Positions 1-64,000 of a DNA stretch of 64,000 bases are shown in pieces (the first letter of the stretch is position 1; every line of letters starts with the position of its first letter). Below the pieces are notes generated by a model. That model ran no database searches. It saw only the letters and a list, made by a program, of their open reading frames with translations, and was not told the DNA's origin. The stretch lies in the NCBI GenBank assembly GCA_030390025.1, contig CM059432.1, forward strand, positions 71,612,001 to 71,676,000. The letters are read 5' to 3'. The position numbers and the translations under genes were made by a program. This stretch comes from Squalus acanthias (lineage: Eukaryota).

Positions 1-540
1 TTGTCTTGCTCTTTGTGGACAAGACGTCCCGGGGCAATTTTTCACATTGTTGGGTAGATGCCAGTGTTGTAGCTGTGATGGAACAGCTTCACTAGGGTTG
101 AACCTAGTTCTGGAGCACAGGTCTTCACTGCAGCCTGGATGTTGTCGGTGCCCATATCCTTTGCTGTGTCCAGTGTACTCAGTCATTTCATGATGTCACA
201 TGGAGTCAATGAAATTATCTGCAGACTGGCATCTATGATTGTGGGGACCTGAGGAGAGCGAGAAGGATCATCCACTCGGCAGATTCTGGCTGAAGATGAT
301 TGCTAATACTTGTGGTTTGCACTCATTTGCTGGGTTCTGTCATCGTTGAAGTTGGGGATGTTCTTAGAGTCTCCTCTTCCTGTTAGATGCTTAATTGTCC
401 ACCACCATTCACGACTGAATATGGCAGGGCTGCAGAGCTTTGATCTGATCTGTTGCTTGTTTTAATAGCTCCTGGATGTGCCAGTATCTGTCATAGTTCT
501 GGATCCAGTGCAACAATGATAGACGATCCAGTCCAGAATA
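1..540 (-). mobile_element. Degenerate internal fragment of the LINE family whose ORF lies at 19284-20789
   Basis: Reverse complement matches ~20170-20735 (e.g. acaacactggcatcta, cagatcagatcaaagctctgcagccctgcca); runs off the window start. Confidence 0.75.
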
Positions 541-879
541 GAGGTGCATGTCAACCGATGCCTTACTCCCTGCTCCCTCTTGGGTCCTCATCTCTGCTCT
601 CTACTACATACCCGTGGAGAGAAAAAATCATTTTTGTACTTATCACGTTGGTCATTAAGTCCATCTTAATTCAACCAATCAGAACAACTCTACACTTCTC
701 CCACCACCCACCCTTGCTGCATCTAGTTGTTTCTTAAATGATTCCAGGGTTTTTGTCTACATCACTCAGCCTGCAAGCGTTGATCACTCTCTACATGACA
801 AAGAACCTTCTGATATCAGTGCTAAAGTCACCTTTTACTGGTTTCAACCAGTCTCACCTTGTCCTATTCCCACATTGGA

Positions 880-1260
880 ATTTAAAGTTTACTTGTACTT
901 CTTTCAATTCAGTATACTGTATTCACTGCTCATGATACTGTCTCCTCTACATTCGGGAGACAAAACGCAGATTGGGTGATCGTTTTGCTGAACACCTCCA
1001 TTCAGTCGCAAGCATGCCCCTGAGTTTCCGGTCGCTTGCCATTTTAATTCTCCTCCCCACTCCCACTCTGACCTCTCTGTCATCGGCCTCCTACACTGCT
1101 CCAATGAAGCTAAATGGTAGCTCAAGGAACAGCACATCATCTTTCGATTAAACACTTTACAACCTTCCAGACTCAGCATTAAGTTCAACAATTTCAGATC
1201 ATAATAATGCTCCCATTTTTTTCGGACAGCAGATGCTGGTATTGATTCTGCTGTTGCCAT
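880..1260 (+). mobile_element. Penelope-like element remnant (GIY-YIG endonuclease and start of 3' region)
   Basis: Translates as VYCIHCS*YCLLYIRETKRRLGDRFAEHLHSV, a GIY-YIG-like motif; 1180-1258 matches 58121-58195; ends at the CR1 insertion. Confidence 0.75.
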
Positions 1261-2606
1261 TATTCAAGAAGGGTAGTAGGGATAAACCAGGGAATTACAG
1301 GCCAGTGAGCCTAACATCAGTGGTAGGGAAATTATTGGAAAAAATTCTGAGGGACAGAATTAGTCTCCACTTGGAGAGGCAAGGATTAATCAAGGATAGT
1401 CAGCATGGCTTTGTCAGGGGGAGATCATGTCTGACCAATTTGATTGAATTTTTCGAGGGGGTGACTAGGTGTGTGGATGAGGGTAGTGCAGTTGATGTAG
1501 TCTACATGGACTTCAGTAAGGCTTTTGACAAAGTCCCACATGGGAGACTGGTCAAGAAGGTAAGAGCCCATGGGATCCAGGGTAATTTGGCACATTGGAT
1601 CCAAAATTGGCTTAGTGGCAGGAGGCAGAGGGTGATGGTCGAAGGTTGTCTTTGTGACTGGAAGCCTGTGTCCAGTGTTGTACCGCAGGGATTGGTGCTG
1701 GGTCCCTTGCTGTTTGTAGTGTACATTAATGATTTCGATATGAATGTAGGAGGTATGATCAGTAAGTTTGCAGATGACACGAAAATTGGTGGAGTGGTAA
1801 ATAGCGAGGAGGGAAGCCTCAGGCTACATGACGACATAGACGGGTTGGTTAGATGGGCAGAACAGTGGCAAATGGAATTTAACCCTGAAAAGTGTGAGGT
1901 GATGCATTTTGGGAGGACTAACAAGGCAAGGGAATACACAATGAATGGTAGGACCCTAGGAAGGACAGACGATCAGAGGGACGTTGGTGTGCATGTACAT
2001 AGATCCCTGAAGGCAGCAGGACAGGTAGATAAGGTGATTAAAAAGGCATATGGGATACTTGCCTTCATTAGCCGAGGCATAGAATATAAGAGCAGGGAGG
2101 TTATGATGGAGCTGTACAAAACGCTAGTTCGGCCACAGCTGGAATACTGTGTGCAGTTCTGGTCGCCACACTATAGGAAGGATGTGATTGCATTGGAGAG
2201 AGTGCAGAGGAGATTCACCAGGATGTTACCTGGGCTGGAGCGCTTCTGCTATGAAGAGAGACTGGACAGGCTGGGGTTGTTTTCCTTAGAGCAGAGAAGG
2301 CTGAGGGGGGACCTGATTGAGGTGTACAAAATTATGAGGGGCATAAATAGGGTAGATAAAAAGGAACTTTTCCCCTTAGTAGAGGGGTCAATAACCAGGG
2401 GGCATAGTTTCAAGGTAAGGGGCAGGAGGTTTAGAGGGGATTTGAGGAAAAACTTTTTCACCCAGAGGGTGGTTGGAATCTGGAACTCACTGCCTGAAAG
2501 GGTGGTAGAGGCAGGAACCCTCACAACATTCAAGAAACATTTAGATGAGCACTTGAAACGCCATAGCATACAAGGCTACGGACCAAGTGCTGGAAAATGG
2601 GATTAG
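1233..2606 (+). CDS. CR1 ORF2 reverse transcriptase, C-terminal part (457-aa open frame, 5'-truncated)
   Basis: Uninterrupted ORF with FADD catalytic motif; the first ~7 codons come from flanking Penelope sequence. Confidence 0.85.
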   Translation: MLVLILLLPLFKKGSRDKPGNYRPVSLTSVVGKLLEKILRDRISLHLERQGLIKDSQHGFVRGRSCLTNLIEFFEGVTRCVDEGSAVDVVYMDFSKAFDKVPHGRLVKKVRAHGIQGNLAHWIQNWLSGRRQRVMVEGCLCDWKPVSSVVPQGLVLGPLLFVVYINDFDMNVGGMISKFADDTKIGGVVNSEEGSLRLHDDIDGLVRWAEQWQMEFNPEKCEVMHFGRTNKAREYTMNGRTLGRTDDQRDVGVHVHRSLKAAGQVDKVIKKAYGILAFISRGIEYKSREVMMELYKTLVRPQLEYCVQFWSPHYRKDVIALERVQRRFTRMLPGLERFCYEERLDRLGLFSLEQRRLRGDLIEVYKIMRGINRVDKKELFPLVEGSITRGHSFKVRGRRFRGDLRKNFFTQRVVGIWNSLPERVVEAGTLTTFKKHLDEHLKRHSIQGYGPSAGKWD

Positions 2607-2686
2607 AATAGACAGGGCTTGATGGCCGGCGCGGACACGATGGGCCGAAGGGCCTCTTTCTGTGCTGTATAACTCTATGACTCTAT
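1255..2686 (+). mobile_element. 5'-truncated CR1 LINE (RT domain and 3' UTR)
   Basis: RT motifs NYRPVSLTS, QHGF, DFSKAFDKV, PQG.VLGP, FADD; 3' UTR ends in ctgtataactctatgactctat. Confidence 0.95.
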
Positions 2687-3587
2687 GGGGGAGAAATTCA
2701 GTATCGCCCCATTTGGGGCGCAATTATCGGCCGGGCGCAAAGATTAGCGCCTGGCGCTAATTATCGCCACCGACTGCAAACTTGACTTTTAACGCCCCTG
2801 GAGGTGATTGGAGCGCTAAATCAGGCGCTTCACACCTGTCTTAAGGCGCAAAGGCCAAGGAGCGAGGCGCTACCTCAGAGCGCTGGCGAAGCTCATGTGA
2901 TGTCAGTCAGCAATGGAACGCACACACAATGGCACCGGCCAGTTCTTAAAGGGGAGAGTTGATCTTGCTTTCCATCCACATCCTGCTCATTGCAGCCTTG
3001 AATCCTGGCCTGGAGAGACCTGCACATCAAATCTGCTGAAAAGAACAATGGAGAGTGCCAGGGAAAGAGCTTAGAGTGCAGCCCGCACAGTCTCTTCTAA
3101 ATCGCTACAAGGAATGGCAAATCAAAATGAACCTGCAAAGTGCTGCTCAGTACCCAAAACTCCTTCACACAGCGTTGAATCTCTCCAGAAGTCTCTCTCT
3201 CTCTCTCTCTCTCTCTCAGAATGCGTAGTTCAAAAATGGCACCAACAATAAAAGGCAGGAAGCGGTCGCCTTTAAATAGCGCTCCCCCAGTCCCTTCATG
3301 ACTGCAAAACGCTCCACTCAACCTGTCGTTGCTAGCGTCAGGCGGTAAGGCAGGGGGCGCCACTCAATATCTGCTCCGGGACGGTACCGGGGCGTTGCGC
3401 ACTCGACTGACGTCACGATCTGCTGGCGCAGGAGATCGTGGCGGTAGTGTTTAGCGCCGCCGCAAAATGTCTAGTTAATTTCGCGAGTGGCGCAAACATC
3501 GCCGCGCCCGGGCGCTAGATGCATTGTGCCCCATTAGCGCCCTTTTAAGGCGCTAATGGGAGGCACAACCAACTGAATTTTTCCCCC
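2687..3587 (+). mobile_element. PIF/Harbinger-type MITE family A, copy 1 (901 bp)
   Basis: TIRs GGGGGAGAAATTCAGT / ACTGAATTTTTCCCCC (15/16); 3-bp TSD TAT at 2684-2686 and 3588-3590; internal (CT)n; two more copies in the window. Confidence 0.92.
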
Positions 3588-3619
3588 TATGACTCTATTT
3601 ACAGCTCCTCTAGACCGCA

Positions 3620-4630
3620 GTATTTTGCCTTTGTATTAAAGTGGTATTCTGGATTAACCTTTTCCATACCATTTACAATCTTGTATACCTCTACGATAAT
3701 CTCTCGGGTGCCTTCGTTCTAGGCTGAAAAGTCCAAAAAATCCAGTATAACTCAGACACCTGACACTAGAGATCAGCCTTGTATCTTTCTGCACTGCCTC
3801 CAGTGCTTGACTGTCTCCCTTGTTATTCAATAAAGAACTGAATATAGTTCTGAAGATGTGGTCTGACCAGAGCACTGTACATTTTGATCACAACTTCCTC
3901 TGACTTGTATTCTATGTCATCCTCAGCTATTCCAACATCATGAAGTATGTGTGTTGCCCATTGTACTTTGCTACATGCGTTACTTTACACTTTTCTGCAT
4001 TAAATCTTCACCTGTCATTGTTTGATTGACTCACATTTTGTTTATTTCATACTGTAATTTGTGAGATGCCTCTTTCGATTCCACTGTGGAACAGGCTCGA
4101 GGAGCTGAATGGCCTACTCCTGTCCCTATGTTCCACTGCCGCTAAGTTTGATATCATCTGAAAATTTGAGCAGTTTGCATTAGATTTCTGAATTCAAGTC
4201 AATGATGTAAATTAGAAACAGTAGTGGTCCCAACAACAGTCGCTGGGGCATTCACTCAGTACTTTCCCCCACCCTAATATTAACGCTGTAACCAGTGCGT
4301 GTTGTTTTCTACCTTTCAGCCAGTTTCTTATCCATACCCAAGTTCTGCCCTGAATCCCCACAGCTTTGAGTTTAATTAATATTTTGTTTGTGTGGAACCT
4401 TATCAAATGCCATTTGGACATCTAAGTACACAACGGGTTTACCACAGTCAATCTGGATTGTCACTTCCTCAAAGAAATCATTAGTTGGTCAGACAGCATC
4501 TTCCCCATCTAAAGCCACATTGACTGCTGTTTACTGGTTACTATTGTACAGGTAGTTCTTAAGTTTACTCCTGATAATCAATTCAATTATTTTACATGGG
4601 ATTGCATTAAGACTAATGGGTTTGTAGTTG
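3620..4630 (-). mobile_element. Old degenerate CR1 LINE fragment
   Basis: Minus-strand remnants such as LEAVQK, GLFSLERR and WVWIRNWLKGRKQ, with many stops and indels. Confidence 0.7.
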
Positions 4631-5164
4631 CTTGTGCTGGTTCATCACCCTTTGAATTTGGGTGCCACATCAGTCTTTTTCCTTCTCACTGACTCCCTCA
4701 TAATGATCATCAGTACCTCACAAATCTTTTTGCTAGTGTCTCTTAATCTAATGAGAGGATCTGAGCTCCAAGGCAGTCCTCTGTGTATGTTGAGAGAAAG
4801 GCAGGGGGAGGGGTGAGAAAGAGAGAGAGATACAGAAGAGAGCAAAGACAGTGGGATGGAAAGAGTGAAAAAAGAGTTGGAGACATACAAAGGTATGAAG
4901 GAACAGAGATGACAAAAGTATTTGAGAGCCATTCAAAGAGAGGGAGACAGGCAAACAGAAAGAGAATAAAGTTGGAGACAGTTGCAAGAGTGATATCTCT
5001 TTTTGACTATGAGCAATATCACAAAAGATCAACTAGTCTTCAGAAATTTGCTCTTCACTATGGATTGCTTATGAACATTGCCTTTTCACACAAAATACAT
5101 TACAACACAATCTCCATAGTTATTTCCAAAAATAATCTAATTCACAAAAAGGGTTGTATGAAGG

Positions 5165-5353
5165 GGATTTTTTTTAATTCGCTTATGGGATCTGGGCGTC
5201 GCTGGCAAAGCCAGCATTTATTGTCCATCCCTAATTGCCCTTGAGAAGGTGGTGGTGAGCCGCCTTCTTGAACCACTGCAGTCCATGTGGTGATGGTACT
5301 CCCACAGTGCTGTTAGGTAGGGAGTTCCAGGATTTTGACCCAGCGACGATGAA
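5165..5353 (-). mobile_element. 3' tail fragment of the second LINE family
   Basis: Near-identical to 22025-22208 (ccagcatttattg...ctaattgcccttgagaaggtggtggtgagccgcc). Confidence 0.85.
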
Positions 5354-5584
5354 CTGCTACGATACCATGTTTATTATATTTATGTGACCGGTCTAATAAC
5401 TCATTTGTCATTCATGAACTGAAGCCAGTCTCAATCTGTGCTCAACATGTTTTAATGCCTATTTTCACCAAGTATGCTCTATATTATCCCAGGTTATTTT
5501 TTTCACAAGTTTCTCACAGATACCTATTCATCCAGGTACTCTATTTATTGTAAGAAAGTTAAAGTTCCTCTTTTGTGTTCTTGT

Positions 5585-7380
5585 AATGTAGAGGCTCAGC
5601 TTCCTCGACCTCCCGGAGGAGCAGTGCTTCCACATGCTCAGGTGGTCACATCAGATGGTGGCAGACATCTGCAACATCCTAGAAGACCTGCTGTCTGCTG
5701 GATCTGGTGGCCACGCATTACCAGTGGCTGTGAAGGCCACCACCGCCCTGAATTTTTTTGCCTCTGGTTCCTTCCAGGGTGCTACCGGAGACATATCGAA
5801 GGTCTCGCAGTCCATTGCACATAAATGCATGGATTGTTTGCCAGAGCTGGGAATTATGTTAACTTCCCCTGTGATGACAATAGCCAGAATGAGCAGGCAC
5901 TTGGATTCGCCTCTCTGGCTGAATTCCCACAGGTGTAAGGTGCCATCGATTGCACACACGTGGCAACCCAAGCACCACCACAGCAACCAGAGTTTTTTAT
6001 AAACCGCATCCATGCGCAGCTGCTGTGCAACCACAAGAAGAGGTTCATGCAGGTGTGTGCCAGATTCCCTTGGCGCTGTTATGATGCTTTCATATTGCAA
6101 CAGTCCAAGATTTCAGACCAATGGGTCCCGTGCTGTATTGATATTCATCACGAAACCAGTGAAAGGACGAGTTGACATTCGGGATGCAATAATGGGTAAG
6201 ACATGAAAATGGTGCTAAGCAATAAATTTTATGTGTCCTTATAAGAAAAGGAAACTTAACAACATAACATTTATATAACACCCATATCCTTAGTGTATTA
6301 CAATTTCTTCAACTTACGCTTCTTACCGTTTCTACGTGTTGCATCCTGTGTGGCTTCAGCAGAGGTAGAGGCAGGCTGCTCAGACCCTTGCTGTGACTGC
6401 TGAGATGCTTTTGGCCAATGCCCTCTGGGTTTTGGAGATCCTGTGTGACCCCTGTCAAAGACTGCTCCACCTGCACCCTCAGATTTGGCCATCCAGAGAC
6501 AAGGCAGCATGTCGGATACTGGCTAGAGTGAGTGGGGGGCAACTGGTGAGAAGTGACAGCGCTTTGAGTGGAGTTCCCACTTCCATGTCACCTTTCACTA
6601 TCATCCCTCTCCTGAGCCAGTGCCACATCACTCCTACCACCCTGCTGCAGACCAGCTTGGTGGTGATCAGTGGCCCGTTGTAAGGCCATAGATAAGGTAT
6701 ATGTCATCCTGTTTAAGGCAGCAGACATGTTGGCATCCAAAGTCTGCATGGCTGTGGTTATGGCCTGGATAGATTCATTTGAGAGCCGTACTTGAAGCTC
6801 CATGGAGGCGGACTCTTTCTCCATGGCAGACGTTCTCGCAATTCCCTGCACCACCAATCCACTAGCGATGGTATTGGACTTCTCCATCCTCTCCGCTATT
6901 GTGCTGAGTGTGTGTGGCACATCTGTCAGTACCTCTCTAGGTTGCTGATGTACCACTAGCATTCTCTGTCTCAAAGAAAGCCCCCGGGGTTCAGCGACTG
7001 TGTCCAGCTGAGCAGAGCTTGGAGAAGATACCTTCTTGGTGAGCGCTGCAGGTTTCTTCCTCCCATTGCTGGGAAAAAGTATGTCCCTCCTGCTCCTGAC
7101 TGCACCCAGCAGTAATTCCAGTGATGCACCATATAACCTGGGTGCAGCCCTTGCTCTATCTGCATTCCTCATAAACACCTCCTGGCTCCTCCAATTTCCA
7201 TTTGTAGATTGTCCCATTAAACAGAGCTGAGATTGTGTCATCACACCCACTGTGCAGCTTGGAGACGTGAAATTCAGAAATCAAAATTTGTTGCTTCAAT
7301 TCACAGATGCCGACTCGTTGACTTGACTTCCGGGTTTCGCCCCACAATTCCATCCCCATGCTCGGAAGTCGCCTTCAGGT
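5585..7380. mobile_element. Degenerate PIF/Harbinger transposon: HARBI1-like transposase remnant (+, ~5590-6120) convergent with a Myb/SANT-like gene remnant (-, ~7170-6290)
   Basis: ALPVAVKATTALNFFASGSFQGATGDISKVSQS and LLCNHKKRFMQVCARFP on +; RARAAPRLYGASLELLLGAVRSRRDILFP on -; TIRs not resolved. Confidence 0.8.
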
Positions 7381-8529
7381 TACTATCGGGGCCCTTCTCT
7401 CCCTCAGTTCTTCCTTCTACAATTTACTGGCTGTTAAAGTTTGGCTTCACATAGTCACCACTTCCAATTTATCTCTAATGTTCTGTATTATTGGCCTTGC
7501 CCATTCACCTTGATTTCTCAATGAAGTTAAATAATAATACAGCCATGCCATATGCTATGTTGTAATGCAACTAAACAGGCCTCATTCTGTGCACAGCCGT
7601 GGAAGGCTAACTAGAATCAAATACGTACTACTAGTTAATGCACCATGGGGCCGATTTTTAATTTTCGCCATTCATCGGGTGGGCTGTAAGCAGAGCGATT
7701 GCAACGCCAGCCTGATGAACTATATTTGTGCTGGGGCCTCATTAAAATAATATCGTTGAGCTGGCAATGTTGCCCCCACAAAAATCATTGGCAAAGCAAA
7801 TTTTCAATGTTTATGGAGTGGCCTGCAGCCGCCCTGAAGGACTGCTGGTTCAGCTGCTGAGCACTCACTTGCACTGGGTAGAGTCCAGTGGAAGAGCAAA
7901 ATTGCATTGGGTTCCTACATATTGCCTAGATGTAGATTTACATGTTAATAAGGCTCCCAGCTGTTTTGGGCAGGAACTCTGGCTGCCTATTTCGAGGCCC
8001 TCTTGAAAATAGCATCGGACAGGCCTCAGGCAAGAAGTTATTTTGTCCAATTTTCTTCTCGCTACCAGCCTGTTCATGCTGAAAAATGCAGTGGTAGTGG
8101 GACGAACATTGCCTCCCATATATCTTAAACTGATTGAAGGCATGCTGCTCGCTACAGAAGAACTACTATGAGCCTGGTATCAAATATGCATATTTCCTTC
8201 AAAGCTGGTAACGAAAAGCTTGCATGTTAAGTTTAAAAGAAAAGGGAAAGTCTTATCTAACTCCTGTCTAATAATAATACTTGGGCTCCCTCATAAGAAG
8301 TTACTCTTCCAGGGCAGCCCTCCAAAGTTGGTTTCCTTCCCCCATGCTACTTCCCCCAAAATCCATTCATATGATAATAGAAGGAAAAGGCTCAGAAATA
8401 ATGTAGCCCCAGCTCATATAAATTAATTTGCTGCCAGCAATTGGGATAAAAACAGAATCTTCTAGAAATACAAGGCAGGTGCATCAGTCTTTATTTTTAC
8501 AACAATCCAAAGGCTTTTCTGATTATTTT

Positions 8530-8620
8530 TCTAGTATCGGTCTACAAATTAACAGATTTACTAAATTTGATTTCAAAACTTGCCATGGTGGGATTTGAGC
8601 TCATGATTGCTAGCTCGCTA
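8530..8620 (-). mobile_element. Degenerate tRNA-derived SINE head fragment
   Basis: Minus strand gagctcaaatcccaccatggcaag...aaatctg has a B-box-like motif and resembles the start of the 18935 leader. Confidence 0.4.
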
Positions 8621-10239
8621 CTCCAGCACCATAAACTCTAGGCTGCCATACGCATCATCTATAAAGGGAAAGATTGGATAATATTTCATCAAAACCCAGG
8701 TCTCTAATTGGATCATGAATCTGCTTTCATATTGGATCTCGGGGAGGGAGTTTATTAGATTGTTGGGAGGTGGGGAGGCACATTCTGTGCATGTGACTGG
8801 CTGTAGCACTTTGGCCAGCTGCATGCACAGAATAGTATTGTATTGATTTTTATCATGATGTCACTACAAGGATAACATTAGTGCATTATGACGCCGCTAT
8901 CGAAATGTACAGCTGAGAGGACAGGTGTTCCTCGCCACTGGTCAGAAATATCTCAGCAGATTAACCCTGATGATGTGCTGACTGTAGAAGACCTACACTA
9001 AGGGAGCCAATAATCAAAGAGCAACATAAAAGTGTTTATAGTCTCCATTGCCAGATACAGGGCACCCTAAGCACTGATATTTAATATCTTATTCTTTGGG
9101 ATTTCATCTGCAAACCTGCATATATTGAACCATTAGTAGACTCCTTCAGAAAGCCATCAGTTCTCTTTTCCCAGAGGTAAAATTTAAACATTTCTTTATC
9201 ATATTACACTCATGTTAAAAATTATTATTTCTTACAATCTTTTATTCTGACTAGATAATTGCATTCTGAATACCAAAAACTACTCATAGAAGCTAGTTCA
9301 AAAATAGCAAGTATTGGAAGAGAATTCTGTATAAAATATGAACATTTTTCTAGTGATTAATCATCGCAAATGTAATTCTGACAGCGCAAGTAATTCCTGA
9401 ACTTCAATTCAGAAACACACTTCTGTTAGCTGAGCTACAGCTCCTATCATTCAATTGCTCATGTTATTTAAAGTTGGAGTATTTGTGAAAAATTTCCTGA
9501 TCTGCTTTCCTCTTGATGCATTTGAGGAACCGAGTTAGCTACAGGGCAGTATAATGACAGTTAAGCTAACCTTTTAACTGGCAGTGTAGTGAAATGGAAA
9601 ACTGTCACTTGAGGCCAGTGAATGAAATGTGTAAATCCAGATTAGATAAATCTACCCTCCAATTTATTGGCTCTCCCTTAAGGATTTAAACTCAAATTGA
9701 ACACTATAATTGTTTACCTATTAAATGCAATGAACTGCCTCAAGCAGTATCTGTCTTGCCAGATTTGTGGCAAATACAGCAACTGACAATTACTTGGTAC
9801 AAAGAACAAAAGGTAATCACCTGTTTTAAGCCTGTAGTCGTGGTTTTCAAACTTTTCTGAGTGAGGGGAGCCCTTTTGTATATTACACATTCCCAGGATC
9901 CCTTATCCTAACTTTCAAAAAACTATGATTATAAAAACCTTTTTATTACTGTAGTTGACTTGTTATAGTGCTGCTCAGGGAAGGCAGAGGAACTGGATTT
10001 TTAGAAGGAAGTGGATGGCATGTGGAATTAATTTAAGTGAGCTGCAGGATTCCAACTCTTTATGTAATGTTACTTAGAATATATTATTAACAGGGCTACT
10101 GATTTATGGTGACTGAATAAGTGAAATTATATTCTGATTGTTTAATATTGTGGTAGTATTAGTGTTTTTGGACTCTGATTTTGAAAGTGTGTGAACATTG
10201 ACATGAAATGCAAGATGGTAGCCACACGTTTGCATCACT

Positions 10240-12417
10240 GTCCTGGTGGAAAATGGCGACCTGCTTCTCTCGCGCCCTTCTCTGGCGCGGGACTCAGCGG
10301 CCACCATTTTGGTGAGGGCCTTAGCACTACCGATAGCAGCGCTGGCCCTGGTCATGCAACGCCAACTTAACGTCACCTCAGCGAACTTCAACCTTAGCGC
10401 TGAGTTCAGCGCTGGGTCCTAAGCTCACTATGAAAACCCAGCATTCAGCAAAATGACAGAGATGCTGTCAGTACCTTTTAAAGGGACACACACATCTTTC
10501 AGATAAGTATATACCTGTATTTAAGCTTTTGGACTGGATTTTTTAAAATGTTATTGAAGTAGTGGCTTTATTTCAATACATGTTAACAGTTTTTAAAGTG
10601 TGCAGGGAGTGCTGCTGGATGCTTGCAAGGCCTCGGATGGTAAGGGAAGGCCACTGAGAAGACAGAAAATGCTGCAAGTATTCAACAGGTCAGGCAACAT
10701 CTTAGGAGAGAGAAACAGAGTTCATGTCTCATGTTGAGATGCTGCCTGACCTGTGGAGTATTTCTAGCATTTTCTGCTTTTATTTCAGATTTCCAGTATC
10801 CACTCGCAGAGGGAAGAGGAAGACGCAGAAGAGGAAGACACAGAGGAGGAGCAGAAGAGGAGGAAGCAGAAAGAAGGAGGCAACCCAGACAGCACCTTTC
10901 GGACCAGGATATCCAGGATGAAATCATCCGTCTGCAGTACCAGTGACCACAACCCCAATTCCCCTTTCAACATTTGTCCCACACCTTACCTTCCCTCTGT
11001 TACTGACCATCACAGTGTCCTCTTGGCCACAATGCTGAAATAAAAGCCACCACAAAGCAAACTTTCCAATCCAACTTTATACAACTATCCATCCAATATG
11101 ACATCAAGAAATCAACTCATCACCCTTATGCATTCTCTTAGTGATTGTCTTGTGTGTGCCTTTGCCTATCCTACTGATGTCACGCTGTGCTACCCCAGTG
11201 GCTGCAGCATGGCTGGTGGAAGGCTGCTGACTTTCAGTGGGGGACACTGCAGATGGCCTTGCTGGTTGACCTTGAGAAATCGAGTGATGGTGTTTTTCCT
11301 TCTTTTTCTTTTTCTTCTTTCCTCTCCCTCTACTTGGCCAACCATTGGCTGGGCAGGCTGCATTTCTTGGGTGTGTGAAATGAGGAAGGCAAAAGGGTGC
11401 AGTTGTGGTGAGGGGAGGGCGGAAAAGCAAGAGGTGCCTGCACGAAGAATGATAACGTATGAGGATACCAGCATCTTGTATCTTTTCAGCCCCGTCACTG
11501 GCCAAGGGCTCAGCCATGCCCCTGCCAAGAATGGCCGGTACTGTCTCCTCCAAGGGGTCAGATGAAGCTAGGAATGTGAGGTGTGCCTCATGTTTGGTAC
11601 AGATTGTTGGTAGGTAAGTGGTTGATGGGGCAGGGTGGGGGAGAGGTGGGAGTCGTGCATTGAGAAGTGTGTGAGGCTAGTGGTGCAGTTGGTAGGAGAT
11701 GGCTTTTGAAGATGCATTCACTGACCTTGACCACTGGTTTGAGGTCATGGAGCTTCTTTGGGCTCTGGAGCCAAGTCGTGGGGGCGACACTGCTGGCAGT
11801 GATGGCCTCGGTGATGTGGTTCCACATCGTTGTTTCTGGAGGGCCTCCTGGCCCCTGTGGGTAGAGGACCTCTCTTGCTGTGTTGGCCCCTGCACAAAGC
11901 TGGAGTGCTGCGAATGAGACCCTGGATGCCCGTTCCCTGGCTTGATGAGCCATTTGTGTTAGTGCTGAAGCACTTTCCTCATTTTTTTGGGTGCAGAAGG
12001 GAATTCAGCTTTAAGAACTGAAGACTCCCATTTGGGAATTCTTCCTAATGTTCATTTTTTTTCAGAAGGCAGTTGAGCTGTAAGGGCTAAAAACTGCATA
12101 TTTTTACATCATTTTAATTTTTTTCATTTCATAAGGCATTGCCCCTTGAAGAGACTGACACTGCTTTCTGAAATGACAGCCTCGCTTTCAGAGAGGCTGT
12201 TCTAGTTGCAATGACACTTTGGCCTCGCTACACCGGGGCCTCCCGCCGGGATGAATGCCACCAGGACAGCATTGCACAGTGAGTTAAGTGCTGGGCTAAT
12301 GTTAATTAGTCCCCAGCGCCAATTTTTCAGTCCTGCCAACGCCACCATTTACGACGGCTGTTAACCCCCGGCCGCAGTGGCACCAGCAGCTTTTGTGGCG
12401 GTCACGAATTTCTAGGC
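10240..12417. mobile_element. Internally deleted PIF/Harbinger element with a Myb/SANT-like gene remnant on - (~11953-11100)
   Basis: MAHQARERASRVSFAAL..WLQSPKKLHDL..VVK then gtcagt donor, homologous to 36548-36800; right end cgaatttctaggc followed by TAA; left end uncertain. Confidence 0.7.
10660..10802. mobile_element. Penelope-type terminal sequence as an inverted pair
   Basis: cagaaaatgctg..caggtcaggcaacatct and agatgctgcctgacctg..gcattttctg are reverse complements; + half matches 58445-58510. Confidence 0.65.
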
Positions 12418-12424
12418 TAAGGTG

Positions 12425-12793
12425 TCTTCACTGGCCTGCCCCAGTCTCTCAACACCTCAAATTTTAACTTTTCATCCTTGTGTTTAAATCCCTCGACTGC
12501 CTTGCCCCTTCCTAGCTCTGTAACCTCCTCCAGTGGTACAAATCACACCCCCACCTCACCGAACTGATTGTTCCCCCTATGCAACCCCTCCTTTCTTAGG
12601 CCTACTACTGCCATTCAGGTCCCATGCTCTTAAATTCCCCCCAAACCTCTCTGCCGCATTAAAGCTTACCTCTTTGACCAATCATTTAGGGATTTTCTCC
12701 TTTGGTTTAGATGTAGTTTTCCTTACACCTCCATGAAGTGCCCAAGAACATTTTTCAACATTAAAGGCACTACATAACTACAAGTTGTTGTTG
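12425..12793 (+). mobile_element. Degenerate L2 LINE 3' end
   Basis: cactggc..tttaaatccctc..tctgtaacctcctccag; ends ttaaaggcactacataactacaagttgttgttg. Confidence 0.7.
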
Positions 12794-13440
12794 ATGGCAA
12801 CGACACCACCCAACCACCCCCTGCCCCCCCCCGCCCTGCCCCCACGCCTAATGCTCTCACACTCCGGAATTACTAACCCTGTGGTGTCACACCCCAAGTC
12901 CATGCCCAGCCATCGCCCCTCCCCAACCCCCCACAAATACCACACTCCAAATTCTACCACTTTTGCTATAGTCGGACAGTCCTCTCTTGCTCCTAGCAGA
13001 TTTTGGTACTCCCTTCGCAATGTTCCAAAATACTACGGCTTTCCCTCCCAGAACTTTTGCATTCTATTATCCCCATCAGTTCTCCCAGACTGAAATACCC
13101 CCGCAATGCTCACAAACCCCACAACCACCCTCCCTACACTCCCACCAATATCCCACAAACTAGCTCCTATGTACAACCTGGAACAACTTCCCTAACATCT
13201 TCTTCTATATACTGGTCTGTAAAGAAAAAGATGAGAAAAATCTACTGACATAGTTAAATAATGTTTTAATAGTAATCGAAAGTGCTGATTACAATTTCCA
13301 CTCAACCAGAATTCAAGCCTAATTATATCACTAACAGTCCTACAGTACTCTGTAATAAAACTACAATGTAATTAACTCAATCACTGCAAATCAGTGGACC
13401 TGGTAATATATTGCATGCTACACTTACATAATCCTATCAT

Positions 13441-13955
13441 AACAACTTGCAGTTATATAGCACCTTTAATATCGTAAAACATCCACGAGTACTTCACAGG
13501 AGTGTAATCAGACAAATATTGACACTGATCCGAAGAAGTAGGCATCAGGACAGGTGGCCAAAAGATAGGTCTGAGGCTGGTTTTAAGGAGCATCTTAAAG
13601 GAGGAGAGAGAGGTGGAGAGACAAAGAAGATTAGGGAGAGAATTCCAGAGCTTAGGGCACAGACAGCTGAAGGCACAGCTGCCAATAGTGGGCCGAAGGA
13701 AGTCAGGGATGTACAAGAGGCCAGAATTAGAGGAGCACAGAGTTGTCAGACGATTGTAGGGCTGGAGGAGGTTACAGAGATAGGGAGGGGCGAGGCCATG
13801 GAGGGATTTGAACGAGAATTTTAATTTGAGGCTTTGGTGGACTGGGAGCCAATGTAGGAGAGCGAGCACAGGGGTGATGGGTGAACAGGACTTGGTGCAA
13901 GTTACAATATGGTCAGCAGGGTTTTGGATGAGCTCAAGTTTATGGACGGTGGAAG
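13441..13955 (-). mobile_element. L2 LINE 3' fragment
   Basis: LHWLPV..SLHGLAPPYL..AFSCLCPKLWNSLP..FKMLLKT; (GTT)n-type tail at 13441. Confidence 0.85.
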
Positions 13956-14634
13956 AACTGACATGGTGCTTATTTCATTACTGAAGGAAAAGCATTGTTG
14001 TTTTCCCACGTTCACTATTCTTTTCCCTAGAGAGAATAAATTTTTCTTTGTTTTTTTACTTTGTCTCAAAAGCAGCAAAAGCCATCTGTTCTTATTTTTT
14101 CTAACAAAAAATCTGAAAGGGGATAAGATCAGCAATTTGATTTTCCATTCAAATAAGAAGAATCCTTTATTTAATTTTACCCATTGTTACAAGACATATA
14201 TGAGCAAAATATACAAAGGCTCAGGATGCTCTACAATGGCAGATCTTTTGATTGGATGTGAAGTCTTTTCATATCATAATTGCTCCACAATCATCATTTA
14301 GTTAATAATTTTCATGCTGAGTAGAATAAAGCCAAAGGCAGCTTTTCAAATAGAACAACCTGAGTATAAACACGTATTTGATTCCATAATGCTTATGTGT
14401 CCCAGTTGTAGATGTTGGCGGCATATTAAAAACAAAGCTCAGGACCAATTTTTGTCTTCCTCCTCACAATTATAGTGCTTCAAAAATTAGAGCAATGCAA
14501 TTTTCTGAAATACAAATTTGTTCTCATCCAGAGCATGAGTTAAAATACCAAACATTAGTGACAGAAGGAAATCTATATTTTGACCTTAAGGATGTTGATT
14601 ATAAAATATTTCATATATATTGATGCAAGGTAAC

Positions 14635-14870
14635 ATTAACTTGCACTATATAGTACCTTTTAATGTAGTGAAACATCCCAAAATGGTTCACCTGAAGGGA
14701 ATCAGATACTGAGCAGGAACTGAGCGAAGAGTTAGGGCAATTGATTGAAGCTATGAATCAAGCAAGTAGGTTTTGAGGAGGTGTTTGAAGTTAGGAAAAG
14801 CTGTAACAAAGCGGAAGGATTTAGAAAGAGAATTCTAGAGTACAAAGGGCGAGACGGCTGAATGCTATGG
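14635..14870 (-). mobile_element. Old L2 3' fragment
   Basis: aacttgcactatatagtacctttt..aaacatcccaaa matches the L2 tails at 13441, 16800 and 33290. Confidence 0.55.
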
Positions 14871-14875
14871 TACTG

Positions 14876-16790
14876 ATAGAATCACAGAATAGTACAGCAC
14901 AGAAGGAAGCCATTCGGCCCATCAAGTCTGCGCCGGCTCTTTCGAAGAGCAATCCAGTAAGTCCCACTCCCCCACTCTTTCCCCATATTCCTGCAATTCT
15001 TTCTCCTTCAAGTATTTATCCAATTCCCTTTTGAAGGCTACTATTGAATCTGTATCCACCACCCTATCAGGCAGTGCATTTAAATCCTAACCACTCGTTG
15101 CGTAAAAAAGTTTATCCTCATGTCACCTCTGGTTCTTTTGCCAATCACCTTAAATCTGTGCCCTCATTATCGACCCTTCAGCTATTGGAAACAGCTTCTC
15201 TTTATTTACTCTGTCTAAACCCTTTATGATTTTAAACGCCTCTATCAAATCTTCTCTTAGCCTTCTCTGCTCCAAGGAGAACAACCCCAGCTTCTCGAGT
15301 CTATCCACGTAACTGTCATCCCTCATCCTGGAACCATTCCAGTAAATCTCTTCTGTACCCTCTCCAAAGCCTTAAAAGTGTGGTGCCCAGAATTGGACAC
15401 AATACTCCAGCTAGTGACCGAACTAGTGTTTTATATAGGTTTAGCATAACTTCCTGGCTTTTGTACTCTATGGGGGAAAAATTCAGTTGGTTGCGCCTCC
15501 CGTTAGTGCCTTAAGAGGGTGCTAATGGGGCGCAAAGCAACTAGCGCCCGGGCGCGGCGATGTTTGCGCCACTCGCGAAATTAACTAGACATTTTGCAGC
15601 GGCGCTAAACACTACCGCCACGATCTCCTGCACCAACAGATTGTGACGTCAGTCGAGTGCGCAACGCCCCGGTAGCGCCCTGGAGTGGATATTGAGTGGC
15701 GCCCCCTGCCTTACCGCCTGCCGCTAGCAAGGACAGGTTGAGGGGAGCGTTTTGCAGTCCGGAAGGGACTGGGGGAGCGCTATTTAAAGGCGACCGCTTC
15801 CTGCCTTTTTTTGTTGGTGACATTTTTGAACCACGCATTCTGAGAGAGAGAGAGAGAGAGAGAGAGATTTCTGGAGAGATTCAACGCTGTGTGAAGGAGT
15901 TTTGGGTACTGAGCAGCACTCTGCAGGTTCATTTTGATTTGCCCTTCCTTGTATCGATTTAGAAGAGACTGTGCGGGCTGCACTCTGAGCTCTTTCCCTG
16001 GTTCTCTCCATTGTTCTTTCCAGCAGATTTGATGTGCAGGTCTCTCCAGGCCGAGATTCAAGGCTGCAATGAGCAGGATGTGGATGGAAAGCAAGATCAA
16101 CCCTCCCCTTTAAGAACTGGCCGGCACCATTGTGTCTGTGTTCCATTGCTGACTGACATCACATGAGCTTCGCCAGCGCTCTGAGGTAGCTCCTCGCTTC
16201 TCGGCCTTTGCGCCTTAAGACAGGTGTGAAGCACCTGATTTAGCGCTGCAATCACCTCCAGGGGCGATAAAAGTCAAGTTTGCAGTCAGAGGCGATAATT
16301 AGCGCCAGGCGCTAATCTTTGTGCCCGGCCGATAATTGCGCCCCAAATGGGGCAATACTGAATTTCTCCCCCCATGTGCTTTATTAACTGCTTTGTTAAC
16401 CTGTCCTACCACCTTCAAAGACTTGTGCACAAACACCCCCAGGTCTCTCTGATCTTGCAACCCCTTTAATATTGTACCATTTAGTATATATGGTCTCTTA
16501 ATTTTTCCTACCAGAATGTATCACCTCACAGTTCTCTGAATTGAATTTCATCTGCCATGTGTCTGCCCATTTCGCCAGCCTGTCTATGTCTTCTTGAAGT
16601 CTATTACTATCTTCCTCACTGTTTACTGCACTTCCAAGTTTCATGTCATCTACAAATTTCAAAATTATGGCCTGTACCCCAAAGTCCAAGTCATTAATGT
16701 ATCTTAAAAACAGCAGTGGCCCTAGTACTGAACCTTGGAGAACGTCACTGTATACATCTCTCCAGGCCGAAAAACAGCCATTCACCACCA
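14876..16790 (-). mobile_element. CR1 LINE RT and 3' end, interrupted by MITE A copy 2
   Basis: [19 protein letters not shown] in ORF 16498-16794; CR1 3' UTR and attctgtgattctat tail at ~14876-14930. Confidence 0.85.
15472..16372 (-). mobile_element. PIF/Harbinger-type MITE family A, copy 2 (901 bp)
   Basis: Reverse complement of 2687-3587; TIRs GGGGGAAAAATTCAGT / ACTGAATTTCTCCCCC; TSD TAT/CAT. Confidence 0.92.
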
Positions 16791-17244
16791 CCACAACAAC
16801 AACAACAACTTGTATTTATATAGCACCTTTATGTAGTAAAAGTCCCAAGGTGCTTCACAGGAGTATTGGAAGACAAAAAATATGACACCGAGCCACATAA
16901 GGAGAAATTAGGGCAGATGACCAAAAGCTTGGTCAAAGAGGTAGGTTTTAAGGAGCGCCTTAAAGGAGGAAAGAGAGGTAGCGAGGGGAACAGGTTTAGG
17001 CAGGGAATTGCAGAGCTTGGGGCCTAGGCAACAGAAGGCAAGGCCACCAATGGTTGAGCGATTATAATCAGGGATGCTCAAGAGAGCAGAATTAGAGGAG
17101 CGCAGATATCTCGGGGGGGGGGGGGGGTGGGTTGTGGGGCTGAAGGAGATTACAGAGAGAGGGAGGGGCGAGGCCATGGAGGGATTTGAAAACAAGGATA
17201 AGAAATTTGAAGTCGAGGCGTTGCTTAACCGGGAGCCAATGTAG
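16791..17244 (-). mobile_element. L2 LINE 3' fragment
   Basis: AFCCLGPKLCNSLP..FKALLKTYLFDQAF; (GTT)n tail; near-identical to 33280-33724. Confidence 0.9.
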
Positions 17245-18934
17245 GGGCAGTTAAATTCTCCCATTATCATTACTCTATATTCTTGCACCTCTCAGTAATT
17301 TCTTTGCAAATCTGCTCATCTACATAGGATTACATAGGATATACGGCACAGAAACAGGCCATTCGGCCCAACCAGTCCATGCTGGCATTTATGCTCCACT
17401 CAAGCCTCCTTCCACCTTTCCTCATTTAAATCTATCAGCGTAACCCTCTATTTCCTTCTCCCTCATATGCTTGTCTAGCCTCCTCTTAAATGCATCTATA
17501 CTATTCGCTTCAACCACTCCCTGTGGTAGCAAGTTCCACATTCTCACCACTCTCTGGGTAAAGAAGTTTCTTCTGAATTCCCTATTAGATTTCTTGGTGA
17601 CTATCTTATATTGATGGCCTCTAGTTATGCTCTTCCCCACAAGTGGAAACACTCTCTCTGTATCCACTCTATCAAACCCTTTCATAATTTTAAAGATCTC
17701 TATTAGGTCACCCCTCAGCCTTTTTTCAAGAGAAAAGAGACTCAGACTGTTCATCCTTTCCTGATATGTATACCCTCAGATTTCTGGTATCATCCTTGTA
17801 AATCTTCTCTGCACCCTCTCCAGTGCCTCTATATCCTTTATATAATATGGCGACCAGAACTGTACGCGGTACTCTAAGTGGTCTAACCAAGGTTCGATAC
17901 AGGTTTAGCATAACTTCTCTACTTTTCAATTCTATCCCTCTAGAAATAAACCCTAGTGCTTGGTTTGCTTTTTTATGGCCTTGCGAACCTGTGTCGCAAC
18001 TTTTAGTAATTTGTGTATTTGTACTCCGAGATCCCTTTGTTCCTCTACCCCACCTAGACTCGTACCCTCCAAGTAATAAGTGACCTCCCTATTCTTCCTA
18101 TCAAAATGTAATACCTCACATTTATCTGTGTTGAACTTCATTTGCCAATTATATGCCCATCCTGCAAATTTATTAATGTCCTCCTGTAATTTGTTGCAGT
18201 CCTCCTCAGTATTGGCTATACCCCCAATTTGGTGTCATCCGCAAATTTAGAAATTGTGTTTTTGATTCCAAAGTCTAAATCGTTAATGTAAATTGTGAAC
18301 AACAGTGGTCCCAGCACTGATTCTTGTGGAACACCACTACCCACCTTCTGCTACTGTGAATAGCTACCCTTTACCCCATCTCTCTGCTTTCTGTCCTGAA
18401 GCCAGCTAACTATCCATTCAGCTACTTGTCCCCTGCCTCCGCATTCTCTGACCTTATTAGTCTATTATGGGGTACTTTATCGAAGGCCTTTTGAAAATCT
18501 AGATAAATTATATCTACTGCATTACCATTGTCTACTCTCTCTGTTACCTCTTCAAAAAATTCAATGAGGTTGGTCAAGCAAGACTTTCCCTTTTGAAATC
18601 CATGCTGACTATTCCTTATTATATTTTTGGTTTCTAGATGTTCTTCTATTTTCTCCTTTAGTAGGGATTCCATTATTTTTCTGACCACCGATGTTAAGCT
18701 GACTGGTCTATAATTCCCTGGACATGTTCTATCCCCCTTCTTGAATATAGGTATTATGTTAGCTATCCGCCAGTCTTCTGGCACTACACCTTTTTCTAAT
18801 GAATTATTAAATATGTGTAATAGTGCCTCTGCTATCTCTTCCCTAGTTTCTTATTAAAATGCGTGGATGCAATCCATACGGACCAGGGGTTTTATCCTCT
18901 TTAAGTTTGATTAGTTTATTTAATATATAATTAA

Positions 18935-20845
18935 ATAAATCTGGAATAAAAAGCTACTATCAGTAATGGTAACCATGAAACTATTGGATTGTCGTAAAAA
19001 CCCATCTGGTTCACTAATGTCCTTTAGGGAAGGAAATCTGCCGTCCTTACCTGGTCTGGCCTATATGTGACTGCAGACCCACAGCAATGTGGTTGACTCT
19101 TAACTGCCCTCTGAAATGGCCTAGCAAGTCACTCAGTTGTAACTAACCGCTACGAAACAAAATAATAAGAATGAAACCGGACAGACCACCCAGCATCGAC
19201 CTCGGCACCGGCTACGGACACGGCAACGGCACACCCAGCCCAGTCAACCCTGCAAAGTCCTCCTCACCAACATCTGGGGACTTGTGCCAAAATTGGGAGA
19301 GCTGTCGCATAGACTAGTCAAGCAACAGCCTGACATAGTCATACTCACAGAATCATACCTTTCAGCCAATGTCCCGAACACCTCCATCACCATCCCTGGG
19401 TATGTTCTGTCCCACCGGCAGGACAGACCCACCAGGGGTGGTGGCACAGTGGTATACAGTCGGGAAGGAGTGGCCCTGGGAGTCTTCAACATTGACTCCG
19501 GACCCCATGAAGTCTCATGGCTTCAGGTCAAGCATGGGCAAGGAAACCTCCTGCTGATTACCACCTACCGCCCTCCCTCAGCTGATGAATCAGTACTCCT
19601 CCATGTTGAACACCACTTGGATGAAGCACTGAGAGTAGCAAGGGCACAGAATGTACTCTGGGTGGGGGACTTCAAGGTCCATCAGCTAGAGTGGCTCGGT
19701 AGCACCACTACTGACCAAGCTGGCCGAGTCCTGAAGGATATAACTGCCAGTCTGGGCCTGCGACAGGTGGTGAGTGATCCAACACGAGGGAAAAACCTAC
19801 TTGACCTCGTCCTCACCAACCTACCTGTCGCAGATGTATCTGTCCATGACAGCATTGGCAGCAGTGACCACCGCACAGTCATTGTGGAGACGAAGTCCCG
19901 TCTTCACACTGAGAACATCCTCCATCATGTTGTGTGGCACTACCACCGTGCTAAATGGGATAGATTCAGAACAGGTCTAGCAGCTCAAACCTGGGTATCC
20001 ATGAGGCGCTATGGGCCATCAGCAGCAGCAGAATTGTATTCCACCACAATCTGTAACCTCAGGGCCCGGCATATCCCTCACTCTACCATTACCACCAAGC
20101 CAGGGGATCAACCCTGGTTCAACAACGAGTGTAGAAGAGCATGCCAGGAGCAGCACCAGGCATACCTGAAAATGAGGTGCCAACCTGGGAAAGCTGCAGT
20201 ACAGGACTACATGCATACTAAAAAGCGGAAGCAGCGTGCTATAGACAGGGCTAAGCGATCCCACAAGCAACGGATCAGATCAAAGCTCTGCAGTCCTGCC
20301 ACATCCAGTCGTGAATGGCGGTGGACCATTAAACAACTAACGGGAGGAGGAGGCTCCAAGAATATCCCCATCCTCAATGATGGTGGAGCCCAGCACGTGA
20401 GTGCAAAAGGCAAGGCTGAAGCATTTGCAACCAACTTCAGCCAGAAGTGCCAAGTGGATGATCCATATCGGCCTACTCCCGAGGTCCCCACCATCACAGA
20501 AGCCAGTCTTCAGCCAATTCGATTCACTCCACTTGATATCAAGAAACGGCTGAGCGCACTGGATACAGCAAAGGCTATGGGCCCCGACAACATCCCAGCT
20601 ACCGTGCTGAAAACTTGTGCTCTAGAACTAGCTGCGCCTCTAGACAAGCTGTTCAAGTACAGCTACAACACTGGCATCTATCCGACAATGTGGAAAACTG
20701 CACAGGTATGTCTTGTCCATAAAAAGCAGGACAAATCCAACCCGGCCAATTACCGCCCCACAGTCTACTCTCAATCATCAGCAAAATGATGGAAGGTGTC
20801 ATTGACAGTGCTATCAAGCAGCAATTACTCACCAATAACCTGCTC
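18935..20845 (+). mobile_element. 5' half of a second non-LTR (CR1/Jockey-group) LINE: SINE-like leader, APE endonuclease and start of RT
   Basis: Leader 18935-19155 shared with the short element at 53478; EN motifs in the downstream ORF. Confidence 0.85.
19284..20789 (+). CDS. LINE APE-type endonuclease, linker and RT N-terminus (501 aa, frameshifted after NYRP, 3'-truncated)
   Basis: PDIVILTES, TYRPP, WVGDF, LDLVLTN, SDH, GPDNIP, NYRP motifs. Confidence 0.85.
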   Translation: MPKLGELSHRLVKQQPDIVILTESYLSANVPNTSITIPGYVLSHRQDRPTRGGGTVVYSREGVALGVFNIDSGPHEVSWLQVKHGQGNLLLITTYRPPSADESVLLHVEHHLDEALRVARAQNVLWVGDFKVHQLEWLGSTTTDQAGRVLKDITASLGLRQVVSDPTRGKNLLDLVLTNLPVADVSVHDSIGSSDHRTVIVETKSRLHTENILHHVVWHYHRAKWDRFRTGLAAQTWVSMRRYGPSAAAELYSTTICNLRARHIPHSTITTKPGDQPWFNNECRRACQEQHQAYLKMRCQPGKAAVQDYMHTKKRKQRAIDRAKRSHKQRIRSKLCSPATSSREWRWTIKQLTGGGGSKNIPILNDGGAQHVSAKGKAEAFATNFSQKCQVDDPYRPTPEVPTITEASLQPIRFTPLDIKKRLSALDTAKAMGPDNIPATVLKTCALELAAPLDKLFKYSYNTGIYPTMWKTAQVCLVHKKQDKSNPANYRPTVYSQSSAK

Positions 20846-21425
20846 TTTATCGCCGCCGCTCTCGCTCTGGTCTCGAGCCTCGGGTCGCCACTCTCTTTAT
20901 CCCCACCGCTCTCGCTCTGGTCTCGAGCCTCGGGTCGCTGCTCTCTTTATCGCCGCAGCTCTCACTCTGGTCTCTGGTCTCGGGCTTGTGTCGCCGCTCT
21001 CTTTATCGCCGCCGCTCTCGCTCTGGTCTCGGGCTTGTGTCGCTGCTCTCTTTATCGCCGCTGCTCTCGCTCTGGTCTCGGGCTTGTGTTGCCGCTCTCT
21101 TTATCGCTGCCGCTCTCGCTCTGGTCTCGGGCTTGTGTCGCCGCTCTCTTTATCGCCGCCGCTCTCGCTCTGGTCTCGGGCCTCGGGTCGCCGCTCTCTT
21201 TATCCCCGCCGCTCTCGCTCTGGTCTCGGGCTTGTGTCGCCGCTCTCTTTATCCCCGCCGCTCTCGCTCTGGTCTCGGGCCTCGGGTCGCCGCTCTCTTT
21301 ATCGCTGCCACTCTCGCTCTGGTCTCGGGCTTGTGTCGCCGCTCTCTTTATCCCCACCGCTCTCGCTCTGGTCTCGGGCCTCGGGTCATCGCTCTCTTTA
21401 TTATCAACGCTCTCGCTGGTCCCAC
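20846..21425. repeat. CpG-rich tandem array, ~12 units of 49/50 bp
   Basis: tttat anchors at 20846, 20896, 20946, 21002, 21051, 21100, 21149, 21199, 21248, 21298, 21347, 21397; unit tttatcgccgccgctctcgctctggtctcggg(cttgtg/cctcggg)tcgccgctctc. Confidence 0.95.
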
Positions 21426-21431
21426 TCTTGC

Positions 21432-23970
21432 TCTGCTCCTCTTACTCCTTCCTGCTATTTGGTGGCCTCCAAAATACACCAAGTAGCGTAATAGCTCCTC
21501 TATTGTTTCACAACTCCAATCAAATAGATTCTGTCTTTGAACCCTCAAGGGCATTCTCTCTTTCTAGCACTGTAAATATTTTTCTTAATCAAAACTGCTA
21601 CCCCTCCTTTTTTTAACTTCCCTATTTTTCCTGAATACCTTGTAGTCAGGACTATTAAACATCCAGTCCCTCCCCTTTTTTGAGCCAGGTCTCATTTATC
21701 GCCACTACATCATATTCCCATGTGACGATTTGCACCTGCAGCTCACCAACCTCATTAACCACACTTTGTGCACTCCAAACCTATCTTCGACCTAATTCTG
21801 TATTATTTTGAACTCTTACTGTCTCTCCCAGTCCTCTGTGCACCTTGTTTCTACTTATTAATACTACATCCTGGCGCCAATCCCCTGGCGAATTAGTTCA
21901 AACCCACCACCACAGCACTAGTTAACCAATAGGGATATTGGTCCCAGCTCTGTTCAGGTGCAACCCGTCCATCCTGAACAGGTCCCTCCTGCCACAGAAC
22001 TGGCCCCAATGTTCCAGGAATCTTTTTTTTTATTCGTTCATTAGATGTGGGCATCGCTGGCAAGGCCAGCATTTATTGCCCATCCTTAATTGCCCTTGAG
22101 AAGGTGGTGGTGAGCCGCCTGCTTGAACCGCTGCAGTCCGTGTGGTGAAGGTACGCCCACAGTGCTGTTAGGGAGGGAGTTCCAGGATTTTGACCCAGCG
22201 ACGATGAAGGATCGGCGATATACTTCCAAGTCAGGATGGTGTGTGACTTGGAGGGGAACTTGGAGGTGGTGGTGTTCACATGCATCTGCTGCCCTTGTCC
22301 TTCTAGGTGGAAGAGGTCGCGGGTTTGGGAGGTGCTGCCGAAGAAGCCTTGGCAAGTTGCTGCAGTGCATCTTGTAGATGGTACACACTGCAGCCACGGT
22401 ACGCCGGTGGTGGAGGGAGTGAATGTTTAAGGTGGTGGATGGGGTGTCAATCAAGCAGGCTGCTTTGTCCTGGATGGTGTCGAGCTTCTTGAGTGTTGCT
22501 GGAGCTGCACTCATCCAGGCAAGTGGAGAGTATTCCATCACACTCCTGACTTGTGTCTTGTAGATGGTGGAAAGGCTTTGGGGAGTCAGGAGGTGAGACA
22601 CTCGCCACAGAATACCTAGCCTCTGACCTGCTCTTGTTGCCACAGTATTTATGTGGCTTGCCCAGTTAAGTTTCTGGTCAATGGTGACCCCCAGGATGTT
22701 GATGGTGCGGGATTTGGCGATGTTAATGCTGTTGAATGTCAAGGGGCGGTGGTTAGACTCTCGCTTGTTGGAAATAGTCATTGCCTGGCACTTGTGTGGC
22801 ACGAATATTACCTGCCACTTATCAGCCTAAGCCTGAACGTCGTCCAGGTCTTGTTGCATGCGGGCATGGACTGCTTCATTATCTGAGGAGTTGTGAATGG
22901 CACTGAACACTGTGCAGTCATCAGCAAACATCCCCATTTCTGACCTTATGTTGGAGGGAAGGTCATTGATGAATCAGCTGAAGATGGTTGGACCTAGGAC
23001 ACTGCCCTGAGGAACTCCTGCAGCGTTGTCCTGGGGCTGTGATAATTGACCTCCAACCACCACAACCATCTTCCTTTGTGTTAGGTATGACGCCAGCCAG
23101 TGGAGAGTTTTCCCCCCGATTCCCATTGACTTCAGTTTTACTAGGGCTCCTTGATGCCACACTCGGTCAAATGCTGCCTTGATGTCAAGGGCAGTCACTC
23201 TCACCTCACCTCACCTCACCTCTGGAATTCAGCTCCTTTGTCCATGTTTGGACCAAGGCTGTAATGAGGTCGGGAGCTGAGTGGTCTTGGCGGAACCCAA
23301 ACTGGGCATCAGTGAGCAGTTTATTGGTGAGTAAGTGCCGCTTGATAGCACTGTCGATGACAATCTGAAGCACTCTCTCCTACACCATATCTCTAGCCAT
23401 GGATTAACCTGCCATATCTTCCTATTTCTACTCTCACTAGTGCGTGGTACTGGGAGTAATCCACAGATTACTGCCTTTGAGGTCCTGCTTTTTAACTTCC
23501 TTCCTAGCTGCTTAAGCTCTGACTGCAGGACCTCAACCCTCTTCCACCCTATGTTGTTGGTTCCATCATGGACCTTGACTTCTGGCTCTTCCCCTTCCCC
23601 CTGCAGAATGTTCTGCACCCTCTCAGTGATGTCCCTCACCCTGGCACCAGGGAGGCAACATACCATACGGGTCTCACGGCGATGTTAGCAGAACTGCCTG
23701 TCTGTCCCCCTGACCATCGAATCCCAAATTACTACTGCATTCCTACATTTGCTGTAGCCCCCTGTGCAGTCCTTTGCCTCACAGTGCCAGGCTCGGGACT
23801 GCACTCCTTTGAGGTGTCGTCACCCTCACTGGTATTCAATGCTGAATTTCGGTTTGAGAGTGCCACACCCCCGGAGGATTCCTGCATTGTCTGCCTCTTC
23901 CTACCCTTCCGGGTGGCCGCCCACTTGCTATTCTGAACTCTATCTGACTGTGGGGTGACCACGTCCTGAA
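21432..23970 (-). mobile_element. Older CR1 LINE: ORF1 (SGNH esterase-like) and start of ORF2 endonuclease
   Basis: CLPGARVRDI..GTNNIG..GLLPVP..WCRRECFR, then DGLHLN after the insertion; EN-like GVAVLIK..RPPNS near 21450-21600. Confidence 0.8.
22023..23362 (-). mobile_element. 5'-truncated copy (RT and 3' tail) of the second LINE family, inserted into CR1 ORF1
   Basis: [30 protein letters not shown] 22086-22802; A-rich tail at 22023; host ORF1 resumes on both sides around aatc. Confidence 0.9.
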
Positions 23971-24507
23971 ACACTCAGCACTGGGGGAGCAGAGGGTGAG
24001 GGAGGTGCAAAGGAGATTAGAGTCATAATAAAGGGTGCAGATAGGGCTGGGGAAGTTTATAGGAATAAACTGGAGTGAGGGTATGGAGAGATTTGTAAAC
24101 AAGGATTAGGATTTTGAAATCATTGGATGGGACACGGATGGCAGATAAGCAGGACTTAATATGGGATAAGATGCATGTGGCAGAGTTCTGGTTGTCTTGG
24201 CGTTTGTTTAGGATGGAGCCTGAAAGGCTGATGATGAAAGGATAGGAGTAGTTAAGCCTCGCAGTGACAAAGCCATGGATGATGGTTTCAGTGGCAATGG
24301 GAGTGAGCTAGGAATGGAGATGAACAATATTGTGAAAATGGTAACGGCTGATCTTGGAAATGGATTGGTTGTGGAGTTTGGAGCTCAGTTCAGCGTCAAC
24401 CAGGTTACAATAGGTTCAGGCTGAGTCTGAGCAAGCAGCTGGGACAGGGAATGGAATCTGCGGCTGTGGCGTGAAGTTTCTGGCAGGAATCAAACCATTG
24501 GTCTTAC

Positions 24508-24772
24508 TGTGGCGGATCGCCACCTAAAACGGGCATAATCCACTCTTCCGTCTGTGGACAAATTTCCAGCCCCTTCCCCTTTAAGGCACATTACCTTTAA
24601 GGCAGAAGGGGGCGGGGCCTCAGGTTTTACCCAGAGAATTCTGGGAGTTTTTAGCAGAGAATTCTGGGAGCAGCTTTCTCTCAGCCATTTTGTGTAACAT
24701 GCAGTGAATAAAAGTTTCTTGTTTTCCACATATGGATTCAGCCTCCATTCGTGTTTCGCGGTAGCCTCAACA
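24508..24772 (+). repeat. 5' LTR
   Basis: tgtggcggatcgcc...gcctcaaca; AATAAA at ~24707; 4 differences from the 3' LTR counted by eye. Confidence 0.97.
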
Positions 24773-24773
24773 T

Positions 24774-24786
24774 TGGTGACCCGACG
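24774..24786 (+). promoter_or_regulatory. Primer-binding site, tRNA-Trp type
   Basis: tggtgacccgacg, one C shorter than the complement of the tRNA-Trp 3' end (TGGTGACCCCGACG). Confidence 0.8.
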
Positions 24787-24811
24787 CTCAGAACGTATTC
24801 CGAGCACTGCA

Positions 24812-25470
24812 ATGGCGGACACGAACGCAGTTTCCGTGAAACTGCTGGTGTTTTGGGAAAACCAGCCCGAAGCCTGGTTTCTCCAAGCTGAATCTCGCTT
24901 CCGGCTGCGAAATATCACCACAGATGGGACGAAGTACGACTATCTCGTCACATCACTCAGTAGCGCCGCAGTTTCCAAGGTTTGGACAACGCTGCAGAAC
25001 CCACCAGAGGAAGGCAAGTACGCACATCTCAGAACAGCGCTCCTTAAAAAATTTACGGCCTCGGCATATCAGCGAAACTGCCACCTCCTCGACCTTCCAG
25101 GCCTCGGTGATGCCTCACCGTCAGACCTCCTCTCCCACATGCTCTCCCTCACCGATGAGAGCCCACCCGGATCCCTCTTCCGCACGCTGTTCATCCGCCA
25201 GCTCCCTCTCGGCATCCGCCCAGCGATTGTGGCGTCCGGCCTCACGAACCTGGAAGCCCTGGCCGATGATGCCGACAAGCTGCTGTCCGCTCACTCCAGC
25301 CGCGACGTCACTCCGGACCTGGCAGCGCCCCTCACCATCCAGCACACGGCCACAAGGGCCTGTCACCAGGCCCACGGGGCCTTCACGCCCCACTAACCCG
25401 GGCCACTGTTACTACCACGCACGGTTCGGCGCCAGGGCACAACGGTGCACACCTCCCTGCTCTTTCAAGT
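24812..25470 (+). pseudogene. gag: Gypsy gag (frameshifted before the CHCC knuckle)
   Basis: MADTNAVSVKLLVFWENQPEAWFLQAESRF..; frame stops at 25396, while CYYHARFGARAQRCTPPC lies in another frame. Confidence 0.85.
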
Positions 25471-25499
25471 CCGCCCCCGTTCCTGCTCCCGCGATGGCC

Positions 25500-28400
25500 G
25501 TGGGCCACGCGGGCTCCCTGCTGTTCGTCACGGATGACAAAACCGGCCGGCGGTTCCTGTGCGACACTGGGGCTCAGCACAGCATCATCCCGGCCTCCTC
25601 CCTCGACATCCAAAAGGGCGAACGAGGACCGGCGTTGGCTGCTGCTAACGGCTCGGAAATCCGGACATATGGCACCCGGACAGTCACCCTCGACCTCGCT
25701 GGTCACCGCTACCGATAGGAGTTCATCACTGCCAAGGTGCTCTCCCCCCTCATCGGCGCAGATTTCCTGTGTGCCCACGGCTTACTGGTAGACATCCCTC
25801 GTCACCGCCTCGTGGACATGAACACCATGTCCCCCATCCTGGGCGCCATGGCCCCCCGTCAACCCGCCGACATGGCGTCACAGTGCCACGCCCGGCCACG
25901 GATGAGTACTTGGCACTCCTGGCCGAATTCCCGGCCCTTACCAATCCGACCTTCTCCGCGGAGGCCGCCAAACACGGGCTGGAACACTTCATCCCCACCA
26001 CAGGCCCCCCAGTGTACGCCCACGCCCGCAGGCTGGACCCGGCCAAACTGGAGATCGCGCGGACCGAGTTTGCCACCATGGAACAGCTCGGCATCATCCG
26101 CCGCTCCAACAGTCCCTGGGCCTCCCCACTCCACATCGCCCCCAAACCAGGCGGGGGTTGGCGCCCCTGCGGGGATTACCGCCGCCTCAATGACGCCACC
26201 ACCCCTGATCGGTACCCCGTGCCGCACATTCAGGACTTCTCGGCTAGACTGGCCGGCTGCTCAGTCTTTTCCAAGGTCGACCTGGTGCGCGGCTACCACC
26301 AAGGCCCCGTCCACCCCGCGGATGTCCCCAAGACGGCCGTAATCACCCCCTTCGGCCTGTTCGAGTTCCTGCGGATGCCCTTCGGCCTCAAAAACGCGGC
26401 CCAGGCATTCCAACGGCTCATGGACTCGGTCCTTCGGGACCTGAAGTTCTTGTTCGTCTACCTGGACGACATCCTGGTAGCCAGTTCCTCCAAGCAGGAA
26501 CACCTCGAACACCTTCGCATCCGCTTCGGGCGCCTCAGCGACCACGGGCTCATCCTCAGCCCAGCCAAATGCCAGTTCGGCCTGGACAAGATCGACTTCC
26601 TCGGCCACCACATCACCCATGCTGGGGCCATTCCCCTGCCCACCAAGGTGCAGGCCGTCCAACAATTTCCCCGCCCCACCACCATCAAAGGCCTCCAGGA
26701 GTTCCTCGGGATGGTAAATTTCTATAACCGCTTCATCCCCAAAGCGGCGTCCCTCATGAGGCCCCTGTATGAAGCCCTCCGGGGCAGGAGCGGCAAGATG
26801 GCAGTCGAATGGACGGCAGACGTGTCCGCCGCCTTTGATTCCACCAAGACCGCGCTCGCCAACGCCACCCTGCTCGCGCACCCACGGCCCAATGCCAGGG
26901 TAGCGCTCACCACGGACGCCTCCGACCACGCGGTCGGCGCCGTGTATGAGCAGTGGGTCGACGGCGCCTGGCAACCACTTGCCTTCTTCAGCCGCCAACT
27001 ACGCCCCCCGGAGGTCAAGTACAGCACCTTCGACTGTGAGCTCCTCGCGCAGTTCCTGGCGGTCTGCCATTTTCGTTTTTTGCTGGAGGGCCACCCCTTC
27101 ACTGCGTTTGTCGACCACAAGCCCCTGACATTCGCAATGGCAAAGACAACCGACCCCTGGTCCGCCAGGCAGCAGCGCCAGCTCGCGGCAGTGTCCGAGT
27201 TCACCACGGACATCCAACACGTCTCCGGCCGAGACAATGTGGTAGCCGACTGCCTCTCCCGCCCCGCCATCCACGCCGCACACCTAGCAGTCGACTACGC
27301 TCAACTCGCAGCAGACCAGAGCACCGACCCTGATCTGCTCTCCGCACCCACCAACCTGCCAGGGTGACGCCTGGCCGACGTCGCCTGTGGCCCGACCGCA
27401 GTCACGGTCAAGTGCGACATATCCCTATGTCAACCTCGGCCCGTTGTCCCAGCGTCCTGGCGCCGCCGGGTATTCGACATTCTCCACAACCTCTCCCACC
27501 CCGGTGCCCGCGCATCCATCAAATTGGTAGCCAACCGCTTTGTCTGGCGCGGCCTTCGCAAGGGTGTGCGTACTTGGGCCAACTCCTGCCTAGCCTGCCA
27601 ACGGGCCAAGGTACAGCAACACACGAAAGCACCCCTCGAGGAGTTTACCGTCCCCTCGCGAAGATTCGACCACATCCACGTGGACATCGTCGGGCCCCTG
27701 CCGCCGTCACAAGGCCACACGCACTTGCTGACCATCGTTGACCGCACCACACGCTGGCCTGAGGCAATTCCACTGACCTCTATCACCACCGCCGACATCG
27801 CCAGAGCCTTCGTCAGCACCTGGGTCGCACGGTTCGGCGTCCTCTGCGACATGACGTCGGACAGAGGTCCGCAATTTACCTCTGAACTCTGGACCGCCGT
27901 CGCACGCAATCTCGGGGTGACCATTCACCGCACCACAGCGTACCACCCCCAAGCCAACGGACTGTGTGAGCAGTTCCACAGATCCTTGAAGGCATCTCTT
28001 CGAGCCAGCCTCCAAGACGGCGCCTGGACCGACCGACTTCCGTGGGTCCTCCTCGGCCTGCGCACCGTGGTTAAAGAAGACCTCCACGCATCGGCAGCAG
28101 AGCTCGTGTACGGTCAGCCGCTGCGCGTACCCGGCGAGTTCCTGCCCACCGCCACGACACCCTGGTCAGCCGACCAGCAACGCCACGACTTCGCCTCACC
28201 GGCGCTGCAGTTCGCCCCGGTGCCCATTGCCCGGCACGGCGAATCCACCTCACACGTCCCACTAAGCCTGCACCAGGCACGGTTTGTTTTCGTCCGGCAC
28301 GACGCCCACCGCGGACCCCTTCAACCCCCGTACGATGGGCCCTACAAGGTGCTACAGGCTGGGGACAAATTTTTCACCCTGCAAGTGGGCGACAGGACCG

Positions 28401-28615
28401 AAAAAGTGTCGGTGGACCGACTCAAGCCAGCACACTCGGAGCCCGGTGAACAGGTCCCTGTAACCGTCCACCTCCACACGGCCGACCTGCCCTCAAGCCG
28501 GTTCACCCGGCTGCTCCACGCCCGGCCGTTCCACGTCCACCGGCGTCCTACAAGAGCCGCTCCGGCCGGCCCATCAGACCACCGCACCGTCTTGTCCACA
28601 CCTCCTAAGCGGATT
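25500..28615 (+). pseudogene. pol: Gypsy pol (protease, RT, RNase H, integrase), disrupted
   Basis: FLCDTGA protease with TAG at 25716; RT DYRRLN, MPFGLKNA, YLDD and RNase H TDASD, DHKPL in ORF 25769-27367; integrase H..H..CLAC, DIVGP, SDRGPQF, GPYKV in ORF 27524-28648. Confidence 0.92.
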
Positions 28616-28628
28616 CTGGGGGGAGCTG

Positions 28629-28893
28629 TGTGGCGGATCGCCACCTAAAACGGGCATAATCCACTCTTCCGTCTGTGGACAAATTTCCAGCCCCTTCCCC
28701 TTTAAGGCACATTACCTTTACGGCAGAAGGGGGCGGGGCCTCAGGTTTTACCCAGAGAATTCTGGGAGTTTTTAGCAGAGAATTCTGGGAGCAGCTTTCT
28801 CTCAGCCATTTTGTGTAGCATGCAGTGAATAAAAGTTTCTTGTTTTCCACATATGGATTCAGCCTCCATTCGTGTTTCGCGGCAGCCTCAGCA
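28629..28893 (+). repeat. 3' LTR, preceded by polypurine tract ggggggag (28618-28625)
   Basis: Direct repeat of 24508-24772. Confidence 0.97.
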
Positions 28894-29423
28894 TTACCAA
28901 TATTTAGCTAAAATAGCTCTGACCCTATCATAATTTAATATCCGATGGGCAGTTGGACAGCACAGCAGTAGTCATGGAGTTCAGAGTGATGGAAGAGAGG
29001 TAAAGCTGGGTGTCATCAGCATACAAATAGAAACTAACCCCTTACTTACAGATAATGTGGCCATGAGGCAGTATGTAGATAAGGAAAAAGAGGTTGAAAC
29101 CTGAGGGCACAGGAGGAGACGGAAATACAGAAGATGTGCTGGTTATATTGGGACAGGTAAAAATGGAATCATGAAATGATAGTGCCGCAGAGTGGATCAC
29201 AGGGGGAAGGCATTGGAGGAAGAGAGTGTGATCAACTATACTAAAAACTTCAGACATGTCGAGAAAAATAAGAAGGGTTCGCACACCTTAATCACAGTCA
29301 CACAGGAACATTTTAGTGACTGACCAGAATGGTCTCCATGTTGTGGGTGGGCTGTGGATAAGATCAAAGCCACGTCATTTTATCTAATGTTTTACCATTC
29401 TTGACTTTTATCGACCTAACATA

Positions 29424-29552
29424 GGCCCAGAATGTCCTCGGAGCTGTTCCCGTGCCGTCACTGTAACTTTGCTGGAAGCGTGCCAGAAACCCCCTTTACT
29501 TACAGCAACATTACGGCAGTGGCGTGTGAGCAGCTCCGAGGAATTCTGTGCT
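29424..29552. mobile_element. Short fold-back MITE-like element
   Basis: cagaatgtcctcggagctg ... cagctccgaggaattctg terminal inverted arms; related decayed copy at ~34860-34960. Confidence 0.6.
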
Positions 29553-30276
29553 GCTCTTTTGTAATAAAATAGTTGCAAACAGAAATGGAGATCTTGTATA
29601 ATTTTTGTTCACATTGTATTTTTCTTTTCCAAATGTTTATTTAAAATGCATGACTAACATTTATAATCACCACCTGGAGCAGAACTAGAAAAAACTATTC
29701 AGAATTGAGAATCAAACCCTCCTGGCCTCACAGCATATATCGATCTGGCAGCTTGATTCTAACTTATTTAATGGGGTAATTCTGTCTCCTGTGTAGTAAT
29801 TACAATTGAAAAAAAAACAAAGAAACTCCAGCATTCTGTCCTGAGCTCTGACCAGTGGCTTGAAGAGCAATTAAAATCTAACTGATCGCCCCCTGAAGAA
29901 TACAACACTCCTTTCCTTATAGAACTATATATCTCTCTAACTATCTTTGATATTAAAAGTCCTGAGCAGAACAATTATTTCCTGCAAATGTAGCAATTTC
30001 TAACTGTAACACTTTCCTATGATTCTTTTTTTGTCACAATTTTTTAATCACAGCTTTCTGTCGTGGTTTTCTATATTTCTTCTATTTACCTCTGATTGGC
30101 TTATTCTGCCTACATGTCTCATTCCTCTAAACTCCTGACTTGCATGCCCCAGCTTTGAGTGGCATCATTTCCAGCAGCTCCACCCACCTTGGGCCTGTGA
30201 ACAGACCTCAACCCATCCTGCCTTCCTCGTGGCTTTTTCCATAAATCAGGCCTGTCACCCAACCTGAACTGCTAGC

Positions 30277-31520
30277 GCCACTCCCCACTCCCTCCACTCC
30301 CCTCTCCCGCCACTCCCCACTCCCTCCACTCCCCTCTCCCTCCACTCCCCACTCCCTCCACTCCCCTCCCCCGCCACTCCCCACTCCCTCCACTCCCCTC
30401 CCCCGCCACTCCTCTCTCCCGCCACTCCTCACTCCCGCCACTCCCCTCCCCCGCCACTCCCCACTCCCTCCACTCCCCTCTCCCGCCACTCCTCTCTCCC
30501 GTCACTCCCCACTCCCGTCACTCCCCACTCCCGTCACTCCCCACTCCCGTCACTCCCCTCTCCCGCCACTCCTCTCTCCCGCCACTCCTCTCTCCCGCTA
30601 CTCCCCACTCCCGCCACTCCCCACTCCCGCCACTCCCCTCCCCCGCCACTCCCCACTCCCTCCACTCCCCTCTCCCGCCACTCCTCTCTCCCGTCACTCC
30701 CCACTCCCGTCACTCCCCACTCCCGCCACTCCTCTCTCCCGCCACTCCTCTCTCCCGCTACTCCCCACTCCCGCCACTCCCCACTCCCGCCACTCCCGCC
30801 ACTCCCCTCCCCCGCCACTCCCCTCCCCCGCCACTCCCCACTCCCGCCACTCCCCCACTCCCGCCCACTCCCCACTCCCGCCACTCCCCACTCCGCCACT
30901 CCCACTCCCGCAACTCCCTCCCCCGCACTCCTCCCCGCCCTCCTCCCATGCCACTCCCCTCCCCGCCACTCCCCAACTCCCCCACTCCCCTCCCCCGCCA
31001 CTCCCCTCCCCGCCACTCCCCTCCCCGCCACTCCCCACTCCCCTCTCCCGCCACTCCCCTCCCCCACCACTCCCCTCTCCCCCACTCCCTCCCCCCCACT
31101 CCCCTCTCCCCCACTCCCCTCCCCCGCCACTCCCCTCCCCCGCCCACTCCACCTCCCCCGCCACTCCCCTCCCCGCCACTCCCCTCCCCCGCCACTCCCC
31201 TCCCCCGCCACTCCCCTCCCCCGCCAACTCCCCTCCCCCACTCCTCTCCCCCCCCACTCCCCTCTCCCGCACTCCCCTCCCCCGCCACTCCCCTCCCCCG
31301 CACTCCCCCCCCCCCCTCCCCCGCCACTCCCCTCCCCGCCACTCCCCTCCCCCTCCCCCTCCCCCCACTCCCCCCCCACCCCTCTCCCCACTCCCCACTC
31401 CCTCACCCCACTCCCCTCTCCCCAACTCCCCTCCCCGCCACTCCCCTCCCCCGCCACTCCCCTCCCCCACTCCCCTCTCCCCCCACTCCCCACTCCTGCC
31501 ACTCACCTCTCCTGCCGCCT
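30277..31520. repeat. C-rich low-complexity minisatellite (ccactccc-based units)
   Basis: Variants of gccactcccctccccc and ccactccccactccc over ~1.25 kb. Confidence 0.95.
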
Positions 31521-31574
31521 CCCCATCCTAAGAAACTACCATAGTGCCAAATTCCCAGCTTTAACCCAGGAACT

Positions 31575-31820
31575 AATGAGGGAGCACTTTTTCATGCAAA
31601 GGGTAGCGGAAATCTGGAACTCTCTCCCCCAAAGGCCAGTGGATGCTGGGTCAATTGACATTTTCAAGACCAAGATCGATAGATTTTTGTTGAGTAAGAG
31701 TATCAAAGGAAATGGAACAAAAGGCAGGTAAACGGATTTGAGGTACAGATCAGCCATGATCTAATCGAATGTCTGAACAGGCTGGAGGGGCTAAAAGGTC
31801 TACTCCTGTTCTTAAGTTCT
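31575..31820 (+). mobile_element. CR1 3' end fragment
   Basis: tggaactctctccccc..gatcagccatgatctaatcgaatg..tactcctgttc. Confidence 0.75.
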
Positions 31821-33279
31821 TTGAAGTGCCAAAAATAGTCAACATTTCCCTGCCTATGTGCCTTGACCCTTTAATTGGCTGACTTGCTTGTTTTGGGCAT
31901 TTATTTTTTTCCTTGTGCCTCTGTAAAACACCTTTAATTCTATGTTAAAGGCGCTATATAAATGCAAGCTGTTATTATGCCTTTATTTCTAGGCAACTCC
32001 TAATTACAGAACCTGCATATTTAGCTCCCAGCTCTGGACTGAAGACTGTCTCACAGTCCTTTGTTTAAAAGCTCAACCGTCTATGCCTCCCTTTTTTTCA
32101 AGTATGTCCCCAGCCAGGGCTGTGATGCTGAATTCTGATTTGTGATTAGTGATTTGCCAGTATGCCTGTCAATAGATACAGCTACCTCTCACTTCTTGGG
32201 ATGTGGGTTTCAGGAAAATGTCTCCAGCTACTTTTAAATCAATAGGAGCCATCCTGCCTAATGGGCCTGGGATGAGACAATTGACCCTTACTGTATCAGT
32301 TTGAAGTAGACTGTGAGCTGTGATAGTTCACAAACTGATCATTCTGGTTTGAATACATATCTTCAGTGCTTGCCAAAGCAAAGCTAATGTCGCTATTTAA
32401 AAAAAACTGTACAATGTTACTTTGTATTAAAACACAACACTTAAATATAGCTCAATCCAAAAATGCTTTCCATGAAGAATAACAGTTCAAAAATCCCAAA
32501 ATGTGACCGATAAGTATGGTGTTCAAGTTTGAGTTGATCCTCATGTATTCTACTGCAGGAATGGTTTCCAGATTCCCTTGCATTCTTTTTACACATTTTT
32601 AACAATAGTGCACAGCCTGGCCCTGCCCACAAACTCTTATCCAATCCCATCATTCTCTTCTAACACAAAGGAGCATTTCTTCCACCTACCACTGTTTTCT
32701 TATTCTCTGGATCCACAAGCTGCCACACTACCCTCTACACCCTCCTTCCCTTCTCTCTCTGTGCCCTACTCTCTCTTGATTGCACCTCGTATCACTTCTT
32801 CAATATTGAATATCTTTATTTCACCACCACTAGAAGTCAGCTTCATACCCGACATCATGTTATGATCTTACCATATATAACATTTTTGCAAGCAAAGAAA
32901 ATTTTAATTATTTATTTCCAAAGCTTATTATCACCTCACCATCTCCCAGTCCCAAACCCGCCTACTTATAATATCACAGTCCCTCAATCCATGTTTGGCA
33001 TATCTCAGTTTCCCAACCCATCCTCAACATATACCACTCCCTAACTCATATTCAACATATTCTGGCACTCCATTCCATTCTCTACTTACTCACATTTACC
33101 ACCATCAAACCCCATCTATTCATTGTTGTACAAAGCTCCCATTGCCATAGTTCTCCACCCAGCACCACCTATGAGCAGTGTCATGGAAAATCAGGCATAT
33201 GGTCACTTTTGCATGTATGCTGACAACACCCAGTGCTGGATGAGAAAGAATCTCCTTTAACCTAACATCAGCAAATCCA

Positions 33280-34185
33280 AACAACAACAACAACAACTTG
33301 TATTTATATAGTGCCTTTAACGTAGTAAAACGTCCCAAGGCGCTGCACAGGAGTATTTTAAGACAAAAAATTTGACACCGATCCACATAAGGATAAATTA
33401 GGGCAGGTGACCAAAAGCTTGGTCAAAGAGGTAGGTTTTAAGGAGCGTCTTAAAGGAGGAAAGAGAGGTAGCAAGGTGAACAGGTTTAGGCAGGGAATTC
33501 CAGAGCTTAGGGCCTAGGCAACAGAAGGCACGGCCACCAATGGTTGAGCGATTATAATCAGGGATGTTCAAGAGGGCAGAATTAGAGGAGCGCAGATATC
33601 TCGGGGGGGTTGTGGGGCTGAAGGAGATTACAGAGATAGGGAGGGGCGAGGCCATGGAGGGGTTTGAAAACAAGGATGAGAATTTTGAAATCGAGGCGCT
33701 GCTTAACCGGGAGCCAAAGTAGGTCAGCAAGCACAGGGGTGATGGGTGAACGGGACTTGGTGCGAGTTAGGAATTTTGGATGACCTCAAGTTTACATAGG
33801 GTGGAATGTGGGAGGCCAGCCAGGAGTGCGTTGGAATAATCAAGTCTAGAGGTAACAAAGGTATAGATGAGAGTTTCAGCAGCAGATGAGCTGAGGCAAT
33901 GGCGGAGACAGGTGATGTTACTGAAGTGGAAGTAGGCGGTCTTTGTTATGCTGTGGATATGTGGTCGGAAGCTCATTTCAGGGTCAAATATGACACCAAG
34001 GTTGCGAACAGTGTGGTTCAGCCTCAGACAGATGTTAGGGAGAGGGATGGAATCAGTGGCTAGGGAAGGGAGTTTGTGGTGGGGACTGAAAATAATGGCT
34101 TCGGTCTTCCCAATATTTAATTGGAGAAAATTTTTGCTCATCCAGGACTGTATATTGGACAAGCAGTCTGACAATTTAGAGAAGA
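33280..34185 (-). mobile_element. L2 LINE 3' part, nested in an older plus-strand L2 (~33170-34420)
   Basis: WMSKNFLQLNIGKTE..RNLGVIFD..SRLDYSNALLAGLP; FKTLLKTYLFDQAF; (GTT)n tail. Confidence 0.9.
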
Positions 34186-34539
34186 GGTAAAGACAGGCAT
34201 CCTGTTCAATGCCCACCTAAAACTCTCCACCATAGCACCTGACCCCTCTCCCTCTCTCTGATAGCTCTATCCGACTAAGCCCAATAGTGTGCAACCTCAG
34301 TGCCCTGTTTTAGTCTGAATTGATCTTCAACCCCCCTCATCCTTACTAACACCAAGACTGCCTATTTCCACATCCATAGTTTTTAACCATTGCCACTGAT
34401 GCTCTGCTTGCTGCCCTCCACAAATTCTGGCCGAAAGCCTGAAACTGATGAGTGCTTTCTAAGTTTTCTTAACAAAACAACAGTTAAACTCTGTGCTTTA
34501 TTTACTTAACAACAATTAGACTTTGTGGACTTAAAAAAG

Positions 34540-35685
34540 ACTGAATTTGCATGTATGTGTCACCTTGTCACATCCCCAGGATATCCCAAAGTGCTTAACA
34601 GCCAATTAATTAGTTTGGAATCCAGTCATTGTTGTTATGTAGGCAAATGCAGCAGTCACTAGTGCACAACAAGGTCCCACAAGCAACAAATGAGATGAAT
34701 GACTGCTTTATCTGGCTATGCATGGTGTTGGTTGAGGGAGAAATATTGGGCAAGACAAAGGGAAACTCTCTGCTCTTTAAATAGTACCATTGGGATATTT
34801 TATGTCCACCTGAACAAGCAGAGGTGGCCTCAGATTAACATCTCATCAAAAGGACTATCAGCAGTAATTTCCCTGGGGGCTCCCTAATGTCCCGTCGTAA
34901 CTTCAGTGGAAGATTGAGGAACCTCCCGCCCCCACCCCCCCCACCACGGAAATTCTACCCAACATCTCAAACAATACAACACTTTCTCAGCACTAAACTA
35001 GCTGACATTATGAAACTGAAAACCTGCAGCCCTTCCAGTGCATTCCCACATTAACTTTAGCAGGAGTGCGCCAGAGGGTCGTCAATTAGGCTGGGGCATC
35101 CATACACTGGGTCTCGGCTTTGTCCAGGGTTTTCAGCTGGCCTTGTGGGGACAGAAATTCCACCCAACCTAAAAAAACAGCGTTGATGTAGGAGCGGTGA
35201 GGACTTCCCATGCTAACACTCCTCATGAGCCCAGCCTTGCAGGGATCCAGCAGATCAGTAGTACAAGGCCACCAAATGGTGGATGGAGGCCCCACCTGGG
35301 CTTCAGACCTAGATCATGGCCTGCAGCCCTGGAAAAAAAGTGTCACTGCTAAAGAAAAAAATACATGCAGTCCTCTTATAACGAGGGCTGATGGGAGCAC
35401 TTTAACTTCCCTTCCAGAAGGAGAAACCAGCAGCAGACAATTTTCTGGGTGCTGGAAGAAGACAGGGGGCACCCTAGCAGAAAAGGCACCTGCCATTTAA
35501 ATTAAGAGGCAGCCTTCTGACCTCACAAACTTTGGTGGAGGTCCTGGGCAGGAGCACCCCTCACATATGCCGGGTTGCATTCACCATGGATTTTCAGCCC
35601 CTATGTGCTGAATTCTTACAGTAGGACTTGAACCACAGCCTTTTAACTTAGAAGCAAGAGTGCTACCAACTGAGCCAAGCTGGCA
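34540..35685 (-). mobile_element. tRNA-headed Deu-domain-like SINE interrupted by MITE-like inserts
   Basis: Head on - at ~35684-35620 (tggctcagttggtagcactcttg..ggttcaagtcc, A/B boxes); body 34540-34860 matches the reverse complement of 47510-47725. Confidence 0.6.
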
Positions 35686-35809
35686 TATCTGCCAGCACAA
35701 TCTAAACAGAATAATGCACTCTGCATTACATGGCAGAACAATCCTGACCTTATAAAACAACATATCATTTATTTTACTTTGACCAATTCTATGGAAGAAT
35801 AGGATTGCC

Positions 35810-35955
35810 TATTTTTTGTTAGGGAAGGGTATTAAGGGTTACAGAACCAAGGCGGGTTGATGGAGTTAATCAACCATGATCTAATTGAATGGCGGAACAG
35901 GCTCGAGGGGCTGAATGGCCTACTGTTGTTTGTATGTTCCTTCGTATGTTCCTAA
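35810..35955 (+). mobile_element. CR1 3' UTR fragment
   Basis: ccatgatctaattgaatggcggaacaggctcgaggggctgaatggcctact. Confidence 0.75.
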
Positions 35956-37434
35956 GATCTATTAAAATATATAAATTAGTACAGATTTATTAAAATGTCA
36001 ATGTGAATTCATCTTTTTTTCTCATTCTCTAAGGAATACAAATAGTGTGTTCTTATTAACCTTTTGAATTCAGCAAGTCTTTGGCTGTGCTGCACATTAT
36101 TTTGTTGTTTCCATCTGTTACCTATAAAAGTCATCAAATGTTTGGCTAAGTGATTGATTGAACAAGCTCTTTTGCATAAAATGGTAATCAATGAGAAATA
36201 GCAAGAACGTTCTGCACAGTATATATGATTTCAGAAATCAAACAGAATGGGGGCTAAATTGGATAGCCCCGAAAACGGGCGCAGGGATCGCGATGCACAA
36301 TTATCCAGCACCCATTCAGTGCAATGCAGCCAGCATGCCAACTTCTTGCAGCCTGCTCATTGTAATGATTTCTGCATGCAAACCAGCAATAACCGCGCTG
36401 TTCATTGGGTGCACACATCAGCAGGGGACCCAATATCGTTACTTGCTAGCACAATTTAAAGCTAGTCTGCACCTCTTAAAGGGAAGGTGCATTGTGGCTG
36501 CTGGAGGTGCTGATATCATTGGGAATAGTGCTGTGCAAGATTCAACAATGGCTGACCATGGAAGAGAGCGTGCACCAAGATTTTCGGATGCTGCATAGGA
36601 GGCCTTGGTGGAGAAGAAGGAGAGATGTCCTGTATCCACTGGGTGAAGGAGGCCCTCCAGACACACTATGAGAAGGCAGTGGGAACAGATAGCTGCGGAG
36701 GACAATGCCAGGAATTTAGCCCCAAGGACCGGGATGCAGTGCCGCAAGTAGTTTAATGACCTCATACAAGTGGTCAAGGTCAGTGAATGCATCTTCAAAT
36801 GGCATATCCTACCAATTGCCTCAGCCACTGCTCAATTCACCAGACCCTCATCACTTACCTACCACCAATCTCTATCAATCAGAACTCATACCTAAGATTC
36901 ATATGCTTCACCTCACCCTCACACATTGAGCACTGTTGCAAACCTCACACCAACATCTCACACCTTGTACATACTACCACCTATTCAACCATGACAGCCA
37001 CATCATCCAAGCATATTGCGCGACACTCACTGACACACTTCCCTCTCTCTTGCAGGAGTAGGTTCCGCACCACCTGAGGCAGCAGGAACTAACCAGAGTG
37101 GGAGGGGTACACCTGCATGTTCTGACCCCCATGGAGGCAGATGGTGCTGGCAATTATGGGAAGGGCCATTGCTGAGGCCGTGGCCACTGGCAGGGCTGAA
37201 TCCATTAAAGATGACAGTACCCTCATACCTAATCCTCCTTCTCATATCCCCCTCATCCCACAATCTCTTCTGACTTACAAGCTGCAGATGGTGTAACCAT
37301 GCACTTCTTACTTTCCCCTTTCCCCTCACCACAACCTTACCCTTGTCCCTTTTTTCTTTCAGATATCCAAGAACTGGAATCTGCCCAGGCAGTGGAGGAA
37401 GACCAAGAAGACAGTGATGATGAAGACATCATCA

Positions 37435-39505
37435 CTATTCAAGAAAGGAGGGAGAGAGAAAACAGGGAACTACAGGCCAGTTAGCCTGACATCAGTCATC
37501 GGGAAAATGCTGGAATCCATTATTAAGGAAGTGATAACGGGCCACTTAGAAAATCATAATATGATTAGACAGAGTCAACATGGTTTTATGAAAGGGAAAT
37601 TGTGTTTAGCAAATTTATTAGAGCTTTTGAGGATGTAACTAGCAGGGTAGATAAAGGGGAACCAGTGGATGTACTATATTTGGATTTCCAAAAGGCATTC
37701 GATAAGGTGCCACATAAAAGGTTCTATGCAAGATAAAGGCTTGGGGGTAATATATCATCATGGATAGAGAATTGGTTAACGGACAGAAAATAGAGAGTAA
37801 AGATTAACGGGTCATTTTCTGGTTGGCAGGCTGTAACTAGTGGGGTGCCGCAAGGATCAGTGCTTGGTCCTCAGCTATTTACAATCTATATTGGCCTGTA
37901 TTTTCCGATGCCTACGGGTGTGTATGAGGTGTGTACACACCCGTAGGGACATCGGAAATGCCGGTTTCAGACATGTGAAGCACATGCGCTGAAAACTGGC
38001 ATTTCTGATCTGTCAAGAATCCTCTTGACAGATCGGATGCCTGCCCTAGAGAAGGGCCACTGTGGGTGGAGAGTTTCGCTTTTTGCAGAACATGCGCCCG
38101 CTGAAATCACTTAAAAATCTTACGCCTGGTAAAAGCAGGCCTAGGCCTGCTTTTAACTGCATAAGAGTTTAAAAAAGTAAAAAAAAATGTTTTTCACTCA
38201 TTTATAATTTAAAAATACTTTAAAAAAAGCTAAGTTTATTTTTAGCCCCGTGTCTTTTTTCAGTGATCCCCATTCATACTTTTGGCAGGTCTATCTGTCA
38301 AAAGTATGAAGGGGGATTCCCTTTTTCATTAGCTCGCCCGGCCCACGTGATCCCAGGGATGCGTGCGAACTGCATGCGCCCCTGGGATACCTGGGCCCTG
38401 CGCATTTCGACTGTGGAGAGGCCCAGGATCGGAAGTGTCCAGACCTCGGGAGCCCTCAGGTAAGGGCGTAGATTTTTTCCCGATAGTAGGCATCAGCACG
38501 CAGGAAGCCTCCTATCGGAAATTACGGGCGATTAATGACTTAGATGAAGGGACCGAGTGCAATGTATCCAAGTTTGCTGACAATACAAAACTAGATGGGA
38601 AAGTGAACTCCGAGGAGGACACAAAGAGCCTGCAAAGGGATATAGACAGGTTCAGTGAGTGGGCAATACGGTGGCAGATGGAGTATAATGTGTGGAAATG
38701 TGAGGTTATTCACTTTGGTAGGAAGAATAGAAAAGCAGAATATTTTTTAAATAGTGAGAAACTATTAAATGTTGGTGTTCAGAGAGATTTAGGTGTCCGC
38801 TTACAGGAAACACAGAAAATTAGCATGCAGGTACAGCAAGCAATAAGGAAGGCAAATGGCATGTTGGTCTTTATTGCAAGGGGGTTGGAGTACAAGAGTA
38901 AGTAAGTCTTACTACAATTGTACAGGGCTTTGGTGAGACCACACCTGGAGTATTGTGCACAGTTTTAGTCTCCTTATCTGAGAAAGGACATACATGCCTT
39001 AGAGGCGGTGCAACAAAGGTTCACTAGATTGATTCCTGGGATGAAAGGGTTGTCCTTTGAGGAGAGACTGAGTAGATTGAGCCTATACTCTCTTGAGTTT
39101 AGAAGAATGAGAGGTGATCTCAAATGAAATATATAAGATTCTGAGGGGGATTGACAGGGTAGATGCTGAGGGGTTGTTTCCCCTGACTGGAGAGTCTAGA
39201 ACTAGGGGGCATAGTCTCAGGATAAGGGGTCGGCCTTTTAAGTCTGAGATGAGGAGGAATTTCTTCACTCAGAGCATTGCGAATCTTTGGAATTCTCTAC
39301 TCCAAAGGGTTGTAGATGCTAAGTCATTGAGTATATTCACGGCTGAGATAGATAGATTTTTGGACTCTAGGGGAATCAAGGGATATGGGGGTCGGGCGGG
39401 AAAGTGGAGTTGAGGTCGAAGATCAGCAATGATCTTATTGAATGGTGGAGCAGGCTCGAAGGGCCGTATGGCCTACTCCTGCTCCTAATTCTTATGTTCA
39501 TATGT
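37435..39505 (+). mobile_element. 5'-truncated CR1 LINE inside the Harbinger Myb gene
   Basis: FKKGGREKTGNYRPVSLTS, INDLDEG..FADN, 3' UTR with cttatgttcatatgt tail. Confidence 0.92.
37893..38530. mobile_element. Harbinger-type MITE family C inside the CR1 RT
   Basis: TIRs GGCCTGTATTTTCCGAT / ATCGGAAATTACGGGCG (14/17); TSD ATT; removing it restores acaatctatattaatgacttagat. Confidence 0.9.
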
Positions 39506-40649
39506 AAGACACACCGACACTTGATTTCACACTCGCAGCCACCAGCTCAGATACTGACACTGCATGTATCTTAGAGGATAGCATAGAAGCGGGATCTCCA
39601 TGTGGTGAGACACCGGGCACAAGTGTGCTGCAGCCAGGACATGAAGCAACGATAGCGCAGATGCCAGCTTGCAGAGGGTGAGGGCGAGTCCTCTGCAGCG
39701 AGTTCTGCTGCAGAGGACTCAGATGAGCCCTTCAATTGGCCAGGCTACAGAAGAAGGCTGATGGGTGCACACAACAAAATGCTTGGTGCATTGGGAAGTC
39801 TGCCAGAAAGCCTGTGTTCAATGACAGGGAGCATGAAGGAGTCCGGCACCAACTTGGCACAGGGCTTTGCGCAGAGCTTAGAGCCCATCCTTTTCAGCAT
39901 GGAAGTGGTGGCCAACCCCATCAACACACTTGTGGAACCAACCATGATGCAGCTTCTGATGGCCGATGTCTCAGGTTCCATTGCAGCACAAGCAGCTTCC
40001 ACAAAGTCTGAGTACTGCAGTGGAAGCTCATCTGCTGCCATCATGGCTGTGGATACCGGAGTTCAAAGGGGCTTCCAGCATGTCACAGCAGTCCAGCAAT
40101 CTGTCCTCCAACAGATAACTAGGATTGCTGAGGCGCCGCCCTGGGAGAATGGCAGTTGCTCCATGGAGCACGAACATGTTGTCCTCTCTCATGATTCCAC
40201 CCCTGCCGCTCCGCCAGTGCCCTTGCTGTTGCCTGTCAGCCAGCCAGCCCAGACTGCTGCAGCCCATGCTGAGATGGTGCAGTCTGAAACCTGGCCTTCT
40301 AAGCCCAGAGGTGCTTGATATCATCCTCCAATGTCATCTGCAGTCTTCTCCACTAAAAGTCAGCAGCCTTCCTCCAGCCATGCTACAGCAATTGGGGTAG
40401 CACTTTGTCGGAGCACTAGAACAGCAAAGGCACATGGAACACAGGCACTAAAGGAATGCACAAGGGTGATTAGTTTACATTTGTATGCAATATGGCATGA
40501 TTTAATTTATAAATTTGGTTTGGAATGCGTATTTTGTGTTGGCTTTTTTTTAGCATTGTGGCCAAGAGGACGATGTGATGGTCAGTGACAGAGGGAAGAT
40601 AAGGAGTGTGGGACTGTTGGTGAATGGGGAATTCGGGTTGAGGTTACTG

Positions 40650-41950
40650 GCGTCACACTTGAATTAGTTCTTCACGTACAGCCTGGGCAGAAATGGGCTG
40701 TCTACGTTGCAGTCTCCCTTCCTCTTCCTCCTCTACCACCTCATGCTCTTCCTTGTCCTCCTCTTCCTACTCTCCTTGTGCTCCTGCTCCTCAGCTTCTC
40801 ACCTGATAGGTGGTGGTAAGGGCTGTTGCTTCATGATGGCCAGGTTGTACAGCGTACAGCAAACCATCACAAATTTTGAGATCTGCTCAGCAGAATACTG
40901 CAAGGCTCTTCCAGAGCAATCCAGGCACTGGAATCGTTGCTTCAGCACGCCAATGGACTGCTCTATCACATTTCCTGTGGCAGCCTGTCTCTCACTGTAT
41001 GCATGCTGCGCACGTGTGCATTGGTTGTGAACTGGCGTCATGAGCCATGTCGTCAGCGGATAGGCCTTGTCGCTCAGTAACCACCCTATGGTCTACCGCG
41101 GTGGCTGAATTACAGCTGGCACAGAGGACTGCTGCAGAATGTACGTATCATGACCAATGTTCCTGGTAATCTGCCACGCAGTGGTCTGGAGGTCCCATGC
41201 AGGCCACTCACCGGCTTTACAATGGTAATAACTGCACCTGCACGGAAAATTAAATGGGCCACACAGCCAGTTAAAGGACCCGCGCACCCAAAAATAAATT
41301 ACAGGGACCATTGATCATGACTGTTGCCAGGATACCGGGCATTGATCTGCATGATGTGCTGCCTATGGTCATACACCTGCTGCTCGCCAAGGGAGTGGAA
41401 TCCCTTTCGGTTCAGGTACATGGCAGAGTTGACATGCGGCGCACGCAAAGCAATGTGTGTGCAGTCAATGATACCCTGCACCATGGGGATGCCTGCAATC
41501 CATGCAAACCCTCGTGCTTGCTCCGCCTGCTTCTCTCTGGCAAGAGGGAATTAAATAAAGTTATCTCTCTTTGAATAGAGAGCCTCAGTGACCTCCCTTA
41601 TGCAGCAGTGCATTGCAAACTGCAAGATGTTGCTAATATCTCCAGCACCTGCTTGGAAGAAGCCAGGCATATAAAAGTTCATTGCCACAGTCACCTTCAC
41701 AGCCATTGGCAATGCGATCCTTGCCCTGCTCTGAGGTTAGAGTTGTGTCTGCAGCAGTTGGCAGATTTCAGTGACGACCTCCTTAGTGAAGCGCAGACAT
41801 CTCAAACATTGGTCCTCGCTGAGGTTCAGGTAGGAGAATTGCTCCCTGAACACCCTGTGTGGATATGGCCTCCTGCTGAGAGCCCTTCTCCCCCTCCTCC
41901 TTGAAGTCAGCAAAAAGTACTCCAGCACCTGTCACACCACTTCCTGTAGA
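40650..41950 (-). pseudogene. Harbinger DDE transposase (HARBI1-like)
   Basis: RPYPHRVFRE..LSEDQCLRCLRF, GIIDCTHI, NRKGFHSL, YPGNSHD, LLSDKAYP, VIEQSIGVLKQRFQCLD. Confidence 0.9.
41155..41313. mobile_element. hAT-type MITE (159 bp)
   Basis: 8-bp TSD ATCATGAC at 41147-41154 and 41314-41321; TIRs CAATGTTCCTGGTAAT / ATTACAGGGACCATTG. Confidence 0.88.
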
Positions 41951-43492
41951 CTTTTGAGACTTCAAACCACAATGAAAAGCACCAAAAACGTGTAGAATTG
42001 CAGCAACAGCCAGAAGAAATAAACCAGCAACTAATCTGTAAGTAGTTGATGATCCCTTTAAATAGCACTGGTGGGGGGTCCTTCCTGCTGCTTAACCCGT
42101 ATTCAGCTGTGCGAGGTTAAGAGAGGGTGTCGGCTGGAGCTCCAAAATGGCAGCACTGGTGTCAAATCAGCTGATTGACGTCATGATCTGCCTGCTCTGC
42201 ATACTTCCGGCGGATGTTAGGTGCGCATGTGCTAACCCCTTCACCAAGGTGGTGTCCGGCACGTTTCACGTCAGAACTGTAAGCGTGTGCCATGGACGCC
42301 ATTTTGGAACCTTAAGGGGACTCGTAGCACCCAAAAAACGGGTGCTACCGAGTCCAATTTCGTCCCCAATATATCTTTGGAACATTTTATTTTTCAAAAA
42401 AGTGATTTACTGTTCATCATTTTTATGATGGTTTGAGAATATTACTTTAGGAATGATATTTTATATATATATATATTGAAATACAGTAATTATTTTGTCA
42501 AAGTAAGGTATAAGCTGGTATATTATAGAACAAATAAAATCTCTTGCAATGTAATGCATTTGAAATCACCCTATGAATCTGTTAACACATTTTCTTATAC
42601 ATAGTTTGGCAATAAGGAATCTCAGAAAGCTTTCCAGAGGACATCAATATATTGTTGAGGGTTCACAGAAGAGTAGCAAAGAAAATTCTTGGAATTAAAA
42701 CAGCACTGAATTTGTTTAATAGGTCTGATCCAGGGTTTATAAAATGCTACAATTTACAGATTCTTTCTTTACAATTACAAGTTCTTTCTTTAATTGAAAA
42801 GAAAATCCACTCATACTTGGTTGTTGCAGACCATATTTGTGATATTAAAGAATGACTCATAACAGTACTGCATCCATCTTAATCCCCTGTTGATTGCAAA
42901 TCCTAGCTGCCCACAAGCTTCTCAATCAATAATCAAAAGAGAGGCTTTTAAATTGAAAACCATAGGTGAAGTGTCAAGGCCCCTCATATACAACAGAATC
43001 AAGTTTAAAAAAAAGTAGGGTGGAAGATGAGGTAAATCAAGTATTGATTAGGTGAAACCAAGCTTGAGTTTCAAAAGCATATGGATTATAGAGGAAAGCA
43101 AAGATGAAGGCAGGCAAGGAGTTCCACAGTTTTAAGGTCTTGGGCAGGCACAGAGGGGGGGATGAATAAGATTAGTCTTGCTTTCAACATAACGAAGAAG
43201 AATCTGTCGCACAATGTACTTGGAATTTTGGAGGAACATGAAAGTAAAGTTCAGAAGAGCAGTAACCATAGTGACATCTATAAAAAGACAAGTAAAGTTT
43301 GAATGGAAGAGATAGAGATTGGAGGCCAGAGGTTAAAGAATTGACTTTGAGATGACAGACTTTTTCTTGCATCGTGTCTAGAAAAATCCAACGTATGACA
43401 TTTTTTTGAAGTGCAATATGCCACATACCATGACCATTTGGATGGGCCTCAGGCTACAAAAAGCAGAAGTGAAAATGGTCTTGGAAGACAAA

Positions 43493-44202
43493 GGGTAAAA
43501 ATTCGGTGGCTTTGCGCCTCCCATTAGTGGCTGGAGGGGGCGCTAACGGGGCGCAAAACACCTAGCGCCCGGGCGTGGTGCCGCTAATGTCTCCCGCGAA
43601 ATTCAGCAGGAGGTTAGCGGTGCCAGTAGCCAGTAGCACCCCATGGTGCTGCACTTCCGGCGATGACCTCATCACCGTGCGCAGCGCCCCGCTCGCGCCC
43701 CGGCCGCAAACTTGGCCCGCGCCCCCTGACCGACCGCCGGACACTATATCCGACAGGGTCAGGGTGGCACTAATTAAAGGGCAGGTGCCGGGCGGCCATT
43801 TTTTTTTTGGGCTACCTGCCAGCACCTGCTCCCTGTGGCCTCCTCTTGCGGGATGCCGGCCACGATCGGTCAGCCCGGCACTCCTCTTGAGTACCGGGCT
43901 CTTTTGCTGGTATCCCGGTGGTCCAGCAGGGCCCCGGTACATGCTGCGCTAGGCCCCTCCCCTTTAATCAGGGGAGGGAGGCCTTTAATACCGCGGTGCT
44001 ATGTGCCGACGCGCATGGTGCTGCTGCAAGTAGCGCCGCGATAGTCAATGGGAGTGCCCCAAGAGGGAGGGGGAGTGCTTCCAGTAGCTTGGGGCGCTAC
44101 CATTCAATTTCGGGCGCAGGGGCGCTAACTTTTTTGGGGCGCTAAAAGTAGCGCCCCGGTGAAGTTATCGCTCCAAAAGGCACGCGAGCCAATTTTTCCC
44201 CC
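43493..44202 (+). mobile_element. Harbinger-type MITE family B, copy 1
   Basis: gggtaaaaattcgg ... aatttttccccc; TSD AAA or CAA; homologous to 53973-54701; one end shared with family A. Confidence 0.85.
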
Positions 44203-44438
44203 AAAGAGTTATTTCAACTTATCCCAGAAGGAAATACGTTGGCAGTGGCCAAGAAAATTTATGTTAATTTGTCACATGCACATTTCACCTGAAAAAACAT
44301 TGTGATGAACACTAGATCAAAGCCACTATGATCCAAACATCAACAGTTATGTAAAGAAGACTGTCGTGTATTATCAAAATTGATCCTGCCTTACTATTTA
44401 AAACAGTACGCAAAATGCAGTTATGTCAAGCAATCAAT

Positions 44439-45115
44439 GGCCCTGAAATTCGCCTCTCCGGCTTGCCGCGGGGGTAAGGATCACGCGCGCACTTACCTAC
44501 CGCGCCTGCCGTTGACCTCTGTGCCCACGGGAACTTCAGCTCCTGGGCCTGCTCCAAGTGCCGGCGCGCAGTGCTTGCGTATCCCAGGGGCGTAGTTAGT
44601 GCGATGCGTCCCCTGGGATCACGTGGGCCATGGAGAGCCAATGGCAGCAGAAGTAAAGGGCATTAAGGGTTACGGGGAGCGGGCAGGAATTTGGACATGA
44701 GTCTAGGTTCGGATCGGTCATGGCCCTGTGGGTAGTGGAGCGGGCCCAGGGACTGTGTAGCCTGATTCTGCTCCTATTTCGTGTGTGCAATTCTGTTAGA
44801 TGCAGGAGATGGTTCTGTGATAGATAGTAGATTGGCGGTTAGGATCAGATCAGCCATGATCTTATTGAATGGCGGAGCAGGCTCGAGGGGCCGATTGGCC
44901 TACTCCTGCTCCTATTTCTTATGTTCTTATGTAGACCATCTTTCATTCATAGATTTGACAGGAAGACCTGTCAAATCTATGAATTGAAATCGGCCCCAAA
45001 AGAACAGCTAAACTTAAAATAAATTTTTAAAAAACCATCACATTTATAAAATAACTATAAGTTAAATAAATTAAACTACTTTAAACAAAAATTTAAATTT
45101 TTGAAATACTTTTTA
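44439..45115. mobile_element. Family C-related MITE remnant with a CR1 3' UTR piece inside (~44838-44932)
   Basis: Starts ggccctgaaattcg; 44579-44630 is the reverse-complement homolog of 38341-38390; right end unresolved. Confidence 0.6.
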
Positions 45116-45202
45116 AGAGGGATTAGTTTTGGATCACTTTAGCAAAAAGCTGGTACAGGCACAATGGGCTTAATGGCATCCTTCTGTGCTGTTAAGTTCA
45201 TA

Positions 45203-45585
45203 GGGCTAGAAATTCGGTGCATTTGCACCTCTCGTTAGCGGGCACAAATGACTTTTCGCCCGGGTGCAGCGCCATTAACAACTCGCGTTAAATTCAACGA
45301 CGTCATCACCATGCGCTGCGCCCTGTTTTCACCCCGCATGCAAAATTGGCCCGTGCCCCCTGAATCTGCGCCGGGCGATGACAGCGATTCAGGGGGCGGG
45401 ATCGGAGCGGCAGGAGGCTCGCGGAGCGATAAGTAAAGGGGAGGTGGCGGGCGGGGAAAAAAAATCAGCCGACTTACTTGTCGCGGCCCGTTTCGTCTTT
45501 GAACGCGGGGTTCGTACTGCGATCTGGCTCCTCTTGAGTGCCGGGCTGCTGGTACGGCAAATGGTCGCTAACGAATTTTCCCCCC
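45203..45585 (+). mobile_element. Short Harbinger-type MITE inserted in a CR1-type 3' tail
   Basis: gggctagaaattcg ... cgaattttcccccc; TSD ATA/ATG; flanks cttctgtgctgttaagttc and tttctatgcttctat. Confidence 0.8.
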
Positions 45586-47509
45586 ATGTTTCTATGCTTC
45601 TATAAAATGTGCATCCAGCGTTGTTAGGAGGGAAATTAAAGGTAATTGGCAACTCTGTCACTTGCATGCATAAGTTCAAGTTACACTTGTTGCACCAGAT
45701 ACGCAGTATTCATTTATCTAATTACCTAAAATAACCATGAATGCTGGGGATTCAAAATATAAAGGTAGAAATTACTATTGGGGCATTCTCATATAAATGC
45801 TCACTGCATTGTACCAAATTTCTCTTTGTGCTATTTAATATAATTGATAACTCAAGCTGGAAAAACATACAAGAATTAAATGAGTCATTTATCACTATTG
45901 TCCCCTGACTACAATGGCAATTTGGGGCTCTTTACACTCAAGGATAGCAGATAATTAAAATAAAATAATATAGTATATATTCACATTTATACCACCTCTG
46001 AATTTCCCATTCTGGTGTTGTTGGCCTAATTCACACAGACCATGTGGTAAACCCATACTATCCATAATTTATCCTCTCACATTTATTTTGTACGGTATAT
46101 TTTCTAACTCTGACATTAGAAAATGTCCTGCGCCATGTTAGGTTGCACTTACAGTGCGAATGAGAAGACCATACACAATGAGAAACTATAAATGTGACTC
46201 AGCAGTTAGATTTGTTTATGCCAATGCAAAATCTACAGATACTTAACTGTGCATGTGAAATTTAAAAATATGTAATTTTCAGAAGCTATATTAATTTTAT
46301 AGAAAATAAAACAGCCAGTTCTGATGAATTAATAAGGTGTATAAACCTTTGTGGCTTTGGAATGGTATGTCACTCATAAATGTCATGCTTAGCCTCATAA
46401 CGAAGTCAGGACTGTATGTTTTGTTAGAATTCTCTCTGACTGGCCATTATTCATTGTAAGATCCCAGAAACCTAAAATGACACACAAAGTTATTTAGAAA
46501 GCTATAATCACTGACCATTTTTCATGCCATGCTTTTGACAGAATAATTTGTGTTATATATGACTTTTAGGGTTGAGCATTAATTTTACAATTTAAAAGAA
46601 AAATAGCGTATTTCATTACCTCAGGTTCCTATTCTTATCAAACAGTGAGGTTTTAAATGCTACAATTACTCTTTATCTCAAAACTGTTTGCTTGTTTGAA
46701 ATACTGAATCTATTATATGCCATCTTTGAACTCAAAGAGACTAAAATCATCCCCTGTTATCCAGGGGGAGATCAGTTGGAAGCAGTAATGAATACTTTGT
46801 TGACTGGTTGTATATTTTTTTCCAGCTTGAGCAATCACCTTCTCAAACCTGAAGGCAATGTGAAGCATAGATATATTCTTGTGACAGTTCTACTAAATGA
46901 AATTGTCAGTCTTTATTCACCTCTGACTTTAGTAAATGATGCCCTTTTCCACTTGATTGCCCACTGAGAAGAAATATAAGAGGCACTTATTTTTAATAGC
47001 TCAACCACTCTGTGTCTTTTGCAGACTCTGCGTTGATACCCAGATTTACCCGATCAAAAAGCTGTGAAATCAAATAACTTGAACTGAATATAAGATATAA
47101 CATCACAATGTTTAGGAGCATACCGACTCTATTATGCTCTTTTATTTTTGAAAAAAGTATTTTGATTTCTTCTGACTTTTGTGTTACAAAGGAACACTCT
47201 TTATGCAGTAATGCTTGTATACTATTACAGTTATTGGTAAATAGTTACTGCAATTCACTTCGGCTCTGATTACTGCTAATTCCTATTGATTACTATTAGT
47301 TAAAAGCATCACAACAGAAATACATAATCAGCAATTAAATCAATAAGTTAAAGGCTGAAAGCACCAAAAAGTGAAATTACTCTTGCCTCAAATTTTTGTG
47401 TGCTAAACATGGCTGCTTTTTAAGCCCATTTGAATGTTCAGGTATAAACTGTCATACATCTTCTGCTATAAGTGAAGGTTATTTATAGAATTATTTTAAT
47501 TCAAAATAA

Positions 47510-47728
47510 AGCAGGGGAGTTATCCCCAGTGTCCTGGCCAATATTTATCCCTCCATCAACATCACTAAAACAGATTATCTGGTCATTATCACATTGCTGT
47601 TTGTGGGAGCTTACTGTGTGTTTCCTACATTATAACAGTGACTATACTTCAAAATACTTCATTGCCTGTAAAGTTCTTTGGGACATCCTGAGGTTGTGAA
47701 AGGCACTATATAAATGCAAGTCTTTTTC
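47510..47728 (+). mobile_element. Deu-domain-like SINE body with L2-type tail
   Basis: gtgtcctggccaatatttatccctc..cagattatctggtcattatcacattgctgtttgtgggagctt..ctatataaatgcaag resembles AmnSINE1/SacSINE1 cores (from memory, not searched). Confidence 0.65.
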
Positions 47729-47791
47729 TATTTTATTACTTTGCTATAATCATAAAAATGTTTTAGAATTTGTTAATGATGTATGATTTTT

Positions 47792-48623
47792 ACATTACAT
47801 AGGATTACATAGGATATACGGCACAGAAACAGGCCATTCGGCCCAACAAGTCCGTGCCGGCGTTTATGCTCCACTCGAGTCTCCTCCTGTCTTTCCTCAT
47901 CTAAATCTATCAGCATAACCCTCTATTCTCTTCTCCCTCATATGCTTGTCCAGCCTCCCTTTAAATGCATCTATACTATTCGCTTCAACCACTCCCTGTG
48001 GTAGCGAGTTCCACATTCTCACCACTCTTTGGGTAAAGAAGTTTCTTCTGAATTCCCTATTGGATTTCTTGGTGACTATCTTATATTGATGGCCTCTAGT
48101 TATGCACTTCCTCACAAGTGGAAACATTCTCTCTGTAGCCACATTCTCTTGGTATCCACTCTATCAAAACCTTTCATAATTTTAAAGACCTCTATTCGGT
48201 CACCCCTCAGCCTTCTTTTTTCAAGAGAAAAGAGACCCAGCCTGTTCATCCTTTCCTGATAGGTATACCCTCGCATTTCTGGTATCATCCTTGTAAATTT
48301 TCTCTGCACCGTCTCCAGTGCCTCTATATCTTTTTTATAATATGGCGACCAGAACTGCATGCAGTTCCCCAAGTGTAGTCTAACCAAGGTTCGATACAGG
48401 TTTAGCATAACTTCTCTACTTTTCAATTCTATCCCTCTAGCAATAAACCCGAGTGCTTGGTTTGCTTTTTTTAAGGCCTTGTTAACCTGTGGCGCAACTT
48501 TTAATGATTTGTGTATTTGTAGTCTGAGATTCCTTTGTTCCTCTACCCCACCTAGACTCGCACCCTCCAAGTGATAAGTGACCTCCCTATTCTTCCTAAC
48601 AAAATGTAATACCTCACATTTAT
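47792..48623 (-). mobile_element. CR1 3' fragment, same subfamily as 17322-18915
   Basis: Near-identical protein (ORFs 48112-48570, 47897-48142) and (ATCCTATGTA)n tail. Confidence 0.92.
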
Positions 48624-48624
48624 T

Positions 48625-49252
48625 TGGAGTAGAGTGAGGGTGTGATTGGGGGGAGTGAGGGAGTGATTGGGGGGAGTGAGGGAGTGATTGGGGGAGTGAG
48701 GGAGTGATTGAGGAGTGAGGGAATGATTGAGGAGTGAGGGAGTGATTGGAGGAGTGAGGGAGTGATTGGAGGAGTGAGGGAGTGATTGGAGGAGTGAGGG
48801 AGTGATTGGAGGAGTGAGGGAGTGATTGGGGGGAGTGAGGGAGTGATTGGGGGGAGTGAGGGAGTGATTGGGGGAGTGAGGGAGTGATTGGGGGAGTGAG
48901 GGAGTGATTGGAGTGAGGGAGTGATTGGGGGAGTGAGGGAGTGATTGGGGGAGTGAGGGAATGATTGGGGGAGTGGGAGTGATAGGGAGAGTGAGGGAGT
49001 GATTAGGGGAGTGGGGGAGTGAGGGAGTGATGGGGGAGTGAGGGAGTGATTGGGGGAGTGGGGGAGTGATGGGGGAGTGAGGGAGTGATTGGGGGAGTGA
49101 GGGAGTGATTGGGGGAGTGAGGGAGTTATTGGGGGGAGTGATTGGGAGAGTGAGGGAGTGATTGAGGGGAGTGAGGGAGTTATTGGGGGGAGTGAGGGAG
49201 TGATTGGAGGAGTGAGGGAGTGATTGGGGTGAGTGAGGGAATGATTTGGGGG
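48625..49252. repeat. G-rich minisatellite, ~19-20-bp unit gagtgagggagtgattgggg
   Basis: Roughly 30 variable copies. Confidence 0.95.
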
Positions 49253-49693
49253 ATACGGTAGCCTTAGTTATGGTACTAGACTAGAAGGTCATTATAGTCA
49301 CCAAAGTTTAAAAATCATTTTCTAACTGGAAAGATTTTAAAGAGACATATCTCTTATAATTTCCCATATTAATATGCTGGCTTTAGCTATGATACATGAA
49401 GGATAAAACCCAAAAAAAACATAATCTTTACAGATTGTACCTTCAATTAATTAATTTGGAGTATCTCTCTGATAATGATTGTTCAATGGAAGTACAGCTT
49501 GAAAGCATAAATTCCCACTGATTTCATGATAAAATGCACCTTATGGTGTTGTGCTAAGGAATACAGACCAGAAAGGTCCCAAATAATATCTCCAGTCTTT
49601 GCCAAGTTAATTGATACATCGTGGGTAGCAGTCATGATGCGGATCTACAATTGACTTTACATGTCCCAAGGATAAGGAGAGGAAAAATCCACT

Positions 49694-50251
49694 GGGGGAA
49701 TTTTTCGGGGGGTCAGCGGGCACCTTTGGTGGCAGGTCGGGTGGGAAATTTTATTTTTTGACAGCGGGTAGGGAACCTGCTGTCAACCCACCTCCACGTT
49801 AGTTTTCTAGATGTCGAGTCTGTTATCGCTGAATAGACCCTAACCCAAGCGGCAGGGGAGGCAATTTAAATTATTAAGAGGCTGTTAACAGGCACTTAAA
49901 AAATATTTTAAGCTCAGCTTTAGATTTTAAGGGCTGAATTTTGAATGACCCATGGAGTCGTGTTTGGAGGCGTGTGGGGGGTTAAATTTGCGGGGTCGGG
50001 GTTTCCGACTCCATCCCGCCTCCACGCAATTTTGACAAAATCAGTAGTTTAACCCTTTTCTGACGTGAAGCACGCCTGGTGTGAAACACTCCAGTGAAAC
50101 CTGGCGGGAGCACAAGTGGATAGCTGACTATCAGCTGCAGGTCCACTATTACAACGGAGATGTGATGAGGGTAGTAGTAGTATTAGGTGTGAAAGTCGCC
50201 TCTGATACTGCTACATTCAATGTCATGGCATTTGGTGTAAGAGGACTTGGA

Positions 50252-50284
<33 letters not shown>

Positions 50285-52051
50285 GCATCCAGGTCCACTT
50301 ACATCAGAAGCAATGCAGACAGGTCCTCTCTCACCAGTAGCCAGACAATCTCTGAGAGCAGGCAGTCAGCAATGATGACATCATCAGAGGCGGGTTTCAG
50401 ACTGAAACCACTAATTCGTTCATGGGTTCCCACATGCTGCAACTCAATTGCACAATTAAGTGAAAATTGCATCAGGCATCCACATTAATCTGGAGTCGGG
50501 GGGGAACACGAAATGCAGATTACACGACCCCAACCCGACCCCAAGACAAAATCCAGCCCTAAGAGTTCGCCCATGGCTTCCCCACTGCTTGGGAATCACA
50601 TCAGGTAAGGAGGTCAGGAGTTGTGTCAGCATGGGATGATTTCTTAACTTGACAGCTGCAAATGTTCTATAAAAGCTACCATTTCATAGCTGTTCACTTT
50701 CCAAGGTTAGAAGCTGTTGCTTACTGCATTTGGAAGACAGATTGAGCTTTATGCAACTTGCAAGTGTTTGGAGCAAACTCTGTATCCAGTGTCACCTCAT
50801 TGGAACAACCTCTCTCACCATTGACAGATTGCTTCTGTCATCTCAACTTCACCTGCCATCTATTCTATCAGCACTGGTGCCCTTGAAACTATCTCACCTT
50901 GGTCCTCAGAATGCCACCAGAATCAGCCTCAACACCAGCAGCACCAACAACACCAACCTTCTCTGCAATCAACTGATGCTGCACAGGACACAAGGCATCA
51001 GCACCCGACCACATTGTTGCCCGGGGTCGCCAGGGATGGTCTCACCATAGCCAGGTTTACTTCACTTGAAGCTGTACACCCTGATGCGCCAGATTGGCAC
51101 CACCCCACACCAACACCATAAAGCATCCCTACAATGCCCAAGCCATTCCTTTCACACTCATCGCCATTGCTGGGGGTACCATTATGTCTCACCATTCACT
51201 GCAACTCACCAAGCCACTTCTAAAGTACACACAAATCTTTCCAAGATGCAAAGTGTTGAAAATAAAGATTTCAATGTTTGACAGCACATTAACAGAAACT
51301 TCACGTGAACATTGGCTAAAACACCCAAGTGCCTACCCTTGTGTGTTGTTACTTGGTATGATTGGACTAGGATCAGGGTGAGTGTGAGGGGTGGCTAGTG
51401 AGATGGGGAAGTAATAATGTAGATAGAGAGGGATGGGTGGAGGTGCAAAGTAAGTTGGTGTGAGTAAGGATGTGAAAGAGTAGTGTAGGGAAGGCAGAGT
51501 GATGGGAATGTGATGAGTGGCACAGCAGGATGAGGTTGAGTGTGGCTTTGCAGTAATGTTTCGTGATCTACTGAGATCATTGAAAGGTTTGCGCCACTGC
51601 AGCCAGGGACCCCTGATGACATCCCTGCTTGTGTCCTCCTCTGCAAGGTGCAACCAGACTGTTTTGATCTCCTGGGGAGGTCTCCTCCACCCATTGGAAG
51701 GAAAGAGGACCTCCCTGTGTGCTGTGACTCTATAAGCATATGGAGGGAGTCATGGGAGAGCCTGCAGTGATTGTCAGTGTTTGCAGCACCTCAATGCTGT
51801 AGAACACTGACAGCACAACTGCCAAAATCAATTTGCGCATGGTCCCTTTAAGGAAACCGGCTGATAACACGTCATCAAGTCATGCCATCAGACCCTCTTC
51901 CTTCAATTGGCCGGGAAACACGCTGGGCGAGCTTAACAAGCCCAATCAGCGTAAGATCACTTTGGACAGCATGCTGGGGCCAGCAGCGGGGTGTAACCCC
52001 GCCAACCACCCCAGCCGCACCGGACCCGTCGAGGTAGGCAAAATCGTGGCC
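49694..52051. mobile_element. Internally deleted Harbinger element (Myb remnant on - at ~51500-51770)
   Basis: WLQWRKPFNDLSRS motif; ends gggggaattttt / gcaaaatcgtggcc, both flanked by ACT; TIR match is weak. Confidence 0.6.
49931..50559. mobile_element. Harbinger (Tourist-like) MITE nested in the 49694 element
   Basis: TIRs GGGCTGAATTTTG / CAAAATCCAGCCC (12/13); TSD TAA; internal (CT)n. Confidence 0.88.
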
Positions 52052-52569
52052 ACTGGGTTTCAAATTCCAACTGTTGTCTAGCAACTTGTGACCCATGTTA
52101 TCATATATGAATATTGTTGTCTAAAAGAGAGACAGAAAGTCGTGCTTTGGTTTTCTTCCTCCTGACATATAAATGACAAATGCAATCCTTATGCTTGGTA
52201 CCTATTCAATTTTCTTTGCGCTACTTGTCGATTTGATTGAGCCTATTGATGGAAAATTTTGAATGTAGGGAATAAATTTGTTGACAAATTTCAGTGCAGT
52301 TTGCATGCTATCTTTTGTATATAGCACTGATTATACATTTTTGTAAACAGCAAATCACTGCTGCTGTCAATATTTGTACTGAACATCAGTGATGGTGCTG
52401 CATTAAATACCTCGTCATTCGCACCATTAGGACAGTAAGGTGGTGTCTTTGTTATTTACTCCAAAAATTAAAGTATCAATTGTGCTGTAGCAGTTTTGGA
52501 GAAAACTGGAGATATAAATCAACACAGATCAGAGATCAAATGAGGAGATTTCAGTTTTTGTGATGCCAC

Positions 52570-53475
52570 TCAACCTCTCCAATCCAGAAAGGAAACTATT
52601 TAAACTGTGGAGTCTCATTCCTAAATTGTTGTTCGAGATTTAAAAAAAAAAAAAATCTTTTCTTACTTTTACTTTCTGTCTTTTTTCTCTCTTTCTTAAT
52701 CAAATCTTTCTTTCCTTTTCATTTTTCTCTTTCTGTACCTGATTGGACTCTAATTCACCCTCATTCTCTGTCGTTCTTCTGTTCCTTCCTCAATACTTAA
52801 ATATCATTGGTGAAGGAGATAAACTGTTAGCCCCATCCTTCACTAAGGTCCCAGATGTCCCATTGCCCTGAGCTCGCACTTCCAACAGTTTACAGGGCAA
52901 AAAAATTTCAAGCTGAAGGGTGAGGTGAAAAGTCTTACGAATGGAGCAAGCCACGAGATGCCCCGCTCCAGCAAAATCTGGGCCAATGTGTTTGGTGCCA
53001 ATTCTATGTCATTTTAATTTTATGGCATTAATTCACGCTATAATATAATGCTATAATATAATGGCCTGGATTTTGCTGTGAGCGGCGAAGGAATGGCTTT
53101 CACTGTTCACCTCGCATATGGTTTCCCACAGACTTTTAGCAGGCTTGTCAGCGCAGATTTCTATTAATCCACTGTCAGCTTGAATTTGGTGCCCTCTGCA
53201 GGGGATCAGTGGTGTCTGTCAAGCAGCACGGAGACTTCTTAACCGATCAGATTGCAGAATCCTCACAGAGCAAAGCAGGAAGTAAAAAACAGGAAATATA
53301 AATTACATTTAAATCAAGTGAAATAAAGATTGGGACATACACATGGGATTAAGGGAACTGCATAAAAAAGCAAAACAGGAAAACTATTTTTTAATCTGCA
53401 ACATTAATTTTCTTCTGAGGGAATGAGACTCCACACTTATCAAATTAATTTTTCAGGGCCATAGAGGTTGTTCAG
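52570..53475. mobile_element. Two head-to-head decayed copies of a MITE-like element (52570-52984 -, 53063-53475 +)
   Basis: Ends gcaaaatctgggcc and ggcctggattttgc; shared internal ggaatgagactccaca..gaggttg in opposite orientations. Confidence 0.55.
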
Positions 53476-53477
53476 CA

Positions 53478-53663
53478 GACTCTTAACTGCCTTCTGAAAT
53501 GGCCTAGAAAGCTATTCAGTTGTATCAAAACCACTACGACTTTCATCACGGGGACTGCGGCGGTTCAAGAAGGCAGCTCACCACCACCTTCCATCGAGGC
53601 AATTAGGGATAGGCAATAAATGCTGGCCTTGCAGTGACGGCCACATCCCATAAATGAATAAAA
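53478..53663 (+). mobile_element. SINE-like piece joining the leader and the 3' tail of the second LINE family
   Basis: gactcttaactgcc..tcagttgta (=19095-19141) followed by ggactgcggcggttcaagaaggc..aataaatgctggcc (=LINE tail). Confidence 0.75.
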
Positions 53664-53972
53664 TCAATATATCTCTTATTATGCTGTTAAAAACTCAGCT
53701 ACTAATGATTCCATAAGCTTTAACTTTTCCATCTATATTTAGTCTCTGCACAGAGTGTCTTAAACGTAGTGCACTTAAACAGAATGTTGAACTTGGGAAT
53801 TTGGAGAGAGTGGGAATTTGGAGCAGAGGGGGAAGGAGTTGTTGCTTTTTGCTGCCAATACTTGGAGTGCTTTGTGTTACAGGTAAAAATTTAATTTCAT
53901 CTATCCAGAGCTTAAACTAGATCGAGTAATTGGTTAAAAACTAAACTGTAGCCTAAGTTAATTAAATACATT

Positions 53973-54701
53973 GGGGGAAAAATTCGGTTGCTTTGCGCCT
54001 CCCGTTAGCACCCTAAGAGGGCGCTAACGGGGCGCAGAGCAACTAGCGCCCGGGCGCGGTGCCGCCAACGCCTCCCGCGAAATTTGGCGGGAGGTTAGCG
54101 GCGGCGGTAACCGGTAGCACCCCATGGCGCTGCGCCGCCGGAGATGACATCATCGCTGTGCGCAGCACCCTGCTCGTGCCCCGGCCGCGATCTTCGGTAG
54201 CGCCCCCTGACTTACTGCCGGACGCTATGTCCGACGGGGTCATGGGGGCCTACCTGTGGCTGGGCGGCGTTAATTAAAGGTGAGGTGCTGGGTGGCCATT
54301 TTTGTTGCTGGCCGCCTGCCAGCACCTGCCCCCGTTGCCGTCCCCGGCCTCCTCTGCAGCCCCCCTGCGGAGTGCCAGCTGCGCTCCGTGAGCCCGGCAC
54401 TTCTCTTGAGTGCTGGGCTCTTTTGCCGGCACGCCGATCCCTGGTGGCCCAGCTGGGCCCCGGGTCGCACTGCACAAGGCCCCTCCCCTTTAAGAAGGGG
54501 AGGAAGGCCTGCAATACTGTGGCACGTAGGGCCACGATATTCCCTCGCAGCGCCCCAAGAGGGAAGCGTAGCTTCTAGTAGCGCCTCGCTTCCCTCTTGG
54601 GGTGCTACCGATGAATTTTGGCTGCGGGGGCACTAATTTTTTCGGGACACTAAAAGTAGCGAAGTTAGCGCCCAAAGTGGGCGCGACTTAATTTTTCCCC
54701 C
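53973..54701 (+). mobile_element. Harbinger-type MITE family B, copy 2, in the CR1 5' UTR
   Basis: GGGGGAAAAATT ... AATTTTTCCCCC; TSD ATT/ATA. Confidence 0.9.
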
Positions 54702-54745
54702 ATAAACTTTAATTAACTAAATAATTAAAACAATGTTATAAAGGG

Positions 54746-55684
54746 ATGGCAGTGCAGGTGGTGTGCCGCAACTGCAGCATGTGGGAGGTGGTGGAGAGCA
54801 TTGTGATTCCGGATGATCACATCTGCAGTAAGTGTCTGCAACTCGAGGAACTTCAGCTCAGAGTTATTGAGCTGGAGTCCGAGGTGCAGACATTGTGTGG
54901 CATCAGGGAGGGAGAGAGTTATCTGGACACTTTGATCCAGGAGGCAGTCACACCCTTTAGGTTAGGTAGTGGTACAGGTCTGGTTAGTGGTCAGGGACAG
55001 GAGGGTGTGACTGAAACTCAGGCAGGTAAGGGGACCCCAGGTGCAGTGCTGAAGGAGCCTCGGCCTTTGCCCTTATCCAACAGGTATGAGGTTCCTGCTG
55101 CCTGTGTGGATGAGGGCAGAGTCTGCAGGGTGGATGAACAAACTGACCACGGCAACATGGGGGGAGTGAAAAGGAATGTTGTAGTGGTAGGGGACAGTAT
55201 AGTCAAGAGGATAGATACTGTTCTCTGCAGCTGCGATCGGGAGATCTGAAGGCTGTCTTGCCTGCCCGGTGCCAGGGTTAAGGATATCTCCTCACAGCTG
55301 GAGAAGAATGTGAAGTGAGAGGGGGAGGATCCAGTTGTCGTGGTCCATGTAGGAACCAACAACATAGGTAGAACTAGGAATGAGGTTCTGCTGAGAGAGT
55401 TTGAGGAGCTAGGGTCCAAATTAAAAAGCAGAACCTTAAAGGTAATAAATTTTGGATTGTTACCTGAACCACATGCAAATTGGCATAGGAACAAGCAGAT
55501 CAGAGAGTTAAATGTGTGGCTCAAAGAGTGGTGTAGAAGGAAAGAGTTGGTATTCATGGGGCACTGGCACCAGTACGGCAGAAAGAGGGAGCTGTTCCAT
55601 TGAGACGGGCTCTGCTTAAACCGGACTGGGACCAGTGTCCTGGCGAATCGAATAACTAGGGCTGTAGATAGGGCTTTAAACTAA
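54746..55684 (+). pseudogene. CR1 ORF1 (Cys-rich zinc finger, leucine zipper, SGNH esterase-like)
   Basis: CRNCSMWE..HICSKCLQLEELQLRVIELE; VVVGDSIV; HVGTNNIGR; internal stops. Confidence 0.85.
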
Positions 55685-58120
55685 AAAGGGAGGGGAGGGG
55701 TCAGGTGAGGGAAAATTTAGAAATCTAAAGAGAAAAGTCAAGGCAATGGAGCAGTGTAACGATTTGGGTAAAGATAAGCAGTGTGTGACAGGAAGGAACA
55801 GAGAGTGTAAAGGTAATCGTGCATCAGCAAATAAGGTGAAAGCAGGGAATAATGATAAAAGGTTAAAACCAAAGGCTCTTTAATGAAGCATTCATAACAA
55901 GGTAGACAAATTAGTGGCACAAATAGTGATAAATGGGTATGATCTAATAGCCATTACTGAGACATGGTTGCAAGGTGACCAGAGTTGGGAACTAAATATT
56001 CCAGGGTACTTGACATATCAAAAAGATAGGCAGACCGGAACAGGAGGAGGTTGGGGGGGGGGGGGAGGTGGAGTTAGCCCTGATAATTAAGGATGACATA
56101 AGGACAGTAGTGAGAAAGGGTCTTGGCTCAGAAGATAAGGAAGTAGCATCAGTATGGGTGGAGATAAGAAATAACAAGGGGCAGAAAACAGTGGTGGGAG
56201 TAGTTTATAGACCTCATAACAGCAGCTATAGCATTGGACAGAGTATTAATCAAGAAATAATAGGAGCTTGTATAAAGGTAATACAGTAAACATGGGGGAC
56301 TTTAATCTGCATATAGATTGGACAAATCAAATAGTCTGGAGGACGAGTTCATGGATCGTATTCGAGACAGTTTCCTAGAACAATACATCATGGAACCAAC
56401 TAGGGAACAGTCTATTTTAGATCTTGTTTTGTGTAATGAGACAGGGTCAATTAGTAATCTCATAATAAAGGATCCTCTGGGGAAGAGTGATCATAATATG
56501 ATACCATTTCACATTGAGTTTGAAAGTGACATTCTTAAGTCCAACACTAGAGTCTTAAACTTAAACAAAGCCAATTGCATAGGTATGAGGGGTGAGTTGG
56601 CTAAGGTAGATTGGGAAATTAGATTAAAAGGTATGATGGTAGAAAGGCATTGGCAAACATTTAAAGAAATATTCCGAAATTCTCAATGAATATACATTCC
56701 ATTGCAAAATAAAAACTCCACAGAGAAAGTGATCCATCCGTGGCTAACTAAAGAAGTTAAAGATAGTATTAGAGTAAAAGAAGAGGATAATGTTGCAAAG
56801 AATAGTAGTAAGCCTGAAGATTGGGAGAGCTTTAGAAACCAGCAAAGGATAACCAAAAAATTGATTAAAAGGGAGAAAATAGAATGAGAGTAAATGAGCA
56901 AGAAATATAAAAACAGATTGCAAGAGCTTCTACAAGCATGTAAAAAGGAAGAGAGTAGCAAAAGTAAGCATTGGTCCCTTAGAGGCTGAGACAGGAACAA
57001 TTATATTGGGGGAAAAGGTAATGGCAGAGGCTTTAAACAAATATTTTGTATCTGTCTTCACAGTAGAAGACACAAAATGTATACCAAAAATAGTGGGGAA
57101 CCAAGGGGCTAATGAGAGTGAGAAACTTAAAGAAATTAATATCAGTAGAGAAAAAGTACTTGAGAAATAATGGGACTAAAACCCAACAAATCCCCTGGAC
57201 CTGATGGCTCACATCCTTGAGTTCTAAAAGAGGTGGCTGCAGAGATGATGGTTGTGATCTTCCAAAATTCCCTAGATTTAGGAACGATCCCAGAGGATTG
57301 GAAAGTAGCAAATGTAACCCCACTACTCAAGAAAGGAAGGAGAGAGAAAACAGGGAACTACAGGCCAGTTAGCCTGACATCAGTCGTCAGGAAAATGCTG
57401 GAATTCATTATGAAGAAAGTGGTAACAGGGTGCTTAGAAAATCATAATAAGATTAAGCAGAGTCAACATGGTTTTATGAAATGTAAATCATGTTTGACAA
57501 ATTTATTAGTTTTTTGAGGATGTAACTAGCAGGGTAGATAAAGGGGAACCAGTGGATGTTGTATATTTGGATTTCCAAAAGGCATTCGATAAGGTGCCAC
57601 ATAAAAGGTTGTTAAGCAAGATAAGGGCAGATGGCATTGGGGGTAATATATTAGCATGGATAAAGGATTGGTTAACAGACAGAAAACAGAGAGTAGGGAT
57701 AAATGGGTCATTTTCAGATTGGCAGGCTGTAACTAGTGGGATGCCACAAGGATCAGTGGTTGGGCCTCAGCTTTTTACAATCTATATTAATGACTTAGAT
57801 GACTGGACCGAGTGCAAGTTTGCTGAGGATGCAAAGCTAGGTAGAAAAGCAGTGAGGAGGATGCAAAGAGCCTGCAAAGGGATATAGGCAGGTTATGTGA
57901 ATGGCCAATAAGGTGGCAGATGGAGTATAATGTGAGGAAATGTGAGGGTATTCACTTCGTAGGAAGAATAGAAAAACAGAATATTTTTTAAATGGTGAGA
58001 AACTATTAAATATTGCTATTCAGAGAGATTTAGCTGTCCTAGTACAAGAAACACAGAGGGGGGCGTTAACAGGGCGCTACCAGCTTTGCGACCAGGCGCG
58101 GCGAGAAAGACGTTTTGCAG

Positions 58121-58530
58121 TGAGTTCAACAATTTCAGATCATAACCTCTGCTCCCATTTTTTCGGACAGTAGGTGCTGATTCTGCTATTCCCATTCACA
58201 TCTCTTCTAGCCACACCTTTTCTTTACTTGTCCAACTACCACCCCCTTTTGCCTTGCACCATAATCCCTTTTGTCATTTAATCTCTCCTGCCTTGCACCC
58301 TATCACAGACCTTCCCTTTTGTTCTTTCCTCCCATCCCCCCTTCCCTGTCTCTGTGCTTGCTTAAAACCTGTTACATCTGTAACATTTTCCAGTTCTGAT
58401 GAAAGGTCATCAACTGGAAACGTTAATTCTGTTTCTCTATCCACAGATGCTGCCTGACCTGCTGAGTATTTCCAGCATCTTCTGTTTTTAATTTAGATTT
58501 CTAGCATCCGGAGTATTTTGCTTTTGTGCT
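58121..58530 (+). mobile_element. Penelope-like 3' terminal region
   Basis: Begins gagttcaacaatttcagatcataac, as found downstream of the GIY-YIG remnant at 1180; contains a hammerhead-like motif. Confidence 0.7.
58391..58431 (+). ncRNA. Degenerate minimal (type I) hammerhead ribozyme motif
   Basis: CTGATGA 58396-58402, GAAA 58417-58420, then CGTTA; stem II does not pair well in this copy. Confidence 0.55.
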
Positions 58531-58859
58531 AGACAGTTGGGAATTTGAAAGTGCAGTTGTAAGTGAATTGGGAGAGAATGTTTTTCCAGGGGTGGACCAC
58601 AGAAGGAAGTAGGGTTTGGAGGGGGAAGGGGTTGTGGGTGGAGAGTGATACAAGGAAGTGATCAGAGATGGCCTTATCTGTGATTGACATGATGGAAGTA
58701 GCTGGGCCACGTGAGATGGCAAGGTCAAAGGGGTGGGCGTGAATAGGGGTTGGGGAATTAGTCCTGGCAAAGTAACAATCTTGACAATCACCATACTCAG
58801 GCTTCTCATAGTTCAGTTACGCTGAAATAAAGTCAGCATGTGTGTCAGAAATATTTTTA

Positions 58860-59680
58860 ATTTTGTCACCAGGCATCTGCGAGATCCCATTCTCTCCATC
58901 TCCAATTGACAGGGATGCAGATGTGCCACTTATCTCCATGGTATCCTCCTCTGCATCTGTGAGCTGCACAATTTGTTGGTGGGTCACCTCCAGTCGTCTC
59001 ACTCTCCCTTGTGTTTTACGCTCCCTTCTCCCGCAAGGGCTGAAAGAACAGACCTGTGAGTGAGTGAAGGTCACCTATTCATCCGATGGATGCAGTGCAT
59101 TCTGTGAGGGTGACTATGAAACAGATGCATCAAATTGGATAAGGAATTATTTGATCATGTAGAGTCTGGGCAGAAAGAGGCTGTCTACATTGCAGCCTCC
59201 CTTCCTCTTCCTGTTCCTCCTCCTGCTGAGAGCCTTTCGCCCTCTCCTCTTTCTCCCTCTTCTAGAAGCATGTCCTGCTTTGCGCGCCCTCTCTTCAATC
59301 TCCCAGTCATGCTCAATACCGAGAGGAAGGCCTATTGGCCACCCATGTCTGGGAGCAACTGATTTCAACACAAGCCTTTAAGTCACCAAAAAAGAACTTC
59401 AGCATCAGCCAGACGACTCCCTGTAGACTATTGAAACTTTAAACAAGTATGGAAAAGCTCCCAAAATGTGTAGAGTTGCACCAACAGCCACAAGAAATAA
59501 TCCAGTAACTAACCAGTAAGTAGTTCATGATCCCTTTTAATAGCGCTGGTGGGTGGTGCGTCATGCCGTTTAATGTCGTGTTCAGCTGTGCAAAGTTAAG
59601 AGAGGGTGCAGGCTGCAGCATGGAGCTCAAAAATGGCAGCGCTGGTGTCAAATCAACGTTGCACACGGATTGATGTCATG
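58860..59680 (-). mobile_element. Harbinger remnant (transposase 5' end and sub-terminal region), truncated by the CR1 insertion
   Basis: RRGRKALSRR as at ~41880; 59460-59680 is homologous to 41985-42187. Confidence 0.75.
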
Positions 59681-59691
59681 ATAGAGTCATA

Positions 59692-60520
59692 GGGGGAAAA
59701 ATTCAGTTGGTTGCGCCTCCCGTTAGCGCCTTAAGAGGGCGCAAAGCATCTAGCGCCCAGGCGCGGCGAAGTTTGCGCCGCTCGCGAAATTAACTAGACA
59801 TTTTGCGGCGCCGCTAAACACTACCGCCACGATCTCCTGCGCCAGCAGATCGTGACGTCAGTCGAGTGCGCAACGCCCCGGTATCGCCCCGGAGCGGATA
59901 TTGAGTGGCGCCCCCTGCCTTACCGCCTGACGCTAGCAACGACAGTTTGAGTGGAGCGTTCTGCAGTCATGAAGGGAAAGGGGGAACGCTATTTAAAGGT
60001 GACCGCTACCTGCCTTTTATTGTTGGTGCCATTTTTGAACTACGCATTCTGAGAGAGAGAGAGAGAGACTTCTGGAGAGTTTCAATGTTGTGTGAAGGAG
60101 TTTTGGGTACTGAGCAGCACTTTGCAGGTTCATTTTGATTTGCCATTCCTTGTATCGATTTAGAAGAGGCTGTGGGGGCTGCACTCTGAGCTCTTTGCCT
60201 GGTACTCTCCATTGTTCTTTCCAGCAGATTTGATGTGCAGGTCTCTCCAGGCCGAGATTCAAGGCTGCAATTAGCAGGATGTGGATGGAAAGTGAGATTA
60301 ACCATCCCCTTTAAGAACTGGCCCATGCCATTGTGTGTGTGTTCCATTGCTGCCTTTGCGCCTTAAGACAGGTGTGAAGCGCCTGATTTTGCGCTCCAAT
60401 CACCTCCAGGGGCGATAAAAGTCAAGTTTGCAGTCGGTGGCGATAATTAGTGCCAGGCGCTAATCTTTGCACCCGGCCGATAATTGCGCCCCAAATGGGG
60501 CGATACTGAATTTCTCCCCC
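59692..60520 (-). mobile_element. PIF/Harbinger-type MITE family A, copy 3 (829 bp, internal deletions)
   Basis: TIRs GGGGGAAAAATTCAGT / ACTGAATTTCTCCCCC; TSD ATA at 59689-59691 and 60521-60523. Confidence 0.92.
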
Positions 60521-61446
60521 ATAGAGTTATACAGCACAGAAAGAGGCCCTTCGGCCCATCGTGTCCGTGCTGGCCATCAAGCCCTGTCTATTCTAATCCC
60601 ATTTTCCAGCACTTGGTCCGTAGCCTTGTATGCTATGGCGTTTCAAGTGCTCATCTAAATGCTTCTTGAATGTTGTGAGGGTTCCTGCCTCTACCACCCT
60701 TTCAGGCAGTGAGTTCCAGATTCCAACCACCCTCTGGGTGAAAAAGTTTTTCCTCAAATCCCCTCTAAACCTCCTGCCCCTTACCTTGAAACTATGCCCC
60801 CTGGTTATTGACCCCTCCACCAAGGGGAAAAGTTCCCCTCTATCTACCCTATCTATGCCCCTCATAATTTTGTACACCTTAATCAGGTCCCCCCTCAGCC
60901 TTCTCTGCTCTAAGGAAAACAACCCCAGCCTGTCCAGTCTCTCTTCATAGCTGAAGCGCTCCAGCCCAGGTAACATCCTGGTGAATCTCCTCTGCACTCT
61001 CTCCAATGCAATCACATCCTTCCTATAGTGTGGCAACCAGAACTGCACACAGTTTTCCAGCTGTGGCCTAACTAGCATTTTGTACAGCTCCATCATAACT
61101 TCCCTGCTCTTATATTCTATGTCTCAGCTAATGAAGGCAAGTATCCCAAATGCCTTTTTAACCACCTTATCTACCTGTCCTGCTGCCTTCAGGGATCTAT
61201 GTACATGCACACCAAGGTCCCTCTGATCCTCTGTCTTTCCTAGGGTCCTACCATTCATTGTGTATTCCCTTGCCTTGTTAGTCCTCCCAAAATGCATCAC
61301 CTCACACTTTTCAGGGTTAAATTCCATTTGCCACTGTTCTGCCCATCTAACCAACCCGTCTATATCGTCATGTAGCCTGAGGTTTCCCTCCTCGCTATTT
61401 ACCACTCCACCAATTTTCGTGTCATCTGCAAACTTACTGATCATAC
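60521..61446 (-). mobile_element. CR1 3' part, same subfamily as 1255-2686
   Basis: C-terminal ~75 aa identical to ORF 1233-2606; tail continues beyond the MITE at 59681-59691. Confidence 0.95.
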
Positions 61447-64000
61447 ATAGAAACATAGAAAATAGGTACAGGAGTAGACCATTCGGTCCTTCGAGCCTGC
61501 ACCGCCATTCAATGCGTTCATGGCTGAACATGCTACCTCAGTACTCCATTCCTGCTTTCTCGCCATACCCCTTGATCCCCCTAGTTGTGAGTGTTATATC
61601 TAACTCCCTTTTGAATATATTTAGCGAACTGGCCTCAACAACCTTCTGTGGAAGAGAATTCCATAGATTCACCACTCTCTGGGTGAAGAAGTTCCTCCTC
61701 AGCTCAGTCTTAAATGGCTTCCCCTTAATCCTTAAACTGTGACCCCTGGTTCTAGTTTTCCCTAACATTGGGAACATTCTGCCCGCATCTAATTTGTCTA
61801 AACCAGTCAGGATTTTAAATGTCTCTATAAGATCCCCCCTCATTCTTCTGAACTCCAGAGGATACAAGTTCAGTTGACCCAATCTTTCTTGATATGTCAG
61901 TCCGGCCATCCCAGGAATCAATCTAGTGAACCTTCGCTGCACTCCCTCAATAGCAAGAATGTCCTTCCTTAAGTTAGGAGACCAAAACTGCGCACAATAC
62001 TCCAGGTGTGGCCTCACCAAGGCCCTGTACAACTGCAGCATCACCTCCCTACTCCTGTACTCAAATCCCCTTACTATGAAGGCCATCATTCCGTTTGCTT
62101 TCTTGACTGCCTGCTGCACTTGCATTCCCACCTTCAGTGACTGATGTACCATGACGCCCAGGTCTCGTTGCACCTCCCCTTTCCCTAATCTGCCACCATT
62201 CAGGTAATAGTCCGCCTCTCTATTTTTACCACCAAAGTGGATAACCTCACATTTATCCACATTGTACTTCATCTGCCATACATTTGCCCATTCACCCAAC
62301 CTGTCCAAGTCACTCTGTAGCCTCCTAGCATCCTCCTCATTGTTCACACTGCCTCCCAATTTAGTGTCATCCGCAAATTTGGAGATATTACATTTAATCC
62401 CTTCGTCCAAATCATTAATATATAATGTAAACAGCTGGGGTCCCAGCACCGAACCCTGCGGTACCCCGCTGGTCACTGCCTGCCATTCTGAAAAGTACCC
62501 ATTTACTCCTACTCTTTGTTTCCTGTGTGCCAACCAGTTCTCAATCCACGTCAACACATTACCCCCAATCCCATGTGCTTTAACTTTGCTCACCAATCTC
62601 TTGTGTGGGACCTTGTCGAAGGCCTTCTGAAAGTCCAAATACACCACATCTACTGGTTCCCCCCTGTCCACCCTATTGGAAACATCCTCAAAAAATTCCA
62701 GAAGATTTGTCAAGCATGATTTCCCTTTCACAAATCCATGCTGACTTGGACCTATCATGTCGCCACTTTCCAAATGGTCTGTTATGACATCTTTAATAAT
62801 TGCTTCCATCATTTTACCCACGACCGATGTCAGGCTGACCGGTCTATAATTCCCTGCTTTCTCCCTCCCTCCTTTTTTAAAAAGAGGGGTTACATTGGCC
62901 ACCCTCCACTCCATCGGAACTGATCCAGAGTCTAAGGAATGTTGGAAAATGATCGTCAATGCATCCACTATTTCCAAGGCCACCTCCTTAAGTACTCTGG
63001 GATGCAGACCATCAGGCCCCGGGGATTTTTCAGCCTTCAGTCCCATCAATTTCCCCAATACCTTTTCCCGACTAATAAGGATTTCCCTCAGCTCCTCCCT
63101 CTTACCAGATCCTCTGACCCCTTTTATTTCCGGCAGGTTGTGTGTGTCCTCCACAGTAAACACCGAACCAAAGTACTTGTTCAATTGATCTGCCATTTCC
63201 TTGTTCCCCATTACGACTTGCCCTGTTTCCGACTGCAGGGGACCTACGTTTGTTTTTACTAACCTCTTTCTTTTTACATATTTATAGAAGCTTTTGCAGT
63301 CCATTTTAATGTTCTCTGCAAGCTTCCTTTCATATTTTATTTTCCCTGCCCTAATCAAACCCTTCGTCCTCCTTTGCTGAGTTTTGAAGTTCTCCCAGTC
63401 CCCGGGTTTGCTGCTACTTCTGGCCAATTTGTATGCAACTTCCTTGGTTTTAATACTATCCCTGATTTCCCTTGTTAGCCATGGTTGAGCCACCTTCCCT
63501 TTTTTATTTTTACGCCAGACCGGGATGTACAATTGTTGTAGTTCATCCATGCGATCTCTAAATGTCTGCCATTGCCCTTCCACTGATAGCCCCTTAAATA
63601 TCGCTTGCCAATTTAACCTCGCCAATTCACGCCTCATACCCTCAAAGTTGCCCTTATTTAAGTTCTGGACCATGGTCTCTGACTTAACTGTTTCCTTCTC
63701 CATCCTAATGTAGAACTCCACCATACTATGGTCACTCTTCCCCAGGGGGCCTCGTACCACAAGATTGCTGATTAGTCCTTCCTCATTACACAACACCCAG
63801 TCCAGGATGGCCTCCCCTCGAGTTGGTTCCTCAACATATTGGTTTAGGAAACCATCCCTTAAACACTCCAGGAAATCCTCCTCCACCGTATTGCTTCCAG
63901 TTTGAGTAGCCCAATCTATATGCATATTAAAGTCACCCATGATAACTGCCGTGCCTTTTTTGCACGCACCTCTGATTTCCTGTTTCATACCCTCCCCCAC
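61446..64000 (-). mobile_element. Young CR1 LINE inserted into the preceding CR1; extends beyond the window
   Basis: (TTTCTATG)n tail at ~61446-61461, 3' UTR, unbroken ORF2. Confidence 0.95.
61538..64000 (-). CDS. CR1 ORF2 endonuclease/reverse transcriptase (>=820 aa, N-terminus outside the window)
   Basis: [43 protein letters not shown] with no stops. Confidence 0.93.
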   Translation of the reverse strand: MGEGMKQEIRGACKKGTAVIMGDFNMHIDWATQTGSNTVEEDFLECLRDGFLNQYVEEPTRGEAILDWVLCNEEGLISNLVVRGPLGKSDHSMVEFYIRMEKETVKSETMVQNLNKGNFEGMRRELARLNWQAIFKGLSVEGQWQTFRDRMDELQQLYIPVWRKNKKGKVAQPWLTREIRDSIKTKEVAYKLARSSSKPGDWENFKTQQRRTKGLIRAGKIKYERKLAENIKMDCKSFYKYVKRKRLVKTNVGPLQSETGQVVMGNKEMADQLNKYFGSVFTVEDTHNLPEIKGVRGSGKREELREILISREKVLGKLMGLKAEKSPGPDGLHPRVLKEVALEIVDALTIIFQHSLDSGSVPMEWRVANVTPLFKKGGREKAGNYRPVSLTSVVGKMMEAIIKDVITDHLESGDMIGPSQHGFVKGKSCLTNLLEFFEDVSNRVDRGEPVDVVYLDFQKAFDKVPHKRLVSKVKAHGIGGNVLTWIENWLAHRKQRVGVNGYFSEWQAVTSGVPQGSVLGPQLFTLYINDLDEGIKCNISKFADDTKLGGSVNNEEDARRLQSDLDRLGEWANVWQMKYNVDKCEVIHFGGKNREADYYLNGGRLGKGEVQRDLGVMVHQSLKVGMQVQQAVKKANGMMAFIVRGFEYRSREVMLQLYRALVRPHLEYCAQFWSPNLRKDILAIEGVQRRFTRLIPGMAGLTYQERLGQLNLYPLEFRRMRGDLIETFKILTGLDKLDAGRMFPMLGKTRTRGHSLRIKGKPFKTELRRNFFTQRVVNLWNSLPQKVVEASSLNIFKRELDITLTTRGIKGYGEKAGMEY

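What the first reader, a model, noticed from the sequence alone, without database searches (positions are those of the whole stretch)
1255..3598. The same DNA MITE sits inside the 3' tail microsatellite of two near-identical CR1 LINEs: LINE-tail targeting or a hitch-hiking CR1-MITE composite
Seen: copy 1 reads CR1..ctgtataactctatgactctat[MITE 2687-3587]tatgactctat. Copy 3 on the minus strand (61446 to 59681) reads CR1..ctgtataactctat[MITE 60520-59692]tatgactctat. CR1 subfamily, MITE family and relative orientation are the same, and shared sequence stops exactly at the end of the tail, so this is not a segmental duplication. Copies 1 and 3 also share several variants absent from copy 2 (visible in ORFs 3097, 15696, 59905). 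Established: CR1 primes reverse transcription on its terminal repeat, and some Harbingers have strong target-sequence preferences. Inference: either a Harbinger system targets (ACTCTATG)n LINE tails, or a class II MITE is being amplified by retrotransposition inside a CR1 transcript. The one-unit difference in insertion position mildly favours independent targeting.
Basis: partly seen in the sequence, partly recalled or inferred. Interest (0 to 1): 0.8.

Follow-up and report, generated by a model that had tools for sequence, protein, structure and literature searches.

The report
Harbinger-like MITEs landing in CR1 tails
Two copies of a small cut-and-paste transposon sit at the same three letters in the repeat tail of two near-identical CR1 retrotransposons, most likely because each jumped in separately and that tail resembles the landing sequence the transposon prefers elsewhere in the genome, not because the two travel together.

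Summary
Observation confirmed. MITE A (15-bp TIRs, TAT duplication) sits in the (ACTCTATG)n tail of CR1 copies 1 and 3. Hitch-hiking is disfavoured. (i) The two MITEs differ at 30 of 717 non-CpG sites, their CR1 hosts at 17 of 883 (p=0.011), and the MITEs carry different alleles at two sites that look polymorphic in the family. (ii) Copy 2, in an unrelated CR1 coding region, also abuts ACTCTAT, but with its other end. (iii) In public contigs, 166-351 MITE left ends per run lie in diverse flanks, and 98-574 CR1 tails per run go on without the MITE. The majority flank, AAAGAC-ATA-GTGTTT, has the same arms as the zebrafish Harbinger3_DR target; the tail matches 7-8 of 12 arm positions. Best reading: independent cut-and-paste insertions guided by an extended target preference that this tail happens to fit. 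Enrichment in tails and orientation inside tails could not be counted (no genome held), and a flat motif score does not fully explain 2 of 3. This scan has already noted the same pattern at least seven times elsewhere in this genome.

The parts
1255..2671 (+). CR1-type LINE copy 1, 5'-truncated; RT frame open from 1257 to its stop at 2606
   Evidence: PF00078 RVT_1 E=1.3e-35
2672..2686 (+). CR1 octamer tail before the MITE; left TAT duplication at 2684-2686
2687..3587 (+). MITE A copy 1, 901 bp, 15-bp TIRs (2687-2701, 3573-3587) with one mismatch
3588..3598 (+). right TAT duplication plus last tail unit
15465..15471 (+). ACTCTAT in the coding region of an older CR1, abutting the right end of MITE A copy 2
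15472..16372 (-). MITE A copy 2, 901 bp, inside an older CR1 (66-68% alike to copy 1's host); about 26 nt of host and the left duplication are missing
59681..59691 (-). right TAT duplication plus last tail unit of CR1 copy 3
59692..60520 (-). MITE A copy 3, 829 bp (three internal deletions against copy 1)
60521..61446 (-). CR1 copy 3, 5'-truncated, joined to the tail of an older CR1 over a 6-letter overlap
45203..45585 (+). different TIR element (383 bp, no BLAST match to MITE A) in the tail of another CR1 subfamily; duplication imperfect (ATA/ATG)
36249..42367 (.). decayed Harbinger-type element with related GGGG..AAATT ends, AAT duplication and broken DDE transposase pieces (40799-41550, minus strand); link to MITE A not shown
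   Evidence: PF13359 E=8.7e-17 and 7.3e-08

Best explanation
A non-coding, Harbinger-like MITE sits at the TAT of the octamer tail in two CR1 copies, most likely through two separate cut-and-paste insertions into already integrated CR1s, guided by an extended target preference (about AAASAC-ATW-GTSTTT) that this tail partly matches. Shown: intact TIRs, 3-bp duplications, diverse flanks with a shared majority motif, MITE-free tails, and unequal divergence of MITE and host. Inferred: a transposase plus Myb-type partner acting in trans reads the arms around the 3-bp core. An inner unit of this tail (CTC-TAT-GAC) fits the inner arm positions, the last unit lacks the downstream G, and the other CR1 tails in the window lack the S at position -3 or +3. 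This would explain why one tail unit always follows the MITE and why this subfamily is the one hit.
For: Divergence: non-CpG 30/717 (MITE) against 17/883 (CR1), p=0.011; merged events 26 against 14, p=0.010; transversions 14 against 3, p=0.002; indels 3 against 0. MITE 1 is no closer to MITE 3 than to MITE 2 at non-CpG sites (4.2% against 3.6%). Of nine sites that are about 97-99% one letter in organism B but mixed in organism A, copy 3 has its own letter at 9 (by construction), copy 1 at 6 and copy 2 at 3; copies 1 and 3 differ at 59770 and 60197. All 3 of 3 copies abut ACTCTAT, two with the left end and one with the right. Loose ends before the MITE's left terminus: 219, 166, 271 and 351 contigs in X1, X5, X7 and X9, agreement 0.38-0.39. 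CR1 tails going on without the MITE: 168, 98, 225 and 574. At the right terminus 196 contigs in X6. In the 8 terminus rows shown, the majority flank has AAA in 8 of 8, S-A in 8 of 8 and C in 6 of 8. The joined arms equal those of the Harbinger3_DR target AAACAC-CWG-GTCTTT read on the other strand, 12 of 12. Other TIR sequences appear at the same tail position: three X5 contigs leave MITE A 12 letters inside its end, X7 record 19 bridges the junction and leaves at 2729, and element 45203 lies in another tail. Depth shows no excess of the MITE's 3' end, and the bin holding the tail is no deeper than the MITE alone predicts (depth is a rough measure).
Against: On a flat count the tail sites match only 7-8 of 12 arm positions; 186 of 4397 core sites in the window score 7 or more, so 2 of 3 copies in tails is not explained without weighting the inner positions. 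With the inner motif, 3 of 19 (ATA/TAT) or 3 of 54 sites are in these tails, giving p=0.07 or 0.009, and that motif was chosen after seeing the tail. Copies 1 and 3 share five alleles against copy 2, one of them (59952) rare by depth (2% in X1, 31% in X5), and they have the same orientation. No reversed MITE A inside a tail was seen; 606 and 2561 loose-end rows were hidden. The motif is majority letters only; its two arms come from different organisms, and only copies whose flank differs from the reference are in those rows. Only 40 of 273 variant rows were shown, and a third allele could account for the remainder at 59770 and 60197.
Confidence: 0.7

Rival explanations
1. Independent insertion, but with a tail-specific boost beyond the 15-bp match: tandem sites 8 bp apart, DNA shape, or a preference that has been tuned to this abundant harmless repeat.
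For: The flat score ranks the tail only in the top 1-4% of core sites, yet 2 of 3 copies are there; other TIR families sit in tails too. Earlier unchecked notes mention an unexplained excess.
Against: Hundreds of MITE ends per run lie in unrelated flanks; copy 2 chose a single ACTCTAT outside a tail; the arms match a fish element's target, which suggests an old preference.
Confidence: 0.18
2. A CR1 that carries the MITE in its tail is transcribed through it and retrotransposed as one unit, primed on the last tail unit.
For: Same orientation, same 11-nt ending, shared block ends at the tail; five alleles shared by copies 1 and 3.
Against: MITE divergence is twice that of the host, with 14 against 3 transversions; different alleles at two apparently polymorphic sites; different tail unit; most MITE ends and most tails shown are unlinked; no 3' depth excess.
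Confidence: 0.07
3. Assembly artefact, local inverted duplication or gene conversion between the two loci.
For: Both loci are in one window, inverted; no bridging contig was shown for organism A.
Against: 3-5% divergence, three indels, different 5' ends, different unit and unrelated flanks; a duplication would give equal divergence across the block.
Confidence: 0.03

Closest known systems
Harbinger3_DR / Harbinger3N_DR of zebrafish (Sinzelle et al. 2008; primary paper not held; seen as passages in PMC3016246, and PMC2836001)
   Same: 15-bp near-palindromic target with a 3-bp core; arms equal at 12 of 12 positions to the majority flank found here
   Different: Core is ATA/ATT (TAT/AAT) rather than CWG; here the preferred site is partly matched by a LINE tail; no transposase is tied to MITE A
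PIF / mPing Tourist-type MITEs (PMC2836001, passages)
   Same: Non-autonomous TIR element, 3-bp duplication, preference extending beyond the duplication
   Different: 9-bp preference around TTA/TAA in plants, against about 15 bp around ATA/TAT here
MuTAnT, Mutator-like elements in TA microsatellites (PMC4486113, abstract); Dada elements in small-RNA genes (PMC3706591, search listing only)
   Same: DNA transposon found in a multicopy repeat
   Different: There most or all copies sit in the target repeat; here hundreds of ends per run lie in unrelated flanks
retro-DNAs of primates (PMC11195612, abstract and section 12)
   Same: The precedent for the hitch-hiking idea: DNA-transposon sequence moved by a LINE's machinery
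   Different: Retro-DNAs lack TIRs and have longer duplications and often poly(A); all 3 of 3 copies here keep both TIRs, and copies 1 and 3 have a 3-bp duplication

Membership tests
PHIS superfamily (Han et al. 2015, PMC4482050 passages) | TIRs under 60 bp starting with A or G; short AT-rich duplication, mostly 3 bp | tested here: met
   15-bp TIRs starting GGGGG in 3 of 3 copies; TAT duplication in 2 of 3, lost in copy 2
PHIS superfamily (Han et al. 2015, PMC4482050 passages) | moved by a DDE transposase of this superfamily | tested here: inconclusive
   A decayed element with related ends carries PF13359 pieces but shows no BLAST match to MITE A; the true partner was not found
PIF/Harbinger group, strict sense | 5'-TWA-3' duplication | tested here: not met
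   TAT/ATA in the window; ATA and ATT classes in contigs, TTA only as the X9 majority
PIF/Harbinger group, strict sense | target preference extending beyond the duplication | tested here: met
   AAASAC-type majority flank in the 8 terminus rows shown
PIF/Harbinger group, strict sense | two-gene autonomous partner (transposase plus Myb/SANT protein); precise excision | not testable with these tools
   no genome held; no empty orthologous site examined
NuwaI group | 5'-CWG-3' duplication | tested here: not met
Pangu group | 5'-ANT-3' duplication | tested here: inconclusive
   the ATT class fits (86, 63 and 116 contigs), the larger ATA class and TAT do not
CR1 LINE (host) | RT domain and 3' octamer microsatellite tail | tested here: met
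   PF00078; (ACTCTATG)n; octamer as a CR1 hallmark in PMC4316615 passage
CR1 LINE (host) | placement in the CR1 clade by RT tree; 3' hairpin | not tested
   the CR1 label rests on the tail, the RT domain and recall
retro-DNA / retrotransposed composite | loss of TIRs or 5' truncation within the DNA element | tested here: not met
   both TIRs in 3 of 3 copies; no 3' depth excess
retro-DNA / retrotransposed composite | equal divergence of carrier and cargo | tested here: not met
   1.9% against 4.2% non-CpG, p=0.011
repeat-specific DNA transposon (MuTAnT, Dada type) | most copies lie in the target repeat | tested here: not met
   166-351 left ends per run in diverse flanks; the number in tails was not countable

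The most novel reading that the evidence does not exclude
A vertebrate Harbinger-like system keeps the zebrafish target arms but has shifted its 3-bp core so that the replication-priming octamer of one young CR1 subfamily becomes a self-renewing landing pad, hit well above its motif score, and some MITE-bearing CR1s are then copied onward as composites: a class I and a class II element feeding each other's spread.
Probability: 0.12. Interest if true: 0.7.

Novelty: new member of a known kind. Interest (0 to 1): 0.3.

Why it matters
It is a clear case of one mobile element supplying insertion sites for another, which biases nesting statistics and can mislead repeat libraries into building false CR1-MITE consensus elements. 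The same target arms with a different core (ATA/ATT against CWG) suggest that arm and core recognition can change separately in Harbinger-like transposases. That bears on TSD-based grouping of PHIS elements and on sequence-selective integration tools. The mechanism itself, extended target preference, is known.

Tried and rejected
No genome is held, so no copy census, tree or empty-site search was done. No listed holder is on record as RNA; the one RNA-guess run laid (X20, contigs) cannot show read-through, so read-through is untested. Reversed MITE A in tails: no strand-change joint or matching loose end among the rows shown (15 of 113 joints; 24 of 630 loose-end rows); this is not evidence either way. 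X9 record 26 (2616-2707) has only 21 letters on the MITE side and was not counted as bridging. The X9 row with TIR-like letters after the first tail unit (table 5c) is a single doubtful joint and was not counted. Look-ups of earlier findings by sequence, by words and by relatives were empty. Pfam found nothing in three candidate partner-gene frames or in three of six transposase pieces. The three-way 'shared variants' count was rejected as uninformative without family alleles. Literature: six searches listed no paper whose title or abstract start describes Harbinger insertion into CR1 tails. The library lacks most subscription papers and Repbase reports, and no supplements were read, so absence from print is not established.

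Full report
Observation. The sequence is as described. Copy 1 is a 5'-truncated CR1-type LINE (RT frame open to its stop at 2606, PF00078) followed by ACTCTATG-ACTC-TAT, a 901-bp element with 15-bp TIRs, and TAT-GACTCTAT. Copy 3 has the same layout on the minus strand, with the element one tail unit earlier and 829 bp long. The shared block runs from 1753 to 3598 and stops at the tail. Copy 1 interrupts a repeat that resumes after the tail. Copy 3 begins at the tail of an older CR1 and ends inside another transposon. The label 'shark-like genome' comes from my recall of the repeat style and from earlier notes, not from a call that names the organism.

Copy 2 (15472-16372) lies in the coding region of an older CR1, and its right end abuts ACTCTAT (15465-15471). 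So 3 of 3 copies touch this 7-mer, which occurs 13 times in the window counting both strands; two copies touch it with the left end and one with the right. About 26 nt of host and the left duplication are missing beside copy 2. A different TIR element sits in the tail of another CR1 at 45203-45585. A decayed element with related ends and DDE_Tnp_4 pieces spans 36249-42367, but it shows no BLAST match to MITE A.

Test of hitch-hiking by divergence. One composite master would give carrier and cargo the same divergence. The hosts differ at 17 of 883 non-CpG sites, the MITEs at 30 of 717 (p=0.011). Merging clustered changes gives 14 against 26 (p=0.010), transversions are 3 against 14 (p=0.002) and indels 0 against 3. 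MITE 1 is 4.2% from MITE 3 and 3.6% from MITE 2 at non-CpG sites. I checked the 21 variant rows that fall in the MITE (40 of 273 rows were shown). Nine are nearly fixed for one letter in organism B and mixed in organism A. Copy 3 carries its own letter at all nine by construction, copy 1 at six, copy 2 at three. This ladder suggests three different sub-lineages, with copies 1 and 3 split at 59770 and 60197. Against this, copies 1 and 3 share five alleles against copy 2, including one rare by depth at 59952. Closer kinship is expected if both are late insertions into young CR1s, but it is also what a composite predicts.

Evidence from public contigs (no genome held; runs; 6 of 24 runs laid). 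On 2612-2761, contigs whose match starts at the MITE's first base and continues into unlike sequence number 219, 166, 271 and 351 in X1, X5, X7 and X9 (median loose length 255, agreement 0.38-0.39); a further 86, 63 and 116 start one base earlier. CR1 tails that go on without the MITE number 168, 98, 225 and 574. On copy 3, X6 shows 196 unlike flanks at the MITE's right end and 290 MITE-free tails. The majority letters next to the MITE read AAAGAC-ATA on the left (X1, X5, X7) and ATA-GTGTTT on the right (X6). These arms equal, at 12 of 12 positions, the Harbinger3_DR target AAACACCWGGTCTTT read on the other strand (passage in PMC3016246); only the core differs. Limits: majority letters without weights, arms from different organisms, only copies unlike the reference core appear in these rows, and 606 and 2561 rows were hidden. 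Depth along the MITE shows no 3' excess, and the bin that holds the downstream tail is no deeper than the MITE alone predicts, but the tool warns that depth is not copy number. Other elements seem to use the same tail position: three X5 contigs leave MITE A 12 letters inside its end (that they come from the CR1 side is my inference), and X7 record 19 bridges the junction and leaves at 2729. No bridging piece was shown for organism A (0 of 16).

How well the tail fits. With the four TIR elements removed in memory, the window has 4397 sites with an ATA, TAT, ATT or AAT core. The three inner tail sites match 8, 7 and 8 of 12 arm positions; 186 sites score 7 or more and 51 score 8 or more. With the inner motif S.C|core|G.S, 54 sites remain (19 with ATA/TAT), three of them in these two tails, so the chance of at least 2 of 3 is 0.009 to 0.07. 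That motif was picked with the tail in view, and the window was picked among 1901. The last tail unit lacks the downstream G in both copies, which accounts for the constant 11-nt ending without retrotransposition. The fit is good but not ideal, so an extra boost is not excluded.

Mechanism. Shown: structure, duplications, diverse flanks with a common motif, MITE-free tails, unequal divergence. From established knowledge: PIF/Harbinger elements need a transposase and a Myb-type protein and have target preferences beyond the 3-bp duplication (PMC2836001 passages); the octamer is a CR1 3' hallmark (PMC4316615 passage). Inferred: MITE A was moved in trans by such a pair and entered each tail after the CR1 had integrated. 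I put this at 0.70, an extra tail-specific boost at 0.18, a retrotransposed composite at 0.07 and artefact or duplication at 0.03.

Comparison and novelty. It works like Harbinger3_DR. It is not filed under PIF/Harbinger in the strict sense, because the TWA duplication is not met; nor does it meet NuwaI's CWG, and it meets Pangu's ANT only in part (PMC4482050 passages). It fails the tests for retro-DNA (PMC11195612 abstract and section 12) and for repeat-specific elements such as MuTAnT (abstract). PMC9179366 (passages) found no Harbinger in elephant shark and calls for study of other cartilaginous fish. Six searches listed no paper on Harbinger insertion into CR1 tails; subscription papers, Repbase reports and supplements were not seen. 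Seven of the eight earlier notes listed describe the same pattern elsewhere in this genome; they are unchecked and not independent support, but they pointed me to two papers. Verdict: real, explained mostly by a known kind of target preference, interest 0.3.

Noticed in passing
window 24508-28895: Gypsy-like LTR retrotransposon (label from recall of the frames) with 267-nt direct repeats 99% alike and long open gag-, pol- and integrase-like frames; looks young.
   Followed up: no
window 61430-61480: CR1 copy 3 is inserted directly at the tail of an older CR1 with a 6-letter overlap, giving a chain of old tail, young CR1 and MITE in the young tail.
   Followed up: partly
window 36249-42367: Decayed Harbinger-type element with AAT duplication, broken DDE transposase and nested CR1 pieces.
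   Followed up: partly
window 5592-7280: Second Harbinger-like relic: a weak PF13359 piece at 5939-6175 (E=3e-05, just under the cut-off) facing a frame on the other strand.
   Followed up: partly
window 43493-44202 and 53973-54701: Older relatives of MITE A (72-79% alike at one end) outside CR1 tails; their flanks match 4-5 of 6 arm positions on each side.
   Followed up: partly
window 49931-50559: TIR element with a classic TAA duplication.
   Followed up: no
window 30276-31516 and 48632-49253: Long purine/pyrimidine-skewed minisatellites (16-nt and 20-nt units), about 70% alike to each other on opposite strands; the second borders a CR1 fragment.
   Followed up: no
window 20843-21401: 49/99-nt minisatellite interrupting a LINE with a long open frame at 19143-20789.
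   Followed up: no
run X6, table 5c: One contig joins a MITE A left end to a right end 19 letters apart: two copies in tandem.
   Followed up: no
window 2721, table 7: 87-136 contigs per run (X1, X5, X7) share MITE A's first 35 letters and then continue with one other sequence: a sister family with the same end.
   Followed up: no
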